Numbered from the stretch's first letter, positions 1-64,000 are shown. The stretch: DNA of 64,000 bases from Eubacteriales bacterium (GCA_045543955.1 JAZPYB010000009.1:1420-65419), one strand, 5' to 3'. Notes: a model not told the origin generated them from the letters alone. Program-made: numbers and translations.

Positions 1-171
1 ATGGATTTTAAAGAGATTGCCAAGGCGCTAAAGGACATAGAATATCAAGGAGAATTAACTCTTGAGGCTGACCAATACTTGGGCGCATATAATAAGGATA
101 ATGTTGCCCAGGGCGTTTGCGAGCTTGCCAAGAGTGCAAGAAGACTAGAAGAATTAATAAAGGAAGCATAA
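1..171 (+). CDS. 3' end of a sugar phosphate isomerase/epimerase-like (xylose isomerase-like TIM barrel) gene, truncated by window edge
   Basis: Frame +1 is open from base 1 to TAA at 169-171. The tail ...DIEYQGELTLEADQYLGAYNKDNVAQGVCELAKSARRLEELIKEA resembles C-termini of this fold. Family call is from memory only. Confidence 0.35.
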   Translation: MDFKEIAKALKDIEYQGELTLEADQYLGAYNKDNVAQGVCELAKSARRLEELIKEA

Positions 172-173
172 TT

Positions 174-1445
174 ATGATTATCTCAACTACTAAAGAAAAT
201 AGATGGCAAAATGGCAAGAGTGCCGACACTGGAATCAAACTAACCTTTGGCGAGAAAAAACAAAAAATCCGTGGCTTTGGCACTTGCTTTAGTGAGCTAG
301 GTGCAAAGGCATTGAACAGCCTTGACCCAAAGGAAAAAGAGAAGTTTTTAAACGAGCTTTTTGACTCTGACAAATGCAACTTTAACTACTGCCGTACACC
401 AATTGGAGCTAGTGATTTTTCACTTGATTTTTATTCATATAATGAAACAGATGGCGACTACGAGATGAAAAATTTCTCGATTGAACGCGACAAAAATCTA
501 CTTTTGCCACTCATAAAAGAGGGAGTTAAGCGCCAGCCAGATATGCAAATGTTTGCATCTCCTTGGTGCCCACCGCTATGGCTTAAAACTAAGAAAGCGT
601 ACTCAAGTGGAGTGTTTAACCCAACACCTGAAAATTACAAGGCTTATGCTCTTTATTTTAAGAAATATGTGGAAGCATACAAGGAAAATGGTGTCCCCCT
701 TGTACATATTCACCCACAAAATGAGCCTTGCTCAAATCAAATTTTCCCATCCTGCATTTGGACTGGCGAGAAGATGGCTGACTTTATCGGTGGTTATCTA
801 GGACCTTTGCTTGAGGGCACAGGCGTTGATATTTTCTTTGGCACAATAAACGGACCGGAAACTGACCATCGTTGGTCATATACAAGATACCACAACTACC
901 TAGGCTACGCAATGCAAGATGAAAAGGCTAGAAAATACATCAAGGGCGTTGGCTACCAATGGGCAGGCAAGTACGCACTTGACCAAACACGCGACGACTA
1001 CCCAGAGCTTGAAATCATTCAAACAGAGAGCGAATGCGGCGGTGGAGAGAACTCTTGGGAGCATATGATGTACATTTTTGAGCTTATGCGCCAATATTTT
1101 AGACACGGTGCATCCGCTTATGTATATTGGAACATCGCACTTGAGGGGGATTCCTCAAGCACTTGGGGCTGGTGCCAAAATTCACTTATGCACGTGGTTG
1201 ATGGAAAGCCAAACTACACCCCTGAATTTTACCTTATGAAGCACTTTGCACATTTCGTAAAGCGTGGCGCTCGTTACATAAGAATTAACGGCGAGTTTTC
1301 CAGTATGTGTGTTGCGTTTGAAAATCCAAATGGCGAAAAAATTGTCGTTGTATCTAACCCATATAAGACTGAAAAAGCGATAGAAATTGAGGGAAAAGCA
1401 TACACCCTGCCTGCCGAGTCTATTAATACAATTGTAATTGATTAA
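174..1445 (+). CDS. glycoside hydrolase family 30 (glucosylceramidase-like)
   Basis: ORF 117..1445 trimmed to ATG 174, preceded by AAGGAAG. Translation (GFGTCFSE, ASPWCPPLWLKT, HPQNEP, TESECG) matches the GH30 TIM-barrel pattern. Confidence 0.8.
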   Translation: MIISTTKENRWQNGKSADTGIKLTFGEKKQKIRGFGTCFSELGAKALNSLDPKEKEKFLNELFDSDKCNFNYCRTPIGASDFSLDFYSYNETDGDYEMKNFSIERDKNLLLPLIKEGVKRQPDMQMFASPWCPPLWLKTKKAYSSGVFNPTPENYKAYALYFKKYVEAYKENGVPLVHIHPQNEPCSNQIFPSCIWTGEKMADFIGGYLGPLLEGTGVDIFFGTINGPETDHRWSYTRYHNYLGYAMQDEKARKYIKGVGYQWAGKYALDQTRDDYPELEIIQTESECGGGENSWEHMMYIFELMRQYFRHGASAYVYWNIALEGDSSSTWGWCQNSLMHVVDGKPNYTPEFYLMKHFAHFVKRGARYIRINGEFSSMCVAFENPNGEKIVVVSNPYKTEKAIEIEGKAYTLPAESINTIVID

Positions 1446-1502
1446 TTTAGAAAATCACAACCGTATGAACAGGCGTTCTCGACTGTCCGTAGTAAAACAA
1501 AA

Positions 1503-1531
1503 ACGGAGAAAATATGCAAAGAACAAAATGG
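1503..1531 (+). pseudogene. displaced duplicate of the RBS plus first 6 codons of the downstream GH29-like gene
   Basis: ACGGAGAAAATATGCAAAGAACAAAATGG versus the functional TAGGAGATAATATATGCAAAGAACAGATTGG at 1599-1629. They share an exact 12-mer, ATGCAAAGAACA. The duplicate lies directly left of repeat copy A. Confidence 0.6.
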
Positions 1532-1577
1532 CTCCTTTGTGCAAAGGGAGCTGTCAACAGAGTTGACTGAGGGATTG
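1531..1577 (+). repeat. two-hairpin intergenic repeat, copy A
   Basis: GCTCC-TTTGTGCAAA-GGGAGC T GTCAAC-AGA-GTTGAC TGAGGGATTG. Same architecture as the copies at 6486, 7481, 14706, 61184 and 63220. Confidence 0.85.
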
Positions 1578-1611
1578 TTCATTAAAAGCGATGATTTTTA
1601 GGAGATAATAT

Positions 1612-2514
1612 ATGCAAAGAACAGATTGGTTTTACGAAGCAGGCTTTGGTATGTTTGTCCATTGGACAACAGCAACACTACCCGAAAAGGGAGAAAAAAA
1701 GGATTATCATCAGGCAGTCTTGGATTTTGACCTTGACACCTTTGTTTCGCAAATTGTATCAAGTGGCGCGAAATTTGTCTTTTTTACTGCCTCTCATTCC
1801 GAGATGCACCTGCCATTTCCACTTGACGAGCTTGACAAGATTTTACCAGACCACACCTCAAAGCGCGACTTGATTATGGAGCTTGCCGATGCTCTTGAGC
1901 CACACGGTATTAAGCTAATGCTTTACTTCAATGGTGACGGTTGTACAGACGAGCCTTGGCAAGAAGCAACCTATACCTACACAAACAGAGAAAGGCACGC
2001 AGAATACTGCTATAAAATTGCAGAAGCAATCTCTAAAAGATATGGCAAAAAAATCCACGGCTGGTGGATTGATTGCTGTTATGTAGAGGGGCTTTGCTCT
2101 GGTTATGGCACAAGCTATGACTTTGTGCGCTATGCAAAGGCATTGCGTTCGGGCAATCCCGACTCGATAGTTGCCTTTAATTTTAAAGGAATTGAGGAGT
2201 GGGACTGCGATTGGGGCAAGGGAATTTCCGACTACCAAGCAGGAGAGGAAAACTATATTACAAGATATCCAAGTGGTCGTTTTTCAGGCGAGGGTGACTT
2301 GCAATGGTTTAGCCTTTGCTGGATGGACGATTTTTGGGTGCACGAAAAAGAGGGAGAGCCAACGCCTCGCTATACAAACGAAGAGGTTCTTGACTATATA
2401 AACAAGGTAAGAGAGGGCGGAGGAGTCTTTGCCTATAATGTTGCCCCGTATCAAGAAGGGCACATTGCTCCCAAAACTGCCGAACAGCTAAAATGGATAG
2501 GAAAAATAATATGA
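1612..2514 (+). CDS. GH29-like (alpha-L-fucosidase family) glycoside hydrolase, short form
   Basis: 300-aa ORF with GGAG RBS. The N-terminus WFYEAGFGMFVHW resembles the GH29 catalytic-domain start. Assignment is tentative. Confidence 0.5.
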   Translation: MQRTDWFYEAGFGMFVHWTTATLPEKGEKKDYHQAVLDFDLDTFVSQIVSSGAKFVFFTASHSEMHLPFPLDELDKILPDHTSKRDLIMELADALEPHGIKLMLYFNGDGCTDEPWQEATYTYTNRERHAEYCYKIAEAISKRYGKKIHGWWIDCCYVEGLCSGYGTSYDFVRYAKALRSGNPDSIVAFNFKGIEEWDCDWGKGISDYQAGEENYITRYPSGRFSGEGDLQWFSLCWMDDFWVHEKEGEPTPRYTNEEVLDYINKVREGGGVFAYNVAPYQEGHIAPKTAEQLKWIGKII

Positions 2515-3107
2515 TAAAAGTATTTAATGGGGGTCTGCTTGACTCAAATACCTATGTTTATTCAACTGATACGGCTCACGCTATGATAATTGACTTTGGA
2601 GTACCACTTGAAAAGGTTAAGGAATACGTGGATGAAAATAATCTAACAGTTGACTATTTAATTTCAACCCACGGGCACTATGACCATATAAATTACGTTG
2701 GCGACTATAAAAAGGAATACCCAAATGCTAGTCTTATTTGCCACGAAAAAGAGCTTGAGCTAATTCGCGACCCCGAGGGCAATTTGTCGCTCTACTTTGG
2801 GCTTTATAATTCCTATGATGTAGGCTATACAGCAGTAAAGGACAATGATATTGTTTCACTAAAAAACGGTGGTGAGAGTGCCGATTTTTCTATTCTTCAC
2901 GCACCGGGACACACAAGTGGCTGTATGTGCCTTTATAACGAAAAGGAAAAAATAATGTTCACAGGAGACGTCCTTTTTGCAGAGGGCTATGGGCGAGTTG
3001 ATTTAAAATACGCAAGTCCTAGTGATATGATAAAATCACTAAACAAGCTTTATACCTACAAGGGCGTTAAAATTTACCCGGGGCACGGTATCTCCGGAAT
3101 AATATAA
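2511..3107 (+). CDS. MBL-fold metallo-hydrolase (hydroxyacylglutathione hydrolase-like)
   Basis: ATGA start/stop overlap with the upstream gene. HGHYDH (HxHxDH) motif and a later PGHT motif. Confidence 0.8.
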   Translation: MIKVFNGGLLDSNTYVYSTDTAHAMIIDFGVPLEKVKEYVDENNLTVDYLISTHGHYDHINYVGDYKKEYPNASLICHEKELELIRDPEGNLSLYFGLYNSYDVGYTAVKDNDIVSLKNGGESADFSILHAPGHTSGCMCLYNEKEKIMFTGDVLFAEGYGRVDLKYASPSDMIKSLNKLYTYKGVKIYPGHGISGII

Positions 3108-3136
3108 AAGAAAAAGGAGGCAAATAGCCTCCTTTT

Positions 3137-4003
3137 TTATTGCTTAAAATCCTTACGATACTTAGTTGGAGTAATACCAAATTCACTCTTAAATATCTTG
3201 GTAAAAAAGTTGTAGTCATTGTAGCCACAGCGCGATGAAATCTCTTGTATAGATAACTCACTGTTAAGTAATAAATCAATAGCTAACTGCATACGTAATT
3301 TAATTATATACTTAGTAGGAGTAGTACTCATATACTTTTTGAAATGCAAATTATATGTTGTCATACACATGCTTTCCATTTGAGCAAGGTCTGTTATTTT
3401 TATATTTTCACTAAAGTTTTCGTTTAAATATCTAACTGATTTATGTAGTCGTCCTGTGCCTGTGCCCTCGGTTGATAAGACTCTTGCAATCTCAATTAAA
3501 ACCCTGTCGCAAAGAGCAGATAAGTCCTCATCTCTAAAGTCGTCTTTTATAGCAAATGCGTCAAATAATGTTTTGAATCTTGCGTCAATGTGGTTGTTTA
3601 TGCTAATTTTGTGAATGTGTGGGAAAAGGTGTAGCTTATATTTTTCAAGCAAAGCACCAGCCTTGCTGCCGGTAAAATGTAGCCAGAAAAACTGCACATT
3701 TTGTTCACCCACTATACATCTATAATTGTATGAGGTTTTTGGTGGATAAATTATCAAATCTCCACTTGATAATTTTGTAGTCGATTCGGTATCAAAAAAC
3801 TCTATTTTGCCGGAAACCAAGTAAATTAAGTAATAATCAAGTCGCCCTTTCGGGTTTATATTTGTGTGGTTGTAGTTAGCATTAACATATCCAGCACAGT
3901 TGACAACCAAAGGGGCAGATAAATCCTCACGGCTACCAAAATTCAAATCCTTGTAGTCGAATTTTTCATTAATTGGATTTAAATAATGAGAAAATGTTTT
4001 CAT
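3137..4003 (-). CDS. AraC family transcriptional regulator
   Basis: ORF trimmed to ATG at 4003, which follows GGAGG. N-terminal cupin-like sensor domain plus C-terminal double HTH (YNLHFKKYMSTTPTKYI...FGITPTKYRK). Confidence 0.85.
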   Translation of the reverse strand: MKTFSHYLNPINEKFDYKDLNFGSREDLSAPLVVNCAGYVNANYNHTNINPKGRLDYYLIYLVSGKIEFFDTESTTKLSSGDLIIYPPKTSYNYRCIVGEQNVQFFWLHFTGSKAGALLEKYKLHLFPHIHKISINNHIDARFKTLFDAFAIKDDFRDEDLSALCDRVLIEIARVLSTEGTGTGRLHKSVRYLNENFSENIKITDLAQMESMCMTTYNLHFKKYMSTTPTKYIIKLRMQLAIDLLLNSELSIQEISSRCGYNDYNFFTKIFKSEFGITPTKYRKDFKQ

Positions 4004-4125
4004 TTTTTCCTCCACCGAACGTCAAATAATACTAAAATTCCGTTAAAGTCTACCTTTTATTGTGTTTTATAATATTGTACCATATAAATGTGCAAATGTC
4101 AAATAATTTACAAAAGGAGAAAATT

Positions 4126-6402
4126 ATGAAAAAGAAACTTCTATTTAGCTTAACCTTGATTTGTCTATTTGTTTTTCTTTTCACCCTAGCTATAAGTGCT
4201 GAAGAGAAGAACCAATATGTTGAATTCAAGGTAATGCTTGCTGGTGATACGGAATACACAACCGTTTACACCGTAAACAGCCACGATACTTGGAACCCGG
4301 GTATAACTATGTCCTACGATTTTTATACCGATTCCGAAAGAACTGCTGTTCTTGACAAAACTCAAATAGTTATACTTGATTTGTCAGAGCCTGTGGTTCA
4401 TACACTTGATGCATCAGCAGCTCCGCTCAGAAAATCAACTATTACTAGATTGGTAGGAGATGCAAATAATCCTTTAACCAATGTTACTCACATTGCTTTA
4501 CCGCTGATCGTTGATAGCGTGCCAAATAATATGTGTAAGAATTGGACATCACTTACAACAGTTGACTTTGGTGGTGCAAATAAAATTGGTGACAACGCAT
4601 TTGAAAACTGTACATTTACTGAATTTACAGTTCCCGAGCAAATCACACAGTTCAACAACAACGCATTCAAAGGCTGCGCTAATTTGCAAAAGCTGACAGT
4701 TCTCGGCAATGCAAACTTTGGCTCCGCTGTTTTCCAAAATTGTACGTTACTGACTGACGTAAATCTTGTTCAACCAAAGCTTATTGGTGGCAGCATGTTC
4801 CAGGGCTGTTCAAGCCTTGCTGAAATTACAATTCCGGAGGGCACAACTGAAATAGGCAATTGTGCTTTTATGGGAACAAAAATTGCTTCGCTCCACATAC
4901 CATCAACAGTAACAAAAATCGGTTATCAGGTTGCAGAGGAGGTAACAACACTCAAATCCCTTACATTTGCTGAAAATAGCCAATTAACAACTATCTCACA
5001 CCGTACATTCCAAAAATCAGGCTTGGTCGGCGAGATTGTTTTGCCTGAAGGTCTTACTAAAATTGATTACAGTGCATTTACAAGCACAGCAATAACATCG
5101 GTTAAATTGCCAAGCACCTTGACAACAATAGGAGATAGCGTATTCCAAGGCTGTACCGGTCTTACCGAGGTTACAATCCCTGATACAGTTACATCCCTTG
5201 GCACAAGTGCTTTCCAAAACTGTTCAAATCTTGAGGCTGTAAACATTTCTGCAAGCTCTCAAATTAGCAACAGATGGGTAAGCATTTTTAGAGGCTGTAC
5301 AAAGCTTGAAAGTGTTTTTGTTCCACCACTTGTTACAGAAATTGGATATGACAACTTCTGGGACTGTAAGGCTCTTACAGAAATAACATTCTCTGAGGGA
5401 CTTACAAAAATTTCTGGTGGTAACAACTTTAATAATTGTGAAAAGCTTACAAAGTTAGAATTTCCAAACTCACTTGAAACAATTGGGGGCGGAAATATTA
5501 ACCATTATATCAAGGAAATCAGATTTGGTAATAGCCTTACAACCTTGGGTGATGGTGCTTTAACAAGTAAGGCACTTGAAAAGGTATATCTCCCAGCTTC
5601 TCTTACAAGCATAGGTGCTCATATTCTTGGTTATTCAAACGCTAATGACTCCTCAACTAATATTACCTTTATCTTCACAGGTACAAAAGCACAAGCAGAG
5701 GCACTTCAGTTAGCCCTTAAAGAATATACAGAAGCAAATGCGTCAGGACACGTGCCGAATAGCTCAAAGTTCTATGATGCAGCTCTTGTTTCAGCAACAG
5801 AATATGATGCCGATACAACAGCACCAAGTGGCTATCACTTAGTTTACGATTATAGTGCTTGCAAGGCGTTCTATAAGGATGCTCACGTTGACAAAGCACC
5901 AACCTATGACTTCTGTGGTCAAAAATACATTTCAGATCTTTATTCATATACAGCCTGTGAAAGATGCACAGTAGTTAAGGAAGCTAAGGCTGCAAACGCT
6001 GTTTTTGTATCAAGAGGCTACTCAATAAACGAAAACGATAAGGACAGCTTTGTATTCGATGTTGTAGTTGACTTTGAGGCTATGCAAACCTATTATGAAA
6101 AGGCAGGAGCAACAGAGGAGCTTAGCTATGGTCTTGCATTGTCAGGCAACACATCATTGGCAAGCCTAATCAATGCAGACGGAACAGTGGTTGATGAAGG
6201 TAGTGTTTTAAAGGTTGATTTCTACGATACAAATTATACAAAGATTCAAATCAAGATAAACAACATCAAAACCGAAGCAAACAAGGCAACAAAGATATTT
6301 GCTTGTATGTATGTTATCGAGAATGGCGCTGTAAAATATATTGGTAATGGTGTAACAACCGACATACCCGAAGCAGTTTGCTATAACGACTTAGTTGAAT
6401 AA
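4126..6402 (+). CDS. secreted BspA-type leucine-rich-repeat surface protein with conserved C-terminal module
   Basis: ATG 4126 follows AAGGAGA. Signal peptide MKKKLLFSLTLICLFVFLFTLAISA. Many ~23-aa repeats of the form IPxxVTxIGxxAFxxCxxL. The C-terminal ~240 aa are paralogous to the 15261..16772 product. Confidence 0.85.
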   Translation: MKKKLLFSLTLICLFVFLFTLAISAEEKNQYVEFKVMLAGDTEYTTVYTVNSHDTWNPGITMSYDFYTDSERTAVLDKTQIVILDLSEPVVHTLDASAAPLRKSTITRLVGDANNPLTNVTHIALPLIVDSVPNNMCKNWTSLTTVDFGGANKIGDNAFENCTFTEFTVPEQITQFNNNAFKGCANLQKLTVLGNANFGSAVFQNCTLLTDVNLVQPKLIGGSMFQGCSSLAEITIPEGTTEIGNCAFMGTKIASLHIPSTVTKIGYQVAEEVTTLKSLTFAENSQLTTISHRTFQKSGLVGEIVLPEGLTKIDYSAFTSTAITSVKLPSTLTTIGDSVFQGCTGLTEVTIPDTVTSLGTSAFQNCSNLEAVNISASSQISNRWVSIFRGCTKLESVFVPPLVTEIGYDNFWDCKALTEITFSEGLTKISGGNNFNNCEKLTKLEFPNSLETIGGGNINHYIKEIRFGNSLTTLGDGALTSKALEKVYLPASLTSIGAHILGYSNANDSSTNITFIFTGTKAQAEALQLALKEYTEANASGHVPNSSKFYDAALVSATEYDADTTAPSGYHLVYDYSACKAFYKDAHVDKAPTYDFCGQKYISDLYSYTACERCTVVKEAKAANAVFVSRGYSINENDKDSFVFDVVVDFEAMQTYYEKAGATEELSYGLALSGNTSLASLINADGTVVDEGSVLKVDFYDTNYTKIQIKINNIKTEANKATKIFACMYVIENGAVKYIGNGVTTDIPEAVCYNDLVE

Positions 6403-6410
6403 ACAAAAAA

Positions 6411-6436
6411 AGAACCTCATATGAGGTTCTTTTTTA
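6411..6436. terminator. bidirectional intrinsic terminator
   Basis: AGAACCTCAT/ATGAGGTTCT perfect palindrome, flanked by an A-run and a T-run. Confidence 0.75.
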
Positions 6437-6482
6437 CTTGTTGTTAACCAAATCGTCGAGATTGATTTTTACAAACGCAGGG
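6434..6482 (-). pseudogene. displaced duplicate of the GH43 gene 3' end (PAFVKINLDDLVNNK-stop)
   Basis: 45-nt alignment to the functional end at 6538-6582 with 6 mismatches, all synonymous third-codon positions, plus one extra Lys codon. Homology stops at the left edge of repeat copy B. Confidence 0.75.
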
Positions 6483-6485
6483 TAG

Positions 6486-6532
6486 CCTCCTTTGTGCAAA
6501 GGGAGGTGTCAACGCAGTTGACGGAGGGATTG
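6486..6532 (+). repeat. two-hairpin intergenic repeat, copy B (archetype)
   Basis: CCTCC-TTTGTGCAAA-GGGAGG T GTCAAC-GCA-GTTGAC GGAGGGATTG. Confidence 0.9.
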
Positions 6533-6537
6533 AAAAA

Positions 6538-7398
6538 TTAATTATTAACTAAATCGTCAAGATTTATTTTTACAAACGCTGGGCGTTCATTCGGCGTATC
6601 ATTAGGCTGATGGAAAACGAAATTATCGTTTCCTTGCAGGTCTTTAAAAATCATACCGTGGCCACCGTCTTTTTCGTAAATGAGCTTATCATCAATTGTC
6701 CATTTGCCAAGAATTGAGCCGCTCTCGCTTCTCGCAATAGCCTCACAATATTCGCCCTTGTAAAAGCTTGACCAAATAGAGAGAAGTGTGCCGTTGTGCT
6801 TTACTAAAAACGGGCCATCGGTAACATAAGCACCGTAATCTCTTATGTCGTGTTTCCAAGAAGCATCGCCTGCCGCCCAAAGCTCAAATGGCTTTCCAAC
6901 CGGATGCGTTAAATCCTTTGATAATTCAACGGCACACACTGTGCCATTTTTTATTTGAGTCCACTCGTGGCAGAAAATCATATATGGGGTATCGCCTTCT
7001 AAATAAAATGTCCCGTCAAGGCAGTACCAGTCGGCAGGAGTAATAAATCCACTTGAGTGCAATGTAAACTTGCCGTCTGGTTTATTTGATACCAAGATAG
7101 CAGTGCCGCGAGGTGCGTTTTCCGGATGGAATGTGGCAAACATATAGAATTTTCCGTTGTATTTATGCACCTCAGGTGCCCAAAAGTCTTTAACACCTAT
7201 AAAGCCATCATAATATTCAAACACAGGAATTGGTTCACTCCAGTTTTCTAAGTCCTCGCTTACATATACGTCAAAGCCAAAGTCATATTTTGTGCCACAG
7301 TTTCCCCAAGTATATTTAGCTCTTGTACCGTACATATAATATTTGCCCTCGTGTGTCAAGATAAAAGGATCGCGTATATTGATATCACTTAATTTCAT
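6538..7398 (-). CDS. glycoside hydrolase family 43 (arabinofuranosidase/xylosidase-like)
   Basis: 286 aa with GGGAGA RBS. N-terminal IRDPFIL and five-bladed propeller-like repeats typical of GH43. Confidence 0.85.
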   Translation of the reverse strand: MKLSDINIRDPFILTHEGKYYMYGTRAKYTWGNCGTKYDFGFDVYVSEDLENWSEPIPVFEYYDGFIGVKDFWAPEVHKYNGKFYMFATFHPENAPRGTAILVSNKPDGKFTLHSSGFITPADWYCLDGTFYLEGDTPYMIFCHEWTQIKNGTVCAVELSKDLTHPVGKPFELWAAGDASWKHDIRDYGAYVTDGPFLVKHNGTLLSIWSSFYKGEYCEAIARSESGSILGKWTIDDKLIYEKDGGHGMIFKDLQGNDNFVFHQPNDTPNERPAFVKINLDDLVNN

Positions 7399-7480
7399 TT
7401 TTTCTCCCTGATTTATTGAAAAATTTTTATCAGCTAAAGTGCAGAACTTCTTGATTAGTTCAATTTTTGGGGTCTACCTA

Positions 7481-7524
7481 CCTCCTTGTAAAGTGAGGGA
7501 AATCACGTTAGTGATGGAGGGATT
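7481..7524 (+). repeat. two-hairpin intergenic repeat, copy D (variant stems)
   Basis: CCTC-CTTGTAAAGT-GAGG GAA ATCAC-GTTA-GTGAT GGAGGGATT. Hairpin 2 has a different sequence but the same fold. Confidence 0.75.
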
Positions 7525-7569
7525 TTGTCTTGTATATTTCGAGAAAATAGATTCAGATAAAATGAATAT

Positions 7570-8694
7570 TTATTTCCTTCTTTCTACAAAATCCTTTAAA
7601 ATTTCTGGGATTTTAATATTTTGTGGGCAAACAGCTTGACAAGCACCACAGGAAAGACAAGCGTTTGGTCGCTTGTTTTCCGGCAAGGAATTTAAGCTCA
7701 TACCAACAATAAATCCACCACCGGAGAAAACCTGCTCGTTGTAAAGGGATATTAGCTTTGGAATGTCAAGCTCCATAGGGCAGTATTCCGTACAGTAGCG
7801 ACAAGATGTGCATGGCACACACGCAGTCATTTTTCTGCCAAGCGCCAAGACCTTTTCAAATTCCTCACTGTCAAATGGCTTGAATTCTTCAAAGGTTTTA
7901 ATATTTTCCTTAATTTGCTCAAGGCTAGACATACCAGAGAGGGTAACCAAAGCCTCGGGAATTGATTGAATGAATCTGAATGCAAACGAAGGCGCAGTTT
8001 CATCTTCGCGTATAGCCTTTAAATCGGCTAGCTCGTTTTCGTTCAAATTAGCAAGTCTGCCACCGCGCACCGGCTCCATAACCCAAATTGGAATATTTAG
8101 CTTTTTTAGATAATCAACCTTAGCCTTTGCATCTTGAAATTCATAGTCGAGATAGTTTAATTGAATTTGGCAAAACTCCATATGCTCGCCATACATATCT
8201 AAAAACCTTTTGAAATTCTCAAAGGTTGCGTGGGTAGAGAAGCCTAAATGCTTAATTCTGCCGTTTTTCTTTTGCTCAAGTAGATATTCAACTGTTTTAT
8301 ATTTAGGGTCTAAATAATACTCTATATTAGCCTCACAAACATTATGTACAAGATAAAAATCGAAGTAGTCAACCTGACATTTTTTTAATTGCTCCTCGAA
8401 AATCTCGGCAACCTTGCCCATATTGTTAACATCATAGCCTGGGAATTTAGTTGCCAAATAAAAGCTCTCTCTTGGATAGCGCGCTAGGTTTTTACCAACA
8501 ACAAGCTCACTCTTGCCCATATGATAACCCCAAGCAGTGTCAAAATAGTTAACACCGTTTGCAAAAGCATAGTCAAAAATCTCGGCAGTCTTTTCCTCGT
8601 CTATTTTTGATGAATCCCCATCAATTGTAGGGAAGCGCATTGTGCCAAGCCCAAGTGCAGACAATTTTAGCCCCTTAAAATCTCTGTAAATCAT
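7570..8694 (-). CDS. aldo/keto reductase with C-terminal 2x[4Fe-4S] ferredoxin-like domain
   Basis: Trimmed to MIYRDFKGLKLSALGLGTMRF (ATG 8694). AKR barrel, then CTSCRYCTEYCP and CLSCGACQAVCP motifs. Confidence 0.85.
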   Translation of the reverse strand: MIYRDFKGLKLSALGLGTMRFPTIDGDSSKIDEEKTAEIFDYAFANGVNYFDTAWGYHMGKSELVVGKNLARYPRESFYLATKFPGYDVNNMGKVAEIFEEQLKKCQVDYFDFYLVHNVCEANIEYYLDPKYKTVEYLLEQKKNGRIKHLGFSTHATFENFKRFLDMYGEHMEFCQIQLNYLDYEFQDAKAKVDYLKKLNIPIWVMEPVRGGRLANLNENELADLKAIREDETAPSFAFRFIQSIPEALVTLSGMSSLEQIKENIKTFEEFKPFDSEEFEKVLALGRKMTACVPCTSCRYCTEYCPMELDIPKLISLYNEQVFSGGGFIVGMSLNSLPENKRPNACLSCGACQAVCPQNIKIPEILKDFVERRK

Positions 8695-8753
8695 AATTGC
8701 TCCTAATAATATCTTGATAATTTTATTATAGCACCTTTGATTTTTCAATGCAA

Positions 8754-9443
8754 CTAATTCTTTTGATATTTCTCCATTCGCTTCCAACTAATAAATCCAT
8801 AAATATCGTTTGCCAAGAACATTACAAAGCAGAGAATCATTGGAATATACGACGGATTTTCAATGGAAGCCAGCACCCAAAGAATAATCAAAACAATGTC
8901 GTTTGCCGAATAGCCTATTGCGTAATACGGGCTTCGCATAAAGGTCATATAAACAGCTAAAAAGCTAGTGGTTACAGATATTGTGCTAAAGATAAGATTT
9001 TCAGTTCCAAGTGCCTTTAAAATAAAATAGAATATAGCTGTTACAATGGCGGTAAAGAAAAGCATTAAAGCAATTTGCTTTTTTGTCATTTTGTGAACTT
9101 TTACTGTTTTGGTGTTATTGTATGGGTTGCGAGCCCAAGAAATAATGGCTAAAATTGCCATCGGTGCACTCATACCAAGATAAGTAATCATTTCTCCATA
9201 ATATCTAAAATGGAAGGAAATAATGCCATAAAAAACCGCGAAAACAACACAAAGCGCTTGACCTATCACATACCCCTTGGCAACAAAAATAAGAGCCGTA
9301 ACACCGACTAAAGAAGCCGAAAGTGTTAAATAATCCTTTTCGGGCACGCAAAGAAAGGAAATGGTAACTACAATAAGCGAGGCAATCCACAAGGCGCGCT
9401 CAAAAATTGTTAAATCCTTAAAGGGATTAGAAATCTTTTTCAT
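8754..9443 (-). CDS. pnuC: nicotinamide riboside transporter PnuC
   Basis: 229 aa, 7-8 TM segments, WARNPY and ANDIxLIxLW-type motifs, AAGGAAG RBS. Confidence 0.8.
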   Translation of the reverse strand: MKKISNPFKDLTIFERALWIASLIVVTISFLCVPEKDYLTLSASLVGVTALIFVAKGYVIGQALCVVFAVFYGIISFHFRYYGEMITYLGMSAPMAILAIISWARNPYNNTKTVKVHKMTKKQIALMLFFTAIVTAIFYFILKALGTENLIFSTISVTTSFLAVYMTFMRSPYYAIGYSANDIVLIILWVLASIENPSYIPMILCFVMFLANDIYGFISWKRMEKYQKN

Positions 9444-9554
9444 ATAATCTTCCTTTTATAAGCCACAAAAAAATAGAGCACTTTTATGTATCTTCAAAGA
9501 CCTAACGATACACAAAAATGCTACCCGGTGGCAGTTTTTATTTTTTCTGAAACA

Positions 9555-9583
9555 ATTATAGCACCTTGATAATTATTTGTCAA
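9555..9583 (-). promoter_or_regulatory. sigma-A type promoter of pnuC
   Basis: Minus strand reads TTGACA, 17 nt, TGC-TATAAT (TG-extended -10). Lies about 105 nt upstream of the start codon. Confidence 0.6.
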
Positions 9584-9592
9584 TAAAAACTA

Positions 9593-9621
9593 TTGCAAAG
9601 ACAATTTTTTTGTGATATACT
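9593..9621 (+). promoter_or_regulatory. sigma-A type promoter of tRNA-Ser
   Basis: TTGCAA, 17 nt, TGA-TATACT. The tRNA starts about 19 nt downstream. Confidence 0.55.
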
Positions 9622-9639
9622 ATCTAGGCTAATAAATTT

Positions 9640-9731
9640 GCAGGATTACTCAAGTGGTTTAAGAGGCGTGACTCGAAATCTCGTAGGGCGTTAATAGCGT
9701 CGCCTGAGTTCAAATCTCAGATCCTGCGCCA
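9640..9731 (+). tRNA. tRNA-Ser (anticodon CGA), type II with long variable arm, CCA encoded
   Basis: Acceptor GCAGGAT/ATCCTGC. D stem CTC/GAG. Anticodon stem CGTGA/TCTCG with loop CT-CGA-AA. ~21-nt variable arm. T arm CTGAG-TTCAAAT-CTCAG. Discriminator G plus CCA. Confidence 0.9.
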
Positions 9732-9735
9732 AAAA

Positions 9736-9766
9736 ACCGACAAGCTGTTTGGCTTGTCGGTTTTTA
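9736..9766. terminator. intrinsic terminator (serves tRNA-Ser and the convergent transporter gene)
   Basis: ACCGACAAGC-TGTTTG-GCTTGTCGGT followed by TTTTT. An A-run lies on the other side. Confidence 0.8.
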
Positions 9767-9777
9767 TTTGTTTTACC

Positions 9778-11691
9778 TTATATAGTTTTTGGCAAAGCAT
9801 ATTTTTGCGAATAGCTACTATAAAGCTCGTTGAAGTTTTTGCCACCCGCCTTTATTTCACGAACAGATTCGTGAAGGTTTAGATTGTCATTCGCTGTGTC
9901 GATTATACAAGCAGCAATGTTTGAGCAGTGGTCAGCTGTTCTTTCAAGATTGGTAAGAATATCAGACCAAACAAAGCCGGCAGAAATAGAGCAGTTGCCC
10001 TGTTGTAAACGATAAATATGTCTTGTTCTTAGCTGTTCCTTTAGCTCGTCCACAACCTGTTCAAGCGGTTCAATTTTATAAGCAATGCTTAAATCATTTT
10101 TAGAGAATGCCTCAAGGGAAAGGTCAAGTATTTCTCTTACTGCATCACTAAGAACTACAATTTCAGCCTTGGCATTGTCGGAGAATTCAATTTCCTTTTC
10201 CTTCATTTCCTCAGCTGACTCAACTATGTTGACTGCGTGGTCGGAAATTCTTTCAAAGTCGCCGATTAGTCTTAGTAGCTTAGCAGTTTCATCACCCGAT
10301 TTTTCATTGATTTGATGACTGCTGAGCTTGACAAGATACGTTCCTATAACGTCCTCATAGTGGTCGGTTTTGTCTTCAATTTTTCGTATGCTTTCTGCAT
10401 CCTCCTTTGAATAGCTAATAAGCGAGGACAAGCTGGTATCAAGTGCACCGATTGCATCCTTTGCCATTGTAACAGTTGCATCACGGCAAACGCCAAGAGC
10501 AACAGCAGGAGTATTTAAAAGTCTTTCGTCAATAACAAGCTTGTTTTCCTTTTCGTCATTTCCCTCTGGCATAATCTTGTATGCAAGCTTTTCAAGAAGG
10601 TTGGCACAAGGAAGCAGGATAAGTGTACCGATAACGTTAAAGAGAGTGTGCATTGTAGCAATGCTGATTTGTGTTGCACCATCGTCCATTATAGGAATTA
10701 GCTTTAAGAAGTAAATGAATATGTAGAATGCGATGAGCATTATAGTAGTGCCGATAATATTAAAGGCCAAGTGAACAATAGCAGTTCTCTTACCATTTTT
10801 ATTAGCACCTGCTGAAGAGAGAACAGCAGTTATACAAGTACCGATATTCTGACCCATAATAATAGGTAAGGCAACGCCGTTTGTAATTCCAGAGCCTGCA
10901 GTTGCAGCAAGCGCTTGAAGAATACCAACAGATGCAGATGAGGACTGAATAATAGCTGTGAAAACAGCACCGGCAGCCACAGCCGCAATTGGCGCAAACC
11001 AGCCAAGAGGTGTACCCTCACCAAAGAATGCAAAGACCTTATTTACAACAGAGTTTATTGCCGGCGTATTTGCAGAATCTGACATAATAGTCATACCAAA
11101 CATAAGTGTAGCAAAGCCGAGCAAGATCATACCGATGTCCTTTTTTCTGCTCGATTTGGAAACCATATAAAGAACTAAGCCAATAAGAGCAAGAATAGGA
11201 ACAAATGTATCAGGCTTGAAAAACTTTAGCAAAAAGCCTGCCTCACTTGGGATTTGGTCAAGGGATAAAATCCAAGCAGTGATTGTTGTACCAACATTTG
11301 CACCCATTATTACGTGAATTGCTTGTCTTAGAGTCATAAGGCCCGAGGTAACAAAGCCAACAACCATAACAGTGGTAGCAGATGAGGATTGAATAACCGA
11401 GGTAACGACCATACCTGTTAAAAAGCCGAGCATTTTGTTTGATGTGAATTTTCCAAGCAATGCTTGAAGCTTATTACCGGCAGCCCTTTCAAGCGACTCG
11501 CCCATTACGTTCATACCGAACATAAAAAGGCAAAGACCACCAAGCAGGGTAAGAACCGAGAAGCCTATACTGTCCATAAAGCTTTCAATTCCGTCAAGGC
11601 CGAATACAGCTGCGCAAATAATTATCGCAATTAACAGAGTAGCTATAACGCCTATGCTTGAAAACATAATTATACGTTTTTTCTTTGTCAT
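9778..11691 (-). CDS. Na/Pi cotransporter family protein with C-terminal PhoU-like domain
   Basis: Trimmed to MTKKKRII (ATG 11691). Duplicated QSSSAT/QSSSAS motifs in the TM region. Helical PhoU-like tail. Confidence 0.85.
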   Translation of the reverse strand: MTKKKRIIMFSSIGVIATLLIAIIICAAVFGLDGIESFMDSIGFSVLTLLGGLCLFMFGMNVMGESLERAAGNKLQALLGKFTSNKMLGFLTGMVVTSVIQSSSATTVMVVGFVTSGLMTLRQAIHVIMGANVGTTITAWILSLDQIPSEAGFLLKFFKPDTFVPILALIGLVLYMVSKSSRKKDIGMILLGFATLMFGMTIMSDSANTPAINSVVNKVFAFFGEGTPLGWFAPIAAVAAGAVFTAIIQSSSASVGILQALAATAGSGITNGVALPIIMGQNIGTCITAVLSSAGANKNGKRTAIVHLAFNIIGTTIMLIAFYIFIYFLKLIPIMDDGATQISIATMHTLFNVIGTLILLPCANLLEKLAYKIMPEGNDEKENKLVIDERLLNTPAVALGVCRDATVTMAKDAIGALDTSLSSLISYSKEDAESIRKIEDKTDHYEDVIGTYLVKLSSHQINEKSGDETAKLLRLIGDFERISDHAVNIVESAEEMKEKEIEFSDNAKAEIVVLSDAVREILDLSLEAFSKNDLSIAYKIEPLEQVVDELKEQLRTRHIYRLQQGNCSISAGFVWSDILTNLERTADHCSNIAACIIDTANDNLNLHESVREIKAGGKNFNELYSSYSQKYALPKTI

Positions 11692-11808
11692 ATTTTTCTC
11701 CTTTTTGTGTGATATTTGCATCACAAAATACAACTACATTTTATCATTTTGTGTCGAAACTAAAAACCATTAGACAGTAAAGCCTATGTAAATTTAGTGT
11801 AAAGGAAA

Positions 11809-11831
11809 AGCGAGATGACTAGCATCTCGCT
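11809..11831 (-). terminator. intrinsic terminator after the histidine kinase gene
   Basis: AGCGAGATG-ACTA-GCATCTCGCT, with a T-rich tract on the minus strand. Confidence 0.65.
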
Positions 11832-11835
11832 TATA

Positions 11836-13530
11836 TTATTTTTTAAATACGACCTTGATAGTAGTACCAACATCAAGCTCGCTTTCAATCTCTAGCGTTG
11901 CACCATAAAGCGCACAAATATGCTTGACGATAGCAAGACCAAGACCGGTGCCCCCTGTCTTTTTTGAGTGAGATTTGTCAACGCGATAAAAGCGCTGGCA
12001 GAGCATAGGAATATGCTTTTTGTCAATTCCAATTCCCGTGTCGGAAATTGAAATGGTTGCACTCTCTTCATTTTCTGAAAGCTCAACCCTAATGCTGCCA
12101 TTTTGCTTGTTATAGTTAACTGCGTTAGAACAGAGGTTGGAGGCAATCTCGTATATCTTTTTCGGGTCAGCGGATATTGTTGCATTTCCTATTAATTCAT
12201 ATGAAATATTTTTTTGCTCCATTTTTTCGCTAAGCTCGTCAAAAGCCTCTTTAAATGTGTCACCAAGATTTATATTTATTGACAGTAGCTCAGGCTCCTC
12301 GCCTCTTTCTAGGCGGCTGAGCTTTAGCATATCGGAAATTAAAGAGCCTAGACGTATGCTTTCCTTGTGGATTCGTTCAACTCGCTTAGCTGTTGCCGCG
12401 CTTATTTCCTCGTCCCCAAGCAAAAGCTCGGAAAGACCTTGCATGACAGTGATAGGAGTTTTTAATTCGTGTGAGGCATTAGCAAAGAATTCACTTTTTT
12501 GCTTAGCAATTAAGCGCTCGTTTGTAATATCGGTAATTATTATAATCGAGGAGATTTTGATATCGTCCTTTGCCACCTCGTGCGTGGTTATGGCAAGGTA
12601 TCTGTCGTGTAATTTGAATTCAATTGTGGCATTTTCAGAAAGATGCTCGGAAATCTTATTATAAAGCTCCACATTGTCGATAAGCTCAAGTAAGCTTTTG
12701 CCAGATTTAAAGGTGCTATCTAAAATCGTTGTCGCACTTTTGTTAGCAAAAACTGCTTCGCCCTTATCGTTTATAGCAATAATGCCTTGAGAAATATTTT
12801 CAAGGAGCTTGTTTAGCTTTTTGTGCTCACGCTCCATTTCTCGTATGTGCGCGTGTGTGCTTTCATTAAGCTCGTTTATCTCGCAAAGCACCGAGTAAAA
12901 TTCAGGCTCGCTTGCCTTTGCTTCAATAGGCACGTATTCGCCCTTGTTTAAGCTCTTTAGGCTATTTCCCACCTTGACAATTCTTTCGGAAATTCCAAGG
13001 GATAAAAAGTGAGAAATTATAATAGAGAGAACAAGCGCAACGAATAAAACGACTATGAGAAGTGGCAAAATAAGTGTCAAATATGAAGAAATCTCACTGC
13101 TTCTGATGGCAAGTCTTAAAATTACGGTTTTGCCACTATCAAGCTTAACCTTCATTGCGTAATACGTCATTTCACAATCAAATGTTTCGGAATATCTTTT
13201 AATGGTTTTTGGGGTGTCGTTTAATGCATTTTGAAACTCCTCACGGTCCAAGTGATTTTCAAGCTCACCACGTGTATCACTTTCCAAAAGCACATTACCA
13301 TTTGTATCAAAAATAGTAACACGGAATTTGTCATTTCCCTCGTAAACCTTAAATTCGTCAAATTCGCCCTCGTCGTTCAGGAGCAGAGCAACGATTTTTG
13401 TTTCCTCAATAAGCCTTTCTGTCATCATCTTTTCAGCATTCAGCTTAATTGCCAAAAAGCCAAAAATAAACATAAGAAGGGTAGAGGCAAGAGTTACTGC
13501 AAAGAATCTAAAAAATATTTTTCTTTTCAT
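11836..13530 (-). CDS. sensor histidine kinase (PhoR-like)
   Basis: Two TM segments, PAS-like region, H-box SHELKTP, and N/G1/G2 ATPase boxes (NAVNY, DTGIGI, GGTGLGL). Confidence 0.85.
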   Translation of the reverse strand: MKRKIFFRFFAVTLASTLLMFIFGFLAIKLNAEKMMTERLIEETKIVALLLNDEGEFDEFKVYEGNDKFRVTIFDTNGNVLLESDTRGELENHLDREEFQNALNDTPKTIKRYSETFDCEMTYYAMKVKLDSGKTVILRLAIRSSEISSYLTLILPLLIVVLFVALVLSIIISHFLSLGISERIVKVGNSLKSLNKGEYVPIEAKASEPEFYSVLCEINELNESTHAHIREMEREHKKLNKLLENISQGIIAINDKGEAVFANKSATTILDSTFKSGKSLLELIDNVELYNKISEHLSENATIEFKLHDRYLAITTHEVAKDDIKISSIIIITDITNERLIAKQKSEFFANASHELKTPITVMQGLSELLLGDEEISAATAKRVERIHKESIRLGSLISDMLKLSRLERGEEPELLSININLGDTFKEAFDELSEKMEQKNISYELIGNATISADPKKIYEIASNLCSNAVNYNKQNGSIRVELSENEESATISISDTGIGIDKKHIPMLCQRFYRVDKSHSKKTGGTGLGLAIVKHICALYGATLEIESELDVGTTIKVVFKK

Positions 13531-14192
13531 TTTGTCTCGTAGCGATAACCAATGCCACGCACGGTTACAATGCTATCCTCTCCGCCAGCCTGTTTGATTT
13601 TTTCACGCAGGGAAGCAATATGCATATCAATAGTTCTTGTTTCTCCAATGTAGCTCTCGCCCCAAACCTCACGGAAAAGCTCCTCACGTTCAATAGTAAT
13701 TCCTGCCTTGCTAATAAGTAGCTTTAGGAGCAAAAATTCCTTCATTGTAAGACCAAGGTCCTTGCCCTCAAAAAATATTTTATAAACATTGTTGTCAACA
13801 TTAAATCCGTCAGCCTTAGTTATATATAGGTTAGCACGTCTTAGGTTGGTTTTGACTCTTGCTAAAAGCTCCATAATGGAAAATGGCTTTGCCATATAGT
13901 CGTCAGCGCCCTTGTTTAGCCCCTTTACAAAGCTGATTTCATCACTTTTTGCACTAACTATAATTACAGGCACACGTTCATCAAGCTGTCTAATTTTGGA
14001 AAGAATAGTATATCCATCCATATCGGGGAGCATTATATCTAGAATTACAAGGTCAGGTCTTTTGAGCGAAAACTCAGCTAAAAAATCAGTGCCGTTTTCA
14101 AAGAACATAGTTTTGTAGGTGTCCTCAAATGCGCCCTCATAAACCTCGCAAACACCCTCATCGTCCTCGACAATATAAATAAGTGATTCCAT
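13527..14192 (-). CDS. OmpR/PhoB-family response regulator
   Basis: Receiver domain (DLVILDIMLPDMDG) plus winged-helix C-terminus (VRGIGYRY). 4-nt overlap with the kinase gene. Confidence 0.9.
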   Translation of the reverse strand: MESLIYIVEDDEGVCEVYEGAFEDTYKTMFFENGTDFLAEFSLKRPDLVILDIMLPDMDGYTILSKIRQLDERVPVIIVSAKSDEISFVKGLNKGADDYMAKPFSIMELLARVKTNLRRANLYITKADGFNVDNNVYKIFFEGKDLGLTMKEFLLLKLLISKAGITIEREELFREVWGESYIGETRTIDMHIASLREKIKQAGGEDSIVTVRGIGYRYETK

Positions 14193-14320
14193 AAAGCCTC
14201 CTAATTGTGATATATTGACAATTATACATAATAATTATACCATAGTGTGAAAATCAAATCAACAATTCATTTGTCAAGCCTTTGTAAATTTTATAAGCTC
14301 TTAAAAACAAGCAAAATCTG

Positions 14321-14349
14321 TTGACACGTGTCTGGTTTTGTGGTAAAAT
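14321..14349 (+). promoter_or_regulatory. sigma-A type promoter
   Basis: TTGACA, 17 nt, TGG-TAAAAT. Lies 28 nt upstream of the DUF1292 start. Confidence 0.6.
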
Positions 14350-14376
14350 ATAAAAACAAAGGAAAGGACGGAGACT

Positions 14377-14628
14377 ATGGCTAACAATAAGAATTTTCTT
14401 ACATTTGAAAATGAAGACGGGACAGAAAGCGTATATGAGCTTGTTGCTGAGTGCGAAATAAACGGAAATACCTATGTTGCCGTTACCCCAACTGAATATT
14501 ACGTCCTTAAAAAAATCAAATCAGGCAAAAAGGAAGATACCTATGTGCCGGTCGACGGCGAGGAATTAAACAAGGTTTGCCCGATTTTTGATGCAAAAAT
14601 TAACATTATCGACCACGATAATGAATAA
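14377..14628 (+). CDS. DUF1292 domain-containing protein
   Basis: 83 aa, GGACGGAG RBS. The pattern FENEDGTESVYELVAECEINGNTYVAVTP is typical of DUF1292. Confidence 0.7.
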   Translation: MANNKNFLTFENEDGTESVYELVAECEINGNTYVAVTPTEYYVLKKIKSGKKEDTYVPVDGEELNKVCPIFDAKINIIDHDNE

Positions 14629-14705
14629 TTGAGGCATTTAATACATAAACTAGTTTTACTTTGAGGTATCAACCATTTAAAACGGCATCAAAGCTTGTGG
14701 CTAAG

Positions 14706-14750
14706 CCTTCTCAAGTGGGAGAAGGTGTCAACGCAGTTGACGGATTAGGT
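14706..14750 (+). repeat. two-hairpin intergenic repeat, copy C
   Basis: CCTTCTC-AAGTGG-GAGAAGG T GTCAAC-GCA-GTTGAC GGATTAGGT. Confidence 0.85.
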
Positions 14751-14847
14751 GTACAAAGGCGTTACTAAAATTTAATAATTAAAACCTGCTATGTTTGTGA
14801 TAGAGTGATGTATTCGAGCTACACTTATTAAAAGGAGTCTTATATCC

Positions 14848-15035
14848 TATACCGGTGTGCAGGCCTCCTATCCCCTCCTCTTAATGAGACAAAGGTCGGA
14901 CGAGGGCAAGATAGATGTTGGAAGCAGAAAAGGTATTATGCGGACACCACCTTGTTTAGAACAAGGTTCAAATGGTTATTCTACACGGCACGGTGGGCTA
15001 AAAATAAAAGAATGCCCCTATAAAGGGGCTTTTTA
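14848..15035 (+). ncRNA. candidate structured RNA of unknown class, ending in an intrinsic terminator
   Basis: GC-rich island in an AT-rich spacer. Helices visible by eye: CTATCCCCTC/GAGGGcaaGATAG, ACCTTGTT-TAG-AACAAGGT, and ACCG-GTGTG pairing with CACAC..CGGT near the ends. Terminator GCCCCT-ATAA-AGGGGC plus TTTTT at 15014-15035. The 5' boundary is uncertain. Confidence 0.3.
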
Positions 15036-15159
15036 TATTTAACTAAAAATGCTCAAATTGTAAAGAGAACTTTGTTATATAGTTATTAAAAATATGCTTT
15101 TTTTGTTTAAAATGCGCAAAAATAGAATTTTTATAATTTGTTAAAAAATACAAAAATTG

Positions 15160-15196
15160 TGCAACCTGCCAAAAACATGCTAGGTTGCATTTTTTT
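15160..15196 (+). terminator. intrinsic terminator-like hairpin directly upstream of the LRR-2 promoter
   Basis: TGCAACCT, 14-nt loop, AGGTTGCA, then T7. Confidence 0.55.
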
Positions 15197-15197
15197 G

Positions 15198-15226
15198 TTT
15201 ACATTTCAAGAATTTTGTGATAAAAT
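15198..15226 (+). promoter_or_regulatory. sigma-A type promoter of LRR surface protein 2
   Basis: TTTACA, 17 nt, TGA-TAAAAT. Confidence 0.55.
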
Positions 15227-15260
15227 TATTATGTATAAATATTATTTAAGGAGAAAAATT

Positions 15261-16772
15261 ATGAAAAAGAAGATTCTAATCACTGTACTTATTATTGTGG
15301 CAATGGTTTGTATGTTTGCGATTAGTGTATCTGCTGCAGCACTAGCTCCACAAAAACCAACTCTTGATGTTTCTTTTGGAGATGTAACAACAATTCCTGA
15401 TTTTGTTGCTCCATCAGAGCTTTATGTTGACACTGACGAGCGCTTCGTGCTTGACCTTGGCGATGGTAACTATGTTACATACCCAACCTACTACATTACA
15501 AAGAATCAAGTAGCCTTTGATGTTGACTTCGGTAAGTTCAACACAGCACTTGGTGGTACATCCTATTCAAAAGCAAACATTGCAATGCTTGAAATTCCAG
15601 AGGGAATTACAACAATTAACAACTCAACCTTCTCCGGCACAGGCTATACAGTTTGTCAATACGTTCAATTTCCAAGCACTATAACAACCTTCGGAAACAA
15701 TGTGTTTTCTACAAACAAGGCAGCAAAAATTGTTGAATTTGTTGATGGCGAATCAGATTTAGCTATTGGCGATAATATGTTTAGTGGCGCATGGAACGGT
15801 GGCACAGTTATTGAGTATGTTAAGTTCCCTAACAACGCTGTCTCAATAGGTAATGGCACATTTGGAAAAACTACAACTAACAAAACCATAATTTTGGGTG
15901 AAAACCTTAAATCAATAGGTACAAACTTCTTTAGTGAATCAACACCAAGAACAACAGACACATTTATTTATGCATCAACTAATTTCTTTGCTGACACTGC
16001 TATGTTTAGTAATCTTTTTGGTAGCTATGACCAACATCACAATGCCCACCATAGACTCACGATTTTCTACACAGGAACTCAAGCGGAAGCACAAGCATTT
16101 ATTGATAAGGGCTTGGCTGTTCAAACAGGCTATATTTGGGATACCGCAGTTACTCTTGTAAGTGCAAGTGATTACGTTTATGATACTCATAAGCCAACGC
16201 AAGACAAGGGATTGACAATGGTTTATGACTACAATATTTGCGATGCATTCTATAATAGTGTTCACGACGAGAATGCGCCATACTATGAATTCGCGGGCGA
16301 AAAATATATTTCTGATTTGAATGAATGTGTAGCCTGCAACAAATGTGACAACACAATCAAAACAAAGGTTGCAGACCCTGCGTTTATTTCAAGAGGCTAT
16401 TCAAAGGATGAGTCTGCTGGTAGTTTTATGTACGATATTGTTGTGAACAAAAAGGCTATGGCAATTTATACAGAAAAGACAGGTGTTACACTCAGCTACG
16501 GATTGGTTGTTTCAGGCAATACAACAATAGATAAGCTAATAAATGAAGATGCAACAGTTGCAAGCAATGATGTTTTAAAGATTGATTTTGACGGGGCTAA
16601 TTACAATAAGCTTCAAATTAAGTTTACTAATGTTGGAGCAAATACAACCTTTAAGGTTCATGCATGCGCATATGTAATTGAAACAAACAATGGCGCAAAA
16701 GCAGTAAGATATATTGGAGATGGAACAACAAAATCAACCTCTACACCTATTTCATACTCAGAGATAGAATAA
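15261..16772 (+). CDS. secreted BspA-type LRR surface protein 2 with conserved C-terminal module
   Basis: ATG 15261 follows AAGGAGA. Signal peptide MKKKILITVLIIVAMVCMFAISVSA. LRR-like repeats. C-terminal module aligns with the 4126..6402 product (VYDY..C.AFY, YISDL, SRGYS, SYGL..SGNT, KIDF, YIG.G). Confidence 0.85.
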   Translation: MKKKILITVLIIVAMVCMFAISVSAAALAPQKPTLDVSFGDVTTIPDFVAPSELYVDTDERFVLDLGDGNYVTYPTYYITKNQVAFDVDFGKFNTALGGTSYSKANIAMLEIPEGITTINNSTFSGTGYTVCQYVQFPSTITTFGNNVFSTNKAAKIVEFVDGESDLAIGDNMFSGAWNGGTVIEYVKFPNNAVSIGNGTFGKTTTNKTIILGENLKSIGTNFFSESTPRTTDTFIYASTNFFADTAMFSNLFGSYDQHHNAHHRLTIFYTGTQAEAQAFIDKGLAVQTGYIWDTAVTLVSASDYVYDTHKPTQDKGLTMVYDYNICDAFYNSVHDENAPYYEFAGEKYISDLNECVACNKCDNTIKTKVADPAFISRGYSKDESAGSFMYDIVVNKKAMAIYTEKTGVTLSYGLVVSGNTTIDKLINEDATVASNDVLKIDFDGANYNKLQIKFTNVGANTTFKVHACAYVIETNNGAKAVRYIGDGTTKSTSTPISYSEIE

Positions 16773-16785
16773 AAAATTATCAAAT

Positions 16786-16811
16786 AAAACCACGGAATAT
16801 TCCGTGGTTTT
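16786..16811. terminator. bidirectional intrinsic terminator
   Basis: ACCACGGAAT/ATTCCGTGGT perfect palindrome, with an A-run and a T-run. Confidence 0.8.
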
Positions 16812-16814
16812 TTC

Positions 16815-18017
16815 TTATTCTTCTATTTTATTCTCGCCAAATTGCTTAACAACAATAATTTCCTTTGTTTTATATGCTTCCTCGACTAGCTCGTCAAATG
16901 GAAGTCTGTTTTGCTGCTCAATTACCTTATCAAGCTCTGGTCTTGTCCTTGGGTGTCGAGGAGTAAATACTGTACAGCAGTCCTCGTATGGCAAGGTTGA
17001 GGTCTCAAATGTACCGATATTTCTTGAAATCTTTATAATTTCTTCCTTGTCCATACCGATAAGAGGACGGAAAATTGGAATGTCGGTCATTGAGTTTGTA
17101 ACATTTATTGCCTTCATTGTCTGGCTTGCCACTTGCCCTAGACTCTCGCCTGTGATAATAGCCTCACAGTCATAATCGTGAGCTAGCTTCAAGGAAATTG
17201 CCATCATATAACGACGAAGCATAAGGGTAAAATATTCTTCCTCGCAATTATCGCGCAAAAGCTCTTGAATCTTAGTTAAAGAAACAACGTGAACACGCAA
17301 GCGCATTGTGTAGTTGGTTAAAATCTTTGCAAGGTCTAAAACCTTTTCCTTCGCACGCTCGGATGTGTATGGGTAGCTTTCAAAGTGAATAGCCTCAAGC
17401 TGTACTCCGCGCTTTGCCATCATAAAGCCAGCAACAGGGGAGTCAATTCCACCGGAAAGCAAGAGAAGTCCTCGACCACTTGAGCCGTAAGGAATACCAC
17501 CTGCGCCCTTTTCCTGTCCTGCGTGAACAAAAGCCTCATTTTCACGGATTTCAACGCGTACAACAATGTCGGGGTTTTTAACATCAACCTTGATTCCCGG
17601 TACACTGGAAAGAACAGCGCCGCCAACCTCGGCAGAAATATCAGGAGATTTCATTGGGAACTTCTTGTCAGAGCGCTTAGCCTCAGCCTTAAAGGTTTTA
17701 TAGCCCTTTAGCTTTGGTGCAAGCTCTGTCCTTACGACCTCTAAAATTGTGTCTATATTTTTTTCACAAGCAAACGCAGAAGAAACACCGACAAAGCCAA
17801 AAACATGCTTTGCTTGGTATGCCATTTCCTCAATATTTTCAATTGCTTCCTCATCAAGAGGCTCAATATATACTGTGCTTTGTGAGTAGTAAATCTTGTA
17901 GTTGCCAATGCGTCTGGCTCTTTGTCTTAATTGCTTTAGCATCTTGGCTTCAAAATCAGAACGGTTAGCGCCCTTTAAAATGACCTCACCGTACTTACAT
18001 AAAATTACTTCCTTCAT
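16815..18017 (-). CDS. thiI: tRNA 4-thiouridine(8) synthase ThiI
   Basis: THUMP-type N-terminus and PP-loop SGGIDSPVA. 400 aa. Confidence 0.9.
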   Translation of the reverse strand: MKEVILCKYGEVILKGANRSDFEAKMLKQLRQRARRIGNYKIYYSQSTVYIEPLDEEAIENIEEMAYQAKHVFGFVGVSSAFACEKNIDTILEVVRTELAPKLKGYKTFKAEAKRSDKKFPMKSPDISAEVGGAVLSSVPGIKVDVKNPDIVVRVEIRENEAFVHAGQEKGAGGIPYGSSGRGLLLLSGGIDSPVAGFMMAKRGVQLEAIHFESYPYTSERAKEKVLDLAKILTNYTMRLRVHVVSLTKIQELLRDNCEEEYFTLMLRRYMMAISLKLAHDYDCEAIITGESLGQVASQTMKAINVTNSMTDIPIFRPLIGMDKEEIIKISRNIGTFETSTLPYEDCCTVFTPRHPRTRPELDKVIEQQNRLPFDELVEEAYKTKEIIVVKQFGENKIEE

Positions 18018-19264
18018 CTAACTTGTCCCTCGCCCTTAATGATATATTTCTGGGTTGTGAGCGCACTAAGGCCCATAGGACCACGTACGTGTAGCTTTTG
18101 AGTAGATATTCCTATTTCTGCACCCAAGCCAAATTCTCCACCATCAGTAAAACGAGTGGATGCGTTAACATAAAGAGCACACGAGTCAATAGCCTTTGTA
18201 AAATAATCTGCGTTTTCTTGGCTCTTAGTGATTATAGCCTCGCTATGCCCGGTTGAGTACTTTCTTATATGCTCTACAGCCTCGTAAACGTCATTTACAA
18301 TTTTTACACTGACAATATAGTCGTCGTATTCAGTGTTGTAGTCCTCGTCACTCGCTAAAGAAATACCATCTAAAATCGCACACGTGTCCGCACATCCTCT
18401 AAATTCAAGGTTGAATTTGCGAGTAAGCTCATAGAACTTTGGCAAGAACTTTTCAGCCACAGCCTTGTTGACCAAAAGTGTTTCAATTGCGTTACATACA
18501 GATGGACGTTGGCACTTTGCGTTTAATGCAACATTTAGCGCCATTTCAATATCAGCCGACTCATCTACATAGAGATGGCAGTTTCCGGCGCCTGTTTCAA
18601 TTACAGGCACGCGAGAGTTTTCAACAACATTTTTAATTAGCCCCTTACCACCACGAGGAATTAAAACGTCAATGTAACTACGCATAGACATAAGCTCGTT
18701 TGCGCTATCACGAGTGGTGTTTTCTATAAGTGAAACCGTGCGTCTGTCAAAGCCACAAGACTCAAGCGAGTCGCCGATTAGCTTAACCATACACTTGTTT
18801 GAATTAATAGCCTCCTTGCCACCGCGCAAAACAACTGCGTTACCACTCTTCAAGCAAAGAGTAGCAGCGTCCGGGGTAACATTTGGACGTGCCTCGTAAA
18901 TCATACCAACAACGCCAATAGGCACACGATGGTTTTCAATTACAAGTCCGTTAGGGCGCACGTTTGTTTCATAGCCGGCTAGTGGGTCGGGGAGCTTAAC
19001 AATTTGCATAATAGCATCCGAAATTGCGTAGATTCTATCCTTGTTTAGCATAAGTCTATCAAGCATAGCATCGGCAATTCCGTTTTCCTTAGCCTTGGCT
19101 AAATCTATTTTATTAGCTTCAATAATTACCTCGTAATTAGATTTTAAATTCTCGGCAATTTTCGACAAAAGGTTGTTTCTTTCCTCACATGAAGCGAGTC
19201 CGATTTTTAAAGAGGCTTCCTTTGCACCAAGGCAAAGTGCCTTTATTTCTTCGTTAAGAGTCAT
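18014..19264 (-). CDS. proA: glutamate-5-semialdehyde dehydrogenase
   Basis: 416 aa, aldehyde dehydrogenase fold, full-length match to the ProA pattern. Located downstream of proB. Confidence 0.9.
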   Translation of the reverse strand: MTLNEEIKALCLGAKEASLKIGLASCEERNNLLSKIAENLKSNYEVIIEANKIDLAKAKENGIADAMLDRLMLNKDRIYAISDAIMQIVKLPDPLAGYETNVRPNGLVIENHRVPIGVVGMIYEARPNVTPDAATLCLKSGNAVVLRGGKEAINSNKCMVKLIGDSLESCGFDRRTVSLIENTTRDSANELMSMRSYIDVLIPRGGKGLIKNVVENSRVPVIETGAGNCHLYVDESADIEMALNVALNAKCQRPSVCNAIETLLVNKAVAEKFLPKFYELTRKFNLEFRGCADTCAILDGISLASDEDYNTEYDDYIVSVKIVNDVYEAVEHIRKYSTGHSEAIITKSQENADYFTKAIDSCALYVNASTRFTDGGEFGLGAEIGISTQKLHVRGPMGLSALTTQKYIIKGEGQVR

Positions 19265-19282
19265 AATTTCTCCTAAATTTAA

Positions 19283-20065
19283 TTATTTCTTTGCGGCAAA
19301 GTATGTTCCTGTATGCTTGCCATCTAAAATATCATAAAGAATGCGTGGATTTTCGCCATTCAAGATTATCATAGGAATACCGTTTTCTGTGGCGATTTTT
19401 GCCGCGTTTATTTTTGTGAGCATTCCACCGGTTCCACGCTCACTGCCAGCACCACCGGCATATGCGATTATCTCATCAGTGATTTTGTCAACTCTGCCGA
19501 TAAGCTTAGCATCTGGATCCTTTCTTGGGTCAGCGCTATATAGGCCGTCAATATCAGAAAGATTGATAATGATGTCAGCATCACAGGCTATTGCAACATA
19601 AGCGGAAAGAGTATCGTTTCCACCAAAGCGAATACCATCACAGGAGACAGAGTCGTTTTCATTAACAATAGGAATACAGTTCATTGAAAGAAGGGTGTTG
19701 AATGTGTTTTTAACAAGTGACAGGCGATGCTCGTCATCAACAACGTCCTTTGTCATTAAAATTTGCGCAACTGTATGTGAGTAGTTTGCAAAAAAGTTTT
19801 CATAAATTTTCATAAGCTGACTTTGACCAACAGCAGCACAGGCTTGCTTTTCTTCCAAGGTCTTTGGGTATTCAGAAAGTGCGAGCTTAGCATAGCCTGC
19901 GCCAACAGCGCCCGAGCTAACCACAACGACCTCGTGTCCTGCGTTTTTAAAATCAGCAATTGTTTGAACCAAAACCTCAATTCTTCTTAGGTTTAGAGAG
20001 CCATTTGGGTAGGTTAAGGTTGATGTACCGATTTTTATAACTATTCTTTTACAGTTCTTAATCAT
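19283..20065 (-). CDS. proB: glutamate 5-kinase (short form without PUA domain)
   Basis: IVIKIGTSTLT N-terminus, amino-acid kinase fold, 260 aa. Confidence 0.9.
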   Translation of the reverse strand: MIKNCKRIVIKIGTSTLTYPNGSLNLRRIEVLVQTIADFKNAGHEVVVVSSGAVGAGYAKLALSEYPKTLEEKQACAAVGQSQLMKIYENFFANYSHTVAQILMTKDVVDDEHRLSLVKNTFNTLLSMNCIPIVNENDSVSCDGIRFGGNDTLSAYVAIACDADIIINLSDIDGLYSADPRKDPDAKLIGRVDKITDEIIAYAGGAGSERGTGGMLTKINAAKIATENGIPMIILNGENPRILYDILDGKHTGTYFAAKK

Positions 20066-20193
20066 AATAATGCTCCAAAAAATAAAATTTGTCTTGATAA
20101 AATACTAAAGTTAATATATAATTGAAATGTAAGTTATACTTTATTATAGCCTCTTACTTCAAAAATTGCAAGAGGTTTGGGAAGGAAAAGAGA

Positions 20194-20517
20194 ATGAAAG
20201 AAAAGATTTATGTAGAAATTGCTGGAATAAAGCTCGGAATTGTTAGCGAGGACGGAAGAGAATATGTAGAGCAGGTTGCAAAAACTGTTAATGACGAGGT
20301 TAACGCAATACTAAAAAGCAGCAAGGGAAGAACACTCGTTGAGGCGGCTCTTTTCTGTGCTATGACTCACGTTGGTCAAGGTGGCGAGGATTCCTTGAAG
20401 GTTAGAAATTTGGAAACTCAAATAGCACTATACCAAGCAAACATTAACATACTAAAAAGAGAAAATGAGGAGCTTCGTGCAAAGCTTGAAGGAAATAATG
20501 AAGAATACTACGGTTGA
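20194..20517 (+). CDS. zapA: cell division protein ZapA-like
   Basis: Trimmed to MKEKIYVEIAGIKLGI, which follows GGAAGGAAAAG. ~107 aa with a coiled-coil tail. Confidence 0.6.
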   Translation: MKEKIYVEIAGIKLGIVSEDGREYVEQVAKTVNDEVNAILKSSKGRTLVEAALFCAMTHVGQGGEDSLKVRNLETQIALYQANINILKRENEELRAKLEGNNEEYYG

Positions 20518-22480
20518 GATTCTGGCACCTGCAGGGGACTATGATGCCTTGGTTGGTGCAATCCATTCGGGTGCAGATGCAGTATATCTCGGTATTGGCG
20601 AGTTTAATGCAAGAATAAGGGCTGAAAACTTTACACAAGAGTCAGTATCCGATGCTATAAGGCTTGCCCACTCGCATAATGTTAAGGTTTATATTACCTT
20701 GAATACTGAGCTATATGACAAGGAGCTTCCTAAAATGCTTGAATATGTAGCAAAGCTATATAATTTAGGCGCAGATGCATTTATTGTTGCTGATTTTGGT
20801 GTAGCCAGTCTGATAAAAGAAAGCTACCCAGAGATTGAAATTCACGCAAGTACACAATGCTCAATTCACAATCTGGATGGCGCGAATTTAGCAAATGAAG
20901 CCCTTGGCTTTTCAAGGGTTGTTTTGGCGCGCGAGCTTGACGCAAAAAACATAGAATACGTGACGAAAAATGCAAATTGCGAAACTGAGATATTCGTTCA
21001 CGGCGCGCACTGTATGTCTGTTTCTGGTCAATGCCTTGCAAGTTATTTTCAAGGTGGTAGAAGTGGCAACCGAGGAGAGTGCGCACAGCCCTGTCGCTTG
21101 CCATACACAATAAATGGTAAAAGCGCATACCATCTTAGCCTAAAGGATATGAGCTTAAACCAACACATTCCGGAAATTTTAAATTCAGGTGTCGCTTCCT
21201 TGAAAATCGAAGGACGAATGAAAAGTAAGGAATATGTCAGCGGAACAGTTGCTGTTTGGAGAGAATTTGTAGATAAAAAAAGGAACGCAACAAATGGCGA
21301 AATTGCGACACTGGGTAACCTTTTTTCACGCCAAGGCTTTACGGATGGCTATTATATAGGAAAGATTGACAAATCTATGCTCGGTATTCGTACACAAGAT
21401 AACAAGGATGCTACAAAATCACAAAAGGAAGTGGAAATTACACTAGAAAAGCCAGAGATTGATTTGTATGCCGAGTTTTTTATAGGCGAAAAATCCAAGC
21501 TTACGCTTTTATCAAAAACCAAGAGCGTAACCGTGTATGGCGATATAGTCGAGGGCGCAATTAACGCCCCAATTTCTAAGAAAGATATAATAAAAAATCT
21601 CTCAAAGCTTGGCTCAACACCGTTTTCACTAGGCAAAATCGAGGTTTCAAAATCTGACGATATTATGGTTAGAGTGTCGTATATTAACGCCTTGCGCCGA
21701 CTGGCTATTGAGAAGTATTTTGAGCCTGAAAGCGAGCTTGTACCAAAAGAGTACGCACCTGTTCAGCTGAAAGTACCTAAAAAGATTAAAACAGCAGTAT
21801 TTGTTAGCGAGGAGCAAATCCCTAAAAACCATAACTATTTTGATATTTGTTTTATTCCATTAGATAAATACAAAAAAGGCTCACGCGCAAATGGTGTGCA
21901 AATGCCACCGGTTGTTTTTGATAGTGAGTGGCAAGAGATTGATAGAATGCTTGACATAGCAAGCGCAGATGGAATTGAATGGGTGTTGGTTTCCAATATC
22001 GGTCAAATCAAGCGTGTAAGGGAAAAGGGCTTTAAAATGATTTTCGACTATCGTTTTAATGCTTTTAATGCACCCTGTGTCGAGTTTTTATCAAAAAATG
22101 GTGCAGAAAATGTTGTGATTTCTCCTGAGCTATCTAAAGCACAAGCAAGAGAATATAAGGGCTATTCTATAATTGCATATGGACATATTCCAATGATGAC
22201 AACACACAAATGCATTTTAAAGGACACAGTAGGATGCGACAGATGCAAGGGTTATATGAGTGACCGTCAGGGAGCTAAGCTTTTTGCTCACGGCATCTAC
22301 GGACACAGAAATCTAATTTACAATAGTGTGCCTGTCTATATGGCAGATAAGCTAAACGAAATTGACGATTTTTCTTGGCACTTTATTTTTTCCTCTGAGT
22401 CTAGGGATGAGTGCGAAAAAATTATTGAAGCCTATAAAAACAAAAAAGCTTCAAATGGAAGCTTTAGACGTATAAAATAG
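20498..22480 (+). CDS. U32 family peptidase (long two-module form)
   Basis: EILAPAGDYDAL..GADAVYLG and EIFVHGAHCMSVSGQC motifs. Confidence 0.85.
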   Translation: MKNTTVEILAPAGDYDALVGAIHSGADAVYLGIGEFNARIRAENFTQESVSDAIRLAHSHNVKVYITLNTELYDKELPKMLEYVAKLYNLGADAFIVADFGVASLIKESYPEIEIHASTQCSIHNLDGANLANEALGFSRVVLARELDAKNIEYVTKNANCETEIFVHGAHCMSVSGQCLASYFQGGRSGNRGECAQPCRLPYTINGKSAYHLSLKDMSLNQHIPEILNSGVASLKIEGRMKSKEYVSGTVAVWREFVDKKRNATNGEIATLGNLFSRQGFTDGYYIGKIDKSMLGIRTQDNKDATKSQKEVEITLEKPEIDLYAEFFIGEKSKLTLLSKTKSVTVYGDIVEGAINAPISKKDIIKNLSKLGSTPFSLGKIEVSKSDDIMVRVSYINALRRLAIEKYFEPESELVPKEYAPVQLKVPKKIKTAVFVSEEQIPKNHNYFDICFIPLDKYKKGSRANGVQMPPVVFDSEWQEIDRMLDIASADGIEWVLVSNIGQIKRVREKGFKMIFDYRFNAFNAPCVEFLSKNGAENVVISPELSKAQAREYKGYSIIAYGHIPMMTTHKCILKDTVGCDRCKGYMSDRQGAKLFAHGIYGHRNLIYNSVPVYMADKLNEIDDFSWHFIFSSESRDECEKIIEAYKNKKASNGSFRRIK

Positions 22481-22488
22481 AGGTGTAT

Positions 22489-23055
22489 ATGAAGCTAGTT
22501 TTAGCATCAAAATCCCCACGCAGGCGTGAAATTCTTTCTATGGTAACAGAGAATTTTGAGGTGCGCGTGAGTGGAGCAGATGAAGATATAGAAAATCCAA
22601 CTAATATATTTGATATTCCAAGGCTTTTAGCTGAAAGGAAGGCAGAGGCGACTCCGATTTATGACAATGAAATTATAATCGGCTGTGATACTGTCGTAAT
22701 TTATAAAGATGAGCTTTTAGGTAAGCCGACCGACAAAAATGATGCTATAAGAATGCTAAAGCTTTTGTCGGGCACAACTCATTATGTTGTTAGTGGACTT
22801 GCACTAAAAACTAAAGAAAAAATTGTGTCAAAAACAGCGAGAACATCAGTTGTGATGCGTGAGTTAACCGATGACGAGATTTTATCGTATGTAGAAAAAT
22901 ACAACCCAACCGATAAGGCGGGCGCATACGGAATACAAGAAATGGCTGGCTCATTTGTTGAAAAAATTGATGGAGATTTTTATAATGTTGTTGGCTTGCC
23001 ACTTTGTGAGCTGATTGTTACCTTGCGCCAGGAATTTGGAGTTGAACTTAACTAA
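22489..23055 (+). CDS. maf: Maf-like nucleoside triphosphate pyrophosphatase
   Basis: LASKSPRRREIL N-terminus and GAYGIQ motif. Confidence 0.9.
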   Translation: MKLVLASKSPRRREILSMVTENFEVRVSGADEDIENPTNIFDIPRLLAERKAEATPIYDNEIIIGCDTVVIYKDELLGKPTDKNDAIRMLKLLSGTTHYVVSGLALKTKEKIVSKTARTSVVMRELTDDEILSYVEKYNPTDKAGAYGIQEMAGSFVEKIDGDFYNVVGLPLCELIVTLRQEFGVELN

Positions 23056-23088
23056 AAACAGAAAAACAGTGAGAGGAGTGTCTAAGTT

Positions 23089-24162
23089 TTGACTAAAAAA
23101 GAGAAGAAAGCCAAAATTGAAAAGGTGGTTGAAATACTTAAAAAGCAATACCCGGAGGCACTTTGCTCACTAGAGTACGAGGGAGACGGATGGAAGCTGC
23201 TTGTAATGGGCAGACTAAGTGCTCAATGTACCGACGAAAGAGTAAATATTGTTTGCAAGGACCTTTTTAAGGTCTATCCAAATGCAAAAGCATTAGCTGA
23301 TGCTCCACTTGAGGATATTGAAAGAATTATTAAGCCCTGTGGCTTATATAAAATGAAAGCCAAAAGTATAAAGGAAGAGTCAAGAAAGCTCCATTATGAG
23401 TATAACGGAGTCGTACCTGACACAATGGAAGAGCTTCTTACCTTTGAGGGCGTTGGCAGAAAAATTGCCAACCTCCTTTTAGGCGACCTTTATAAAAAGC
23501 CTGCAATTGTTGCAGATACACATTGTATGCGCATTTGTGGTCGTCTTGGTATGTATAAGGAGGGTATGAAGGACCCACTCAAAACAGAAATTATAATGTC
23601 AGAGCTAATTGCACCCGAGGAGCAGAGCGATTTTTGTCATAGAATGGTTCTTTTTGGGCGCGAATTTTGTACAGCAAAAAGTCCAAAATGCGACACGTGT
23701 CCCCTGAAAACGGTCTGCAAAGACGAAATTAAGGTAGAAAAGCTAGGAGTAAAAAGAATTGGCGAGTGTCTTGACCTTGTTTGGCAAGTTTTCTCTCAAT
23801 TTGAGGTGCCTGTTTTCCCACCGGAGGGCGCAACTGAATACAAAAGAATAATAGAAGAAACAAGAGAAAAGAAAAATATCGTTTTCTATGCAGCCATAGT
23901 AAATGGCAAGATTGTCGGTGTACTTGGTATGCGTGAAAGCAACCATATAGGTTACTTTTACGTTGATAGCATCTACCATAAAAGAGGAATAGGAAGGTCG
24001 CTCTTTAATCGAATGAAGCGCGATTATGATATCAAGGAGTTTACAGTAAACGCAGCACCATATGGAGTGCCGATTTATACTCGTCTTGGCTTTGTGCCAA
24101 CAGATACCCAAAAGAACGTAAACGGTGTTATTTTTACTCCAATGAAATATAATGAAAATTAA
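23089..24162 (+). CDS. nth: endonuclease III (Nth) fused to a C-terminal GNAT acetyltransferase domain
   Basis: TTG start 10 nt after GAGAGGAG. HhH-GPD region (FEGVGRKIANL) and the FeS cluster CTAKSPKCDTCPLKTVC. Then ~140 aa with the GNAT core (IVGVLGMRE..YFYVDSIYHKRGIGRSLF). One uninterrupted frame. Confidence 0.8.
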   Translation: MTKKEKKAKIEKVVEILKKQYPEALCSLEYEGDGWKLLVMGRLSAQCTDERVNIVCKDLFKVYPNAKALADAPLEDIERIIKPCGLYKMKAKSIKEESRKLHYEYNGVVPDTMEELLTFEGVGRKIANLLLGDLYKKPAIVADTHCMRICGRLGMYKEGMKDPLKTEIIMSELIAPEEQSDFCHRMVLFGREFCTAKSPKCDTCPLKTVCKDEIKVEKLGVKRIGECLDLVWQVFSQFEVPVFPPEGATEYKRIIEETREKKNIVFYAAIVNGKIVGVLGMRESNHIGYFYVDSIYHKRGIGRSLFNRMKRDYDIKEFTVNAAPYGVPIYTRLGFVPTDTQKNVNGVIFTPMKYNEN

Positions 24163-24165
24163 AAA

Positions 24166-24192
24166 AGCAGGGGTTTTCCCTGCTTTTATTTT
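24166..24192. terminator. bidirectional intrinsic terminator
   Basis: AGCAGGG-GTTTT-CCCTGCT with flanking A and T runs. Confidence 0.7.
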
Positions 24193-25526
24193 TTCTTTTG
24201 TTGCAATTCGGATTTTTTCTCTTCCTCAGCCTTTTTTTGCTTGTTTTGTGCGCGCTCACGCATTAATTTATCGTGAATTGCAAGGGTTGCAAAATAAACC
24301 TTTGTAACAACATCTTTTTTGCTTGTGTAACAGACAAATGTGTTATCTGCCACGGAAATTTGTATACAAGGGTCGCGACGCTTAAAGCAATAATTATATT
24401 CTATGTGAATGTTATAAAGACCTCTTGATGGGCGGGAAATTTTATAGCTTTGACCATTATAGAAGCCGTCAAGCGTCATACCATTCTCAAGTGAGTGTTT
24501 CAAAAATGCCTTGCCTAATGGAATAAATCTTTTGTAGTTTGGCAGAGCATAAACGTCAACATCATCCTCAAAGTGATATGTTCCGTCTTCAACCTCTTTT
24601 CTGACATTGTCCCATTGCCAATTATACCAATCGGGAATGTGAGAAAACTCGGTCTTTCCGTTTTGTGCACGCATTTCGCCTAACTCAGTCATAACCCATC
24701 GTTTGCCACAGTTCATACACCAAAGGGTAATGCCACGTGAAAGCATTTGATGCTCCTTCTTGCAATGTGGACATTGGTAAAGAATCTTGTGCAAGCCCTC
24801 GGCACGCCAAGGCTCGTCGATAACTATACTGTTTTCCTTTTGATATTTATATTCGTCGTAATACATTTCCTTACGAATAAGATCGACAATTTCTTGGCTT
24901 GTCATTCTCTCAATGTCCTCAACATCGAGGACCTTTTTCATTGTTGTATGGGTTTTTACATTTCGCTTTCTTTCCCAATCCCAGAACGGAGAGCGCAAAT
25001 AATTACCCCTGTGGACAACAACGACAACAGGCTTTTTTAGTTTTTTTATCAAAGCACCATACGAGTCTGGGAATGGCGCAAGAACACCTGCGTTTGAATA
25101 TGCAGCCTCTGGGTAAATTGAAAGAATATCGCCATATTCCTCAAGCACAGTTTCGCACGAGGAAATTAGGTGTGGGTCGGTTGTGAAGCGCCTTTTGGGA
25201 ATACAACCAACAAGCTTCATAAGCCAACCGCGAATACCCCAAAACCCATAGTGTCCCTCAAAGGTAGTTATGCTATGGAAATCGTAAGGGTAGGTTAAAA
25301 TAGCATTGATTTCCATATCACTAAAGGTTTGGTGGTTTGAAAGAATTATGTATGGAGGCTTTAACCCCTTCATATTAATTTTTTCAAGCTTTTTTATTTT
25401 GCCACGCATAAGGTTTCTACTCATGGTCTTAACAAACCATGTCAGAAAATGCCAGCATTTGTGGGGCTTTTCTGAAGTATCAAGAGGCTTTACGTGTCTC
25501 TTATACTTAATTTTATTAAGCTCCAT
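24186..25526 (-). CDS. PlsC-family (lysophospholipid) acyltransferase with zinc-ribbon-containing C-terminal extension
   Basis: NHQTFSD (HX4D) motif and EGHY-type block. CPHCKK..(16 aa)..CMNCGK ribbon. Lys/Glu-rich tail. Confidence 0.7.
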   Translation of the reverse strand: MELNKIKYKRHVKPLDTSEKPHKCWHFLTWFVKTMSRNLMRGKIKKLEKINMKGLKPPYIILSNHQTFSDMEINAILTYPYDFHSITTFEGHYGFWGIRGWLMKLVGCIPKRRFTTDPHLISSCETVLEEYGDILSIYPEAAYSNAGVLAPFPDSYGALIKKLKKPVVVVVHRGNYLRSPFWDWERKRNVKTHTTMKKVLDVEDIERMTSQEIVDLIRKEMYYDEYKYQKENSIVIDEPWRAEGLHKILYQCPHCKKEHQMLSRGITLWCMNCGKRWVMTELGEMRAQNGKTEFSHIPDWYNWQWDNVRKEVEDGTYHFEDDVDVYALPNYKRFIPLGKAFLKHSLENGMTLDGFYNGQSYKISRPSRGLYNIHIEYNYCFKRRDPCIQISVADNTFVCYTSKKDVVTKVYFATLAIHDKLMRERAQNKQKKAEEEKKSELQQKKK

Positions 25527-25568
25527 AAAGTCCTCCCGTTACTCAAATTACTCAAAAATAGTACGATT

Positions 25569-26126
25569 TTACGCCTTTACAGTACCATCGGCATTGAAGA
25601 GTGGTAGCTCCTCAATATAATATAAATCGTCACGGTCAATAGCATCGCCCTCGGCTAAAATACACATTCTGCCAACAACATTGCCACCCGCCTTTTCAAC
25701 AAGCGCCTCAAGCGCCTTCAATGACTCGCCGGTTGAAATAACGTCATCGATAATAAGCACTCTTTTGCCGTTCATAAGCTCAGCGTCCTTGCCGTCAAGG
25801 TATAGAGTTTGCTCCTTTTCAGTTGTGATTGACTTAACAGTTGAAGAAAGGATGTTGGTCATATAAAGCTTTGGACCTTTTCTTGCAAGCATATATTTTT
25901 GATTGCCCTTAATTCTTGCCATTTCGTGAATTAGCGGAATGCCCTTAGCCTCAGCTGTAATCATATAATCATACTCGGGAGCGTTTTCAAGAAGCTTGTT
26001 TGCACAAGCGGTTGTAAGCTCTGGGTCGCCGAAAATAACAAATCCTGCTATGTAAAGGTCATCGGTAACTCGGCAAATAGGCAAAGCTCTTTCAAGCCCT
26101 GCAATGTTCATTTTATAGTATTTCAT
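25569..26126 (-). CDS. phosphoribosyltransferase family protein (purine PRTase-like)
   Basis: PRPP-binding loop VLIIDDVISTGESL. Confidence 0.75.
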   Translation of the reverse strand: MKYYKMNIAGLERALPICRVTDDLYIAGFVIFGDPELTTACANKLLENAPEYDYMITAEAKGIPLIHEMARIKGNQKYMLARKGPKLYMTNILSSTVKSITTEKEQTLYLDGKDAELMNGKRVLIIDDVISTGESLKALEALVEKAGGNVVGRMCILAEGDAIDRDDLYYIEELPLFNADGTVKA

Positions 26127-26136
26127 TTTGCGCCTC

Positions 26137-27420
26137 TTATTTCTTAGTTATAATTGTGTTTCCACCCATATATGGTTGGAGAGCAACTGGAATATTGATA
26201 GAGCCATCAGCGTTCATATTGTTTTCTAGGAAAGCAATAAGCATACGAGGAGGCGCTACAACTGTATTATTTAGTGTATGCGCGAAATATTTACCGTCCT
26301 TGCCGTTAACTCTTATGCGTAGTCTACGCGCTTGAGCATCGCCAAGGTTAGAGCAAGAGCCGACCTCAAAGTATTTCTTTTGTCTTGGAGACCAAGCCTC
26401 AACGTCGATTGACTTAACCTTTAAGTCTGCTAAATCTCCTGAGCAGCACTCAAGGGTTCTAACAGGAATATCAAGGGTTCTAAAGAGGTCAACTGTGTTT
26501 TGCCATAGCTTGTCAAACCAAACAGGGCTCTCCTCAGGCTTGCAAACAACAATCATCTCTTGCTTTTCGAATTGGTGAATTCTATAAACACCGCGCTCCT
26601 CAATACCGTGAGCGCCCTTTTCCTTACGGAAGCAAGGAGAATATGAGGTCAATGTGTGTGGGAGGCTTTCCTCTGGGAGAATAGTATCAATAAACTTACC
26701 AATCATAGAGTGCTCACTAGTACCAATGAGGTAAAGGTCCTCGCCCTCTATTTTATACATCATTGCATCCATTTCAGCAAATGACATAACACCAGTAACG
26801 ACCTCGCTTCTAATCATAAAAGGAGGAATGCAATAGGTAAAGCCACGATTAATCATAAAATCACGTGCGTATGAAATTATAGCAGAGTGGAGTCTTGCAA
26901 TATCGCCCATAAGATAGTAGAAGCCGTTACCAGCAACCTTTCTTGCGCTTTCCAGGTCAAGACCATTTAAATTTTCCATAATTTCTGCGTGATATGGAAT
27001 ATCAAAATCAGGAACTAAAGGCTCACCATATCTTTGAACCTCAACGTTTTCGGAGTCATCCTTGCCGATTGGAACAGATGGGTCGATGATGTTAGGAATA
27101 ACCATCATAATGCCCTTGATTTTTTCTAGATATTCTTCCTCGAGCTTTTCAAGCTCAGCTAAGCGTAAAGCATTGGCAGCAACCTGCTTTTTAACCTCCT
27201 CGGCCTCATCGCGCTTGCCTTGACCCATAAGCATACCAATTTGCTTTGATAGCTTGTTTCTGCCACCACGAAGAGTATCAGCCTCGTTTTTATATGCACG
27301 ATATTCAGCATCGAGCTTAATAACCTCGTCAACTAAATGAAGCTTTGAGTCTTGAAATTTATTTTTGATGTTTTGTTTAACAATTTCTGGATTTTCTCTT
27401 AAAAATTTGATGTCTAGCAT
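26137..27420 (-). CDS. serS: serine--tRNA ligase
   Basis: N-terminal coiled-coil arm plus class II core. 427 aa, full-length SerS pattern. Confidence 0.95.
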   Translation of the reverse strand: MLDIKFLRENPEIVKQNIKNKFQDSKLHLVDEVIKLDAEYRAYKNEADTLRGGRNKLSKQIGMLMGQGKRDEAEEVKKQVAANALRLAELEKLEEEYLEKIKGIMMVIPNIIDPSVPIGKDDSENVEVQRYGEPLVPDFDIPYHAEIMENLNGLDLESARKVAGNGFYYLMGDIARLHSAIISYARDFMINRGFTYCIPPFMIRSEVVTGVMSFAEMDAMMYKIEGEDLYLIGTSEHSMIGKFIDTILPEESLPHTLTSYSPCFRKEKGAHGIEERGVYRIHQFEKQEMIVVCKPEESPVWFDKLWQNTVDLFRTLDIPVRTLECCSGDLADLKVKSIDVEAWSPRQKKYFEVGSCSNLGDAQARRLRIRVNGKDGKYFAHTLNNTVVAPPRMLIAFLENNMNADGSINIPVALQPYMGGNTIITKK

Positions 27421-27454
27421 ATTTTTCTCCTATATAATGCACGTAATTAATAAA

Positions 27455-27483
27455 ATTATAGCACTAAAAAGCACGGGTGTCAA
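27455..27483 (-). promoter_or_regulatory. sigma-A type promoter of serS
   Basis: Minus strand reads TTGACA, 17 nt, TGC-TATAAT. The leader is only ~30 nt. Confidence 0.6.
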
Positions 27484-27565
27484 GTAATAATTATTGCTTC
27501 TGTTGCATAAGTTATACACAACAGGTGGCAAATGCCATTAATCGAAAATAATAAGGAGAAGGAAT

Positions 27566-29104
27566 ATGGAAAATTCTAGCCAAGAGAGAAAAGAGGGTCA
27601 AATATTATTGGGTATTTCGGACGACACAACCATAAATCACGAGGTAAGTGAGGAATTTTCCTTGCCTGATTATGTGCCGGAGATAAGAAAGCTTTTAATG
27701 ACACGTGCACAGGTATTACCCGAGAGCAAATATATATCAAACAACACAAACCCACCAACAATGGAGCTCGGTGGCACGGTTACATACTCTATAATCTACA
27801 CAAGTGAGGGTGGAGAATTATGTGCACTTCCGTTAAATAGCTCATACGAAGCAAAAGCACCTATTTTAGCTAATGGAACGGTGTTTATTGATACAAGCGT
27901 TGAAAATTGTCAATCTAGAGTAACAGCTCCGAGAAAGCTAACAATAAAAACTAAGCTAAAAAGCAGAGTATTAGGCTTCCAGGAAAATAATCTAGAAGAA
28001 AATATTTCTCCAAGATCCAGTGCTGACGAGATGTTTATTGAAAGAAAAACAGAGGAGAGAAAATCTATAAGTGTAATGCCGATAAGCTTGCAAAACATCC
28101 GAATGAATGATAGATTTGATATTTCTGGTCTTGAAATGGTAAAGCCGATTTGGTGTGATGCTTCGATAATTCTTAGCGATGTCAAGATGCAAAATGGTTC
28201 AGTTAGCGTTCGTGGCGATGTTACTGTGAAATGCTTGTGCACAACATCCTCGGGAGAAAAAACTATAACAAAAACAATTCCGCTCGTTGAGGAAATTGAA
28301 GCCGAGGGTGCATCAATTGATGACTATGTAATGGTAATTCCAAGATGCGTTTCACTTTCAATATCAAATTCTGAAAATGGAGAAAGCAAGGAGCTATTCT
28401 TCGATTTGGTTTGTGAGCTTGAGGGAGAGGTTTTGAGAAACGTAGATGTAGAATTGACAAGGGATGCATATTCAACAAAAAATGAAACGCAGGCAAGCTA
28501 CAAGGAAATTGATTTATATAGAGGAGTAAAAGGGCAGAATGCTTCCTTTACAGTTAGTGAGGCTCTTGTAAGAGAAAAGGATGGAATTTCCAAAATTATA
28601 GAGCTAATTGCCGACCCTGTGTACGAAAAAACGGAAATCAAGGGCGCAAAGGCTAACCTAATCGGCAAGCTTTTAGTACATGTGATAGGCACTAGTGAGC
28701 CAAACGAGGATGGTGTTAGTGAATACTTACACGAGGACTATGAAATTCCGATTAAATATGAAACAGATATTGGAAAAACAAATGGGGAAATAATAACTCG
28801 CGCAGAGTTTAGCCTAGGCAATTTAAATGCAAGATATGACAATGAGCGTTTCTATGTAACAGCCGAGGTATTCCCATCATTTACAATGTATGAAAAAACG
28901 AGAGAAGAGGTGCTAGATAAGGCAGTTATCAAAAGAGATGTGGAGTTTAAGAGGGATTTGTCCTCGGTTAAGGTGTGCTTCCCACACGAAAATGAATCTC
29001 TTTGGGACATAGCAAAAAAATACCATATATCAGCATCAAAATTAGCTGAACAAAATGGAATTTCAGTCGATGCACCGTTGAATGTTAAGAGCTTGATTAT
29101 TTGA
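27566..29104 (+). CDS. DUF3794-repeat protein with C-terminal LysM domain (possible spore-coat/SipL-like)
   Basis: LPDYVPEIRKLL motif typical of DUF3794. The last ~45 aa (LWDIAKKYHISASKLAEQNGI) form a LysM domain. Confidence 0.6.
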   Translation: MENSSQERKEGQILLGISDDTTINHEVSEEFSLPDYVPEIRKLLMTRAQVLPESKYISNNTNPPTMELGGTVTYSIIYTSEGGELCALPLNSSYEAKAPILANGTVFIDTSVENCQSRVTAPRKLTIKTKLKSRVLGFQENNLEENISPRSSADEMFIERKTEERKSISVMPISLQNIRMNDRFDISGLEMVKPIWCDASIILSDVKMQNGSVSVRGDVTVKCLCTTSSGEKTITKTIPLVEEIEAEGASIDDYVMVIPRCVSLSISNSENGESKELFFDLVCELEGEVLRNVDVELTRDAYSTKNETQASYKEIDLYRGVKGQNASFTVSEALVREKDGISKIIELIADPVYEKTEIKGAKANLIGKLLVHVIGTSEPNEDGVSEYLHEDYEIPIKYETDIGKTNGEIITRAEFSLGNLNARYDNERFYVTAEVFPSFTMYEKTREEVLDKAVIKRDVEFKRDLSSVKVCFPHENESLWDIAKKYHISASKLAEQNGISVDAPLNVKSLII

Positions 29105-29183
29105 GCATAAATATTAAAAAATAGAGACTGGGTGAAGAATTTTTAGAAATTGCTTGGCTAGCGTGCGATTAAATATAAAAAAA

Positions 29184-29210
29184 GGAACAGATTTTGTCTG
29201 TTCCTTTTTT
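29184..29210. terminator. bidirectional intrinsic terminator
   Basis: GGAACAGA-TTTT-GTCTGTTCC with A7 and T6 flanks. Confidence 0.75.
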
Positions 29211-29212
29211 AG

Positions 29213-32047
29213 TTAATCCTTATAATCGTTTAATGCCTTTTTTACATATTTTCCAGTGTATGAATTAGGGTTCTTTGCAACCTCCTCGGGAGTGCCTGTC
29301 GCAACAACAGTACCACCATTATCGCCACCCTCAGGTCCTAGGTCAATAATGTAGTCAGCAGTCTTTAAAATATCAAGGTTATGCTCGATAACTATTATCC
29401 TGTTTCCGGCATCAACCAGTCTTTGTAAAACATAAATTAGCTTTTTTACATCATCTGTGTGAAGTCCTGTTGTTGGCTCGTCAAGAATGTAAATTGTTTT
29501 ACCAGTTGAACGCTTCGAAAGCTCGGTTGCAAGCTTAACTCTTTGTGCCTCGCCACCCGATAAGGTAGTTGAGGACTGACCAATTTTAACATAACCAAGA
29601 CCAACATCACAAATTGTTTGGAGCTTTTTAGAAATAGATGGTATTTCGCTAAAGAAGATAGCACCCTCCTCGGCGGTCATTTCAAGCACATCTGATATGT
29701 TTTTTCCCTTGAATTTAACCTCTAAGGTATCTTTGTTATAGCGCTTGCCCTTACATACATCGCATTTAACATAAACGTCAGGTAAGAAGTGCATTTCTAT
29801 CTTTTTAACACCATCGCCCTCACAGGACTCACATCTGCCACCCTTAACATTAAAGGAAAATCTACCAGGACCAAATGAACGCATTTTTGCATCTGGAGTT
29901 TTTGCAAACAAATCGCGTATTTCTGCAAAAAGACCCGTATAAGTGGCTGGATTTGACCTTGGAGTGCGTCCGATAGGTGACTGGTCTATAGCTATTACCT
30001 TGTCAAGATTTTCGTAGCCCTCAATCCTGTCGCATTTGCCGGGATATGTGATTGCGCGATTTAATTTTCTTGCAAGATTTTGCAAAAGGATTTTGTTAAT
30101 TAGTGAGGATTTTCCCGAGCCAGAAACACCACTTACAGCAACAAAACAGCCTAGTGGGATTTCGACGTCGATATTCTTAAGATTATTTTCTCTGGCACCG
30201 TAAATTTTCAAAAAATCTCCGTTGCCCTTGCGCCTTACCTTTGGAATTTCTATCTTTTTTCTACCGCTTAAATATGCACCAGTTATGGAATTTTGGTTTT
30301 TCATAACCTCGCTGGGGGTTCCTGCAGCAACAACCTCGCCGCCGTGAACACCAGCCCCTGGACCAATATCTATGATATAGTCAGACTCAAGCATTGTTTC
30401 CTCGTCATGCTCAACAACTATAACGCTATTTCCGACATCGCGCAGACTTTTTAGCGTGTTAATTAGCTTTGAATTATCGCGCTGGTGAAGTCCAATTGAT
30501 GGCTCGTCAAGAATATATAAAACGCCAACAAGCGATGAGCCGATTTGAGTAGCAAGACGTATTCTTTGCGCCTCACCACCAGATAAAGTCGCGCTTTTTC
30601 TTGCAAGAGTTAAGTATTCAAGACCGACACTCTTCATAAAGCCAAGACGAGCCTTAACCTCTTTTAAAATTTCCTTTGCAATCTCCGCTTTTCCGCCCTC
30701 AAATTTTAAATTTTCAACAAAATCTAGGGCGTGGGTAACTGACATACGGCAAAATTCGTCAATGTTTTTGCCACCTATCTTAACAGATAGCGCTTGCTTA
30801 TTTAGTCTTTGACCATTACAAACAGGACACGGAGTTTCCTCAATAAATTGCTCATAGTATTCATTGCCCATCATAGCCATTCTTTGCTCAATGGTTTTAA
30901 TTACGCCCTCAAATTTTACTGTTTGGCGTTTGTGTTGCTTTGCAAAATACCTGTCAACTGTGTAATATTCGTCGCCCGTGCCGTATAAAATCGCGTTCAA
31001 TTGCTCCTTTGAAAAGTCCTTAATAGGAGTGTCAAGCGAAACACCAATTTTTTCACAAACTGCGGCAAAAAGTGGACCAGTCCAGCTCTCCTTGTCAATG
31101 GTTTTAAAGCCATTAACCTGAATTGCGCCCTCTGATAGAGAAAGGGTGTAGTCAGGAATAATCTTGTCAGGGGAAATATTTCTCATCTCGCCAATGCCTA
31201 GGCAATGTGGACAAGCACCAAATGGATTATTGAACGAGAATGAGCGTGGCTCAAGCTCACCAAAGCTAATGCCGTGTTCCTCACAAGCATAGTTGGTGGA
31301 AAACTCGTAAAGCTTTCCATCACCCTCTTTAGGCATTGTCAAAATATTAACCTTGCCATCACTTGCGTGTAAAGCACTTTCAACAGAGTCGGCAAGACGT
31401 GGACGTAAGCCGTCCTTCATAACTAGACGGTCAATAACTATATCAATATTGTGCTTTTTTGTAAGCTCAAGCTCAATATCCTCGCTTAAATCATAGGTAA
31501 CACCATCAACAAAAAGTCTGCCATAGCCGTTTTTACGTGCATCGGCAATAACCTTTTCGTGGCGTCCCTTTTTACCACGAACAACGGGAGCTAAAACCAA
31601 AAATCTTTCTCCCTCGCCAAGAGTGAGAATTTTATCAATTATTTGGTCAACGCTCTGTTGTTCAATTTCCTTGCCACAAACAGGGCAATGAACAGTACCC
31701 AAGCGAGCATAGAGAAGTCTTAAATAATCATAAATCTCGGTAACTGTACCAACAGTTGAGCGAGGATTTTTAGATGTGGTTTTTTGGTCAATTGATATAG
31801 CAGGAGAAAGCCCCTCAATTGTGTCAACATCTGGCTTGTCAAGCTGACCTAAAAACTGACGAGCATATGAAGAGAGCGACTCAACAAATCGCCTGTGCCC
31901 CTCAGCATATATTGTGTCGAATGCAAGAGAAGATTTACCAGAGCCTGAAAGACCTGTCAAAATAACGAGCTTATCACGTGGGATTGTAACATCGATATTT
32001 TTTAAATTGTTTACTCTTGCGCCTTTGATTTCTATTTTATCCTTCAT
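29213..32047 (-). CDS. uvrA: excinuclease ABC subunit A
   Basis: 944 aa, two ABC ATPase modules ([18 protein letters not shown]) and zinc fingers. Confidence 0.97.
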
Positions 32048-32058
32048 TTTTTCTATCT

Positions 32059-34014
32059 TTACTTCTTTGTAATCCTTAATTCTTTGATTTGGTCGCGTAA
32101 GTATGCCGCTTTTTCAAATTCCAATTTAGCTGAAGCTGAGCGCATTTCCTTAGTAAGCTCGGCAATTAGCTTTTCCTTGTCTTCGCGCGACATCTTTGCC
32201 TTTGTCTTTTCTGTCTTTTTGCCAAGGTCAATAATATCGTACACACCCTTGATAATAGTCTTTGGCACAATACCATTTTCCTCGTTATATTTCATTTGAA
32301 TTTCACGGCGACGGTCAGTTTCACTAATCGCACTTTTCATTGAGCGAGTGATAGTGTCAGCGTACATAATAACCTTACCCTCGGCATTTCTTGCAGCACG
32401 TCCGATTGTTTGAATTAGCGAGGTCTCAGAGTGGAAAAGCCCCTCTTTGTCCGCATCAAGGATAGCAACAAGTGAAACCTCGGGAATGTCAAGTCCCTCG
32501 CGAAGCAGGTTAATGCCCACAAGAGCATCAAACTCACCAAGACGTAAGCTCCTTATGATTTCCATTCTTTCAAGGGTGTCAACATTGTGGTGAATGTACT
32601 TTGCCTTTAAGTCGTTAGCATTTAAAAAGTCAGTCAAATCCTCTGCCATTTTGGTTGTAAGAGTAGTAACAAGCACTCTTTCTCCCTTTTCGGCGCGGAT
32701 TTTTATTTCGCCCATTACGTCATCAACCTGAGAGGCAATAGGACGAATTTCAATGGTCGGGTCAACAAGTCCCGTTGGGCGAATAAGCTGCTCGGCAAAC
32801 GAGGACGAGTTTTGCTTTTCAAATTCCGCTGGAGTAGCTGACACAAATATAGTTTGGTTTAATTTTGATAAAAATTCTTCAAAGTTCAAGGGTCTGTTAT
32901 CGTAAGCAGAGGGAAGACGGAAGCCAAAATCAATAAGATTTCTTTTTCTTGCTAAGTCGCCGCCACTCATACCCCTAATCTGAGGAACTGAAACGTGGCT
33001 CTCGTCAATAAACATAATATAATCCTCTGGGAAATAATCGAGCAGAGTATAAGGTGTTGAGCCGGGAGCACGACCCGAAAGAATGCGTGAATAGTTTTCA
33101 ACACCAGAGCAAAAGCCTATTTCACGTAGCATTTCTATATCGTATTTTGTTCTTTCTTCAATTCTTTGCGCCTCAAGTAGCTTGTTTTGAGACTTGAAAA
33201 ACTCAACCCTTTCTACCATTTCTGCGTAAATCTCTGCAAGTGCAGCCTCGCGCTTTTCGTCAGAAACAACATAGTGGTTGGCAGGGAAAATAGCCGTGTA
33301 GGAAAGGTGTCTTAAAACCTCACCGGTTAGAGTATTTATCTCGCAAAGCTTGTCAACCTCATCGCCAAAAAACTCAACTCTAATCGCCTTCTCGCTTGAC
33401 GAGGATGGGAAAATTTCAACCACGTCCCCGCGAATTCTAAACTTATTACGCACAAAATTGACATCATTTCTTTCATAGCTAAGAGTAATTAGCTTTCTTA
33501 CAAGTGTATCACGCGATAGAGTCATTCCCTCGCGTAAATCTATGAGCATATTGTGGTATTCATTTGGGTCGCCAAGGGAGTAAATGCAAGAAACACTCGC
33601 AACAATAATTACATCTCGCCTCTCAAAAAGTGCACTAGTCGCACTATGGCGAAGCTTGTCAATCTCCTCGTTTACTAAGGCATCCTTTTCAATATACATA
33701 TCCTTACCAGGAATATATGCCTCAGGCTGATAATAGTCATAGTAGGAAACAAAATATTCAACCGCTGAGTCGGGAAAAAGCTCTTTCATCTCAGAGCAAA
33801 CCTGAGCCGCAAGAGTCTTGTTTGGCTCTAAAATAATGGTTGGACGGTTTAAATTTTTAATTACATTAGCCATAGTAAAGGTCTTACCCGAGCCAGTAAC
33901 ACCAAGTAGTGTTTGCATTTTTTCGCCTCGCAAAATGCCATCAGTAAGCTTTTTTATCGCGCTTGGCTGGTCGCCCGTTGGCTTATAATCGCTCTTTAAA
34001 ACAAATCCGATCAT
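32059..34014 (-). CDS. uvrB: excinuclease ABC subunit B
   Basis: GVTGSGKT helicase motif I, beta-hairpin region, C-terminal UVR domain. Confidence 0.97.
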
Positions 34015-34112
34015 TTTATCTCCTTTCTAAAATCAACAATTATTGTGTACTTATTTTATCATATATAATTTTAAAAGTAAACAAGAAATAGATAGAAATT
34101 TTGCACTTTTTT

Positions 34113-34142
34113 TCATAAAAAAACGGGCAATTTCGCCCGTTT
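34113..34142 (-). terminator. intrinsic terminator after hslO
   Basis: ACGGGC-GAAATT-GCCCGT followed by T7 on the minus strand. Confidence 0.65.
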
Positions 34143-34147
34143 AATTA

Positions 34148-35029
34148 TTAGTCAAAAAGCTTGTCAACATCGGTTTTATCAAACCTGTAGGTCTTATCAC
34201 AGAAATGACAGGAAAGCTCAATATAATCCTTGCCATCAGACTTTTGCTCGTCCAAAATCTTGTATGCTTCTGATTTGCCAATTGAAATAAGCGCTCTTTC
34301 TGTACGCTCGCGTGAGCAGTTACACTTGTAGTCAACTTCTAATTCATCGAAAATATCAAATTCAATGTTTGTAAGCGCAACATTTAAAATTTCCTCGTTT
34401 GTCATACCCTTGTCAAACATTGAGGAAACATTATTTAAAAGTGGAGCATTCTTTTCAAGCTGAGAAATAACCTCTTCGTCAGCAAAAGGTAAAAGCTGAA
34501 CCATAACACCACCGGAGGCGCGACAGGAAAAGTCGGTGTCAACCAAAACACCAAGTGCGCAAAGGGTAGGCGTTTGTTCACTTACTGCATAATATTCAGT
34601 GATATCCTCGGCAACCTCTCCCGAAACTAATTCAATGTTTCCGTTGAATGGAACCTCGTCACCAACATCCTTAGAAACGGAGAGAATTCCCCCACCAACA
34701 ATACCGGAAACATCAAGCTTTCCATTTGGCTTTGGTGGCAAATCCGCATTAGGATTTTGAATATAGCCTTTAACATTTCCCCAGTAGTCAGCTGTGCATA
34801 GTGTTGTTCCTGCAATACCATTACCACGAATTGCAACAGTTAATGTGCATCCGTCCTCAGGGAGCATAGTTCCCATAATGCTGGAGGCAGTTAAAAGTCT
34901 GCCTAAAAGGGCAGTTGCAGTTGGAACAGTTTTGTGGTAGGAAATTGCCTTATTTACTATATCAGTAGAGTTAATTACATAAGCACGGGCACTGCCATCC
35001 CTTGTCATTGCGCGTAAAATTTTAGACAT
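34148..35029 (-). CDS. hslO: Hsp33 family redox-regulated chaperone
   Basis: C-terminal zinc centre CNCS ... CHFC. 293 aa. Confidence 0.9.
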   Translation of the reverse strand: MSKILRAMTRDGSARAYVINSTDIVNKAISYHKTVPTATALLGRLLTASSIMGTMLPEDGCTLTVAIRGNGIAGTTLCTADYWGNVKGYIQNPNADLPPKPNGKLDVSGIVGGGILSVSKDVGDEVPFNGNIELVSGEVAEDITEYYAVSEQTPTLCALGVLVDTDFSCRASGGVMVQLLPFADEEVISQLEKNAPLLNNVSSMFDKGMTNEEILNVALTNIEFDIFDELEVDYKCNCSRERTERALISIGKSEAYKILDEQKSDGKDYIELSCHFCDKTYRFDKTDVDKLFD

Positions 35030-35043
35030 ATAAACCTCTTTTA

Positions 35044-35799
35044 TTATTTTTTACATCTCGCTACATAATACCATTTTTCATCAGTATCAGTAGCTTCTTT
35101 TTTATTAATATCGCCATAAACGGCTAAAATTTCAAAGCCACTCTCTAAAAGAGCATTCTCAATTTGCTTTTTTGAGTAGCATTTTTCTCTTTGAACCTCG
35201 TCAAAGCGCTCGTATAAGCCATTTTTGTTTTCCATAAAAATACTTAAATAGAAAGAGCAAATTTTGGTCTTGTCGTTATACTCATTTTGCCAAGCACAAA
35301 GAGAACCTTCATTTTCCAAAATGTAGTCATTGCTTGCATAAATTTCCTTGAATCTATAGGGGGTATTTATGTCAAAAACGAACACTCCCTCGGGGATTAG
35401 ATAGTTGTGAACAAGCGAAAAGCATTTTTTTACATCACTAATCTTTGTTAGATAATTTATGCTATCAAGCGTACAAACACAGGCGTCAACCGTACCATAC
35501 AATTCAAACTCTGTCATATCTTGACAAAGGAATAAAACATCATTTATATTGTTTTTGTATGCGTATTTGTGCGCTTGTGAGAGCATACCCTCACTTAAAT
35601 CCACACCGGTCATATCGTACCCGCGCTCCCTTAATTTAAAGGTGAGCTTGCCTGTGCCACACGCAAGGTCTAAAACTAAGGATGTATTTACTTTTTCGTT
35701 TTCCTTTATAGAGGAGTCTAAAAAGTCAGCTAAAGAGTCATAGTCGTAATCGTTATTTAACTGGTCATAGACATATGAAAGATTAGAATATTGCTCCAT
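35044..35799 (-). CDS. class I SAM-dependent methyltransferase
   Basis: Trimmed to MEQYSNL, which follows GGAGGAAG. Motif I VLDLACGTGKLT. Confidence 0.8.
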   Translation of the reverse strand: MEQYSNLSYVYDQLNNDYDYDSLADFLDSSIKENEKVNTSLVLDLACGTGKLTFKLRERGYDMTGVDLSEGMLSQAHKYAYKNNINDVLFLCQDMTEFELYGTVDACVCTLDSINYLTKISDVKKCFSLVHNYLIPEGVFVFDINTPYRFKEIYASNDYILENEGSLCAWQNEYNDKTKICSFYLSIFMENKNGLYERFDEVQREKCYSKKQIENALLESGFEILAVYGDINKKEATDTDEKWYYVARCKK

Positions 35800-35866
35800 A
35801 AATACTTCCTCCGTTCGATATTTTCGCAAGTATTATATCACACACGCCCAAAAAAGTAAAGCAATA

Positions 35867-37210
35867 TTATAGATATTTTTTGAAATTAGTAATATCACCA
35901 GCCCCCATTAAAAGAATTACATCGCAATTTGTTTTGTCTATTTTACCCTTTAATTCGCTAAATCCATTCAAAAGCGTACCACCACAGTCGGCGGCAAATT
36001 TTTCCTCGTCAAGTGAAAATACATTTGTTTCTCTTGCGCTAAAGGTCGGCATAATATAAAGCTCAAAGACACCGTCAAAGCTGGAGATAAATTCATTGTA
36101 CAAATAATGTGTTCTGGAATATGTGTGAGCTTGAAAAGCACAAAGTATTTTTTTATAGCCCATTTCCAAAAGCGAGGAAATCGTAGCCTTGATTTCAGTT
36201 GGATGATGGGCGTAATCTTCGAAAACAGGCAGGGAAGTGTCTGTTTTTTTAATAAATTCCAGTCTTCTTTTAACCCCCGAAAACTCACTTAACGCACAAG
36301 AAATTACAGATGGAGAAATAGAAGCTTGATGAGCTAAGGAAAAGGCGCAAAGCGCATCGTAAACAAAATGCTTACCTTTAAATTTCAAAGAACAGCCTGA
36401 TAGCCTTTTGCCCCTATAATATACATCAAATCCACATTCGGTAAGCTTAGCGCGATAGTCAGCCTCATTATCTATACCATAGCTTATTGTATTTTTTGCT
36501 TTTATTACTTTTGAGCCAATGTCATCACTGTTCACATAGACCACATCTGTCATTTCTGCTAATTTACAAAATGAATGTTGTATATCCTCTAGTGACTTAA
36601 AATAGTCTGGATGGTCGTATTCAATATTTAATATTCCCAAGCTTTTCGGTGGAAGATACAAGAACGAATCCATATATTCACAAGCCTCGTAAATGCAAAT
36701 ATCATTCTTGCCGAGCAAAATACCACCACCGTATTCCTTCATATAAGCACCACAAAAAACAGTAGGATAGCGACCTGAATACTCAAAAATTTTTGCAAGC
36801 ATTGAAACGGTTGTGCTTTTTCCGTGTGTTCCTGCAATTCCAATGCTGTTTTTGTGAGTTGAAATTATGTAACCGAGTAAATTTGCACGGGAAAGTGTCG
36901 GAATTTGGAGCTTTTTTGCCATTTGGTATTCAAAGTTGTTTTCATCAATAGCGCAGGAATAAACGACCAAGTCCATACATCTTACCCTGTCTGGTGTGGA
37001 GTAGTATTTTATCTCTGCTATTTGTTCTAATTTTTTAGTTAAAGAGGTTCTTTCTCTGTCGTAGCCGAAGATTTTTTTGCCCTTGTAGTGCATATAGGTG
37101 GCGAGTGAGCTCATGCTGACTCCACCTATGCCTATGAAGAAAATTCGCTCACTTTTTTTGAAAATTTTATCAATTTCCTCATTTGAAAAATGCGTATTTT
37201 TTATTGACAT
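35867..37210 (-). CDS. murC: UDP-N-acetylmuramate--L-alanine ligase
   Basis: Trimmed to MSIKNTHF. GIGGVSMSSLA and GTHGKSTT motifs. Confidence 0.9.
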   Translation of the reverse strand: MSIKNTHFSNEEIDKIFKKSERIFFIGIGGVSMSSLATYMHYKGKKIFGYDRERTSLTKKLEQIAEIKYYSTPDRVRCMDLVVYSCAIDENNFEYQMAKKLQIPTLSRANLLGYIISTHKNSIGIAGTHGKSTTVSMLAKIFEYSGRYPTVFCGAYMKEYGGGILLGKNDICIYEACEYMDSFLYLPPKSLGILNIEYDHPDYFKSLEDIQHSFCKLAEMTDVVYVNSDDIGSKVIKAKNTISYGIDNEADYRAKLTECGFDVYYRGKRLSGCSLKFKGKHFVYDALCAFSLAHQASISPSVISCALSEFSGVKRRLEFIKKTDTSLPVFEDYAHHPTEIKATISSLLEMGYKKILCAFQAHTYSRTHYLYNEFISSFDGVFELYIMPTFSARETNVFSLDEEKFAADCGGTLLNGFSELKGKIDKTNCDVILLMGAGDITNFKKYL

Positions 37211-37402
37211 ACGACAAAATCCCCCGTATTCTATTATAATCTTACATAGTTTCACAAAAACTACCAGTCAACTTCACAAAATTATTTCATATTGTACTAA
37301 ATTTGTTCACAATTTACTGTTATAATTTAATTGTCATTAATAAATAAGGCAATTTTTACCACGTTTGGTAATATTACCGACAATTTTAAAGGAGAATTAA
37401 AA

Positions 37403-37699
37403 ATGATTATTTCAGACATCAAAATCAGAAAGTTTTTTAACGAAGGACCAATGAAGGCTGTGGTTTCAGTTACATTTGACGGTGCTTTGGCAGTTCACGA
37501 CATTAAGGTTATTAATGCAAGGGACAAGTTCTTTATTGTAATGCCAAGCCGTAAAAATCCAGACGGAACATACAGAGATATTGTTCACCCAATCAACTCT
37601 GAGTTTAGAGCTGAGCTTGAGGGAGCAGTTATCAAGGCATATTTCGATGGTCTTGAAACAGCTGAGTTTTCTGATGTACAAGAGGAAGCAGAGGTTTAA
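37403..37699 (+). CDS. spoVG: septation protein SpoVG
   Basis: ATG follows AAAGGAGA. MIISDIKIRKF...AVVSVTFDGALAVHDIKVI is the classic SpoVG N-terminus. Confidence 0.9.
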   Translation: MIISDIKIRKFFNEGPMKAVVSVTFDGALAVHDIKVINARDKFFIVMPSRKNPDGTYRDIVHPINSEFRAELEGAVIKAYFDGLETAEFSDVQEEAEV

Positions 37700-37712
37700 T
37701 TAAAGAATTAAA

Positions 37713-37739
37713 ATGTCGGTCAAAAGCCGACATTTTTTA
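37713..37739 (+). terminator. intrinsic terminator after spoVG
   Basis: ATGTCGG-TCAAAAG-CCGACAT plus T6. Confidence 0.8.
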
Positions 37740-37758
37740 TTTTCTCTTGCCAAAAATA

Positions 37759-37787
37759 TTGACAGACGGGACAAACATTGCTATAAT
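37759..37787 (+). promoter_or_regulatory. sigma-A type promoter of hisS-aspS
   Basis: TTGACA, 17 nt, TGC-TATAAT. Confidence 0.6.
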
Positions 37788-37842
37788 ATATTAATAACTT
37801 TAATATATCTTATGCAGATTTATATAGACTGTGAGGTTAATA

Positions 37843-39105
37843 ATGGCTAATAAAATTCAAAAGCCAAGAGGCACAATGGATATTTTTCCAAAGGATGCAC
37901 TCATTTGGCAGAAAATAGAAAGCAAGGCAAGAGAGACAGCAGCTCTTTACGGCTTTGGCGAGGTAAGAACTCCTACATTTGAGGAGCAGGCGCTATTTAA
38001 AAGAGGCGTTGGCGAGGTAACAGACGTTGTACAAAAGGAAATGTACACCTTTGAAGATAGAGAAGGAAGAGTTTTTGCACTCCGTCCAGAGGGAACTGCT
38101 TCCGTTGTTCGTTCAATTATTGAAAACGGAAAAACCTCAGATGCTATGCCACTTCGTTATTACTATTTAATAAATTGCTTCCGTTATGAAAAGCCACAAG
38201 CAGGACGTAGCCGTGAGTTCTTCCAATTCGGCACTGAAATGTTCGGCACTCAAGATGCTAGTGCGGACGCAACAGTAATAGCTCTTGCAAATACCCTTAT
38301 TAACTCCTTGGAAATCAAGGGCGTTTCGTTGCACATAAACTCAATAGGCTGTCCAAATTGCAGACCGAAATATAGAGAAGCATTGGTTGAATATTTCAAA
38401 TCACACGAGAGTGAGCTTTGTCCAACCTGTCAAGAAAGACTAAAGACCAACCCACTTCGCGTGCTTGACTGCAAGAGCCCAATCTGTTCAGAGCTTGCTA
38501 AAGGCGCACCAAAAACAATAGACCACCTTTGCAGCGAGTGCCACGAGCACTTTGAGGACTTGAAGGGCTATTTGGAGGCGCAAGGTATTAAATATACAGT
38601 TGACCCTAAAATTGTAAGAGGACTTGATTACTACACAAAAACAGTATTTGAGTTTATCTGTGATAACATCGGCGCGCAAAGTACAATTTGTGGCGGCGGT
38701 AGATATGACGGACTTATGGAGCAGCTGGGTGGCCCATCACTTCCTGGCATTGGCTTTGGTATGGGACTTACCCGTCTTATCTTGGCTATGGAAGCATCAG
38801 GCGCATCTAACCCCGAGGAAAATACCCCTGTTCTTTATATCGCACCAATGGGTAAGGACGCAAGAAAGAAAGCACTTTCAATAGTTTCCAACCTGAGAAA
38901 TAGTGGCGTGTATGCCGAGTGTGATATTAGTGCAAGAAGCTTAAAGGCACAAATGAAATACGCTGACAAAATCGGTGCAAAATATACATTGATTTTAGGC
39001 GACTCTGAGCTTGAAACTGGAAAAGCACAGCTAAAGAATATGGCAGAAAGCTCACAAGAAGAAATTGAAATAGACAATATTTGCCAAATAATTTTGAGCA
39101 AATAG
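37843..39105 (+). CDS. hisS: histidine--tRNA ligase
   Basis: Trimmed to MANKIQKPRGTMD. Class II motifs and anticodon-binding C-terminus. Confidence 0.95.
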   Translation: MANKIQKPRGTMDIFPKDALIWQKIESKARETAALYGFGEVRTPTFEEQALFKRGVGEVTDVVQKEMYTFEDREGRVFALRPEGTASVVRSIIENGKTSDAMPLRYYYLINCFRYEKPQAGRSREFFQFGTEMFGTQDASADATVIALANTLINSLEIKGVSLHINSIGCPNCRPKYREALVEYFKSHESELCPTCQERLKTNPLRVLDCKSPICSELAKGAPKTIDHLCSECHEHFEDLKGYLEAQGIKYTVDPKIVRGLDYYTKTVFEFICDNIGAQSTICGGGRYDGLMEQLGGPSLPGIGFGMGLTRLILAMEASGASNPEENTPVLYIAPMGKDARKKALSIVSNLRNSGVYAECDISARSLKAQMKYADKIGAKYTLILGDSELETGKAQLKNMAESSQEEIEIDNICQIILSK

Positions 39106-39115
39106 TGGAGGAAAT

Positions 39116-40897
39116 ATGGACATTTTTGAAAAGAATGATAAGCGTACACATTATTGTGGCACACTTTCAATGGAAAATATCGGACAAAGGGTAACAGTTC
39201 TTGGTTGGGCGCAAAAGCAAAGAGACTTAGGCTCTCTTATCTTTATCGACCTACGCGACCGTACTGGTATTGTTCAGCTCGCATTTGACGAGAACACAGA
39301 AAAGGAAATTTTTGATAAGGCTTTCGTTGTAAGAGCAGAGTTTGTTCTTATGGCAAAGGGCGTTGTTAGAGAAAGAGCGACAAAAAATAAGAATATTCCA
39401 ACAGGAGACATTGAGGTTGTTGTTGACGAGTTTAAGATATTAAACAAAGCACAAACTCCACCATTTGAAATTACAGACGGTGGCGACGTTAAGCCAGAGC
39501 TTCGTATGAAGCACAGATATTTAGACCTTCGCCGTCCTGAAATGCAAAATAACATCATCGCTCGTTCAAAAATTACAAATCTTACAAGAAACTACTTTAA
39601 TGAAAATGGATTTATTGATGTAGAAACACCAAACCTAATTAGACCTACTCCAGAGGGTGCGCGCGACTATTTAGTCCCTAGCCGTGTACATAAGGGTAAC
39701 TTCTACGCACTTCCACAATCTCCACAAATTTACAAGCAACTGCTTATGTATTCGGGCTTTGACCGTTACATTCAAATTGCTCGTTGCTTCCGTGACGAGG
39801 ACTTGCGTGCTGACCGTCAGCCAGAGTTTACACAAATAGATATGGAAATTTCCTTTACTGATGAAGAGGAAATTATGACAATCAACGAGGGCTTCCTTGC
39901 ATACATTTTCAAAAACTTTATGGGCAAGGAGCTAAAAACCCCATTTCTTCGTATGACTTGGCACGAGGCTATGGAAAGATACGGCTCGGATAAGCCTGAC
40001 CTTCGCTTCGGCTTTGAGCTTACAAACATTTCCGATATCGTTGAAAATAGCGAGTTTAAGGTGTTTAGTGGCGCAGTTGCCAATGGTGGCTCGGTAAGAG
40101 CAATCAATGTTAAGGGTGGCGCTAAGTTCTCAAGAAAGGAAATCGACCAGCTAACAGAGAAGGCAAAGCACTACCACGCAAAGGGTCTTGCTTGGCTAAA
40201 GAACGCAAATGGCGAAATTTCTTCATCATATGCTAAATTCTTAACAGAAGCAGAAAATAACGCAATCATTGAACGTCTTGGCGTTGAAAATGGCGACCTT
40301 GTGCTTGTTGTAGCGGATAAAAACAAGGTTGTTTTCGACACTCTCGGTGCTCTCCGTTGTGAGTGTGCAAAGCGCCTAGGTCTATGTGACCCATTTGACT
40401 TCAAGTTCCTCTGGGTTACTGAATTCCCACTCTTTGAGTACAGCGAGGAGGACGGACGTTTCTATGCTATGCACCATCCATTTACTCAGCCTATGGTTGA
40501 GGACTATCAGTATATTGATAGCGATCCGGGCAGAGTAAGAGCAAGAGCATACGATATCGTTCTTAACGGTACTGAGCTTGGTGGTGGTTCAATTAGAATC
40601 AACACAACAGAAATGCAAGAGCATATGTTCTCAGTTCTTGGTATTTCAAAAGAGGATGCAAACGAGAAGTTTGGCTTCTTGCTAGATGCTTTCAAATATG
40701 GTGTTCCACCTCATGGTGGACTTGCTTTTGGTCTTGACCGTTTGGTTACACTGCTACTTGGTCTTGAGGACATCCGTGATGTTATTGCTTTCCCAAAGGC
40801 ACAAAACGCATCAGAAATTATGTCCAAGTGCCCATCATTTGCAAATCCAGACGATCTAAAGGAGCTTGGTATTGCAATAATAGCCGAGGAAGAATAA
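39116..40897 (+). CDS. aspS: aspartate--tRNA ligase
   Basis: 593 aa. OB-fold N-terminus, FRDEDLRADRQPEFTQ motif 2, GGGSIR motif 3. Confidence 0.95.
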   Translation: MDIFEKNDKRTHYCGTLSMENIGQRVTVLGWAQKQRDLGSLIFIDLRDRTGIVQLAFDENTEKEIFDKAFVVRAEFVLMAKGVVRERATKNKNIPTGDIEVVVDEFKILNKAQTPPFEITDGGDVKPELRMKHRYLDLRRPEMQNNIIARSKITNLTRNYFNENGFIDVETPNLIRPTPEGARDYLVPSRVHKGNFYALPQSPQIYKQLLMYSGFDRYIQIARCFRDEDLRADRQPEFTQIDMEISFTDEEEIMTINEGFLAYIFKNFMGKELKTPFLRMTWHEAMERYGSDKPDLRFGFELTNISDIVENSEFKVFSGAVANGGSVRAINVKGGAKFSRKEIDQLTEKAKHYHAKGLAWLKNANGEISSSYAKFLTEAENNAIIERLGVENGDLVLVVADKNKVVFDTLGALRCECAKRLGLCDPFDFKFLWVTEFPLFEYSEEDGRFYAMHHPFTQPMVEDYQYIDSDPGRVRARAYDIVLNGTELGGGSIRINTTEMQEHMFSVLGISKEDANEKFGFLLDAFKYGVPPHGGLAFGLDRLVTLLLGLEDIRDVIAFPKAQNASEIMSKCPSFANPDDLKELGIAIIAEEE

Positions 40898-40910
40898 ATA
40901 TAAAAGGAGT

Positions 40911-40935
40911 ATGCCGTCTGCAAAACAGACGGCAT
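40911..40935 (+). terminator. strong hairpin after aspS (weak U-tract)
   Basis: ATGCCGTCTG-CAAAA-CAGACGGCAT. Only ATTTA follows, so termination efficiency is uncertain. Confidence 0.4.
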
Positions 40936-40943
40936 ATTTAGAT

Positions 40944-41198
40944 ATGAATTATACATATATATTAGAATGTAGCGATGGCACACTTTACTGTGGCTGGACA
41001 AATAATTTAGAGGAGCGCTTAAAGACTCACAACGAGGGCAAGGGGGCAAAATACACTCGCTCACGTTTGCCAGTAAAGCTTGTTTATTACGAGGAATTTG
41101 AAACCTCAATTGATGCGCAAAAGCGTGAATACAGAATAAAAAGGCTTTCTCGTGTGGAAAAACTAAATTTAATAAAAGGGTTGAATAACGTAAAATAA
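40944..41198 (+). CDS. GIY-YIG nuclease family protein (UPF0213-like)
   Basis: Trimmed to MNYTYILECSDGTLYCGWTNNLEERLKTHN, the GIY-YIG signature. Confidence 0.8.
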   Translation: MNYTYILECSDGTLYCGWTNNLEERLKTHNEGKGAKYTRSRLPVKLVYYEEFETSIDAQKREYRIKRLSRVEKLNLIKGLNNVK

Positions 41199-41235
41199 TG
41201 TGATATAATGTAGAAAAATTAAGGAGGGTACTAAA

Positions 41236-41931
41236 ATGGAATTATTCAAAATCAATTATTTTGATCGTGCAATGAGCATTTTTAAGGAAGCTTTCAGCTT
41301 CAAGAAATACAAGCTTATGGCAATGCCTTTTGCTATTATCACAGCGATAGTATTTTTGCCATTCCAAATTATCAGCTTGGCTCTTGGCGCAATTATGCTT
41401 CTAGCTTCATTATTCCTAAGAATTAATTTCACATTAACAACCGGTTGGCATAAGATTGTTACCGCTGAGGGACAAATTGTTAAGCACGCAGGACAAGTAG
41501 TAATTTATTTCTTCTCTTGGCCATTCGTTCTTTTCTCATATGTTCTTTCAGGAATTTTCCTATGCTTAATCGCTGTATGCTATGTAATCTTTGGTTGCAT
41601 CTCATATCTATGGTCACTTGGTGGAATTAAGTTCAAGGCATTCATTGGAGATAGCGAGGATTGCACAGTAAACGCAAAGGGTAGATATCCAGTTGCAATC
41701 CCAACGGTGTTTACAATAATCACAGGTGTGCTTTTGGTTGTTGCACCTTTGATTGCCGCAGTTGTAATTGTTATCGACTTGACAGCAAACAATTTAATGG
41801 ATTTCTTTATCTATGATTTTGGAACTGCAATGGCTGTTTGCGCGGGAATAGAGCTTGTATTTGCTCCACTATATTCATTCTTTGCATATGCAAGATATCC
41901 AAAGCAAGAAAACGAGCAAATTGAGGAATAA
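41236..41931 (+). CDS. hypothetical polytopic membrane protein
   Basis: AAGGAGGG RBS. At least 5 hydrophobic segments. No family recognised. Confidence 0.6.
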   Translation: MELFKINYFDRAMSIFKEAFSFKKYKLMAMPFAIITAIVFLPFQIISLALGAIMLLASLFLRINFTLTTGWHKIVTAEGQIVKHAGQVVIYFFSWPFVLFSYVLSGIFLCLIAVCYVIFGCISYLWSLGGIKFKAFIGDSEDCTVNAKGRYPVAIPTVFTIITGVLLVVAPLIAAVVIVIDLTANNLMDFFIYDFGTAMAVCAGIELVFAPLYSFFAYARYPKQENEQIEE

Positions 41932-41944
41932 TTAAAGAAAAACA

Positions 41945-41973
41945 AAAACGGACACCTCTGTGTCCGTTTTTTC
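41945..41973. terminator. bidirectional intrinsic terminator
   Basis: ACGGACAC-CTCT-GTGTCCGT with A and T flanks. Confidence 0.75.
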
Positions 41974-41986
41974 TGTTTAACAAAGA

Positions 41987-43750
41987 TTAATCAGCTGAAT
42001 AAAGCTTGTATAAATCGGCGTATATGCCATCTTTTTTAATTAGCTCTGCGTGAGAGCCGCTTTCCTCAATTCCGTTCTCGGTCAAGACTAAAATCCTGTC
42101 AGCGCCCTTAATAGTTGTTAAGCGATGGGCAATAGTAAAGGTTGTCCTACCCTTAGCAAGTGCCTCAAGTGACTTTTGAACAATTCTTTCACTTTCATTG
42201 TCGAGCGCACTGGTCGCTTCGTCAAGAATAAGAATGGGTGGATTTTTAAGAAATACACGTGCAATAGAAATGCGTTGCTTTTGTCCGCCGGAGAGCTTAA
42301 CACCACGCTCACCAACGTATGTATTATAGCCATCGGGCAGAGAGGTAATAAACTCGTGAGCACCAGCCAATTTAGCCGCCTCGATAATTTCCTCGTCTGT
42401 TGCATTTCTCTTGCCATAAGCAATATTTTCTCTTACACTGCCGGAGAAAAGATAAACATCCTGTGCAACAACGCCAATGCTTTCTCTTAAAGAGTTCAAT
42501 GTAACATCCTTTATGTTAATGCCGTCAATTCGTATTTCGCCCGATGTGATTTCATAAAAGCGAGGAATTAATGAGCAAAGTGTTGTTTTTCCACCACCGC
42601 TAGGACCGACTAAGGCTATGCTTTCGCCTGCTTTAACGTTCAAGGAAAGGTCGGTTAAAACCTCGTTTCCTTCGCTTGTGTATTTGAAGGTGACATTTTC
42701 AAAATCGACACGTCCCTCGACGTTTTCTAAAATTTTTGCTGTTTTTGAGTCCTTTATCTCTGGTTCAATGTCCATAATTTCGGTAAAGCGTTCAATTCCT
42801 GTAATTCCACGCTGGAACTGCTCGGAAAACTCGACAATTCTACGCACAGATGTAAGAAGTGTAGAAACAAACAATAGATAAGCAGCATAGTCGCCAACTG
42901 TGATTTTGCCATTTGCAAGGAAGATGCCACCGGCAACTACAACCAAAATGTACATAACACCATCAAAGAGTCTGGTTGTCGACTGGAAGCCGCCCATTAC
43001 ATAGTAAGCCATTTTCTTTATGCTTAAAAATTTATGGTTGCTCTTGTCAAACTTTTCTTGCTCAACATCCTCGTTAGCAAAGGATTTTACAACCCTTATA
43101 CCCAAAAGGCTGTCCTCAATTTGTGAGTTGATAAGGCCTGTTTGCTCACGAGATTCCTTGAAGGCTCTTTTCATTCTTTTTCTGAAGAACATAAGAGATA
43201 GAATTATCAAAGGAATTGATGCAAAAATTATTAATGTTAGTGGAACATTAATTGTGCAAAGAATAATAAATGCACAAATAATTTTGATGCTTGAAATGAA
43301 GTATTCCTCAGGGCAGTGGTGCGCAAACTCGGTAACATCAAAAAGGTCTGAGGTTATACGAGACATTAAAGTTCCTATTTTTGTGTTGTCGTAATAGGAG
43401 AACGAAAGCTTATTAAGATGAGAAAACAAGTCGTGACGCATATCGGTTTCGATTTTTGTTCCCATAATATGACCGACTGACGCCATATAAAAGTTAGCTG
43501 CGGTATCAATAACTCTTAAAACTATGTATAAAAGACCGCACCCTAAAATAAGCTTTATAAAATCCTCTTTGATAAAGCTAGGACCGAAGTTTTCGTCAGC
43601 GTAAGAGGTTATTTCTCTTACAATCATCGGTAAAACTAATTCGCAAACAGTGGTAAGAGAAGCGCAGAGTAAATCTAAAAATAAAATCCACTTATATTTT
43701 TTATAATAGGGCAAAAATCTTTTTAAAAGCCCAACCTTGCTTTTTTTCAT
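41987..43750 (-). CDS. ABC transporter ATP-binding/permease protein (MsbA/MdlB-type exporter)
   Basis: Trimmed to MKKSKVGLLKRF. Six-TM domain plus Walker A GPSGGGKTT and signature LSGGQKQR. Confidence 0.9.
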   Translation of the reverse strand: MKKSKVGLLKRFLPYYKKYKWILFLDLLCASLTTVCELVLPMIVREITSYADENFGPSFIKEDFIKLILGCGLLYIVLRVIDTAANFYMASVGHIMGTKIETDMRHDLFSHLNKLSFSYYDNTKIGTLMSRITSDLFDVTEFAHHCPEEYFISSIKIICAFIILCTINVPLTLIIFASIPLIILSLMFFRKRMKRAFKESREQTGLINSQIEDSLLGIRVVKSFANEDVEQEKFDKSNHKFLSIKKMAYYVMGGFQSTTRLFDGVMYILVVVAGGIFLANGKITVGDYAAYLLFVSTLLTSVRRIVEFSEQFQRGITGIERFTEIMDIEPEIKDSKTAKILENVEGRVDFENVTFKYTSEGNEVLTDLSLNVKAGESIALVGPSGGGKTTLCSLIPRFYEITSGEIRIDGINIKDVTLNSLRESIGVVAQDVYLFSGSVRENIAYGKRNATDEEIIEAAKLAGAHEFITSLPDGYNTYVGERGVKLSGGQKQRISIARVFLKNPPILILDEATSALDNESERIVQKSLEALAKGRTTFTIAHRLTTIKGADRILVLTENGIEESGSHAELIKKDGIYADLYKLYSAD

Positions 43751-43803
43751 ATAATCTCCTTTAAAAATTTCAGGGATTTTGCACAAGGCAAAATCCCATA
43801 ATA

Positions 43804-44670
43804 TCAAAAGTCCTTTTTGTTGTCATAAGCAATATGAGGAATTGGCACATCTATTGTAACGGTGTTGATATCATCAATATCGTTGTCATAATAATTTGCT
43901 CTTTTCTTCTTAGTGCTAATGATTTTTTCATTGTAGTGGCTGTCAAGACCCAAGGAGCTGTCGCCGTTTCCGGACTCAAAGTCAATTATCTTATAAATTT
44001 TAGGGATGATTCTGCCGCCAACTATGAATTGCTCAACCTTTAATTTGTCGAACATTCCGTATTGAACAGGAACGGTATATTGAGCATTTAATTTCTTAGA
44101 AAACCTTGCAGCGTCTATAATGTTCATTGAACCGAACGAGCCGCTAATTGGAATAAAAGCAGCATATAAATCATCTGGTAATTCAGCTAAAAGCTCTTCA
44201 CTGTAAAGAGTGTTTGATGCAACATAATATTTCTTTCCGTCGTCATTGTCAGTAATTATAACACCAAAGGCACTTCTGTCGTCGGTCTTTGCGCCAACAG
44301 CAGTAATAGTCATATCTCCCAAGGACCACTCAAGCCCCTTCTCAAACATAATGTTGTTAGCCTTCTTTAGCTTCCACGACTCGGATGCAATCTTAAAAGC
44401 AGACTCACATGCTAAAAGAGTGGGCACATAGCTACCGCTACGCCTTCTTTCAAACTTTCTAATAGTTTTAAAGTCAGTGCGGTCAGGGTGAGAGCTTGTC
44501 AAAATAATAACATCAGGTCTTATTGTGAAAAGCTTGCTCTTGATACCTTTTTTTCTCTTTAAAAGCTTATTGGTATTTTTTAATGAGTCGGAAAGATAAG
44601 GGTCAATAAGTATTTTGTTTTTACCGGAAACGAAAAGTAAGCCGCCATGGCCTATCCACATAACCTTCAT
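43804..44670 (-). CDS. MBL-fold metallo-hydrolase-like protein
   Basis: MKVMWIGHGGLLF...ILIDPYLSD N-terminus is typical of the UlaG/UPF0173-like MBL fold. An extra ~60-aa tail. Confidence 0.55.
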   Translation of the reverse strand: MKVMWIGHGGLLFVSGKNKILIDPYLSDSLKNTNKLLKRKKGIKSKLFTIRPDVIILTSSHPDRTDFKTIRKFERRRSGSYVPTLLACESAFKIASESWKLKKANNIMFEKGLEWSLGDMTITAVGAKTDDRSAFGVIITDNDDGKKYYVASNTLYSEELLAELPDDLYAAFIPISGSFGSMNIIDAARFSKKLNAQYTVPVQYGMFDKLKVEQFIVGGRIIPKIYKIIDFESGNGDSSLGLDSHYNEKIISTKKKRANYYDNDIDDINTVTIDVPIPHIAYDNKKDF

Positions 44671-44751
44671 TTTAATACCTCGATAAAAAATCTATAACAT
44701 ATATATAATATCACAAAAATTTCATTTTGTGTTAAAAAAGTTATATTTTAC

Positions 44752-44780
44752 TTGGAATTTTGTAAAAAATATTGTATAAT
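44752..44780 (+). promoter_or_regulatory. sigma-A type promoter of ribF
   Basis: TTGGAA, 17 nt, TTG-TATAAT. Confidence 0.55.
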
Positions 44781-44821
44781 TAATAAGACAAAAGCGAAAA
44801 AAAGCAAAAAGGAGGGCTAAA

Positions 44822-45727
44822 ATGGAAATTTTTGACCTAAAAACTATGGCAAAAACAGAAATAACTGAAAAAACGATAGTAGCCCTCGGCACGTTTGACG
44901 GGTGCCATTACGCTCATCAAAGAGTGCTCTCAAATGCTTTTTATGAGGCAAAAAGGCTCGGCGTGAAATCGGTTGTCTATACCTTTAGGCAAATCCCGAG
45001 GTCATCAAAGGGCATCTTCACTCTGGAAGAGAAAATAAAGGCCTTCGCACGTGCTGGTCTTGATTATGTCGCTATTGACGATTTTGACAGAGTTAAAAAC
45101 ATTAGCCCGTATGAGTTCTTTGATAAGGTGCTTATAAGCACGTTGAATGCAGTTGGTGCTTCTTGTGGCTATGACTATAGATTTGGCAAGGGCAGAGAGG
45201 CTGGCCCAACTACCTTAACCACCTATTTTAAGGATTTTTGTGGGGGAAGTGTACAGGTTTGCGAAAAAATCTCCATCGGAGACTATACTGTTAGCTCCAC
45301 ACTTTTGCGCTCGTTTTTGGAAAATGGTGAGGTTGAAAGACTACATTCATTTGGAACTAACTTCAGTATTTATTCTAAGGTAATAACCGGCAAAAGGTTA
45401 GGTAGGGAGCTTGGCTTTCCAACAATCAATCAAATGCTACCAAAGGGCAAGGTTGTTCCCAAAAAAGGCGTTTATATTACCGAGTGCGAAATTGGCGAGG
45501 ATGTTTATCCGGCCATAACCAATATTGGCGTGCGTCCCAGTGTGGAAGATACAAGCGAGATTAATATTGAAACCCATATAATTGGGTATGATGGCATTTT
45601 GTATCATTCATATGTAAGAGTCAATTTTTACAAATTCTTGCGTGAGGAAATAAAGTTTTCTTCGGTTGAAGAGCTTAAATCACAAATTGCCAAGGACACT
45701 CAAAAGGCAAAAGAATACTTCAAATAA
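44822..45727 (+). CDS. ribF: bifunctional riboflavin kinase/FAD synthetase
   Basis: GTFDGCHYAHQ N-terminal nucleotidyltransferase motif and PTINQ/RiboK C-terminal domain. Confidence 0.9.
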   Translation: MEIFDLKTMAKTEITEKTIVALGTFDGCHYAHQRVLSNAFYEAKRLGVKSVVYTFRQIPRSSKGIFTLEEKIKAFARAGLDYVAIDDFDRVKNISPYEFFDKVLISTLNAVGASCGYDYRFGKGREAGPTTLTTYFKDFCGGSVQVCEKISIGDYTVSSTLLRSFLENGEVERLHSFGTNFSIYSKVITGKRLGRELGFPTINQMLPKGKVVPKKGVYITECEIGEDVYPAITNIGVRPSVEDTSEINIETHIIGYDGILYHSYVRVNFYKFLREEIKFSSVEELKSQIAKDTQKAKEYFK

Positions 45728-45729
45728 AA

Positions 45730-45800
45730 AAGGTCGTTGTAAAAGTCCGGCAAAGGACTTCTTAGCGCCCCAACGGGGTCGGCGCTATTACAATGACCTT
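45730..45800 (+). other. 71-nt GC-rich three-way-junction palindromic element
   Basis: Outer 13-bp stem AAGGTCGTTGTAA/TTACAATGACCTT (one G-T pair) encloses AGTCC-GGCAAA-GGACT and GCGCC-CCAACGGGGTC-GGCGC. Confidence 0.5.
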
Positions 45801-45861
45801 ATTTATATTATATGCGCGTGCTCGTAAATTATACAATTAATGAAAAATTTACAAAAAAGCC

Positions 45862-45890
45862 TTGCTTTTATGTCTATAATATGGTAAAAT
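45862..45890 (+). promoter_or_regulatory. sigma-A type promoter of the discoidin-domain protein gene
   Basis: TTGCTT, 17 nt, TGG-TAAAAT. Confidence 0.5.
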
Positions 45891-45929
45891 ACACAATAGA
45901 TAATAATTTATTTAGTACAAGGAGTACAT

Positions 45930-47975
45930 ATGAAAAAGAAAATTTTAGCTGTAATTCTATGCGTGCTTATGATTCTTCCTTGCTTTACTTGGATGGTTTC
46001 AGCAGTTGATGAGGCTGGTCCAAACGGAGAAGTAATCAAGAATATAGCACCAAATGGTAAGACTTACCAATCCAGTAACTGGAACCAAGACAGCTCTGCA
46101 AGATTCCTTAACAATGGCGTTTTGCATCACTCATGGCAGTTCTGGCGTCCTAACTCAATATATCGTCCAGATTCTGTCGGTGTTACTGAGGGCTTCCAGC
46201 ATGTTGGTATGAAGTTTAATAACTATTATTCTGTAAATGAAATTACAATTTATGGAATGAAGTATCCTGATAATAATGGTGCATACTGTGGTAAGTGCGA
46301 TAAAATCATTACTGATAATGATTATGAAACTACATACAAAACAGTTAGCGGAAAAGAAGTTGTTGATAAAAGATTGTGTAAGACCTGTGGTACTAACGTT
46401 TTAGACCTTCAAATGACTGTAAGAAATGGTCATAGCATTCAAAACAACATCAAATACACAGTTAAAATTCTTGTTCAAGGTCAATGGATTGAGGCTGGAC
46501 ATGGCTACAACAATGATATGACCTATTGCGTAGACAAAGATTACCAAGTAATTGGTGGAGACATGGGCGCTCTTACAATCAAGCTTGATAAGGTTCTACC
46601 TCAATACGACGCAAAGGGAAATGTTATTGTTGACGAAAACGGCGACCCAGTACTCACTAACTACGCAACAACAAAAAATATTATGATTGAATGTTCAGAA
46701 TATGGTGGTGCTCCTTATAACAAGGACCCAAATGCTACACAACACGAGTGGTGGCTAGTACCAATTCTTTACGAGGTTCAATGTTGGGGCTTCTTAACAG
46801 TAAACAAGCCTAAGTTTGACGTTCCAGAGGGCGCAGAGGTTGTTTCTGATGCTGCACTTGGTGGTATGGCAGGTGCGACAAGCTCAGCATTTCTTCAATA
46901 CCCACTTCTTGGTAATGACCGTAATGCTGCAACTCAATGGAGAGCTAGCGATTATGAAAATCAAGAATATTGGGTAGATTTTGACAAAGAATATGAAATA
47001 AAAGACGTTAAGTTTGACTTTGGTAGTAACCCAGAGGGTTATGTCGGCGCTGAATATGTATATGATGTGTCCGTCAAGAAAAATGGCGAATGGATAAAGC
47101 TTTACGAGGGGCAAAAGGCAACAGCAGTAGCCGAGCTCTTGACCGAGGATAAGCTTGCTAAATTCGATATAAATGATACAATTGAAGGCGTTAAGGTTAC
47201 ATTTACATCATCAACTCTTGATGGCGAGCCAGTACAGCCTTCCGTAACTGAGGTTAAAGCTCCTATTTCAAATGGAGAGCAATGCGTGTTCCTTTCAAAA
47301 TATCTTGACGCATTTAGAGCTTCATCATCTGCTCAAGGTAACTTAGCTTGCTATGGCGAGGCATATTGCTCATCATCATTTGACTATTCAAACGTTTCAG
47401 ATGTTAACTATATTATAGACGGTCAAATTTCAGACGATGCATTTTCTTGGTTTGCTGCTGATTTTATAAAGGGTACTTATTGTGGAGTTAAATTGAACAA
47501 AACTGAGGATGTTACAAAGGTTGTTCTTTTCTTCAACGACGCAATTGTAGGAAATGAGCCTGAAAAACATGTTATGTCCTTTGATGTTGAGGCTTTTGTA
47601 GATGGAAAATATGTAAAGGTTGCTGAAGGCACATCTTACGATTCTACTATGAAAGAATCAAAGGTTTCAATTGAGTTTGATGCTGTTTCAACAAACGATG
47701 TTCGTATAGTTTATAAGACTAACGGAATGGTGTTCCCATATCTTAAGGAAATGGAAATATATGCAGGCGAAAAGGTGTTTAGCGCATATGATGGCTACCT
47801 ACTTGACACATCAAGAGTACTTCACGGACGTTATCCAACTATGTCCTTTGGAGAAAGAACATCAACACCACGTGCACCTTATATGAACTTAATTTCTCCA
47901 ATTGCAAGAATTGTTGCTGTTGAACAAATCGCACTTGCTTTGCAATACGGAATAGATATTAATAGTATTATCTAA
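45930..47975 (+). CDS. secreted protein with three F5/8 type C (discoidin/CBM32-like) domains
   Basis: Signal peptide MKKKILAVILCVLMILPCFTWMVSA. Three segments have the discoidin-like pattern (e.g. ATQWRASDYENQEYWVDFDKEYEIKDVKFDF...VSVKKNGEWIKL). Confidence 0.65.
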   Translation: MKKKILAVILCVLMILPCFTWMVSAVDEAGPNGEVIKNIAPNGKTYQSSNWNQDSSARFLNNGVLHHSWQFWRPNSIYRPDSVGVTEGFQHVGMKFNNYYSVNEITIYGMKYPDNNGAYCGKCDKIITDNDYETTYKTVSGKEVVDKRLCKTCGTNVLDLQMTVRNGHSIQNNIKYTVKILVQGQWIEAGHGYNNDMTYCVDKDYQVIGGDMGALTIKLDKVLPQYDAKGNVIVDENGDPVLTNYATTKNIMIECSEYGGAPYNKDPNATQHEWWLVPILYEVQCWGFLTVNKPKFDVPEGAEVVSDAALGGMAGATSSAFLQYPLLGNDRNAATQWRASDYENQEYWVDFDKEYEIKDVKFDFGSNPEGYVGAEYVYDVSVKKNGEWIKLYEGQKATAVAELLTEDKLAKFDINDTIEGVKVTFTSSTLDGEPVQPSVTEVKAPISNGEQCVFLSKYLDAFRASSSAQGNLACYGEAYCSSSFDYSNVSDVNYIIDGQISDDAFSWFAADFIKGTYCGVKLNKTEDVTKVVLFFNDAIVGNEPEKHVMSFDVEAFVDGKYVKVAEGTSYDSTMKESKVSIEFDAVSTNDVRIVYKTNGMVFPYLKEMEIYAGEKVFSAYDGYLLDTSRVLHGRYPTMSFGERTSTPRAPYMNLISPIARIVAVEQIALALQYGIDINSII

Positions 47976-47984
47976 AACAGATAA

Positions 47985-48014
47985 AAGCCACCATTTCGGT
48001 GGCTTTTGTTTTTA
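47985..48014 (+). terminator. intrinsic terminator
   Basis: AGCCACC-ATTTC-GGTGGCT plus TTTTGTTTTT. Confidence 0.8.
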
Positions 48015-48019
48015 AAGAA

Positions 48020-48044
48020 AAAGGGTACGCTCGCGTACCCTTTT
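48020..48044 (-). terminator. intrinsic terminator for the convergent oxidoreductase gene
   Basis: GGGTACGC-GA-GCGTACCC with T5 on the minus strand. Confidence 0.7.
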
Positions 48045-48046
48045 TA

Positions 48047-49096
48047 TTAATATTCAAATTTAACTGTTTGACCAAGCTCAGCTGATTTAAATGCGTATTC
48101 CATAATTTTCATATCAAGACGCATTTGGTCGTGAGTAACATTTTGAGTAGCCTTGCCATCAATAGCTTGACAGAAGTTGCGATAAAAGTCGTGCACATCG
48201 CTCTTTGGAATTTCAAGCTCGTAGGTATCAAGTGTAATGCTATCACGTGGAGCCATAGTCTTTGTAAGACCTGCCGCGGTTTGAACTGGCAAAACATCGT
48301 TTTCATGCCAATATTTACACTTAGCAACCTGTGCCTTTTCTCTCCAGTCAACGATAAGAGCAGAGCCCTTTTCCGCTTTCATATAGAATCTTGGAAGCAC
48401 AATAAAGTTGTAAGTGCCAACCTCAACGAAAGCAACCTTGCCACTCTTAAATTTGATTGTAAGATAAAATCCGTCATCAACCTCTTTGTTGGTAATGTTA
48501 GTTACCTCGCAGTTGATGGTGTCAATTTCTTCATTTTTATATATAAGCATAAGCTGGTCGATAAGATGAATACCCCAGTCGAGTATCATACCACCACCGT
48601 GCTCCTTTTCGCCTCTCCAGTCAGAAGGAATGCCGCGTGAACCGTGAATTCTTGATTCAATTCTTAAAGGTGCACCAATCTCGCCAGAGTCAGCTAATTG
48701 TTGCATAGCAAGATAGTCAACGTCCCAGCGTCTGTTTTGGTGAACTGTAAATAGCTTTCCACTCTTTTTGGAAGCCTCAATCATCTCTTCAAGGTCAGAT
48801 GAGGAAAGAGCCACAGGCTTTTCACAAATAACATGCTTTCCACCTAAAAGGCATTTAACAACGGTCTCAAGATGCACATCATTTGGAATAGCTATGGTAA
48901 CTATTTCAACACTTTTATCATTAATAAGCTCATCAAGAGAAGAGTAGGAATGAATGCCTAAGCTCTTAGCCTTTTCCTGCTTCTCAGGGTCAATGTCATA
49001 AATACCAGCTAGCTCTAAAACATCACTCTTTAGCGCGTGGTTAACGTGCCAAGAGCCCATTCCACCAAAGCCGATAATTGCAATTTTCTTTTTCAT
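48047..49096 (-). CDS. Gfo/Idh/MocA family oxidoreductase
   Basis: Rossmann N-terminus KIAIIGFGGMGSWH and EKP motif. Confidence 0.85.
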   Translation of the reverse strand: MKKKIAIIGFGGMGSWHVNHALKSDVLELAGIYDIDPEKQEKAKSLGIHSYSSLDELINDKSVEIVTIAIPNDVHLETVVKCLLGGKHVICEKPVALSSSDLEEMIEASKKSGKLFTVHQNRRWDVDYLAMQQLADSGEIGAPLRIESRIHGSRGIPSDWRGEKEHGGGMILDWGIHLIDQLMLIYKNEEIDTINCEVTNITNKEVDDGFYLTIKFKSGKVAFVEVGTYNFIVLPRFYMKAEKGSALIVDWREKAQVAKCKYWHENDVLPVQTAAGLTKTMAPRDSITLDTYELEIPKSDVHDFYRNFCQAIDGKATQNVTHDQMRLDMKIMEYAFKSAELGQTVKFEY

Positions 49097-49245
49097 AATG
49101 TACCTCGTTCAATTAGAAAAATTACATTACCACTATTATATCAAATATAATTAAAAAGTCAAGTATTATAATAAAAAAAGAGGAACTGCATTTTACAATT
49201 CCTCTTGTATTTTGTTTTTGGTTATGCCATAATATGGCAACCCAC

Positions 49246-50358
49246 TTAGTGAATAATGTATCTTTGAGTATCCTTATCAAATAAGTGAATTCTACCAGCT
49301 TCAACAGCAACTTGAATCTTGTCGCCAGCGCGAGCTTGTGAACGGGATGAAACCTTAGCGATAGCATTTTGCTCACCGATATTGATGTAGAGGTAAATCT
49401 CAGCACCCATAAGCTCTGTGATTTCAACATCAACGTCGATAACATTTTCAGGCATTGTGGAGAGGTAGATTGGCTCGTCGTGAATGCACTCAGGACGGAT
49501 ACCGGCAATAACCTCCTTGCCGATGTAATCAGTAAGAGCAGGGTCAGCAGCCTTTTCAGCTGGCAACTTGAGTGAGTTACCCTCGAATGAAACGTAAAGA
49601 CCGTCATCCTTCTTTTCAAGAACAGCATTGATAAAGTTCATTTGAGGTGTGCCGATAAATCCAGCAACGAACATATTAACTGGCTTATCATAAAGTGTTT
49701 GAGGAGAATCAACCTGTTGAATAAGACCATCCTTCATAACAACGATACGAGTAGCCATTGTCATAGCCTCAACCTGGTCGTGAGTTACGTATACGAATGT
49801 TGTACCAACGCGCTTATGTATCTTTGTAAGCTCAGTTCTCATTGTTGCACGGAGCTTAGCATCAAGGTTTGAAAGAGGCTCGTCAAGCAAGAATACCTTA
49901 GGATTTCTAACGATAGCACGACCGAGCGCAACACGCTGCTTCTGACCACCTGACATAGCCTTTGGCTTTCTGTCAAGCAAGTGAGTGATGCCGAGGATTT
50001 CAGCAGCCTCTTCAACACGGCGCTTGATTTCTTCCTTTGGAGTTTTACGAAGCTTAAGACCGAATGCCATGTTTTCGTAAACTGTCATATGAGGATAAAG
50101 AGCGTAGTTTTGGAAAACCATCGCGATATCTCTGTCTTTAGGTGCAATATCGTTCATTAGCTTGTCGCCGATATATAGTTCACCCTCGGTAATTTCCTCA
50201 AGTCCTGCAATCATACGAAGGGTGGTTGATTTACCACATCCAGAAGGACCAACGAAGATAATAAATTCCTTATCTTGAATTTCAAGACAGAAGTCGGAAA
50301 CGGCAGTAACGCCACCTGGGTATTTTTTGTAAATGTGTTTAAGTGATAAACTAGCCAT
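49246..50358 (-). CDS. sugar ABC transporter ATP-binding protein (MsmK/MsmX/UgpC-like), stand-alone
   Basis: Trimmed to MASLSLKHIYKKY. GPSGCGKST, LSGGQRQR-like MSGGQKQR, and a C-terminal TOBE-like domain. No permease genes adjacent. Confidence 0.9.
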   Translation of the reverse strand: MASLSLKHIYKKYPGGVTAVSDFCLEIQDKEFIIFVGPSGCGKSTTLRMIAGLEEITEGELYIGDKLMNDIAPKDRDIAMVFQNYALYPHMTVYENMAFGLKLRKTPKEEIKRRVEEAAEILGITHLLDRKPKAMSGGQKQRVALGRAIVRNPKVFLLDEPLSNLDAKLRATMRTELTKIHKRVGTTFVYVTHDQVEAMTMATRIVVMKDGLIQQVDSPQTLYDKPVNMFVAGFIGTPQMNFINAVLEKKDDGLYVSFEGNSLKLPAEKAADPALTDYIGKEVIAGIRPECIHDEPIYLSTMPENVIDVDVEITELMGAEIYLYINIGEQNAIAKVSSRSQARAGDKIQVAVEAGRIHLFDKDTQRYIIH

Positions 50359-50603
50359 TGTTTGAATTTCTCCTTGCTTTTTGGGCATTAAATTGAGCAT
50401 CAACCGGAAAAGTTGACACAATTATTTTATTTTACAATAATTATTATAACAGAAACTGATATAAATTTAAATATCTTTTTTTAACAAAAATTATAAATGT
50501 GATTTGTGCAAATTATACAAAAATGGAGTTTTTTGTTTGATTTTGCACAAAAAAGCAGTTCTTAATTTGTTCAAAATGTTCAATTCAAGCTCGAAAAGTA
50601 TAA

Positions 50604-52766
50604 TTACATCTTCATTGTCAAGCTGATACGCTTTTTGTTTAGGTCAACGCCCTTAATTTTAACTGTTACTATATCGCCAACGCTGAGAGCCTCGCTTGGA
50701 TGCTTGATGTACTTTTCGGAAATTTCTGAAATGTGTACCAAGCCGTCTTGGTGAACACCGATATCAACGAAGGCACCAAAGTCAATAACGTTACGAACGG
50801 TACCGGTCATCACCATACCCTCCTTTAAGTCCTCCATACCGAGAACATCATCACGGAGAATAGGAAGTGGGAGTGAATCACGTACGTCACGACCTGGCTT
50901 TTCAAGCTCGCCAATGATGTCAAGCAAGGTTGGTTCGCCAATTTCAAGCTCCTCTGCTAGCTTCTTTGTGCCATATTTAGCGCACTTTGCACGTAGGTCG
51001 GAAAGACCCGAGCCAACGGACTCAAGTGTGTATTCAAACTTTTCAAGTAGCTTCTTAGCAGCCTCATAGGACTCTGGGTGTACGCCTGTGTTGTCAAGGA
51101 TTTCCTTTGAGTCAGGAACACGCAAGAATCCTGCACATTGCTCATATGCCTTAGCACCAATCTTTGGCACCTTTAGAAGCTCATTTCTCTTAGTGAATTC
51201 GCCGTTTTCCTCGCGGTATTTAACAATATTTTTAGCGCTTGTCATATTAATACCGGAAATGTAGGAAAGCAGAGAATATGATGCAGTATTTACGTCAACA
51301 CCAATTTTGTTAACGCAGTCCTCAACAACGCCACCAAGAGCCTCGTCAAGTCTAGCTGGCTTCATATCGTGCTGATATTGACCAACACCGATAGATTTAG
51401 GGTCAATCTTAACAAGCTCTGCAAGCGGGTCTTGGAGACGTCTTGCGATTGAAACTGCTGAACGTTGAGTAACGTCGAAGTCAGGAAATTCCTCAGCACC
51501 TAGCTTAGATGCAGAGTAAACTGAAGCACCAGCCTCGCTAACCATAATATATTTTTTATCGCCCTCGATTTCCTTTAAAACGCCGGCAATAAAGATTTCA
51601 CTTTCCTTAGATGCAGTACCATTACCGATAGCAACAACATCAACGCCGTATCTCTTTATAAGTCTTGTAACAATAGCCTTTGAGCCTTCAATGTCCTCAC
51701 GTGGCTTTGTTGGGAAGATAACTGCAGTATCAATAACCTTACCGGTCTTATCAACAACCGCAAGCTTACAACCGGTACGGTAGCCGGGGTCGTAGCCAAG
51801 AACGGTTTTGCCCTTTAGAGGTGCGCCCATAAGTAGGTTCTTTAGGTTATCGGAGAATAGCTTAATAGCGCCCTCGCTTGCGTTGTCAAATAAATCGGTT
51901 CTAATTTCTCTTTCAACTGAAGGAGCAATAAGTCTGTCGTAGCCGTCTATGATAGACTCTGTAATATAAGCCTTGGCTGGACTAGCCGAGCTTACAAGAA
52001 GCTGTGAATATAGATAATTAAGAATAATTTCGGAGTCGATTTGAACACTAACCTTTAAAAATTCTTCCTTTTCGCCTCTGTTGATAGCCAAAACTCTGTG
52101 CCCAGGAATCTTCTTAACGCTCTCGTTATAGTCGTAGTAGGAGCTATAAACCGAGTCCTCGTCCTTTGCTTGCTTAGAAACGATAAGACCGTGCTCGGTA
52201 GTCAAGGCTCTAATTGCCTTACGGAAATCAGCATTGTCGGAAATGTCCTCGGCGATAATGTCCTTAGCGCCTGCGATTGCATCCTCAGCGGTTTTAACGT
52301 GGAGCTTTTTGTCCTCAGCCTCGGTTGTAACAAAATCCTTTGCTACCTCCTCAATGCTTGGCTCATAAGACTCTCTTTGCTCCATAATGAGATTAGCAAG
52401 TGGTTCAAGCCCCTTCTTTCTTGCAAGAGAAGCACGTGTCTCTCTCTTTGGCTTGTATGGACGGTAAATATCTTCAACCTCGGTAATTGTTTGTGCCTTT
52501 TCAAGAGCTTCAACAATTTCGGGGGTAAGCTTGCCTTGACCTTCAATAAGGGAAGCAACCTCGCTCTTTCTGGTTTCTAGATTTCTTAGGTATTTAAGAC
52601 GGTCGTCAAGGTCACGTAAAACAGTATCATCAAGTGAGCCTGTAACCTCTTTTCTATAACGTGCGATAAAAGGAATTGTGTTGCCGTCGTCGATAAGTCC
52701 AACAGTTGCTTCAACTTGACTTACCTTTAGTGAAAATTCTTTAGCTAGTGTTTCAATAATGTTCAT
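50604..52766 (-). CDS. Tex-like transcription accessory protein (YqgF/HhH/S1 domains)
   Basis: Trimmed to MNIIETLAKEF. IPFIARYRKE motif and a C-terminal S1 domain (GMVMTGTVRNVIDFGAFVDIG). Confidence 0.9.
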   Translation of the reverse strand: MNIIETLAKEFSLKVSQVEATVGLIDDGNTIPFIARYRKEVTGSLDDTVLRDLDDRLKYLRNLETRKSEVASLIEGQGKLTPEIVEALEKAQTITEVEDIYRPYKPKRETRASLARKKGLEPLANLIMEQRESYEPSIEEVAKDFVTTEAEDKKLHVKTAEDAIAGAKDIIAEDISDNADFRKAIRALTTEHGLIVSKQAKDEDSVYSSYYDYNESVKKIPGHRVLAINRGEKEEFLKVSVQIDSEIILNYLYSQLLVSSASPAKAYITESIIDGYDRLIAPSVEREIRTDLFDNASEGAIKLFSDNLKNLLMGAPLKGKTVLGYDPGYRTGCKLAVVDKTGKVIDTAVIFPTKPREDIEGSKAIVTRLIKRYGVDVVAIGNGTASKESEIFIAGVLKEIEGDKKYIMVSEAGASVYSASKLGAEEFPDFDVTQRSAVSIARRLQDPLAELVKIDPKSIGVGQYQHDMKPARLDEALGGVVEDCVNKIGVDVNTASYSLLSYISGINMTSAKNIVKYREENGEFTKRNELLKVPKIGAKAYEQCAGFLRVPDSKEILDNTGVHPESYEAAKKLLEKFEYTLESVGSGLSDLRAKCAKYGTKKLAEELEIGEPTLLDIIGELEKPGRDVRDSLPLPILRDDVLGMEDLKEGMVMTGTVRNVIDFGAFVDIGVHQDGLVHISEISEKYIKHPSEALSVGDIVTVKIKGVDLNKKRISLTMKM

Positions 52767-52822
52767 TTTGTTCTCCGATATTTTGATACATAGATTTTGA
52801 TACATAAATTTTTGTTGCGTTT

Positions 52823-53875
52823 TTATTCGGTTATACAGTCCTTAACAAAGTAACAGCCTGTATGTGCGTTATTTCCATATTTATCTCTTACAGTAATACG
52901 GAAATAAACCTCGTTTTTGTCAAGAGGAAACTCTGCGTGTGTGATTTCCTTGCCATTTGGGTCATCGAAAAATCTATAAGCTCTTGCATAACCGTTTAAA
53001 AAAACAGTCACAGCAGGGGAGCAGTCCACCTTGATTATATTGTCCTCAACATAAAGGGAATGAATTAGAGGTGGGTTTTCACGTCCGCTGGTTGAGTAAA
53101 CGTGACCCTTTTCCATAGCCTCAACAATCTGGTCGTACTTTAATTCCTTTGCGCCAATCATTGTTGAGCCCCCAAAGGAGTGAGATACTGATTTGCCTCT
53201 ATTGTGGTTGTCATCTCCCATAGTAGGAAGAAGCTTATACATTCCATTTGCAACCATCTCGTCGTATATGTAAGGGCAGTATTCCTTACCGGTTATGCGC
53301 TCGGTTGCGTAGTTTAAAATTTCAAGCGACCAAAGCCCCTTTAAATTGAGATAAAGGTCTTTATCGTTAAGCGACCACGCAGGATGGTTATATTGAACCA
53401 AAAATCCCGCTTCGTTTGCTCGTCTTATGGTTTCATTTATGCTTTCAAGCGCGTATTCACGCCTATAGCCGTCGCATTTGCCAAGCCCCTTGTATTTACC
53501 ATCACACGCCCACAAGGTGTCGTCGTGTGCAGCGGGCTGAAATTCATTGTGTGGGTCCTTAGAAAAGAGATTCATATGAATTACTCTTTTTCTTTGCCAG
53601 TCATTGACAGAGAAGTCGTTTCCCTTTTCTGGGTAGGTGGGCTCTGCCTCGTTTATAGAATATTCGGTAGCGGTAAGCGCCAAAAAGCTTTCGTCATTCA
53701 AATCAGAATGGTCCAAAAGAATCTCGTGGTCGGTGTAGGCAACTATTGAGTAGCCTTGAGCCTTGTATGCCTCCTTAACCTCCTCGGGTGTTAAATTTCC
53801 GTCGGAAATTGTGGTGTGGCAGTGCAAATTTGCTCTATACCAATTCACATTTTCGGGTAAAAGATATTTTTTCAT
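52823..53875 (-). CDS. PHP domain-containing metallophosphoesterase-like protein (paralog 1)
   Basis: NWYRANLHCHTTISDG (HxH), AYTDH and GDDNHN motifs. Confidence 0.7.
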   Translation of the reverse strand: MKKYLLPENVNWYRANLHCHTTISDGNLTPEEVKEAYKAQGYSIVAYTDHEILLDHSDLNDESFLALTATEYSINEAEPTYPEKGNDFSVNDWQRKRVIHMNLFSKDPHNEFQPAAHDDTLWACDGKYKGLGKCDGYRREYALESINETIRRANEAGFLVQYNHPAWSLNDKDLYLNLKGLWSLEILNYATERITGKEYCPYIYDEMVANGMYKLLPTMGDDNHNRGKSVSHSFGGSTMIGAKELKYDQIVEAMEKGHVYSTSGRENPPLIHSLYVEDNIIKVDCSPAVTVFLNGYARAYRFFDDPNGKEITHAEFPLDKNEVYFRITVRDKYGNNAHTGCYFVKDCITE

Positions 53876-53884
53876 AGGAGCCTC

Positions 53885-54931
53885 TTATTTTTCAAGATAA
53901 TCCTTTACAAAATAATTGTGTGTATGCGCTACATTTCCATACTTATCGCGCAAGGTAACACGGAAATATACATCACTTTCACGTAGAGGAAATTCTGCGT
54001 GAGTCAAATCCTTTTCGCCGTCTTGTCTTGTTATGTGTCTGTCAGCGCGACCGTAGCCGTTTATACAGATGTTTTCACAAGGAGTGCAATCGATTTTAAT
54101 CATATTGTCCTCAACATAAAGAGCTAAAAATTGAGGTGGGTTATCGCGGCCGGATGCGCAGTAAATATTACCCTTTTCCATAGCCTCGATAATTTGGTCG
54201 TACTTTAATTCCTTAGCGCCGATAAATGTTGAACCACCAAACGACTCACGAAGCCCTGCGTGGTTATGGTTGTCGTCACCCATTGTACAAACGAGATTAT
54301 ACATACCATTTCTTGTCATATCATCGTAGATGTAAGGACAATATTCGCTACCGGTTTCAAGCTCGGTTGCGTAGTTTAATATTTCAAGGCCCCAAAGTCC
54401 TTTCATATTTATATAGTCCTCTCGCTCGTTTAAAGACCAGTATGGATGGTTAAGCTGAACCAAGAAGCCTGCATCATTACAGCGCTTGATTATTTCGTTT
54501 AAGCCGTCCTTTGAATATTCACGGAAGTAGCCGTCGCATTTAGTGTCTGGATAGCGGTCCTTCAAAATCCATTGCTGCTCAATAGCAGTTGCGGGCATAA
54601 AGGTATTGTGCTGTTCCTTTGCGAATATATTTAAATGAACGCATTTTTTACGTACCCAGTCATTTGTTTCAACATCAAATATTTTTGGAAACTGAGGCTC
54701 TGCTTGGTTTATAGCATATTCACAGGATGTGAGCGCCAAAAATCCGTCATCATTTAGGTCTGAGTGGTCAAGCAAAACATCGTGGTCGGTATAAGCCACA
54801 ATAGAGTAGCCGTGATTCTTGTAAGCCTCTTTTACTTGCTCAGGCGTGTATGCGCCGTCTGAATGCTTTGTATGACAGTGGAAATTGGCTCTATACCAAT
54901 TTACGCCACTTGGAAGTAAATCCTTTTTCAT
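53885..54931 (-). CDS. PHP domain-containing metallophosphoesterase-like protein (paralog 2)
   Basis: By eye, roughly 60 percent identical to the downstream paralog over the full length. Confidence 0.7.
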   Translation of the reverse strand: MKKDLLPSGVNWYRANFHCHTKHSDGAYTPEQVKEAYKNHGYSIVAYTDHDVLLDHSDLNDDGFLALTSCEYAINQAEPQFPKIFDVETNDWVRKKCVHLNIFAKEQHNTFMPATAIEQQWILKDRYPDTKCDGYFREYSKDGLNEIIKRCNDAGFLVQLNHPYWSLNEREDYINMKGLWGLEILNYATELETGSEYCPYIYDDMTRNGMYNLVCTMGDDNHNHAGLRESFGGSTFIGAKELKYDQIIEAMEKGNIYCASGRDNPPQFLALYVEDNMIKIDCTPCENICINGYGRADRHITRQDGEKDLTHAEFPLRESDVYFRVTLRDKYGNVAHTHNYFVKDYLEK

Positions 54932-55626
54932 TTCTTAAATACGTCCTCCTCATCGGGTGTTAAATATCTCCACTCGCCACGCATAAGATTCGGGTCGAGC
55001 AAAATTGTACCAAAGCTAATTCTTTCAAGATAAGTGATTTTATTGTTAACCGATTCAAGCATACGCTTAATTTGATGGTATTTGCCCTCGGTTAAAGTTA
55101 TTTCGCCACTTGTTAAATTATTGTATAATTTAATTTTGCAGGGCTTGGTTAAATAGCCACCAATGTCAACTCCGCTCTCAAGTCTTGCAACATCGTCGCT
55201 TGAGAGAGGGAATTTAGATTCAAATTTATATACCTTTTCAACGTGATGCTTTGGGGAGAGCAGTCTGTGTGCGCCTTCGCCATCATTTGTCAAAATCACA
55301 AGCCCAAGCGTGTTTTTATCAAGCCTGCCACAAGGGAAAAGTCCCTTGCGCCTGTCCTCGTCGCTAACTAAATCTAAAACGGTTTTTTCTTTTTCGTCAT
55401 CGGTTGCTGACACATAGCCCTCTGGCTTATTTAACATAATGTAGGTAAATTTTTTGTATGTTAGCACCTCGCCGAAAAGTGAAACCTCGTCATTTTCGGG
55501 GTCAATCTTAAAATCAGGCTTTTTTACAATCTCGCCATTAACTGTAACCTTGCCCGAGCGGATAAGCTTGCCACCCTCTGAGCGTGTGGCTTTGCCCAGC
55601 TCACTTAAAAGCTTGTCAAGACGCAT
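54928..55626 (-). CDS. RsuA/RluB-family pseudouridine synthase with S4 domain
   Basis: Trimmed to MRLDKLLSELG, which follows GGGAGGAGA. Catalytic GRLDKNTLGL motif. 4-nt overlap with the next gene. Confidence 0.85.
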   Translation of the reverse strand: MRLDKLLSELGKATRSEGGKLIRSGKVTVNGEIVKKPDFKIDPENDEVSLFGEVLTYKKFTYIMLNKPEGYVSATDDEKEKTVLDLVSDEDRRKGLFPCGRLDKNTLGLVILTNDGEGAHRLLSPKHHVEKVYKFESKFPLSSDDVARLESGVDIGGYLTKPCKIKLYNNLTSGEITLTEGKYHQIKRMLESVNNKITYLERISFGTILLDPNLMRGEWRYLTPDEEDVFKK

Positions 55627-55775
55627 AAAGTCTCCTCCCAAAAAAATTCCATCTTGTATTATAACATATATAATATAAAAAGTAAATAAATTTTTATAAA
55701 TAATAACCAAAAAAATCACAAAATCTGTTCGTTTTTTAAAGTTAATTTCAAAAAATAAAAAATTTAATAAAAATG

Positions 55776-55804
55776 TTGATTTTAGTCGCTAAATACGATA
55801 TAAT
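55776..55804 (+). promoter_or_regulatory. sigma-A type promoter of the NifU-like/GGGtGRT pair
   Basis: TTGATT, 17 nt, TATAAT. Confidence 0.55.
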
Positions 55805-55840
55805 AGATACGGAAAAAATTTATTTCAAGGAGAAATACAT

Positions 55841-56533
55841 ATGATTTATTCACATGAAGTAGAACAAATGTGCTCCGTTGCCAAGGGACCAAAGCACGGT
55901 CCAGCTCCAATTCCAGAAGAGGGCAAATGGGTACAAGCAAAACAAATCACTGATATCTCTGGCTACACCCATGGTATCGGTTGGTGCGCACCACAACAAG
56001 GCGCATGCAAGCTTTCATTGAACGTTAAGGATGGCGTTATTGAGGAAGCACTTGTTGAAACAATCGGTTGTAGCGGTATGACACACTCTGCAGCTATGGC
56101 AGCAGAAATTCTCCCAGGCAAAACACTTCTTGAGGCTCTTAACACAGACCTAGTTTGTGATGCTATCAACACAGCTATGAGAGAGCTTTTCCTACAAATC
56201 GTTTATGGTAGAACACAATCTGCATTCTCCGAGGGTGGTCTTGTTATCGGTGCTGGTATGGAAGACCTTGGTAAGGGTGCTCGTTCAATGGTTGGTACAA
56301 TGTATGGTACAAAGGCTAAGGGCGTTAGATACCTCGAAATGACAGAGGGCTACTGCACAAGAATGGCTCTTGACAAGGACAACCAAGTTATCGGTTATGA
56401 ATTCGTTTCACTCGGCAAAATGACAGACTTCATTAAGAAGGGTATGGAGCCAAATGAAGCATACGAAAAATCAAAGGGTACATATGGTAGATTTGCAGAA
56501 GCAGACCACTATATCGACCCAAGAAAGCAATAA
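55841..56533 (+). CDS. NifU/IscU N-terminal-like scaffold-family protein
   Basis: GWCAPQQGAC and TIGCSGMTHSAAMAAEILPGKTLLEAL resemble IscU cysteine motifs. An extra ~100-aa C-terminal region. Confidence 0.6.
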   Translation: MIYSHEVEQMCSVAKGPKHGPAPIPEEGKWVQAKQITDISGYTHGIGWCAPQQGACKLSLNVKDGVIEEALVETIGCSGMTHSAAMAAEILPGKTLLEALNTDLVCDAINTAMRELFLQIVYGRTQSAFSEGGLVIGAGMEDLGKGARSMVGTMYGTKAKGVRYLEMTEGYCTRMALDKDNQVIGYEFVSLGKMTDFIKKGMEPNEAYEKSKGTYGRFAEADHYIDPRKQ

Positions 56534-56547
56534 GGAGGTAGAATATA

Positions 56548-57546
56548 ATGGCATTATTTGAAGGATACGAGCGCAGAGAAGCGAAGATTCTTGCTGCTCT
56601 TAAAGAATATGGTATCAATTCTATCGAGGAGTGTAAGGAAATTACACTTGCAAAGGGTATCGACTGCGATAAAATCGTAAGAGAAACTCAACCTATTTGC
56701 TTTGAAAATGCAGTTTGGGCTTACACAGTAGGCGCTGCAATCGCAATTAAGAAGGGCTGCACAAAGGCTGCTGATGCGGCTGCAGCTATCGGTATTGGTC
56801 TTCAAGCATTCTGTATCCCTGGCTCAGTAGCAGAGAACAGAAAGGTTGGTCTTGGCCACGGTAACCTCGGCAAAATGCTTCTTTCAGAAGAAACAGAGTG
56901 CTTCTGCTTCTTAGCTGGACACGAGTCATTCGCAGCAGCAGAGGGCGCTATCAAAATTGCTCTTAACGCTAATAAGGTTAGAGTTAAGCCACTTCGCGTT
57001 ATTCTTAACGGTCTTGGCAAGGACGCTGCTATGATTATTTCAAGAATCAACGGCTTTACATATGTTGAAACAGAGTTTGACCCATATGCAGAGGAAGTTA
57101 AAGTAATCTCTGAAACACCTTACTCAAACGGCCCAAGAGCTAACGTTAAGTGCTATGGCTCTGACAGCGTTCCAGAGGGCGTTGCAATTATGAGACTTGA
57201 AAACGTTGGTGTATCTATCACAGGTAACTCAACTAACCCAACAAGATTCCAACACCCAGTTGCTGGTACATATAAGAAATGGTGTAACGAAAACGGAGTT
57301 AACTACTTCTCAGTTGCATCAGGTGGTGGTACAGGTCGTACACTTCACCCAGATAATATGGCTGCTGGTCCTGCTTCCTACGGTATGACAGATACAATGG
57401 GTAGAATGCACGGCGACGCTCAATTCGCTGGCTCCTCATCCGTTCCTGCTCACGTAGAAATGATGGGTCTTATCGGCGCAGGTAACAACCCAATGGTTGG
57501 TATGACTGTTGCAGTTGCAGTTGCTGTTGAAGAAGCTTCAAAATAA
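56548..57546 (+). CDS. GGGtGRT-motif protein (uncharacterised family)
   Basis: Contains SGGGTGRT. The family name is recalled from NCBI family naming. Strong AAGGAGG RBS. Confidence 0.65.
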   Translation: MALFEGYERREAKILAALKEYGINSIEECKEITLAKGIDCDKIVRETQPICFENAVWAYTVGAAIAIKKGCTKAADAAAAIGIGLQAFCIPGSVAENRKVGLGHGNLGKMLLSEETECFCFLAGHESFAAAEGAIKIALNANKVRVKPLRVILNGLGKDAAMIISRINGFTYVETEFDPYAEEVKVISETPYSNGPRANVKCYGSDSVPEGVAIMRLENVGVSITGNSTNPTRFQHPVAGTYKKWCNENGVNYFSVASGGGTGRTLHPDNMAAGPASYGMTDTMGRMHGDAQFAGSSSVPAHVEMMGLIGAGNNPMVGMTVAVAVAVEEASK

Positions 57547-57664
57547 GAGGCTGTCAGATACGGGTAAAACCGAAATCACAAAGACAAAATAAGGGCTTTC
57601 CTAATTTAATATAGTAAGGGTGTGCATTGCACGCCCTTCTATTTATTTGAGCAGAATAAGGTAG

Positions 57665-57697
57665 AAAGCACACTAATATGTGCTTTTCTTTTTTTGT
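57665..57697 (+). terminator. intrinsic terminator after the GGGtGRT gene
   Basis: AAAGCACA-CTAATAT-GTGCTTT plus TCTTTTTTT. Confidence 0.75.
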
Positions 57698-57953
57698 GAT
57701 TTCTATACGCGACTATCGCTCCGACGTACGCAAGTACGCCTCTCGCTCAATTCGCGCATTTTTCCTCCGCTCTGAAGCCTCTTTGGGAGGATACAATATG
57801 TTTAGAACACTTTTCTGTTCTGTGTCCACTACTGTCCCTCTTGGCAAAGCTTTTCTGTCATTAAATCAAATAGCATATTACACATTAGAACCTTGTTACT
57901 CGCTAAGCTCGTATAATTGACCGAAAGAAACGAATAAACTAATAAAACAAAAA

Positions 57954-57985
57954 AGAGAGAGGCTTATCCTCTCCCTTTTTATTTT
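57954..57985. terminator. bidirectional terminator-like hairpin
   Basis: GAGAGAGG-CTTAT-CCTCTCCC with A and T flanks. Lies just downstream of the minus-strand gene that ends at 57996. Confidence 0.6.
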
Positions 57986-57995
57986 ATTGCATTTT

Positions 57996-58835
57996 TTATT
58001 CCCACCAAGAAAAGGTTTCTTTTTCAAATCGTGCGGAGCTGTCTCCATTAAGGTCAATTTTGTTTTTTTCCATATAATAGAAATACTTAAACTCGCTAGA
58101 GCCTGGAGTATAAAGAATAATTGAGTCTTGATCAAGCATAGATGTGTGCTTTTCACACCACTGCTTTGAAACATACATATATGAGTATTCATTCTTTTCT
58201 CCGTTTATAACCAATGTGGCTGTTCCGTCCTTATTAAAGGTAACATAGTTATTATCGGAATATTTATATGTTCCATAATATGATTTGGGGTCATACATTT
58301 TATCGGCAAAAGAAATCTCCGTGTGAGAAAATCTAAGACCGGTAGAATTAAGGAACATAGCTTCAGTAGTAAGCCAAAAAACATTAGCCTTGCTGTTGTC
58401 GCCGTCCTTGTTCTTGGTTATGATGGCTGGGTCTCCTACAAAATTGGTGTTTAAAGTGATTTTGCTTGCGTCTGAGTAAGAAATAACCTTAAATTCTTCT
58501 TTAGTTACTGTTTCTTTGCCTTTCATACCATTAGAAACAGTCATTGTGCAAATATTTTTACCAGCTGCAGTTTCGAAATTTACAGTGTAAAGCAATAAGC
58601 TTTCGCTGTCATAGGCGTAGTATGTGCCGAGCTTTTCGGGTTCAATCTCAATTTCTTCTAGTTCGTCATAATCATAGTCTGTAATATCATCTAATAAGCC
58701 TGAAAGCTCGCCCATAATTGAAAGCACAGCAATGATTACTGAAATAAGACCAACAAGGAAAATGAAAATGGAGGATAAGACGGTTTTGGTTTGCTTTTTG
58801 TTAAAATTTTGTTTATCAAATGTTTCGTTACTCAT
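57996..58835 (-). CDS. hypothetical membrane-anchored extracytoplasmic protein
   Basis: A single N-terminal TM (VLSSIFIFLVGLISVIIAVLSIM), then a beta-rich ~220-aa domain. No family recognised. Confidence 0.6.
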   Translation of the reverse strand: MSNETFDKQNFNKKQTKTVLSSIFIFLVGLISVIIAVLSIMGELSGLLDDITDYDYDELEEIEIEPEKLGTYYAYDSESLLLYTVNFETAAGKNICTMTVSNGMKGKETVTKEEFKVISYSDASKITLNTNFVGDPAIITKNKDGDNSKANVFWLTTEAMFLNSTGLRFSHTEISFADKMYDPKSYYGTYKYSDNNYVTFNKDGTATLVINGEKNEYSYMYVSKQWCEKHTSMLDQDSIILYTPGSSEFKYFYYMEKNKIDLNGDSSARFEKETFSWWE

Positions 58836-58849
58836 TTTTTGCTCCTTCC

Positions 58850-59530
58850 TTATTCAATTTCATATCGGTTGTAGGATATTCTACTGTCGCTAGTACGCCC
58901 GTCGTGGTAAAGATAAATAGAACCACCACTTTTGGTAACAACCTGCTTTAGTGTTTTTCCACAGCTTGGGCATATGTAATAGTCATCAAAGTAGTGAGTG
59001 AAGGAATGCTTATTATACTCGTTGAAGCTTGATATTTTTTCAGTTGTGTTGGACCAATATCTTTTGTGCTCTCTTTTTTCGCCACATTCTGGACATGTTT
59101 CCATGCGTTTTTTATCAGCAACTACGAAAAGAACAATTGATGCAATTATCTCAATAAATCCAGATCCTAGCAAAATGAGATTTCCTATACCATAATCAGG
59201 AATTAAAGCTATGATAATCGAAATTACAAATACAACACAAACGACTAAAGCAAAGCTTATTTTAAACTTCTTTTTCTTCTTTTTTGGATTTCCACTTGCT
59301 TGGTTATTCATCATTTGGTTAAGAGCGGCAGCTCGTGCATCTTGGTTAGCGGGAGTGGAAACCATTTCTTCATAGTCTTCGCTTTGCGCTAGTGGTGTTG
59401 CAGGCACTCTAATTGTCGTGCTTGTCTCATGTGGTGTAAAAGGCTGGTCTTCTTTTTCTATCTTATGACCACACTTGTTACAAAAGTTTGCATTGTCGGG
59501 AAGCGCATTCCCACAATTTGAACAAAACAT
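58850..59530 (-). CDS. zinc-ribbon domain-containing membrane protein
   Basis: Trimmed to MFCSNCGNALPDNANFCNKCG, which follows AAGGAGA. Two TM segments. A second ribbon CPECG...CPSCG. Confidence 0.7.
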   Translation of the reverse strand: MFCSNCGNALPDNANFCNKCGHKIEKEDQPFTPHETSTTIRVPATPLAQSEDYEEMVSTPANQDARAAALNQMMNNQASGNPKKKKKKFKISFALVVCVVFVISIIIALIPDYGIGNLILLGSGFIEIIASIVLFVVADKKRMETCPECGEKREHKRYWSNTTEKISSFNEYNKHSFTHYFDDYYICPSCGKTLKQVVTKSGGSIYLYHDGRTSDSRISYNRYEIE

Positions 59531-59562
59531 TTTTTTCTCCTTAAAATATGTATTTTTCGGTG

Positions 59563-59598
59563 AAAATAAAAAGTGCGCCCAACCGGAGTTGAACGCAC
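59563..59598 (-). terminator. intrinsic terminator inside the 5' leader of the zinc-ribbon gene
   Basis: Minus strand reads GTGCG-TT-CAAC-TCCG-GTTG-GG-CGCAC followed by TTTTTATTTT, about 30 nt before the SD. Confidence 0.55.
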
Positions 59599-59623
59599 CG
59601 AAAAACGTAGAACCCCAATTGTC

Positions 59624-59781
59624 GCCAAACAAACTCTATACAATATGGGTTACATACTATAATTAGACGGGGCACTACATTTTTACCAAATGTAATAAAA
59701 GCCTAATTATAGCATAGACAAAAAAGGGTATAGTTATCCCAAGAAAAAACACCCATAATTGTATTATTTAGTTTGTTTGGC
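59624..59781 (-). repeat. 158-nt nested inverted repeat (rod-like hairpin)
   Basis: Perfect 12-bp arms GCCAAACAAACT/AGTTTGTTTGGC. Inner arms are ~12 bp (ATACAATATGGGT/ACCCATAATTGTAT, one bulge), 10 bp (CTATAATTAG/CTAATTATAG) and 7 bp (TACATTT/AAATGTA). Confidence 0.7.
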
Positions 59782-59787
59782 AATTTT

Positions 59788-59816
59788 ATTTTATCATATC
59801 GAAGTCAATTTGTAAA
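59788..59816 (-). promoter_or_regulatory. sigma-A type promoter firing into the inverted repeat and leader
   Basis: Minus strand reads TTTACA, 17 nt, TGA-TAAAAT. The predicted start falls at the first base of the 12-bp arm. Confidence 0.5.
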
Positions 59817-59912
59817 GAGAAAAATATATAAAATCAAGCATTGGGAGATAATTCAATTCGTGGTACATAAAAGACAAATTTAGAATAGATATTTTTCTAA
59901 TAAGTAAAAATA

Positions 59913-59940
59913 AAAAGCACCTCAAACGAGGTGCTTTTGT
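59913..59940. terminator. bidirectional intrinsic terminator
   Basis: AAAGCACCTC-AAAC-GAGGTGCTTT with A and T flanks. Confidence 0.75.
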
Positions 59941-59949
59941 TTATGTAAA

Positions 59950-60285
59950 TTAATAATATAGTCCGCCGAATGAGCCTAGGAATGAAAAGATGAATACAAC
60001 ATAAACAATAGAGATGAGTATGCTCACGCCTGCGGAAATGGCAAATGTAATACCCCAGCCCTTAATAAATGTGCTTCTTGCAACAGTACCAGTTGGGTAA
60101 ATCAACAGTCCAATTACAAGACCGATTAGTCCAAGCAATATAGCAAGCAAAACACCCATACCTGTTTTAGACAATTGGAACTCAGGATTGCTCGCTGGGT
60201 TGTTTGGGTTATTAACAGCAGCGCCACAGTGTATGCAAACAACTGCGTTGTCATTAATTTCGTTTCCACAATTTTGACAGTACAT
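59950..60285 (-). CDS. zinc-ribbon domain-containing small membrane protein
   Basis: MYCQNCGNEINDNAVVCIHCG ribbon plus 2-3 TM segments. 111 aa. Confidence 0.7.
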   Translation of the reverse strand: MYCQNCGNEINDNAVVCIHCGAAVNNPNNPASNPEFQLSKTGMGVLLAILLGLIGLVIGLLIYPTGTVARSTFIKGWGITFAISAGVSILISIVYVVFIFSFLGSFGGLYY

Positions 60286-60434
60286 AATTTATCTCCTTTT
60301 GTCGAATTTTGTAGTAAATATATTTTATCACAGATGTTTTATTTTGTAAACCCTTATTAAATATATTATTGAAAACTTAGTCGATTTATGATATAATTGA
60401 TTTTAGATTTGAAGTTAAAATCAAGGAGACTAAA

Positions 60435-61136
60435 ATGCTTAAATATACAAGAAGTGTAATAGGAGATACAATTGACGCGGTAAAAAGAATAGCGCGCACT
60501 ATTGAGCTTATCGTTCAATTTGTTTATATAGCATATTTAATAATTGCAATAGCCTTGGGCAATGGTATTCTTTTTGCCAACATAGCGCTGTTGACTCTTT
60601 CCGTCGCTTATCTGGTTTACGATATCGCCTCGGCTAGAGAATGGTACACCAAGCTACAGGAAAAAATCAGAGACAATGTAAAGCAGGTTGTAAAAATCAC
60701 AAAAAAGGTTATACATATTGTAATTATCACAATAGCTATAATTGAGCTTTGCACCGAGCCGTTTGACCCCGTTTCACTTATTATGACATTTATAATGATT
60801 ATTGGCTTTGTTGTTTCGCTTTTGTTCGAAATAATAATTGGAGTGGTTGAGGACAGGAAGGAGTTACTGGTAAATGCAGTCGCGCTTGACCTCAAGCCTA
60901 AAAAAATAATAGATGTCGTGCATAAAATCACTCGCCACCAGCCCACCGAGGAGGAGCTGGCAGAGGAAAAAATGAGAGAAAGGCTCGACAAAATTTACGA
61001 GGAGCAAAAGGAAAAGAAGCAAAGAAAGAAGCTTTGGAAAGTTAGAATAAAGGAAAAAGAAAACGCAAAAAGAGAAAGAGCCGAAGCCAAAGAGAGGGAA
61101 GAAAGAGAAGAGCCCGAAAAGGTAAAATGGAAATAA
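60435..61136 (+). CDS. hypothetical membrane protein with Lys/Glu-rich C-terminal tail
   Basis: AAGGAGA RBS. Four hydrophobic segments, then a ~70-aa charged tail (EEKMRERLDKIYEEQKEKKQRKK...). Confidence 0.6.
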   Translation: MLKYTRSVIGDTIDAVKRIARTIELIVQFVYIAYLIIAIALGNGILFANIALLTLSVAYLVYDIASAREWYTKLQEKIRDNVKQVVKITKKVIHIVIITIAIIELCTEPFDPVSLIMTFIMIIGFVVSLLFEIIIGVVEDRKELLVNAVALDLKPKKIIDVVHKITRHQPTEEELAEEKMRERLDKIYEEQKEKKQRKKLWKVRIKEKENAKRERAEAKEREEREEPEKVKWK

Positions 61137-61140
61137 GAAA

Positions 61141-61163
61141 AGCACCCCAATGGGTGCTTTTTT
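61141..61163 (+). terminator. intrinsic terminator
   Basis: AGCACCC-AAT-GGGTGCT plus T6. Confidence 0.8.
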
Positions 61164-61183
61164 GTTTGATTGTAAGTCTAAAG

Positions 61184-61228
61184 CCTTCCCCACTGGGGAA
61201 GGTATCAATGCAGTTGACGGAAGAGGAG
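61184..61228 (+). repeat. two-hairpin intergenic repeat, copy E (variant stems)
   Basis: CCTTCCCC-ACT-GGGGAAGG T ATCAA-TGCA-GTTGA CGGAAGAGGAG. Confidence 0.75.
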
Positions 61229-61282
61229 AGCATTTCACTGTGAATATCATTGCAATTCGCTACGCAAACATTAAAATAAAAC

Positions 61283-61885
61283 TTACAATCCGGATTTTAT
61301 TAGCTCTCGCCGATAGCTTTCGGGTCTGTGGGCATCTATCATTGAGTAGCGCCCACGCGCGCCAATCTCAATCATATTTCCGACGTGAAAATAGCCGAGT
61401 GCACTCGGTGGCAAATGTGTAATCAAATCGTCAATGTTTTTAATAACAGTGAAATTAGTCCAGATTTTTTCGTGCTCTTTGGTTTTTAGTCCCCATAAAA
61501 CTCTCGGGCAGCCAAAGCCATAGCCCTCAATTTTGTCCTTCAAATCAGGGCGCACTCTCCATACATATTCGTGGCATAAAACCGCAAGTGCTGCCCCGTG
61601 GGAGTAACCCGAAATAACAATTTTACTCCATTCGTTGTCTAAAATTTGCTCCTTTAAAAGATCTTTTGCACTCTCCCACACGCCCAAAAACCCTCGATGT
61701 GCAAAAAAAGAGCCGTGAATTTTTGCAGGAAAGTCCAAATTATTCTTCCAGTCAATAGCTCCACTTGAGTCTTGAAAGTAGATATAAAGCGCATCTCCCA
61801 CTACTCGCGTGGCATAGTCAAGGTCGTTTTCTGCGTGAATATACGCAATGTGCGTCAAATTATAAAATAATGTAGATAATTTCAT
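61283..61885 (-). CDS. class 3 lipase family alpha/beta hydrolase
   Basis: GYSHGAA nucleophile elbow (GxSxG). 200 aa. Confidence 0.7.
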   Translation of the reverse strand: MKLSTLFYNLTHIAYIHAENDLDYATRVVGDALYIYFQDSSGAIDWKNNLDFPAKIHGSFFAHRGFLGVWESAKDLLKEQILDNEWSKIVISGYSHGAALAVLCHEYVWRVRPDLKDKIEGYGFGCPRVLWGLKTKEHEKIWTNFTVIKNIDDLITHLPPSALGYFHVGNMIEIGARGRYSMIDAHRPESYRRELIKSGL

Positions 61886-61967
61886 AGTACATTTTATGCT
61901 TTAACCCTTGAAATGCGTCAAATGTAATGTTAAAATAGAAGTAATTATAAACCAAAAGAGGTAAGCT

Positions 61968-63125
61968 ATGTATAATTTTTCCGACCTTGAAAAATATCTT
62001 GAAACAATTCCCGCAAAAGAGAGTACACCGGGTGGCAGCATTCGTGTTTACCATCACGGCAAGGAGGTTTTTGCCCATTCCTTCGGCTATGCCGACAGAG
62101 AAGAGAAAATCAAAATGACGGGTGACGAATACTACTTTATGTATTCAGCAACGAAGCCACTCACTTGTGCAACAGCATTGGCTGCTTATGAGGAGGGCGC
62201 TTTTATACTTGCAGAGCCTGTTTGGTGGTATCTCCCGGAGTTCAAAAACACCCAAGTAAAGGTGTATAACCCTGACTGCTCATTTAATCTCGTTCCACAA
62301 AAAAGAGAGATGGTTATTCAAGACCTTTTCACTATGAGCGCAGGGCTAAATTACGACACAGAGAACGCCGAAATTAGAAAAATAGCAGAAGAAACAGATG
62401 GACGTGCCCCTACCCGTGAGGTAATGAAGGGTATTGCAAAAATGCCGCTTGAATTCCAACCACGCGAGCGTTGGAATTATAGTCTTTGTCACGATGTTTT
62501 AGCCGGCGTTGTTGAGGTTGCAACAGGCGTCAGATTCTCTGAGTATATGAAAAAGAAAATTTTTGAGCCACTCGGTATGACAAAATCAACCTTCCGTGTT
62601 AATGATGAAATCTTGTCTAAAATGGCTCAACAATATACCTTTAATTATTCGAATGGCAAGGCAGAGGTAAAGGGCAAAACAAACGCATACATATTTGGTA
62701 GTGAGTATGACTCGGGTGGCGCTGGACTAATTACCACAATTGATGATTATGGTAAATTCGTACAAGCTATGTCCTGTGGCGGCAAAGCGCCCAACGGCAA
62801 CAGAATCTTGTCAGACCTTACAGTAAAATTGATGGGCACAAATATGCTCGACGAAAAGAGAATGCAACAGTTTTCAACGTGGCGCAACAACTGTGAATAT
62901 GGCTATGGCTTGGGTGTTCGCACCAAAATTTACGAGGGCTGGGGTGGTAACCTCTGCGCTCTTGGCGAGTTTGGTTGGGACGGTGCCGCAGGCTCCCTTT
63001 GCTCAATCGACCCAACAAACGAAATAGGTATAGTCTATACACAGCATATGCTAAACCCACACCACGAGCAAATACATCCTCGTATCAAAATGCTAGTTAA
63101 CCTAGCGCTAAGAACCAAAGAATAA
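61968..63125 (+). CDS. serine hydrolase, beta-lactamase/esterase (class C-like) family
   Basis: SATKP (SxxK) motif, YSL and GWDGAAG blocks. Confidence 0.8.
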   Translation: MYNFSDLEKYLETIPAKESTPGGSIRVYHHGKEVFAHSFGYADREEKIKMTGDEYYFMYSATKPLTCATALAAYEEGAFILAEPVWWYLPEFKNTQVKVYNPDCSFNLVPQKREMVIQDLFTMSAGLNYDTENAEIRKIAEETDGRAPTREVMKGIAKMPLEFQPRERWNYSLCHDVLAGVVEVATGVRFSEYMKKKIFEPLGMTKSTFRVNDEILSKMAQQYTFNYSNGKAEVKGKTNAYIFGSEYDSGGAGLITTIDDYGKFVQAMSCGGKAPNGNRILSDLTVKLMGTNMLDEKRMQQFSTWRNNCEYGYGLGVRTKIYEGWGGNLCALGEFGWDGAAGSLCSIDPTNEIGIVYTQHMLNPHHEQIHPRIKMLVNLALRTKE

Positions 63126-63130
63126 AATGA

Positions 63131-63159
63131 GAAAACCGCAGCACGCGGTTTTCTTTTTT
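63131..63159 (+). terminator. intrinsic terminator
   Basis: GAAAACCGC-AGCAC-GCGGTTTTC plus T6. Confidence 0.8.
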
Positions 63160-63174
63160 GTTCTATAAAACAAG

Positions 63175-63193
63175 CCTCCCCGTGTTAGGGGAG
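63175..63193 (+). repeat. two-hairpin repeat, partial copy F1 (hairpin 1 only)
   Basis: CCTCCCC-GTGTTA-GGGGAGG preceded by the AAG shared with copies C and E. Confidence 0.6.
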
Positions 63194-63219
63194 GAAATAA
63201 AGGAGGGGGAGTTTAGACA

Positions 63220-63263
63220 CCTCATCCGTCAACTTCGTTGACACCTTCCCCGTCAGGAGAAGG
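63220..63263 (-). repeat. two-hairpin intergenic repeat, copy F2 (inverted orientation)
   Basis: Plus strand reads CCTCATCC GTCAAC-TTC-GTTGAC A CCTTCC-CCGTCAG-GAGAAGG, the reverse complement of the family architecture. Confidence 0.8.
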
Positions 63264-63290
63264 CAAGTTAACAAAATGAAAGAATGTTGT

Positions 63291-63361
63291 GTCGTTTCGA
63301 CCGAAGTGGAGAAATCTTAAAAAGAGCCCAATTCTGTCATTCTGAGCTTGTCGAGAAATCT
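63291..63361 (+). repeat. second short repeat family, two tandem units
   Basis: GTCGTTTCGACCGAAGTGGAGAAATCT and GTCATTCTGAGCTTGTCGAGAAATCT. Both units end in GAGAAATCT followed by an A-run. Confidence 0.55.
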
Positions 63362-63560
63362 GAAAACAACGAATTTACAAAAAATTAACAATTTGGATTG
63401 ATTTGTACAATTTAAACAAAAATTCCCAATTTTCAAAAAATATCTAAAAATGCTTTGAACCGTTGTCGCTATTGACTTTTGCTAAAAACCACAAAAACAA
63501 AAAATCTTAAAAAAATTTTAAATTGTATTATTTTTGTACATTATTCACAAAAACAATGCA

Positions 63561-63576
63561 TTTTTTTTTTTTTTTT
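63561..63576. repeat. T16 homopolymer
   Basis: 16 consecutive T, ending 7 nt upstream of the -35 hexamer of the surface-protein-3 promoter. Confidence 0.95.
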
Positions 63577-63583
63577 GTTCAAC

Positions 63584-63612
63584 TTGACAGTTTTCCACAT
63601 ATATGTTAATAT
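63584..63612 (+). promoter_or_regulatory. sigma-A type promoter of surface protein 3
   Basis: TTGACA, 17 nt, TGT-TAATAT. Confidence 0.6.
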
Positions 63613-63653
63613 ACTACCATAAATAATGCGACACGCGTATAAAGGAGAATAAT

Positions 63654-64000
63654 ATGAAAAAGAAAATCTTTTTAACACTTGCAATAGTTATGGTTTTGAC
63701 CTGTCTATTTGCAATTGCTGTAAGTGCTACAAGAGTAGAGAATTATGAAGATACCTTTACACTTGTAAACTCAAGCATGATTCAGCATTATGAAAGACAC
63801 TATTACAACGAAACCCAGTACCACAAAAAATATTACACGGATACAATCACTGTAGAGTTTATTGACGAAGATGGTAATAATCTTACAACCGTTCCAATGT
63901 GGGAATATGATGTGGAAGAAGGCAGATACTACAGTCTTGTTTGGTATATCTCCGCTTTCGAATTCGGAAAAGAGACCGCAACCACGGTGATTTCTGATGT
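63654..64000 (+). CDS. secreted protein, 5' part (runs off window); signal peptide paralogous to the two LRR proteins
   Basis: ATG follows AAAGGAGA. MKKKIFLTLAIVMVLTCLFAIAVSA is close to MKKKILITVLIIVAMVCMFAISVSA of LRR-2. The frame is open to the window end. Confidence 0.7.
   Translation, partial: MKKKIFLTLAIVMVLTCLFAIAVSATRVENYEDTFTLVNSSMIQHYERHYYNETQYHKKYYTDTITVEFIDEDGNNLTTVPMWEYDVEEGRYYSLVWYISAFEFGKETATTVISD

Follow-up and report, generated by a model that had tools for sequence, protein, structure and literature searches.

A REP-like repeat lies between two synonymously diverged ends of a GH43 gene in a Eubacteriales bacterium

Results

Organization of the GH43 locus

The window analyzed here is a stretch of 64,000 nucleotides from a Eubacteriales bacterium (GCA_045543955.1, JAZPYB010000009.1:1420-65419), and all positions are counted from its first nucleotide. 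Pfam searches of all large ORFs in 117-16772 identified GH30, fucosidase-like, lactamase_B, AraC, LRR_5, GH43, aldo/keto reductase, transporter, and two-component system genes, and no recombinase or reverse transcriptase was found among these ORFs. The gene order GH30, fucosidase-like, lactamase_B, AraC, LRR_5, and then a convergent GH43 gene is also found in relatives. The region in which the LRR_5 and GH43 genes converge contains the following features.

4060-6402, plus strand: LRR_5 gene
6406-6435, both strands: bidirectional intrinsic terminator common to the LRR_5 gene and the original GH43 end (13-bp stem, T-runs on both strands)
6434-6481, minus strand: relic GH43 3' end in the native position adjoining the terminator, 15 codons and stop (PAFVKINLDDLVNNK-stop, by translation)
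6483-6532, plus strand: REP-like repeat copy B (50 nt), between the two GH43 ends, composed of TAG, hairpin 1 (6485-6507), hairpin 2 (GTCAACGCAGTTGAC, 6508-6522), and a purine tail (GGAGGGATTG, 6523-6532)
6533-6537, plus strand: spacer AAAAA (5 nt, read from the sequence) from the repeat tail to the working GH43 stop codon
6538-6582, minus strand: working GH43 3' end, repeat-linked and synonymously recoded, 14 codons and stop (PAFVKINLDDLVNN-stop, by translation)
6538-7398, minus strand: GH43 glycoside hydrolase gene (286 aa; homologues with PF04616)

A direct-repeat search of the window paired 6441-6482 with 6542-6583 at 88% identity and a spacing of 101. Only one other short-range direct repeat was found in the 64 kb, namely the pair around repeat copy A described below. 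Over 42 nt, the relic and the working GH43 end differ by six mismatches (cca/cct, ata/atc, ctt/ctc, tta/ttg, aat/aac, and aat/aac), and their longest identical run is 14 nt. All six mismatches are at the third codon position and all six are synonymous, as stated in the first-pass annotation of this DNA and confirmed by direct codon comparison. The same annotation had placed the end of the homology exactly at the left edge of the repeat and had described a relic that keeps its frame and a stop codon by the shared terminator. Both descriptions are correct: one limit of the homology is the left repeat edge, where GGG meets TAGCCTCC, the other is the stop codon, and the relic stop lies 2 nt from the terminator at 6406-6435. 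The relic peptide had also been read correctly, but the interval assigned to it, 6434-6482, runs one base beyond the frame, and 6481 is the correct end.

The two ends differ in further respects. A 15th codon (Lys) is absent from the working end and is kept in the relic and in all close homologues. The GC3 of the working end (2/14) falls in the lowest 2% of the 14-codon windows of the gene, and that of the relic (7/14) is typical of the gene. In relatives without a repeat at the GH43 locus (L043, L128, and L001), the GH43 stop codon comes immediately after the terminator; the relic thus holds the native position of the GH43 end. Compared with these repeat-free relatives, the window carries ~101 nt of extra DNA at this locus, which consists of the repeat, the spacer, and the second gene end. 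The native terminator context, the 15th codon, and the typical GC3 favor the relic as the resident GH43 end.

Structure and distribution of the repeat family

The repeat belongs to the REP-type extragenic palindromes and corresponds to one half-unit of a REPIN-like doublet family, which is abundant in uncultured gut Clostridia (Christensenellales-like). Five copies are present in the 64-kb window, where 0.09 would be expected. In addition to copy B, these are as follows.

1531-1577, plus strand: copy A, 91% identical to copy B and in the same orientation
14705-14750, plus strand: copy C, just upstream of 6S RNA, no flank duplication
61183-61228, plus strand: copy D, no flank duplication
63218-63264, minus strand: copy E, no flank duplication, orthologous copy in L012

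Each copy in the window is a lone half-unit and lacks a second terminal repeat. The full-length unit is an inverted doublet of two half-units (L093, L047, L053, L108, and L030), and the L093 doublet folds into one long hairpin (-38.6 kcal/mol, z -9.2). Calculated as DNA, the fold of copy B has -9.2 kcal/mol (z -2.7) and that of copy A -9.3 kcal/mol, with z values of -2.7 to -3.1 for the hairpins. Hairpin 2 (GTCAAC-GCA-GTTGAC) is conserved, and hairpin 1 (CCTCCTTTG/CAAAGGGAGG) is variable, with compensatory changes across copies in the family alignment. At the flank of hairpin 1, copy B reads GGTAG followed by CCTCC; most of the family has TAG, AAG, or TTG followed by CC, and GTAG is found in some copies only.

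The 21-nt core of the repeat gave at least 116 stretches in GTDB genomes. Among the core matches listed, the hosts are mostly uncultured Clostridia, Christensenellales, and Eubacteriales from the ruminant and human gut, with some Anaerovibrio. Scans of metagenome and viral sequences with the subfamily of copies A and B gave 0, 2, and 0 matches, none of them informative. Searched against Rfam at both gathering and permissive cut-offs, the window and 16 loci gave no match to the repeat; only the 6S RNA was detected. No match to a RAYT gene was obtained within the window. In relatives, RAYT-like Y1_Tnp ORFs were detected by Pfam in L129 (26.2 bits; cut-off 23) and L125 (22.4 bits); they lie 3-13 nt from neighboring genes, and no repeats flank them. 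Membership in the REP/REPIN-RAYT class is thus incomplete, because a cognate RAYT gene flanked by the repeats was not encountered in the window or in these relatives. The small GIY-YIG genes of relatives were considered as a link to the element and rejected, because a different repeat family occurs there. DUF559 genes were seen directly after the repeat.

Recurrence at other gene termini

A search for further repeat-adjacent gene-end relics, proposed as a check in the first-pass annotation, was carried out by a gene-end-anchored screen of ~1 Mb of related loci and by reading of syntenic loci. Generic short-range direct-repeat screens of ~1 Mb of loci were swamped by repeat arrays and repeat proteins. 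The layout of relic and repeat was found in relatives at five other gene termini.

L066: 3' end of a sugar-kinase (kdgK-like) gene, relic at hairpin 1
L044: 3' end of a pyrI-like gene, relic at hairpin 1
L091: 3' end of an esterase-like gene, array of repeat and relic with a 97-nt period
L127: 3' end of the GH43 orthologue, three tandem copies
L125/L129: start of a DUF6472 gene, relic at hairpin 1

The polarity is constant. The relic abuts hairpin 1 in each case, with the working gene on the tail side and a spacer of 0-23 nt between it and the tail. The overlap between relic and working end varies from about 21 to 67 nt across loci. At the 3' loci of copy B, L066/L130/L133, and L044, the homology between relic and working end stops at the stop codon. 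The spacing between relic and working end is 96-101 nt at four short-repeat loci, 84 nt in L125, and 151-156 nt in the variants with long hairpins, and the latter two values led us to reject a constant insert of ~100 nt as a mechanistic ruler. A DDE/MITE transposon was likewise rejected on the basis of the overlap of about 21-67 nt, which is not fixed, the synonymous-only divergence, and the half-units without a second terminal repeat.

Many of the comparison sequences are metagenome assemblies, and the layout could in principle reflect an assembly artefact that merged two strain alleles. However, a collapse would not put the repeat between tandem alleles, and the layout is present in independent assemblies or samples (L125 and L126; L130, L131, and L132; L066; L044; L091; L127; and L129). 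An artefact is extremely improbable.

Gene-start loci

The direct repeats around copy A concern the start of the alpha-L-fucosidase-like gene, where relic, repeat, and working end are laid out as at the GH43 locus.

1506-1531, plus strand: relic of the ribosome-binding site, ATG, and first codons (MQRT..) of the fucosidase-like gene, abutting hairpin 1 of copy A
1578-1629, plus strand: spacer, followed by the working ribosome site and gene start
1612-2514, plus strand: fucosidase-like ORF (PF01120 homologues)

The copy A relic comprises the native ribosome site, the ATG, and four to five codons, and the working site and start are located 23 nt past the repeat tail. Orthologues of copy A were found in L125/L126 and L127. 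The site is empty in L001, L128, and L129, and the L001 sequence shows that the relic is the native upstream context. At the DUF6472 gene start, L125 carries an array of three units, and the restored gene there uses the repeat tail GGAGG as its ribosome site; L129 is also affected. A 5-kb segment between the direct copies A and B, excised as a cassette, was considered and rejected, as no sensible product would result from its flanks.

In the window, L125, and L127, three genomes whose N-termini differ, the relic at the 5' locus matches the working start of its own genome. This match requires concerted evolution or events within each lineage. Unequal crossing-over between the two copies, or repeated events in one lineage, may account for the arrays and for the lineage-specific agreement of relic and start at the 5' loci.

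Comparison of alleles at the sugar-kinase locus

The window's species has no close relative in the databases, and the other proposed check, a comparison of alleles, was therefore done at the kinase locus of relatives. In the repeat-free relatives L134, L135/136, and L137 (92-94% protein identity), the working kinase end reads ...gga agc gga cg./aga.... In the repeat-bearing L066, L130-132, and L133, the relic keeps the Ser-AGC/GGA codon type of these repeat-free working ends. The repeat-linked working ends carry Ser-TCN instead (...tca gga cgc... or ...tct ggt cgc...), and the TCN type occurs only next to the repeat. The relics accordingly match the repeat-free alleles, and it is the working end that is recoded. 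The three kinase relic alleles differ from one another only synonymously, and the DNA past their stop codons is not alignable. Their junctions with the repeat are at different positions and contain filler (caa, tcacg, or ttggat). Judged from these sequences, the kinase relic looks like a resident end that was functional until recently.

The kinase genes of L130 and L133 specify identical proteins, and 10 of 1026 nt differ between them. Of these differences, three are scattered and seven are clustered at 987-1014, all seven at third positions. Within this recoded patch 7 of 28 bases differ, compared with 99.7% identity in the remainder of the gene and 98.6% identity in the 700 nt upstream of it. 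The clustered differences and the kinase codon types indicate that the end next to the repeat forms a discrete patch, with a history of its own. The earlier proposal that the two gene ends each evolved under selection gains support from these data, in that the kinase relics match repeat-free codons and the working end behaves as an exchangeable patch.

The variable kinase junctions also bear on site-specific integration, in which a small element with a replacement terminus would insert at a defined core by means of a recombinase (RAYT or other) supplied in trans. The constant polarity at hairpin 1, which often begins with (G)TAG as in GTAG-type REPs, and the RAYT-like genes in relatives are in line with this scheme, and phage and island systems that carry replacement gene ends are established knowledge (phage 21/e14 at icd). 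However, the loci share no core, the bases preceding the repeat are only loosely G/T-rich, and junction and filler vary within the same gene. The target genes are unrelated and are affected at both 5' and 3' ends, and no recombinase is encoded in the window at 1-16.8 kb, in agreement with the initial remark that none is nearby. The analogy with attP drawn at that time is not supported, given kinase junctions that differ in position and filler, overlaps of about 21-67 nt, and a longest identical run of 14 nt. We regard site-specific integration as quite unlikely.

Synonymous-only divergence

The divergence of the gene ends was evaluated against a simulated null in which the two copies are identical at birth, the relic is neutral, and the working copy accepts synonymous changes only. 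For the GH43 ends of the window, six of six synonymous differences have a P of about 0.0015 (0.0014-0.0016) and six of six third-position differences a P of 0.0034. At the single-repeat locus L066, the three differing codons are all synonymous and include Ser AGC/TCA (P 0.09). At the single-repeat locus L044, all four differing codons are synonymous and include Arg AGA/CGT, Leu TTA/CTA, and stop TAA/TGA (P 0.009). The combined product for the window, L044, and L066 is about 1e-6. Several of the changes at L066 and L044 are not at third positions, and the signal is thus synonymy itself. The pattern at the GH43 end is real and not due to chance.

These values apply directly to a simple target-site duplication made by transposition of the repeat, in which the relic would be neutral and the synonymous-only pattern fortuitous. 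Relic and working end do flank the repeat as direct repeats, and some relics contain nonsense or missense changes: tgg>tag and cgt>tgt in L091 R1, and three missense codons in L127 R1. Against such an origin stand the P of about 0.0015 for the window and about 1e-6 with L044 and L066, the variable overlap length of about 21-67 nt, the Ser and Arg codon-family switches that keep the amino acid, and the identity of the relics with the working codons of repeat-free relatives. The homology that stops at the stop codon is as expected of orthologous ends with diverged intergenic DNA and would not result from a staggered cut. A simple target-site duplication is very unlikely, and the view expressed from the start, that this is no neutrally decayed duplication, is borne out by the synonymous-only pattern (P about 0.0015). 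A diversity-generating retroelement was rejected as well: the changes from relic to working end (t>a, c>a, c>t, g>a, c>t, and c>t) are not adenine-specific, and no reverse transcriptase is encoded among the neighboring ORFs.

Since the L091 and L127 relics decay, relics are not generally under selective protection. A relic kept alive by selection, as read-through or bypass coding or as a regulatory or homology arm, would account for the L066 relic, which is in frame with the working end through the repeat with no stop besides the gene's own, and for the synonymous-only differences among the relics of the three kinase haplotypes. The frame is nevertheless lost in the window, L130, L133, and L044, the array relics contain nonsense and missense changes, and both copies encode the same peptide, so that a second copy adds nothing. 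Read-through translation was rejected because the frame is kept only in L066, and maintenance of the relic by selection in any of these forms is highly improbable.

The youngest array relics of relatives are near-identical to the working end, which implies that some copies arise in situ. One may thus ask whether all relics do, either by a long target duplication of variable length or by a template switch at a stalled fork, with each copy later overwritten by homologous recombination. Such birth from the resident gene is seen in the near-identical young array relics. The kinase relic alleles, which differ synonymously only and match repeat-free alleles, are compatible with it, and the L130/L133 breakpoint in the last 40 nt of the kinase gene indicates that recombination ends there. 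On this view, the working end would be overwritten by imports that arrive through the gene body and the relic by imports through the downstream flank from repeat-free strains, where the corresponding sequence is a functional gene end; both copies would then appear selected, and no special transfer of the repeat would be needed. However, in-situ duplication leaves three observations unexplained: the TCN-type end that occurs only beside the repeat, the stop of the homology at the stop codon at every 3' locus, and the differing junction positions and filler within one gene. Furthermore, IS200/IS605-type elements make no larger target duplications, and among the known mechanisms of REP/RAYT and IS200/IS605 elements none generates target duplications (PMC2817692). 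In-situ duplication as the general origin is unlikely.

Discussion

Proposed origin of the two gene ends

Here, we propose that the two GH43 ends are the orthologous ends of two diverged lineages that became joined at the repeat edge, without target-site duplication. We assign this reading a probability of about 0.5. For the GH43 pair, the interpretation as two alleles joined at the repeat would follow by analogy with the kinase locus and from the statistics of the pair itself. In one lineage, the stop codon would have been followed closely by the repeat. A segment that is delimited by the outer edge of hairpin 1 and contains the repeat, the spacer, the gene end, and some of the gene body would then recombine with an allele that lacked the repeat. 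The gene-body side would be joined by ordinary homologous recombination; on the repeat side, an illegitimate join would occur within the last 27-67 nt of the other allele's gene. The whole event would represent homology-facilitated illegitimate recombination in which the edge of the repeat acts as a DNA end. Its product would read gene body, incoming end, stop, spacer, and repeat, followed by resident end, stop, and terminator, and the overlap of the two gene ends would mimic a duplication. If both ends were functional until the event, their differences would be synonymous only. Afterwards the relic would be free to decay, and unequal crossing-over between relic and working end could build the tandem arrays.

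The constant polarity, the sharp repeat-side boundary, the filler-bearing junctions that vary in position, and the differing overlap lengths fit an illegitimate joint and do not fit a transposase duplication or an attP core. We infer that the working copy is the incomer in the window and that the transfer took place between cells. The hairpin-1 edge was presumably a real DNA end, produced by the cut of a RAYT-type Y1 nuclease or by hairpin protection, and a RAYT-type HUH/Y1 enzyme could also join the 5' end to a 3'-OH. The donor tract may extend further into the gene or downstream, and the mobile unit need not be limited to the ~100 bp given in the first-pass annotation. The C-terminal tail of GH43 varies among homologues at 84-87% identity, and the 14 residues of relic and working copy are identical; because the tail is the same in both copies though variable among homologues, the donor must have been fairly close. 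A database search for relatives of the window's species found none close (best GH43 homologue 87% identical, best proteins 87-90%), and the donor configuration, i.e., a repeat directly after the stop codon with a recoded end and no relic, was not recovered among the relatives. These two results weigh against the proposal, as do the closeness required of the donor, the agreement of relic and start at the 5' loci, the near-identical array relics, and the lack of a RAYT gene in the window and of repeats flanking the RAYT-like genes of relatives. The original claim that an incoming repeat with a foreign gene end replaced the resident end is supported in its two-allele core, through the kinase relics and patches, and its direction of transfer rests on inference.

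A broader and more tentative generalization, which we hold to be possible but doubtful, is that REP half-units in these gut Clostridia head segments by which the initial or terminal 20-70 nt of genes are replaced across lineages. The edge of hairpin 1, made by a nuclease (RAYT) or protected by the hairpin, would be joined to the resident terminus, and the foreign gene end would supply the homology. The repeat and the gene terminus would then constitute horizontal cassettes without a recombinase of their own. If this is true, former gene ends leave a fossil record.

REP and REPIN sequences are among the commonest bacterial repeats, and their mode of movement is unsettled. A relic at one defined edge of the repeat together with a silently recoded terminus on the other side provides a testable footprint of repeat arrival, and this footprint suggests that diverged lineages recombined and that the edge of the repeat served as a DNA end. 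The layout also has consequences for annotation, namely false upstream start codons, short upstream ORFs, and pseudo gene ends. Arrays of relics record earlier states of a terminus and are usable for dating events and for tracking recombination in uncultured gut bacteria.

Comparison with known systems

The repeats resemble the REP/REPIN-RAYT system in being short, GC-rich, imperfect palindromes in many copies, mostly extragenic beside gene ends, with inverted doublets and with RAYT-like genes in relatives. They differ from it in the two hairpins and the Shine-Dalgarno-like tail of each half-unit. REPs that overlap ORF ends or annotated N-termini have been described (PMC3733652), but the described elements have not been reported with flanking duplicated gene termini. 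A search of the REP/RAYT literature found no description of duplicated, synonymously diverged gene termini at REPs, consistent with the initial impression that this behavior is undescribed for REP-like repeats. REPINs are described as vertically inherited (bioRxiv 10.1101/2022.05.22.493013), whereas the present data suggest that repeat-linked gene ends move between lineages.

The arrangement at the GH43 locus is also similar to that of attP-type elements, in that the gene would have taken up a synonymously diverged terminus from outside, with its former terminus remaining as a relic on the far side of the insert. Integrative elements carry a replacement gene terminus in attP, as in phage 21 and e14 at icd and in islands at the 3' ends of tRNA genes. 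Unlike these elements, only ~55 nt separate the two ends here, there is no integrase or conserved core, the junctions and filler are variable, and both 5' and 3' termini are affected.

In enterobacteria, gyrase-linked illegitimate recombination occurs at REPs, and REP-mediated join points of tandem duplications were reportedly described by Shyamala et al. in 1990. In both settings REPs appear as preferred joints for non-homologous or short-homology rearrangements. The enterobacterial joints are on the kilobase scale and involve two REPs in one genome, whereas the overlaps here measure 27-67 nt and would join the gene ends of diverged alleles.

Homology-facilitated illegitimate recombination is said to have been reported in naturally transformable bacteria by de Vries and Wackernagel (2002) and Prudhomme et al. 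(2002). Common to that process and the model proposed here are one side anchored by homology, an illegitimate joint nearby on the other side with filler or microhomology, and a diverged donor. In the present case, the joint invariably falls at one and the same edge of a particular hairpin repeat and leaves an overlap, not a deletion. The junction variability and the patch boundary of L130/L133 are consistent with this process. By analogy, the closest functional counterpart would be the replacement terminus of integrative elements, and the closest mechanistic counterpart would be homology-facilitated illegitimate recombination.

Relic spacing at repeat-linked gene ends and starts

On the hairpin-1 side of copy A of the REP-like repeat, the relic consists of a ribosome site, an ATG and the first codons of the fucosidase-like gene (1506–1629 for relic, repeat and working gene start together). 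A short ORF from this relic start enters the repeat and ends at a TGA within GACTGAGGG. The start of the fucosidase-like gene could be miscalled by annotators. The spacing between relic and functional copies was compared at window copies A and B, at L066 and L091 (loci of related genomes), and at the A-locus of the relative L127. Where the repeat units are short, the starts of relic and functional copy are 96–101 nt apart at four independent loci, and a longer spacer accompanies a shorter overlap. The distance is 84 nt in the relative L125 and 151–156 nt in the long-hairpin variants. The 96–101-nt spacing may be due to chance.

Genes neighboring the repeat

Copy C (14705–14750) lies ~30 nt upstream of a 6S RNA gene; in the related locus L079, both are present, with ~3 kb between them.

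14780–15003, plus strand, 6S RNA (Rfam RF00013, 58.4 bits)

In the loci listed below, the repeat tail lies 3–20 nt ahead of the start of an ORF for a DUF559 (Vsr-like endonuclease) protein and serves as its Shine–Dalgarno site. The codons for "EVDG" in DUF559 are similar to hairpin 2 (GAAGTTGACGG).

L116 ~3980–3770, minus strand, DUF559 ORF
L097 6495–6701, DUF559 ORF
L102, DUF559 ORF
L122 5026–5232, DUF559 ORF

Other mobile and repeated elements

In relatives, RAYT-like Y1_Tnp ORFs (161–168 aa) occupy the space between the lactamase_B gene and the fucosidase-like gene; they contain the motifs NHVHLI and YYDHIIRN. The repeat does not flank these ORFs, and the window has none between the same two genes.

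L129 10916–11401, RAYT-like Y1_Tnp ORF
L125 9739–10245, RAYT-like Y1_Tnp ORF
L023 and L018, RAYT-like Y1_Tnp ORFs

Small GIY-YIG genes (~90 aa) in relatives are flanked by direct and inverted repeats of their own, and their intergenic position varies within one syntenic block. This arrangement points to a second small mobile element, independent of the REP-like repeat. In the window there is a single weak GIY-YIG-like match (40944–41186, tblastn).

L001 11143–11418, GIY-YIG gene
L003 7031–7303, GIY-YIG gene
L127 6312–6587, GIY-YIG gene

A repeat search also detected two tandem units in the window, which are probably tandem paralogous genes.

52973–54904, two tandem units of ~1.06 kb each (~72% identity)

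Hairpin variants between strains

In L125, a 25-nt insertion is nested in hairpin 1 of the orthologous A-locus repeat (8720–8790). Hairpin 2 of the orthologous repeat 3' of the sugar-kinase (kdgK-like) gene was compared between two strains, L130 and L133.

L130 ~2560–2575, hairpin 2 region downstream of the kinase gene
L133 ~1785–1800, hairpin 2 region downstream of the kinase gene

One strain each carries GTCAGCTTTGCTGAC and GTCGGCAAAGCCGAC; the inverted loop, together with a compensatory stem change, resembles hairpin flip-flop.
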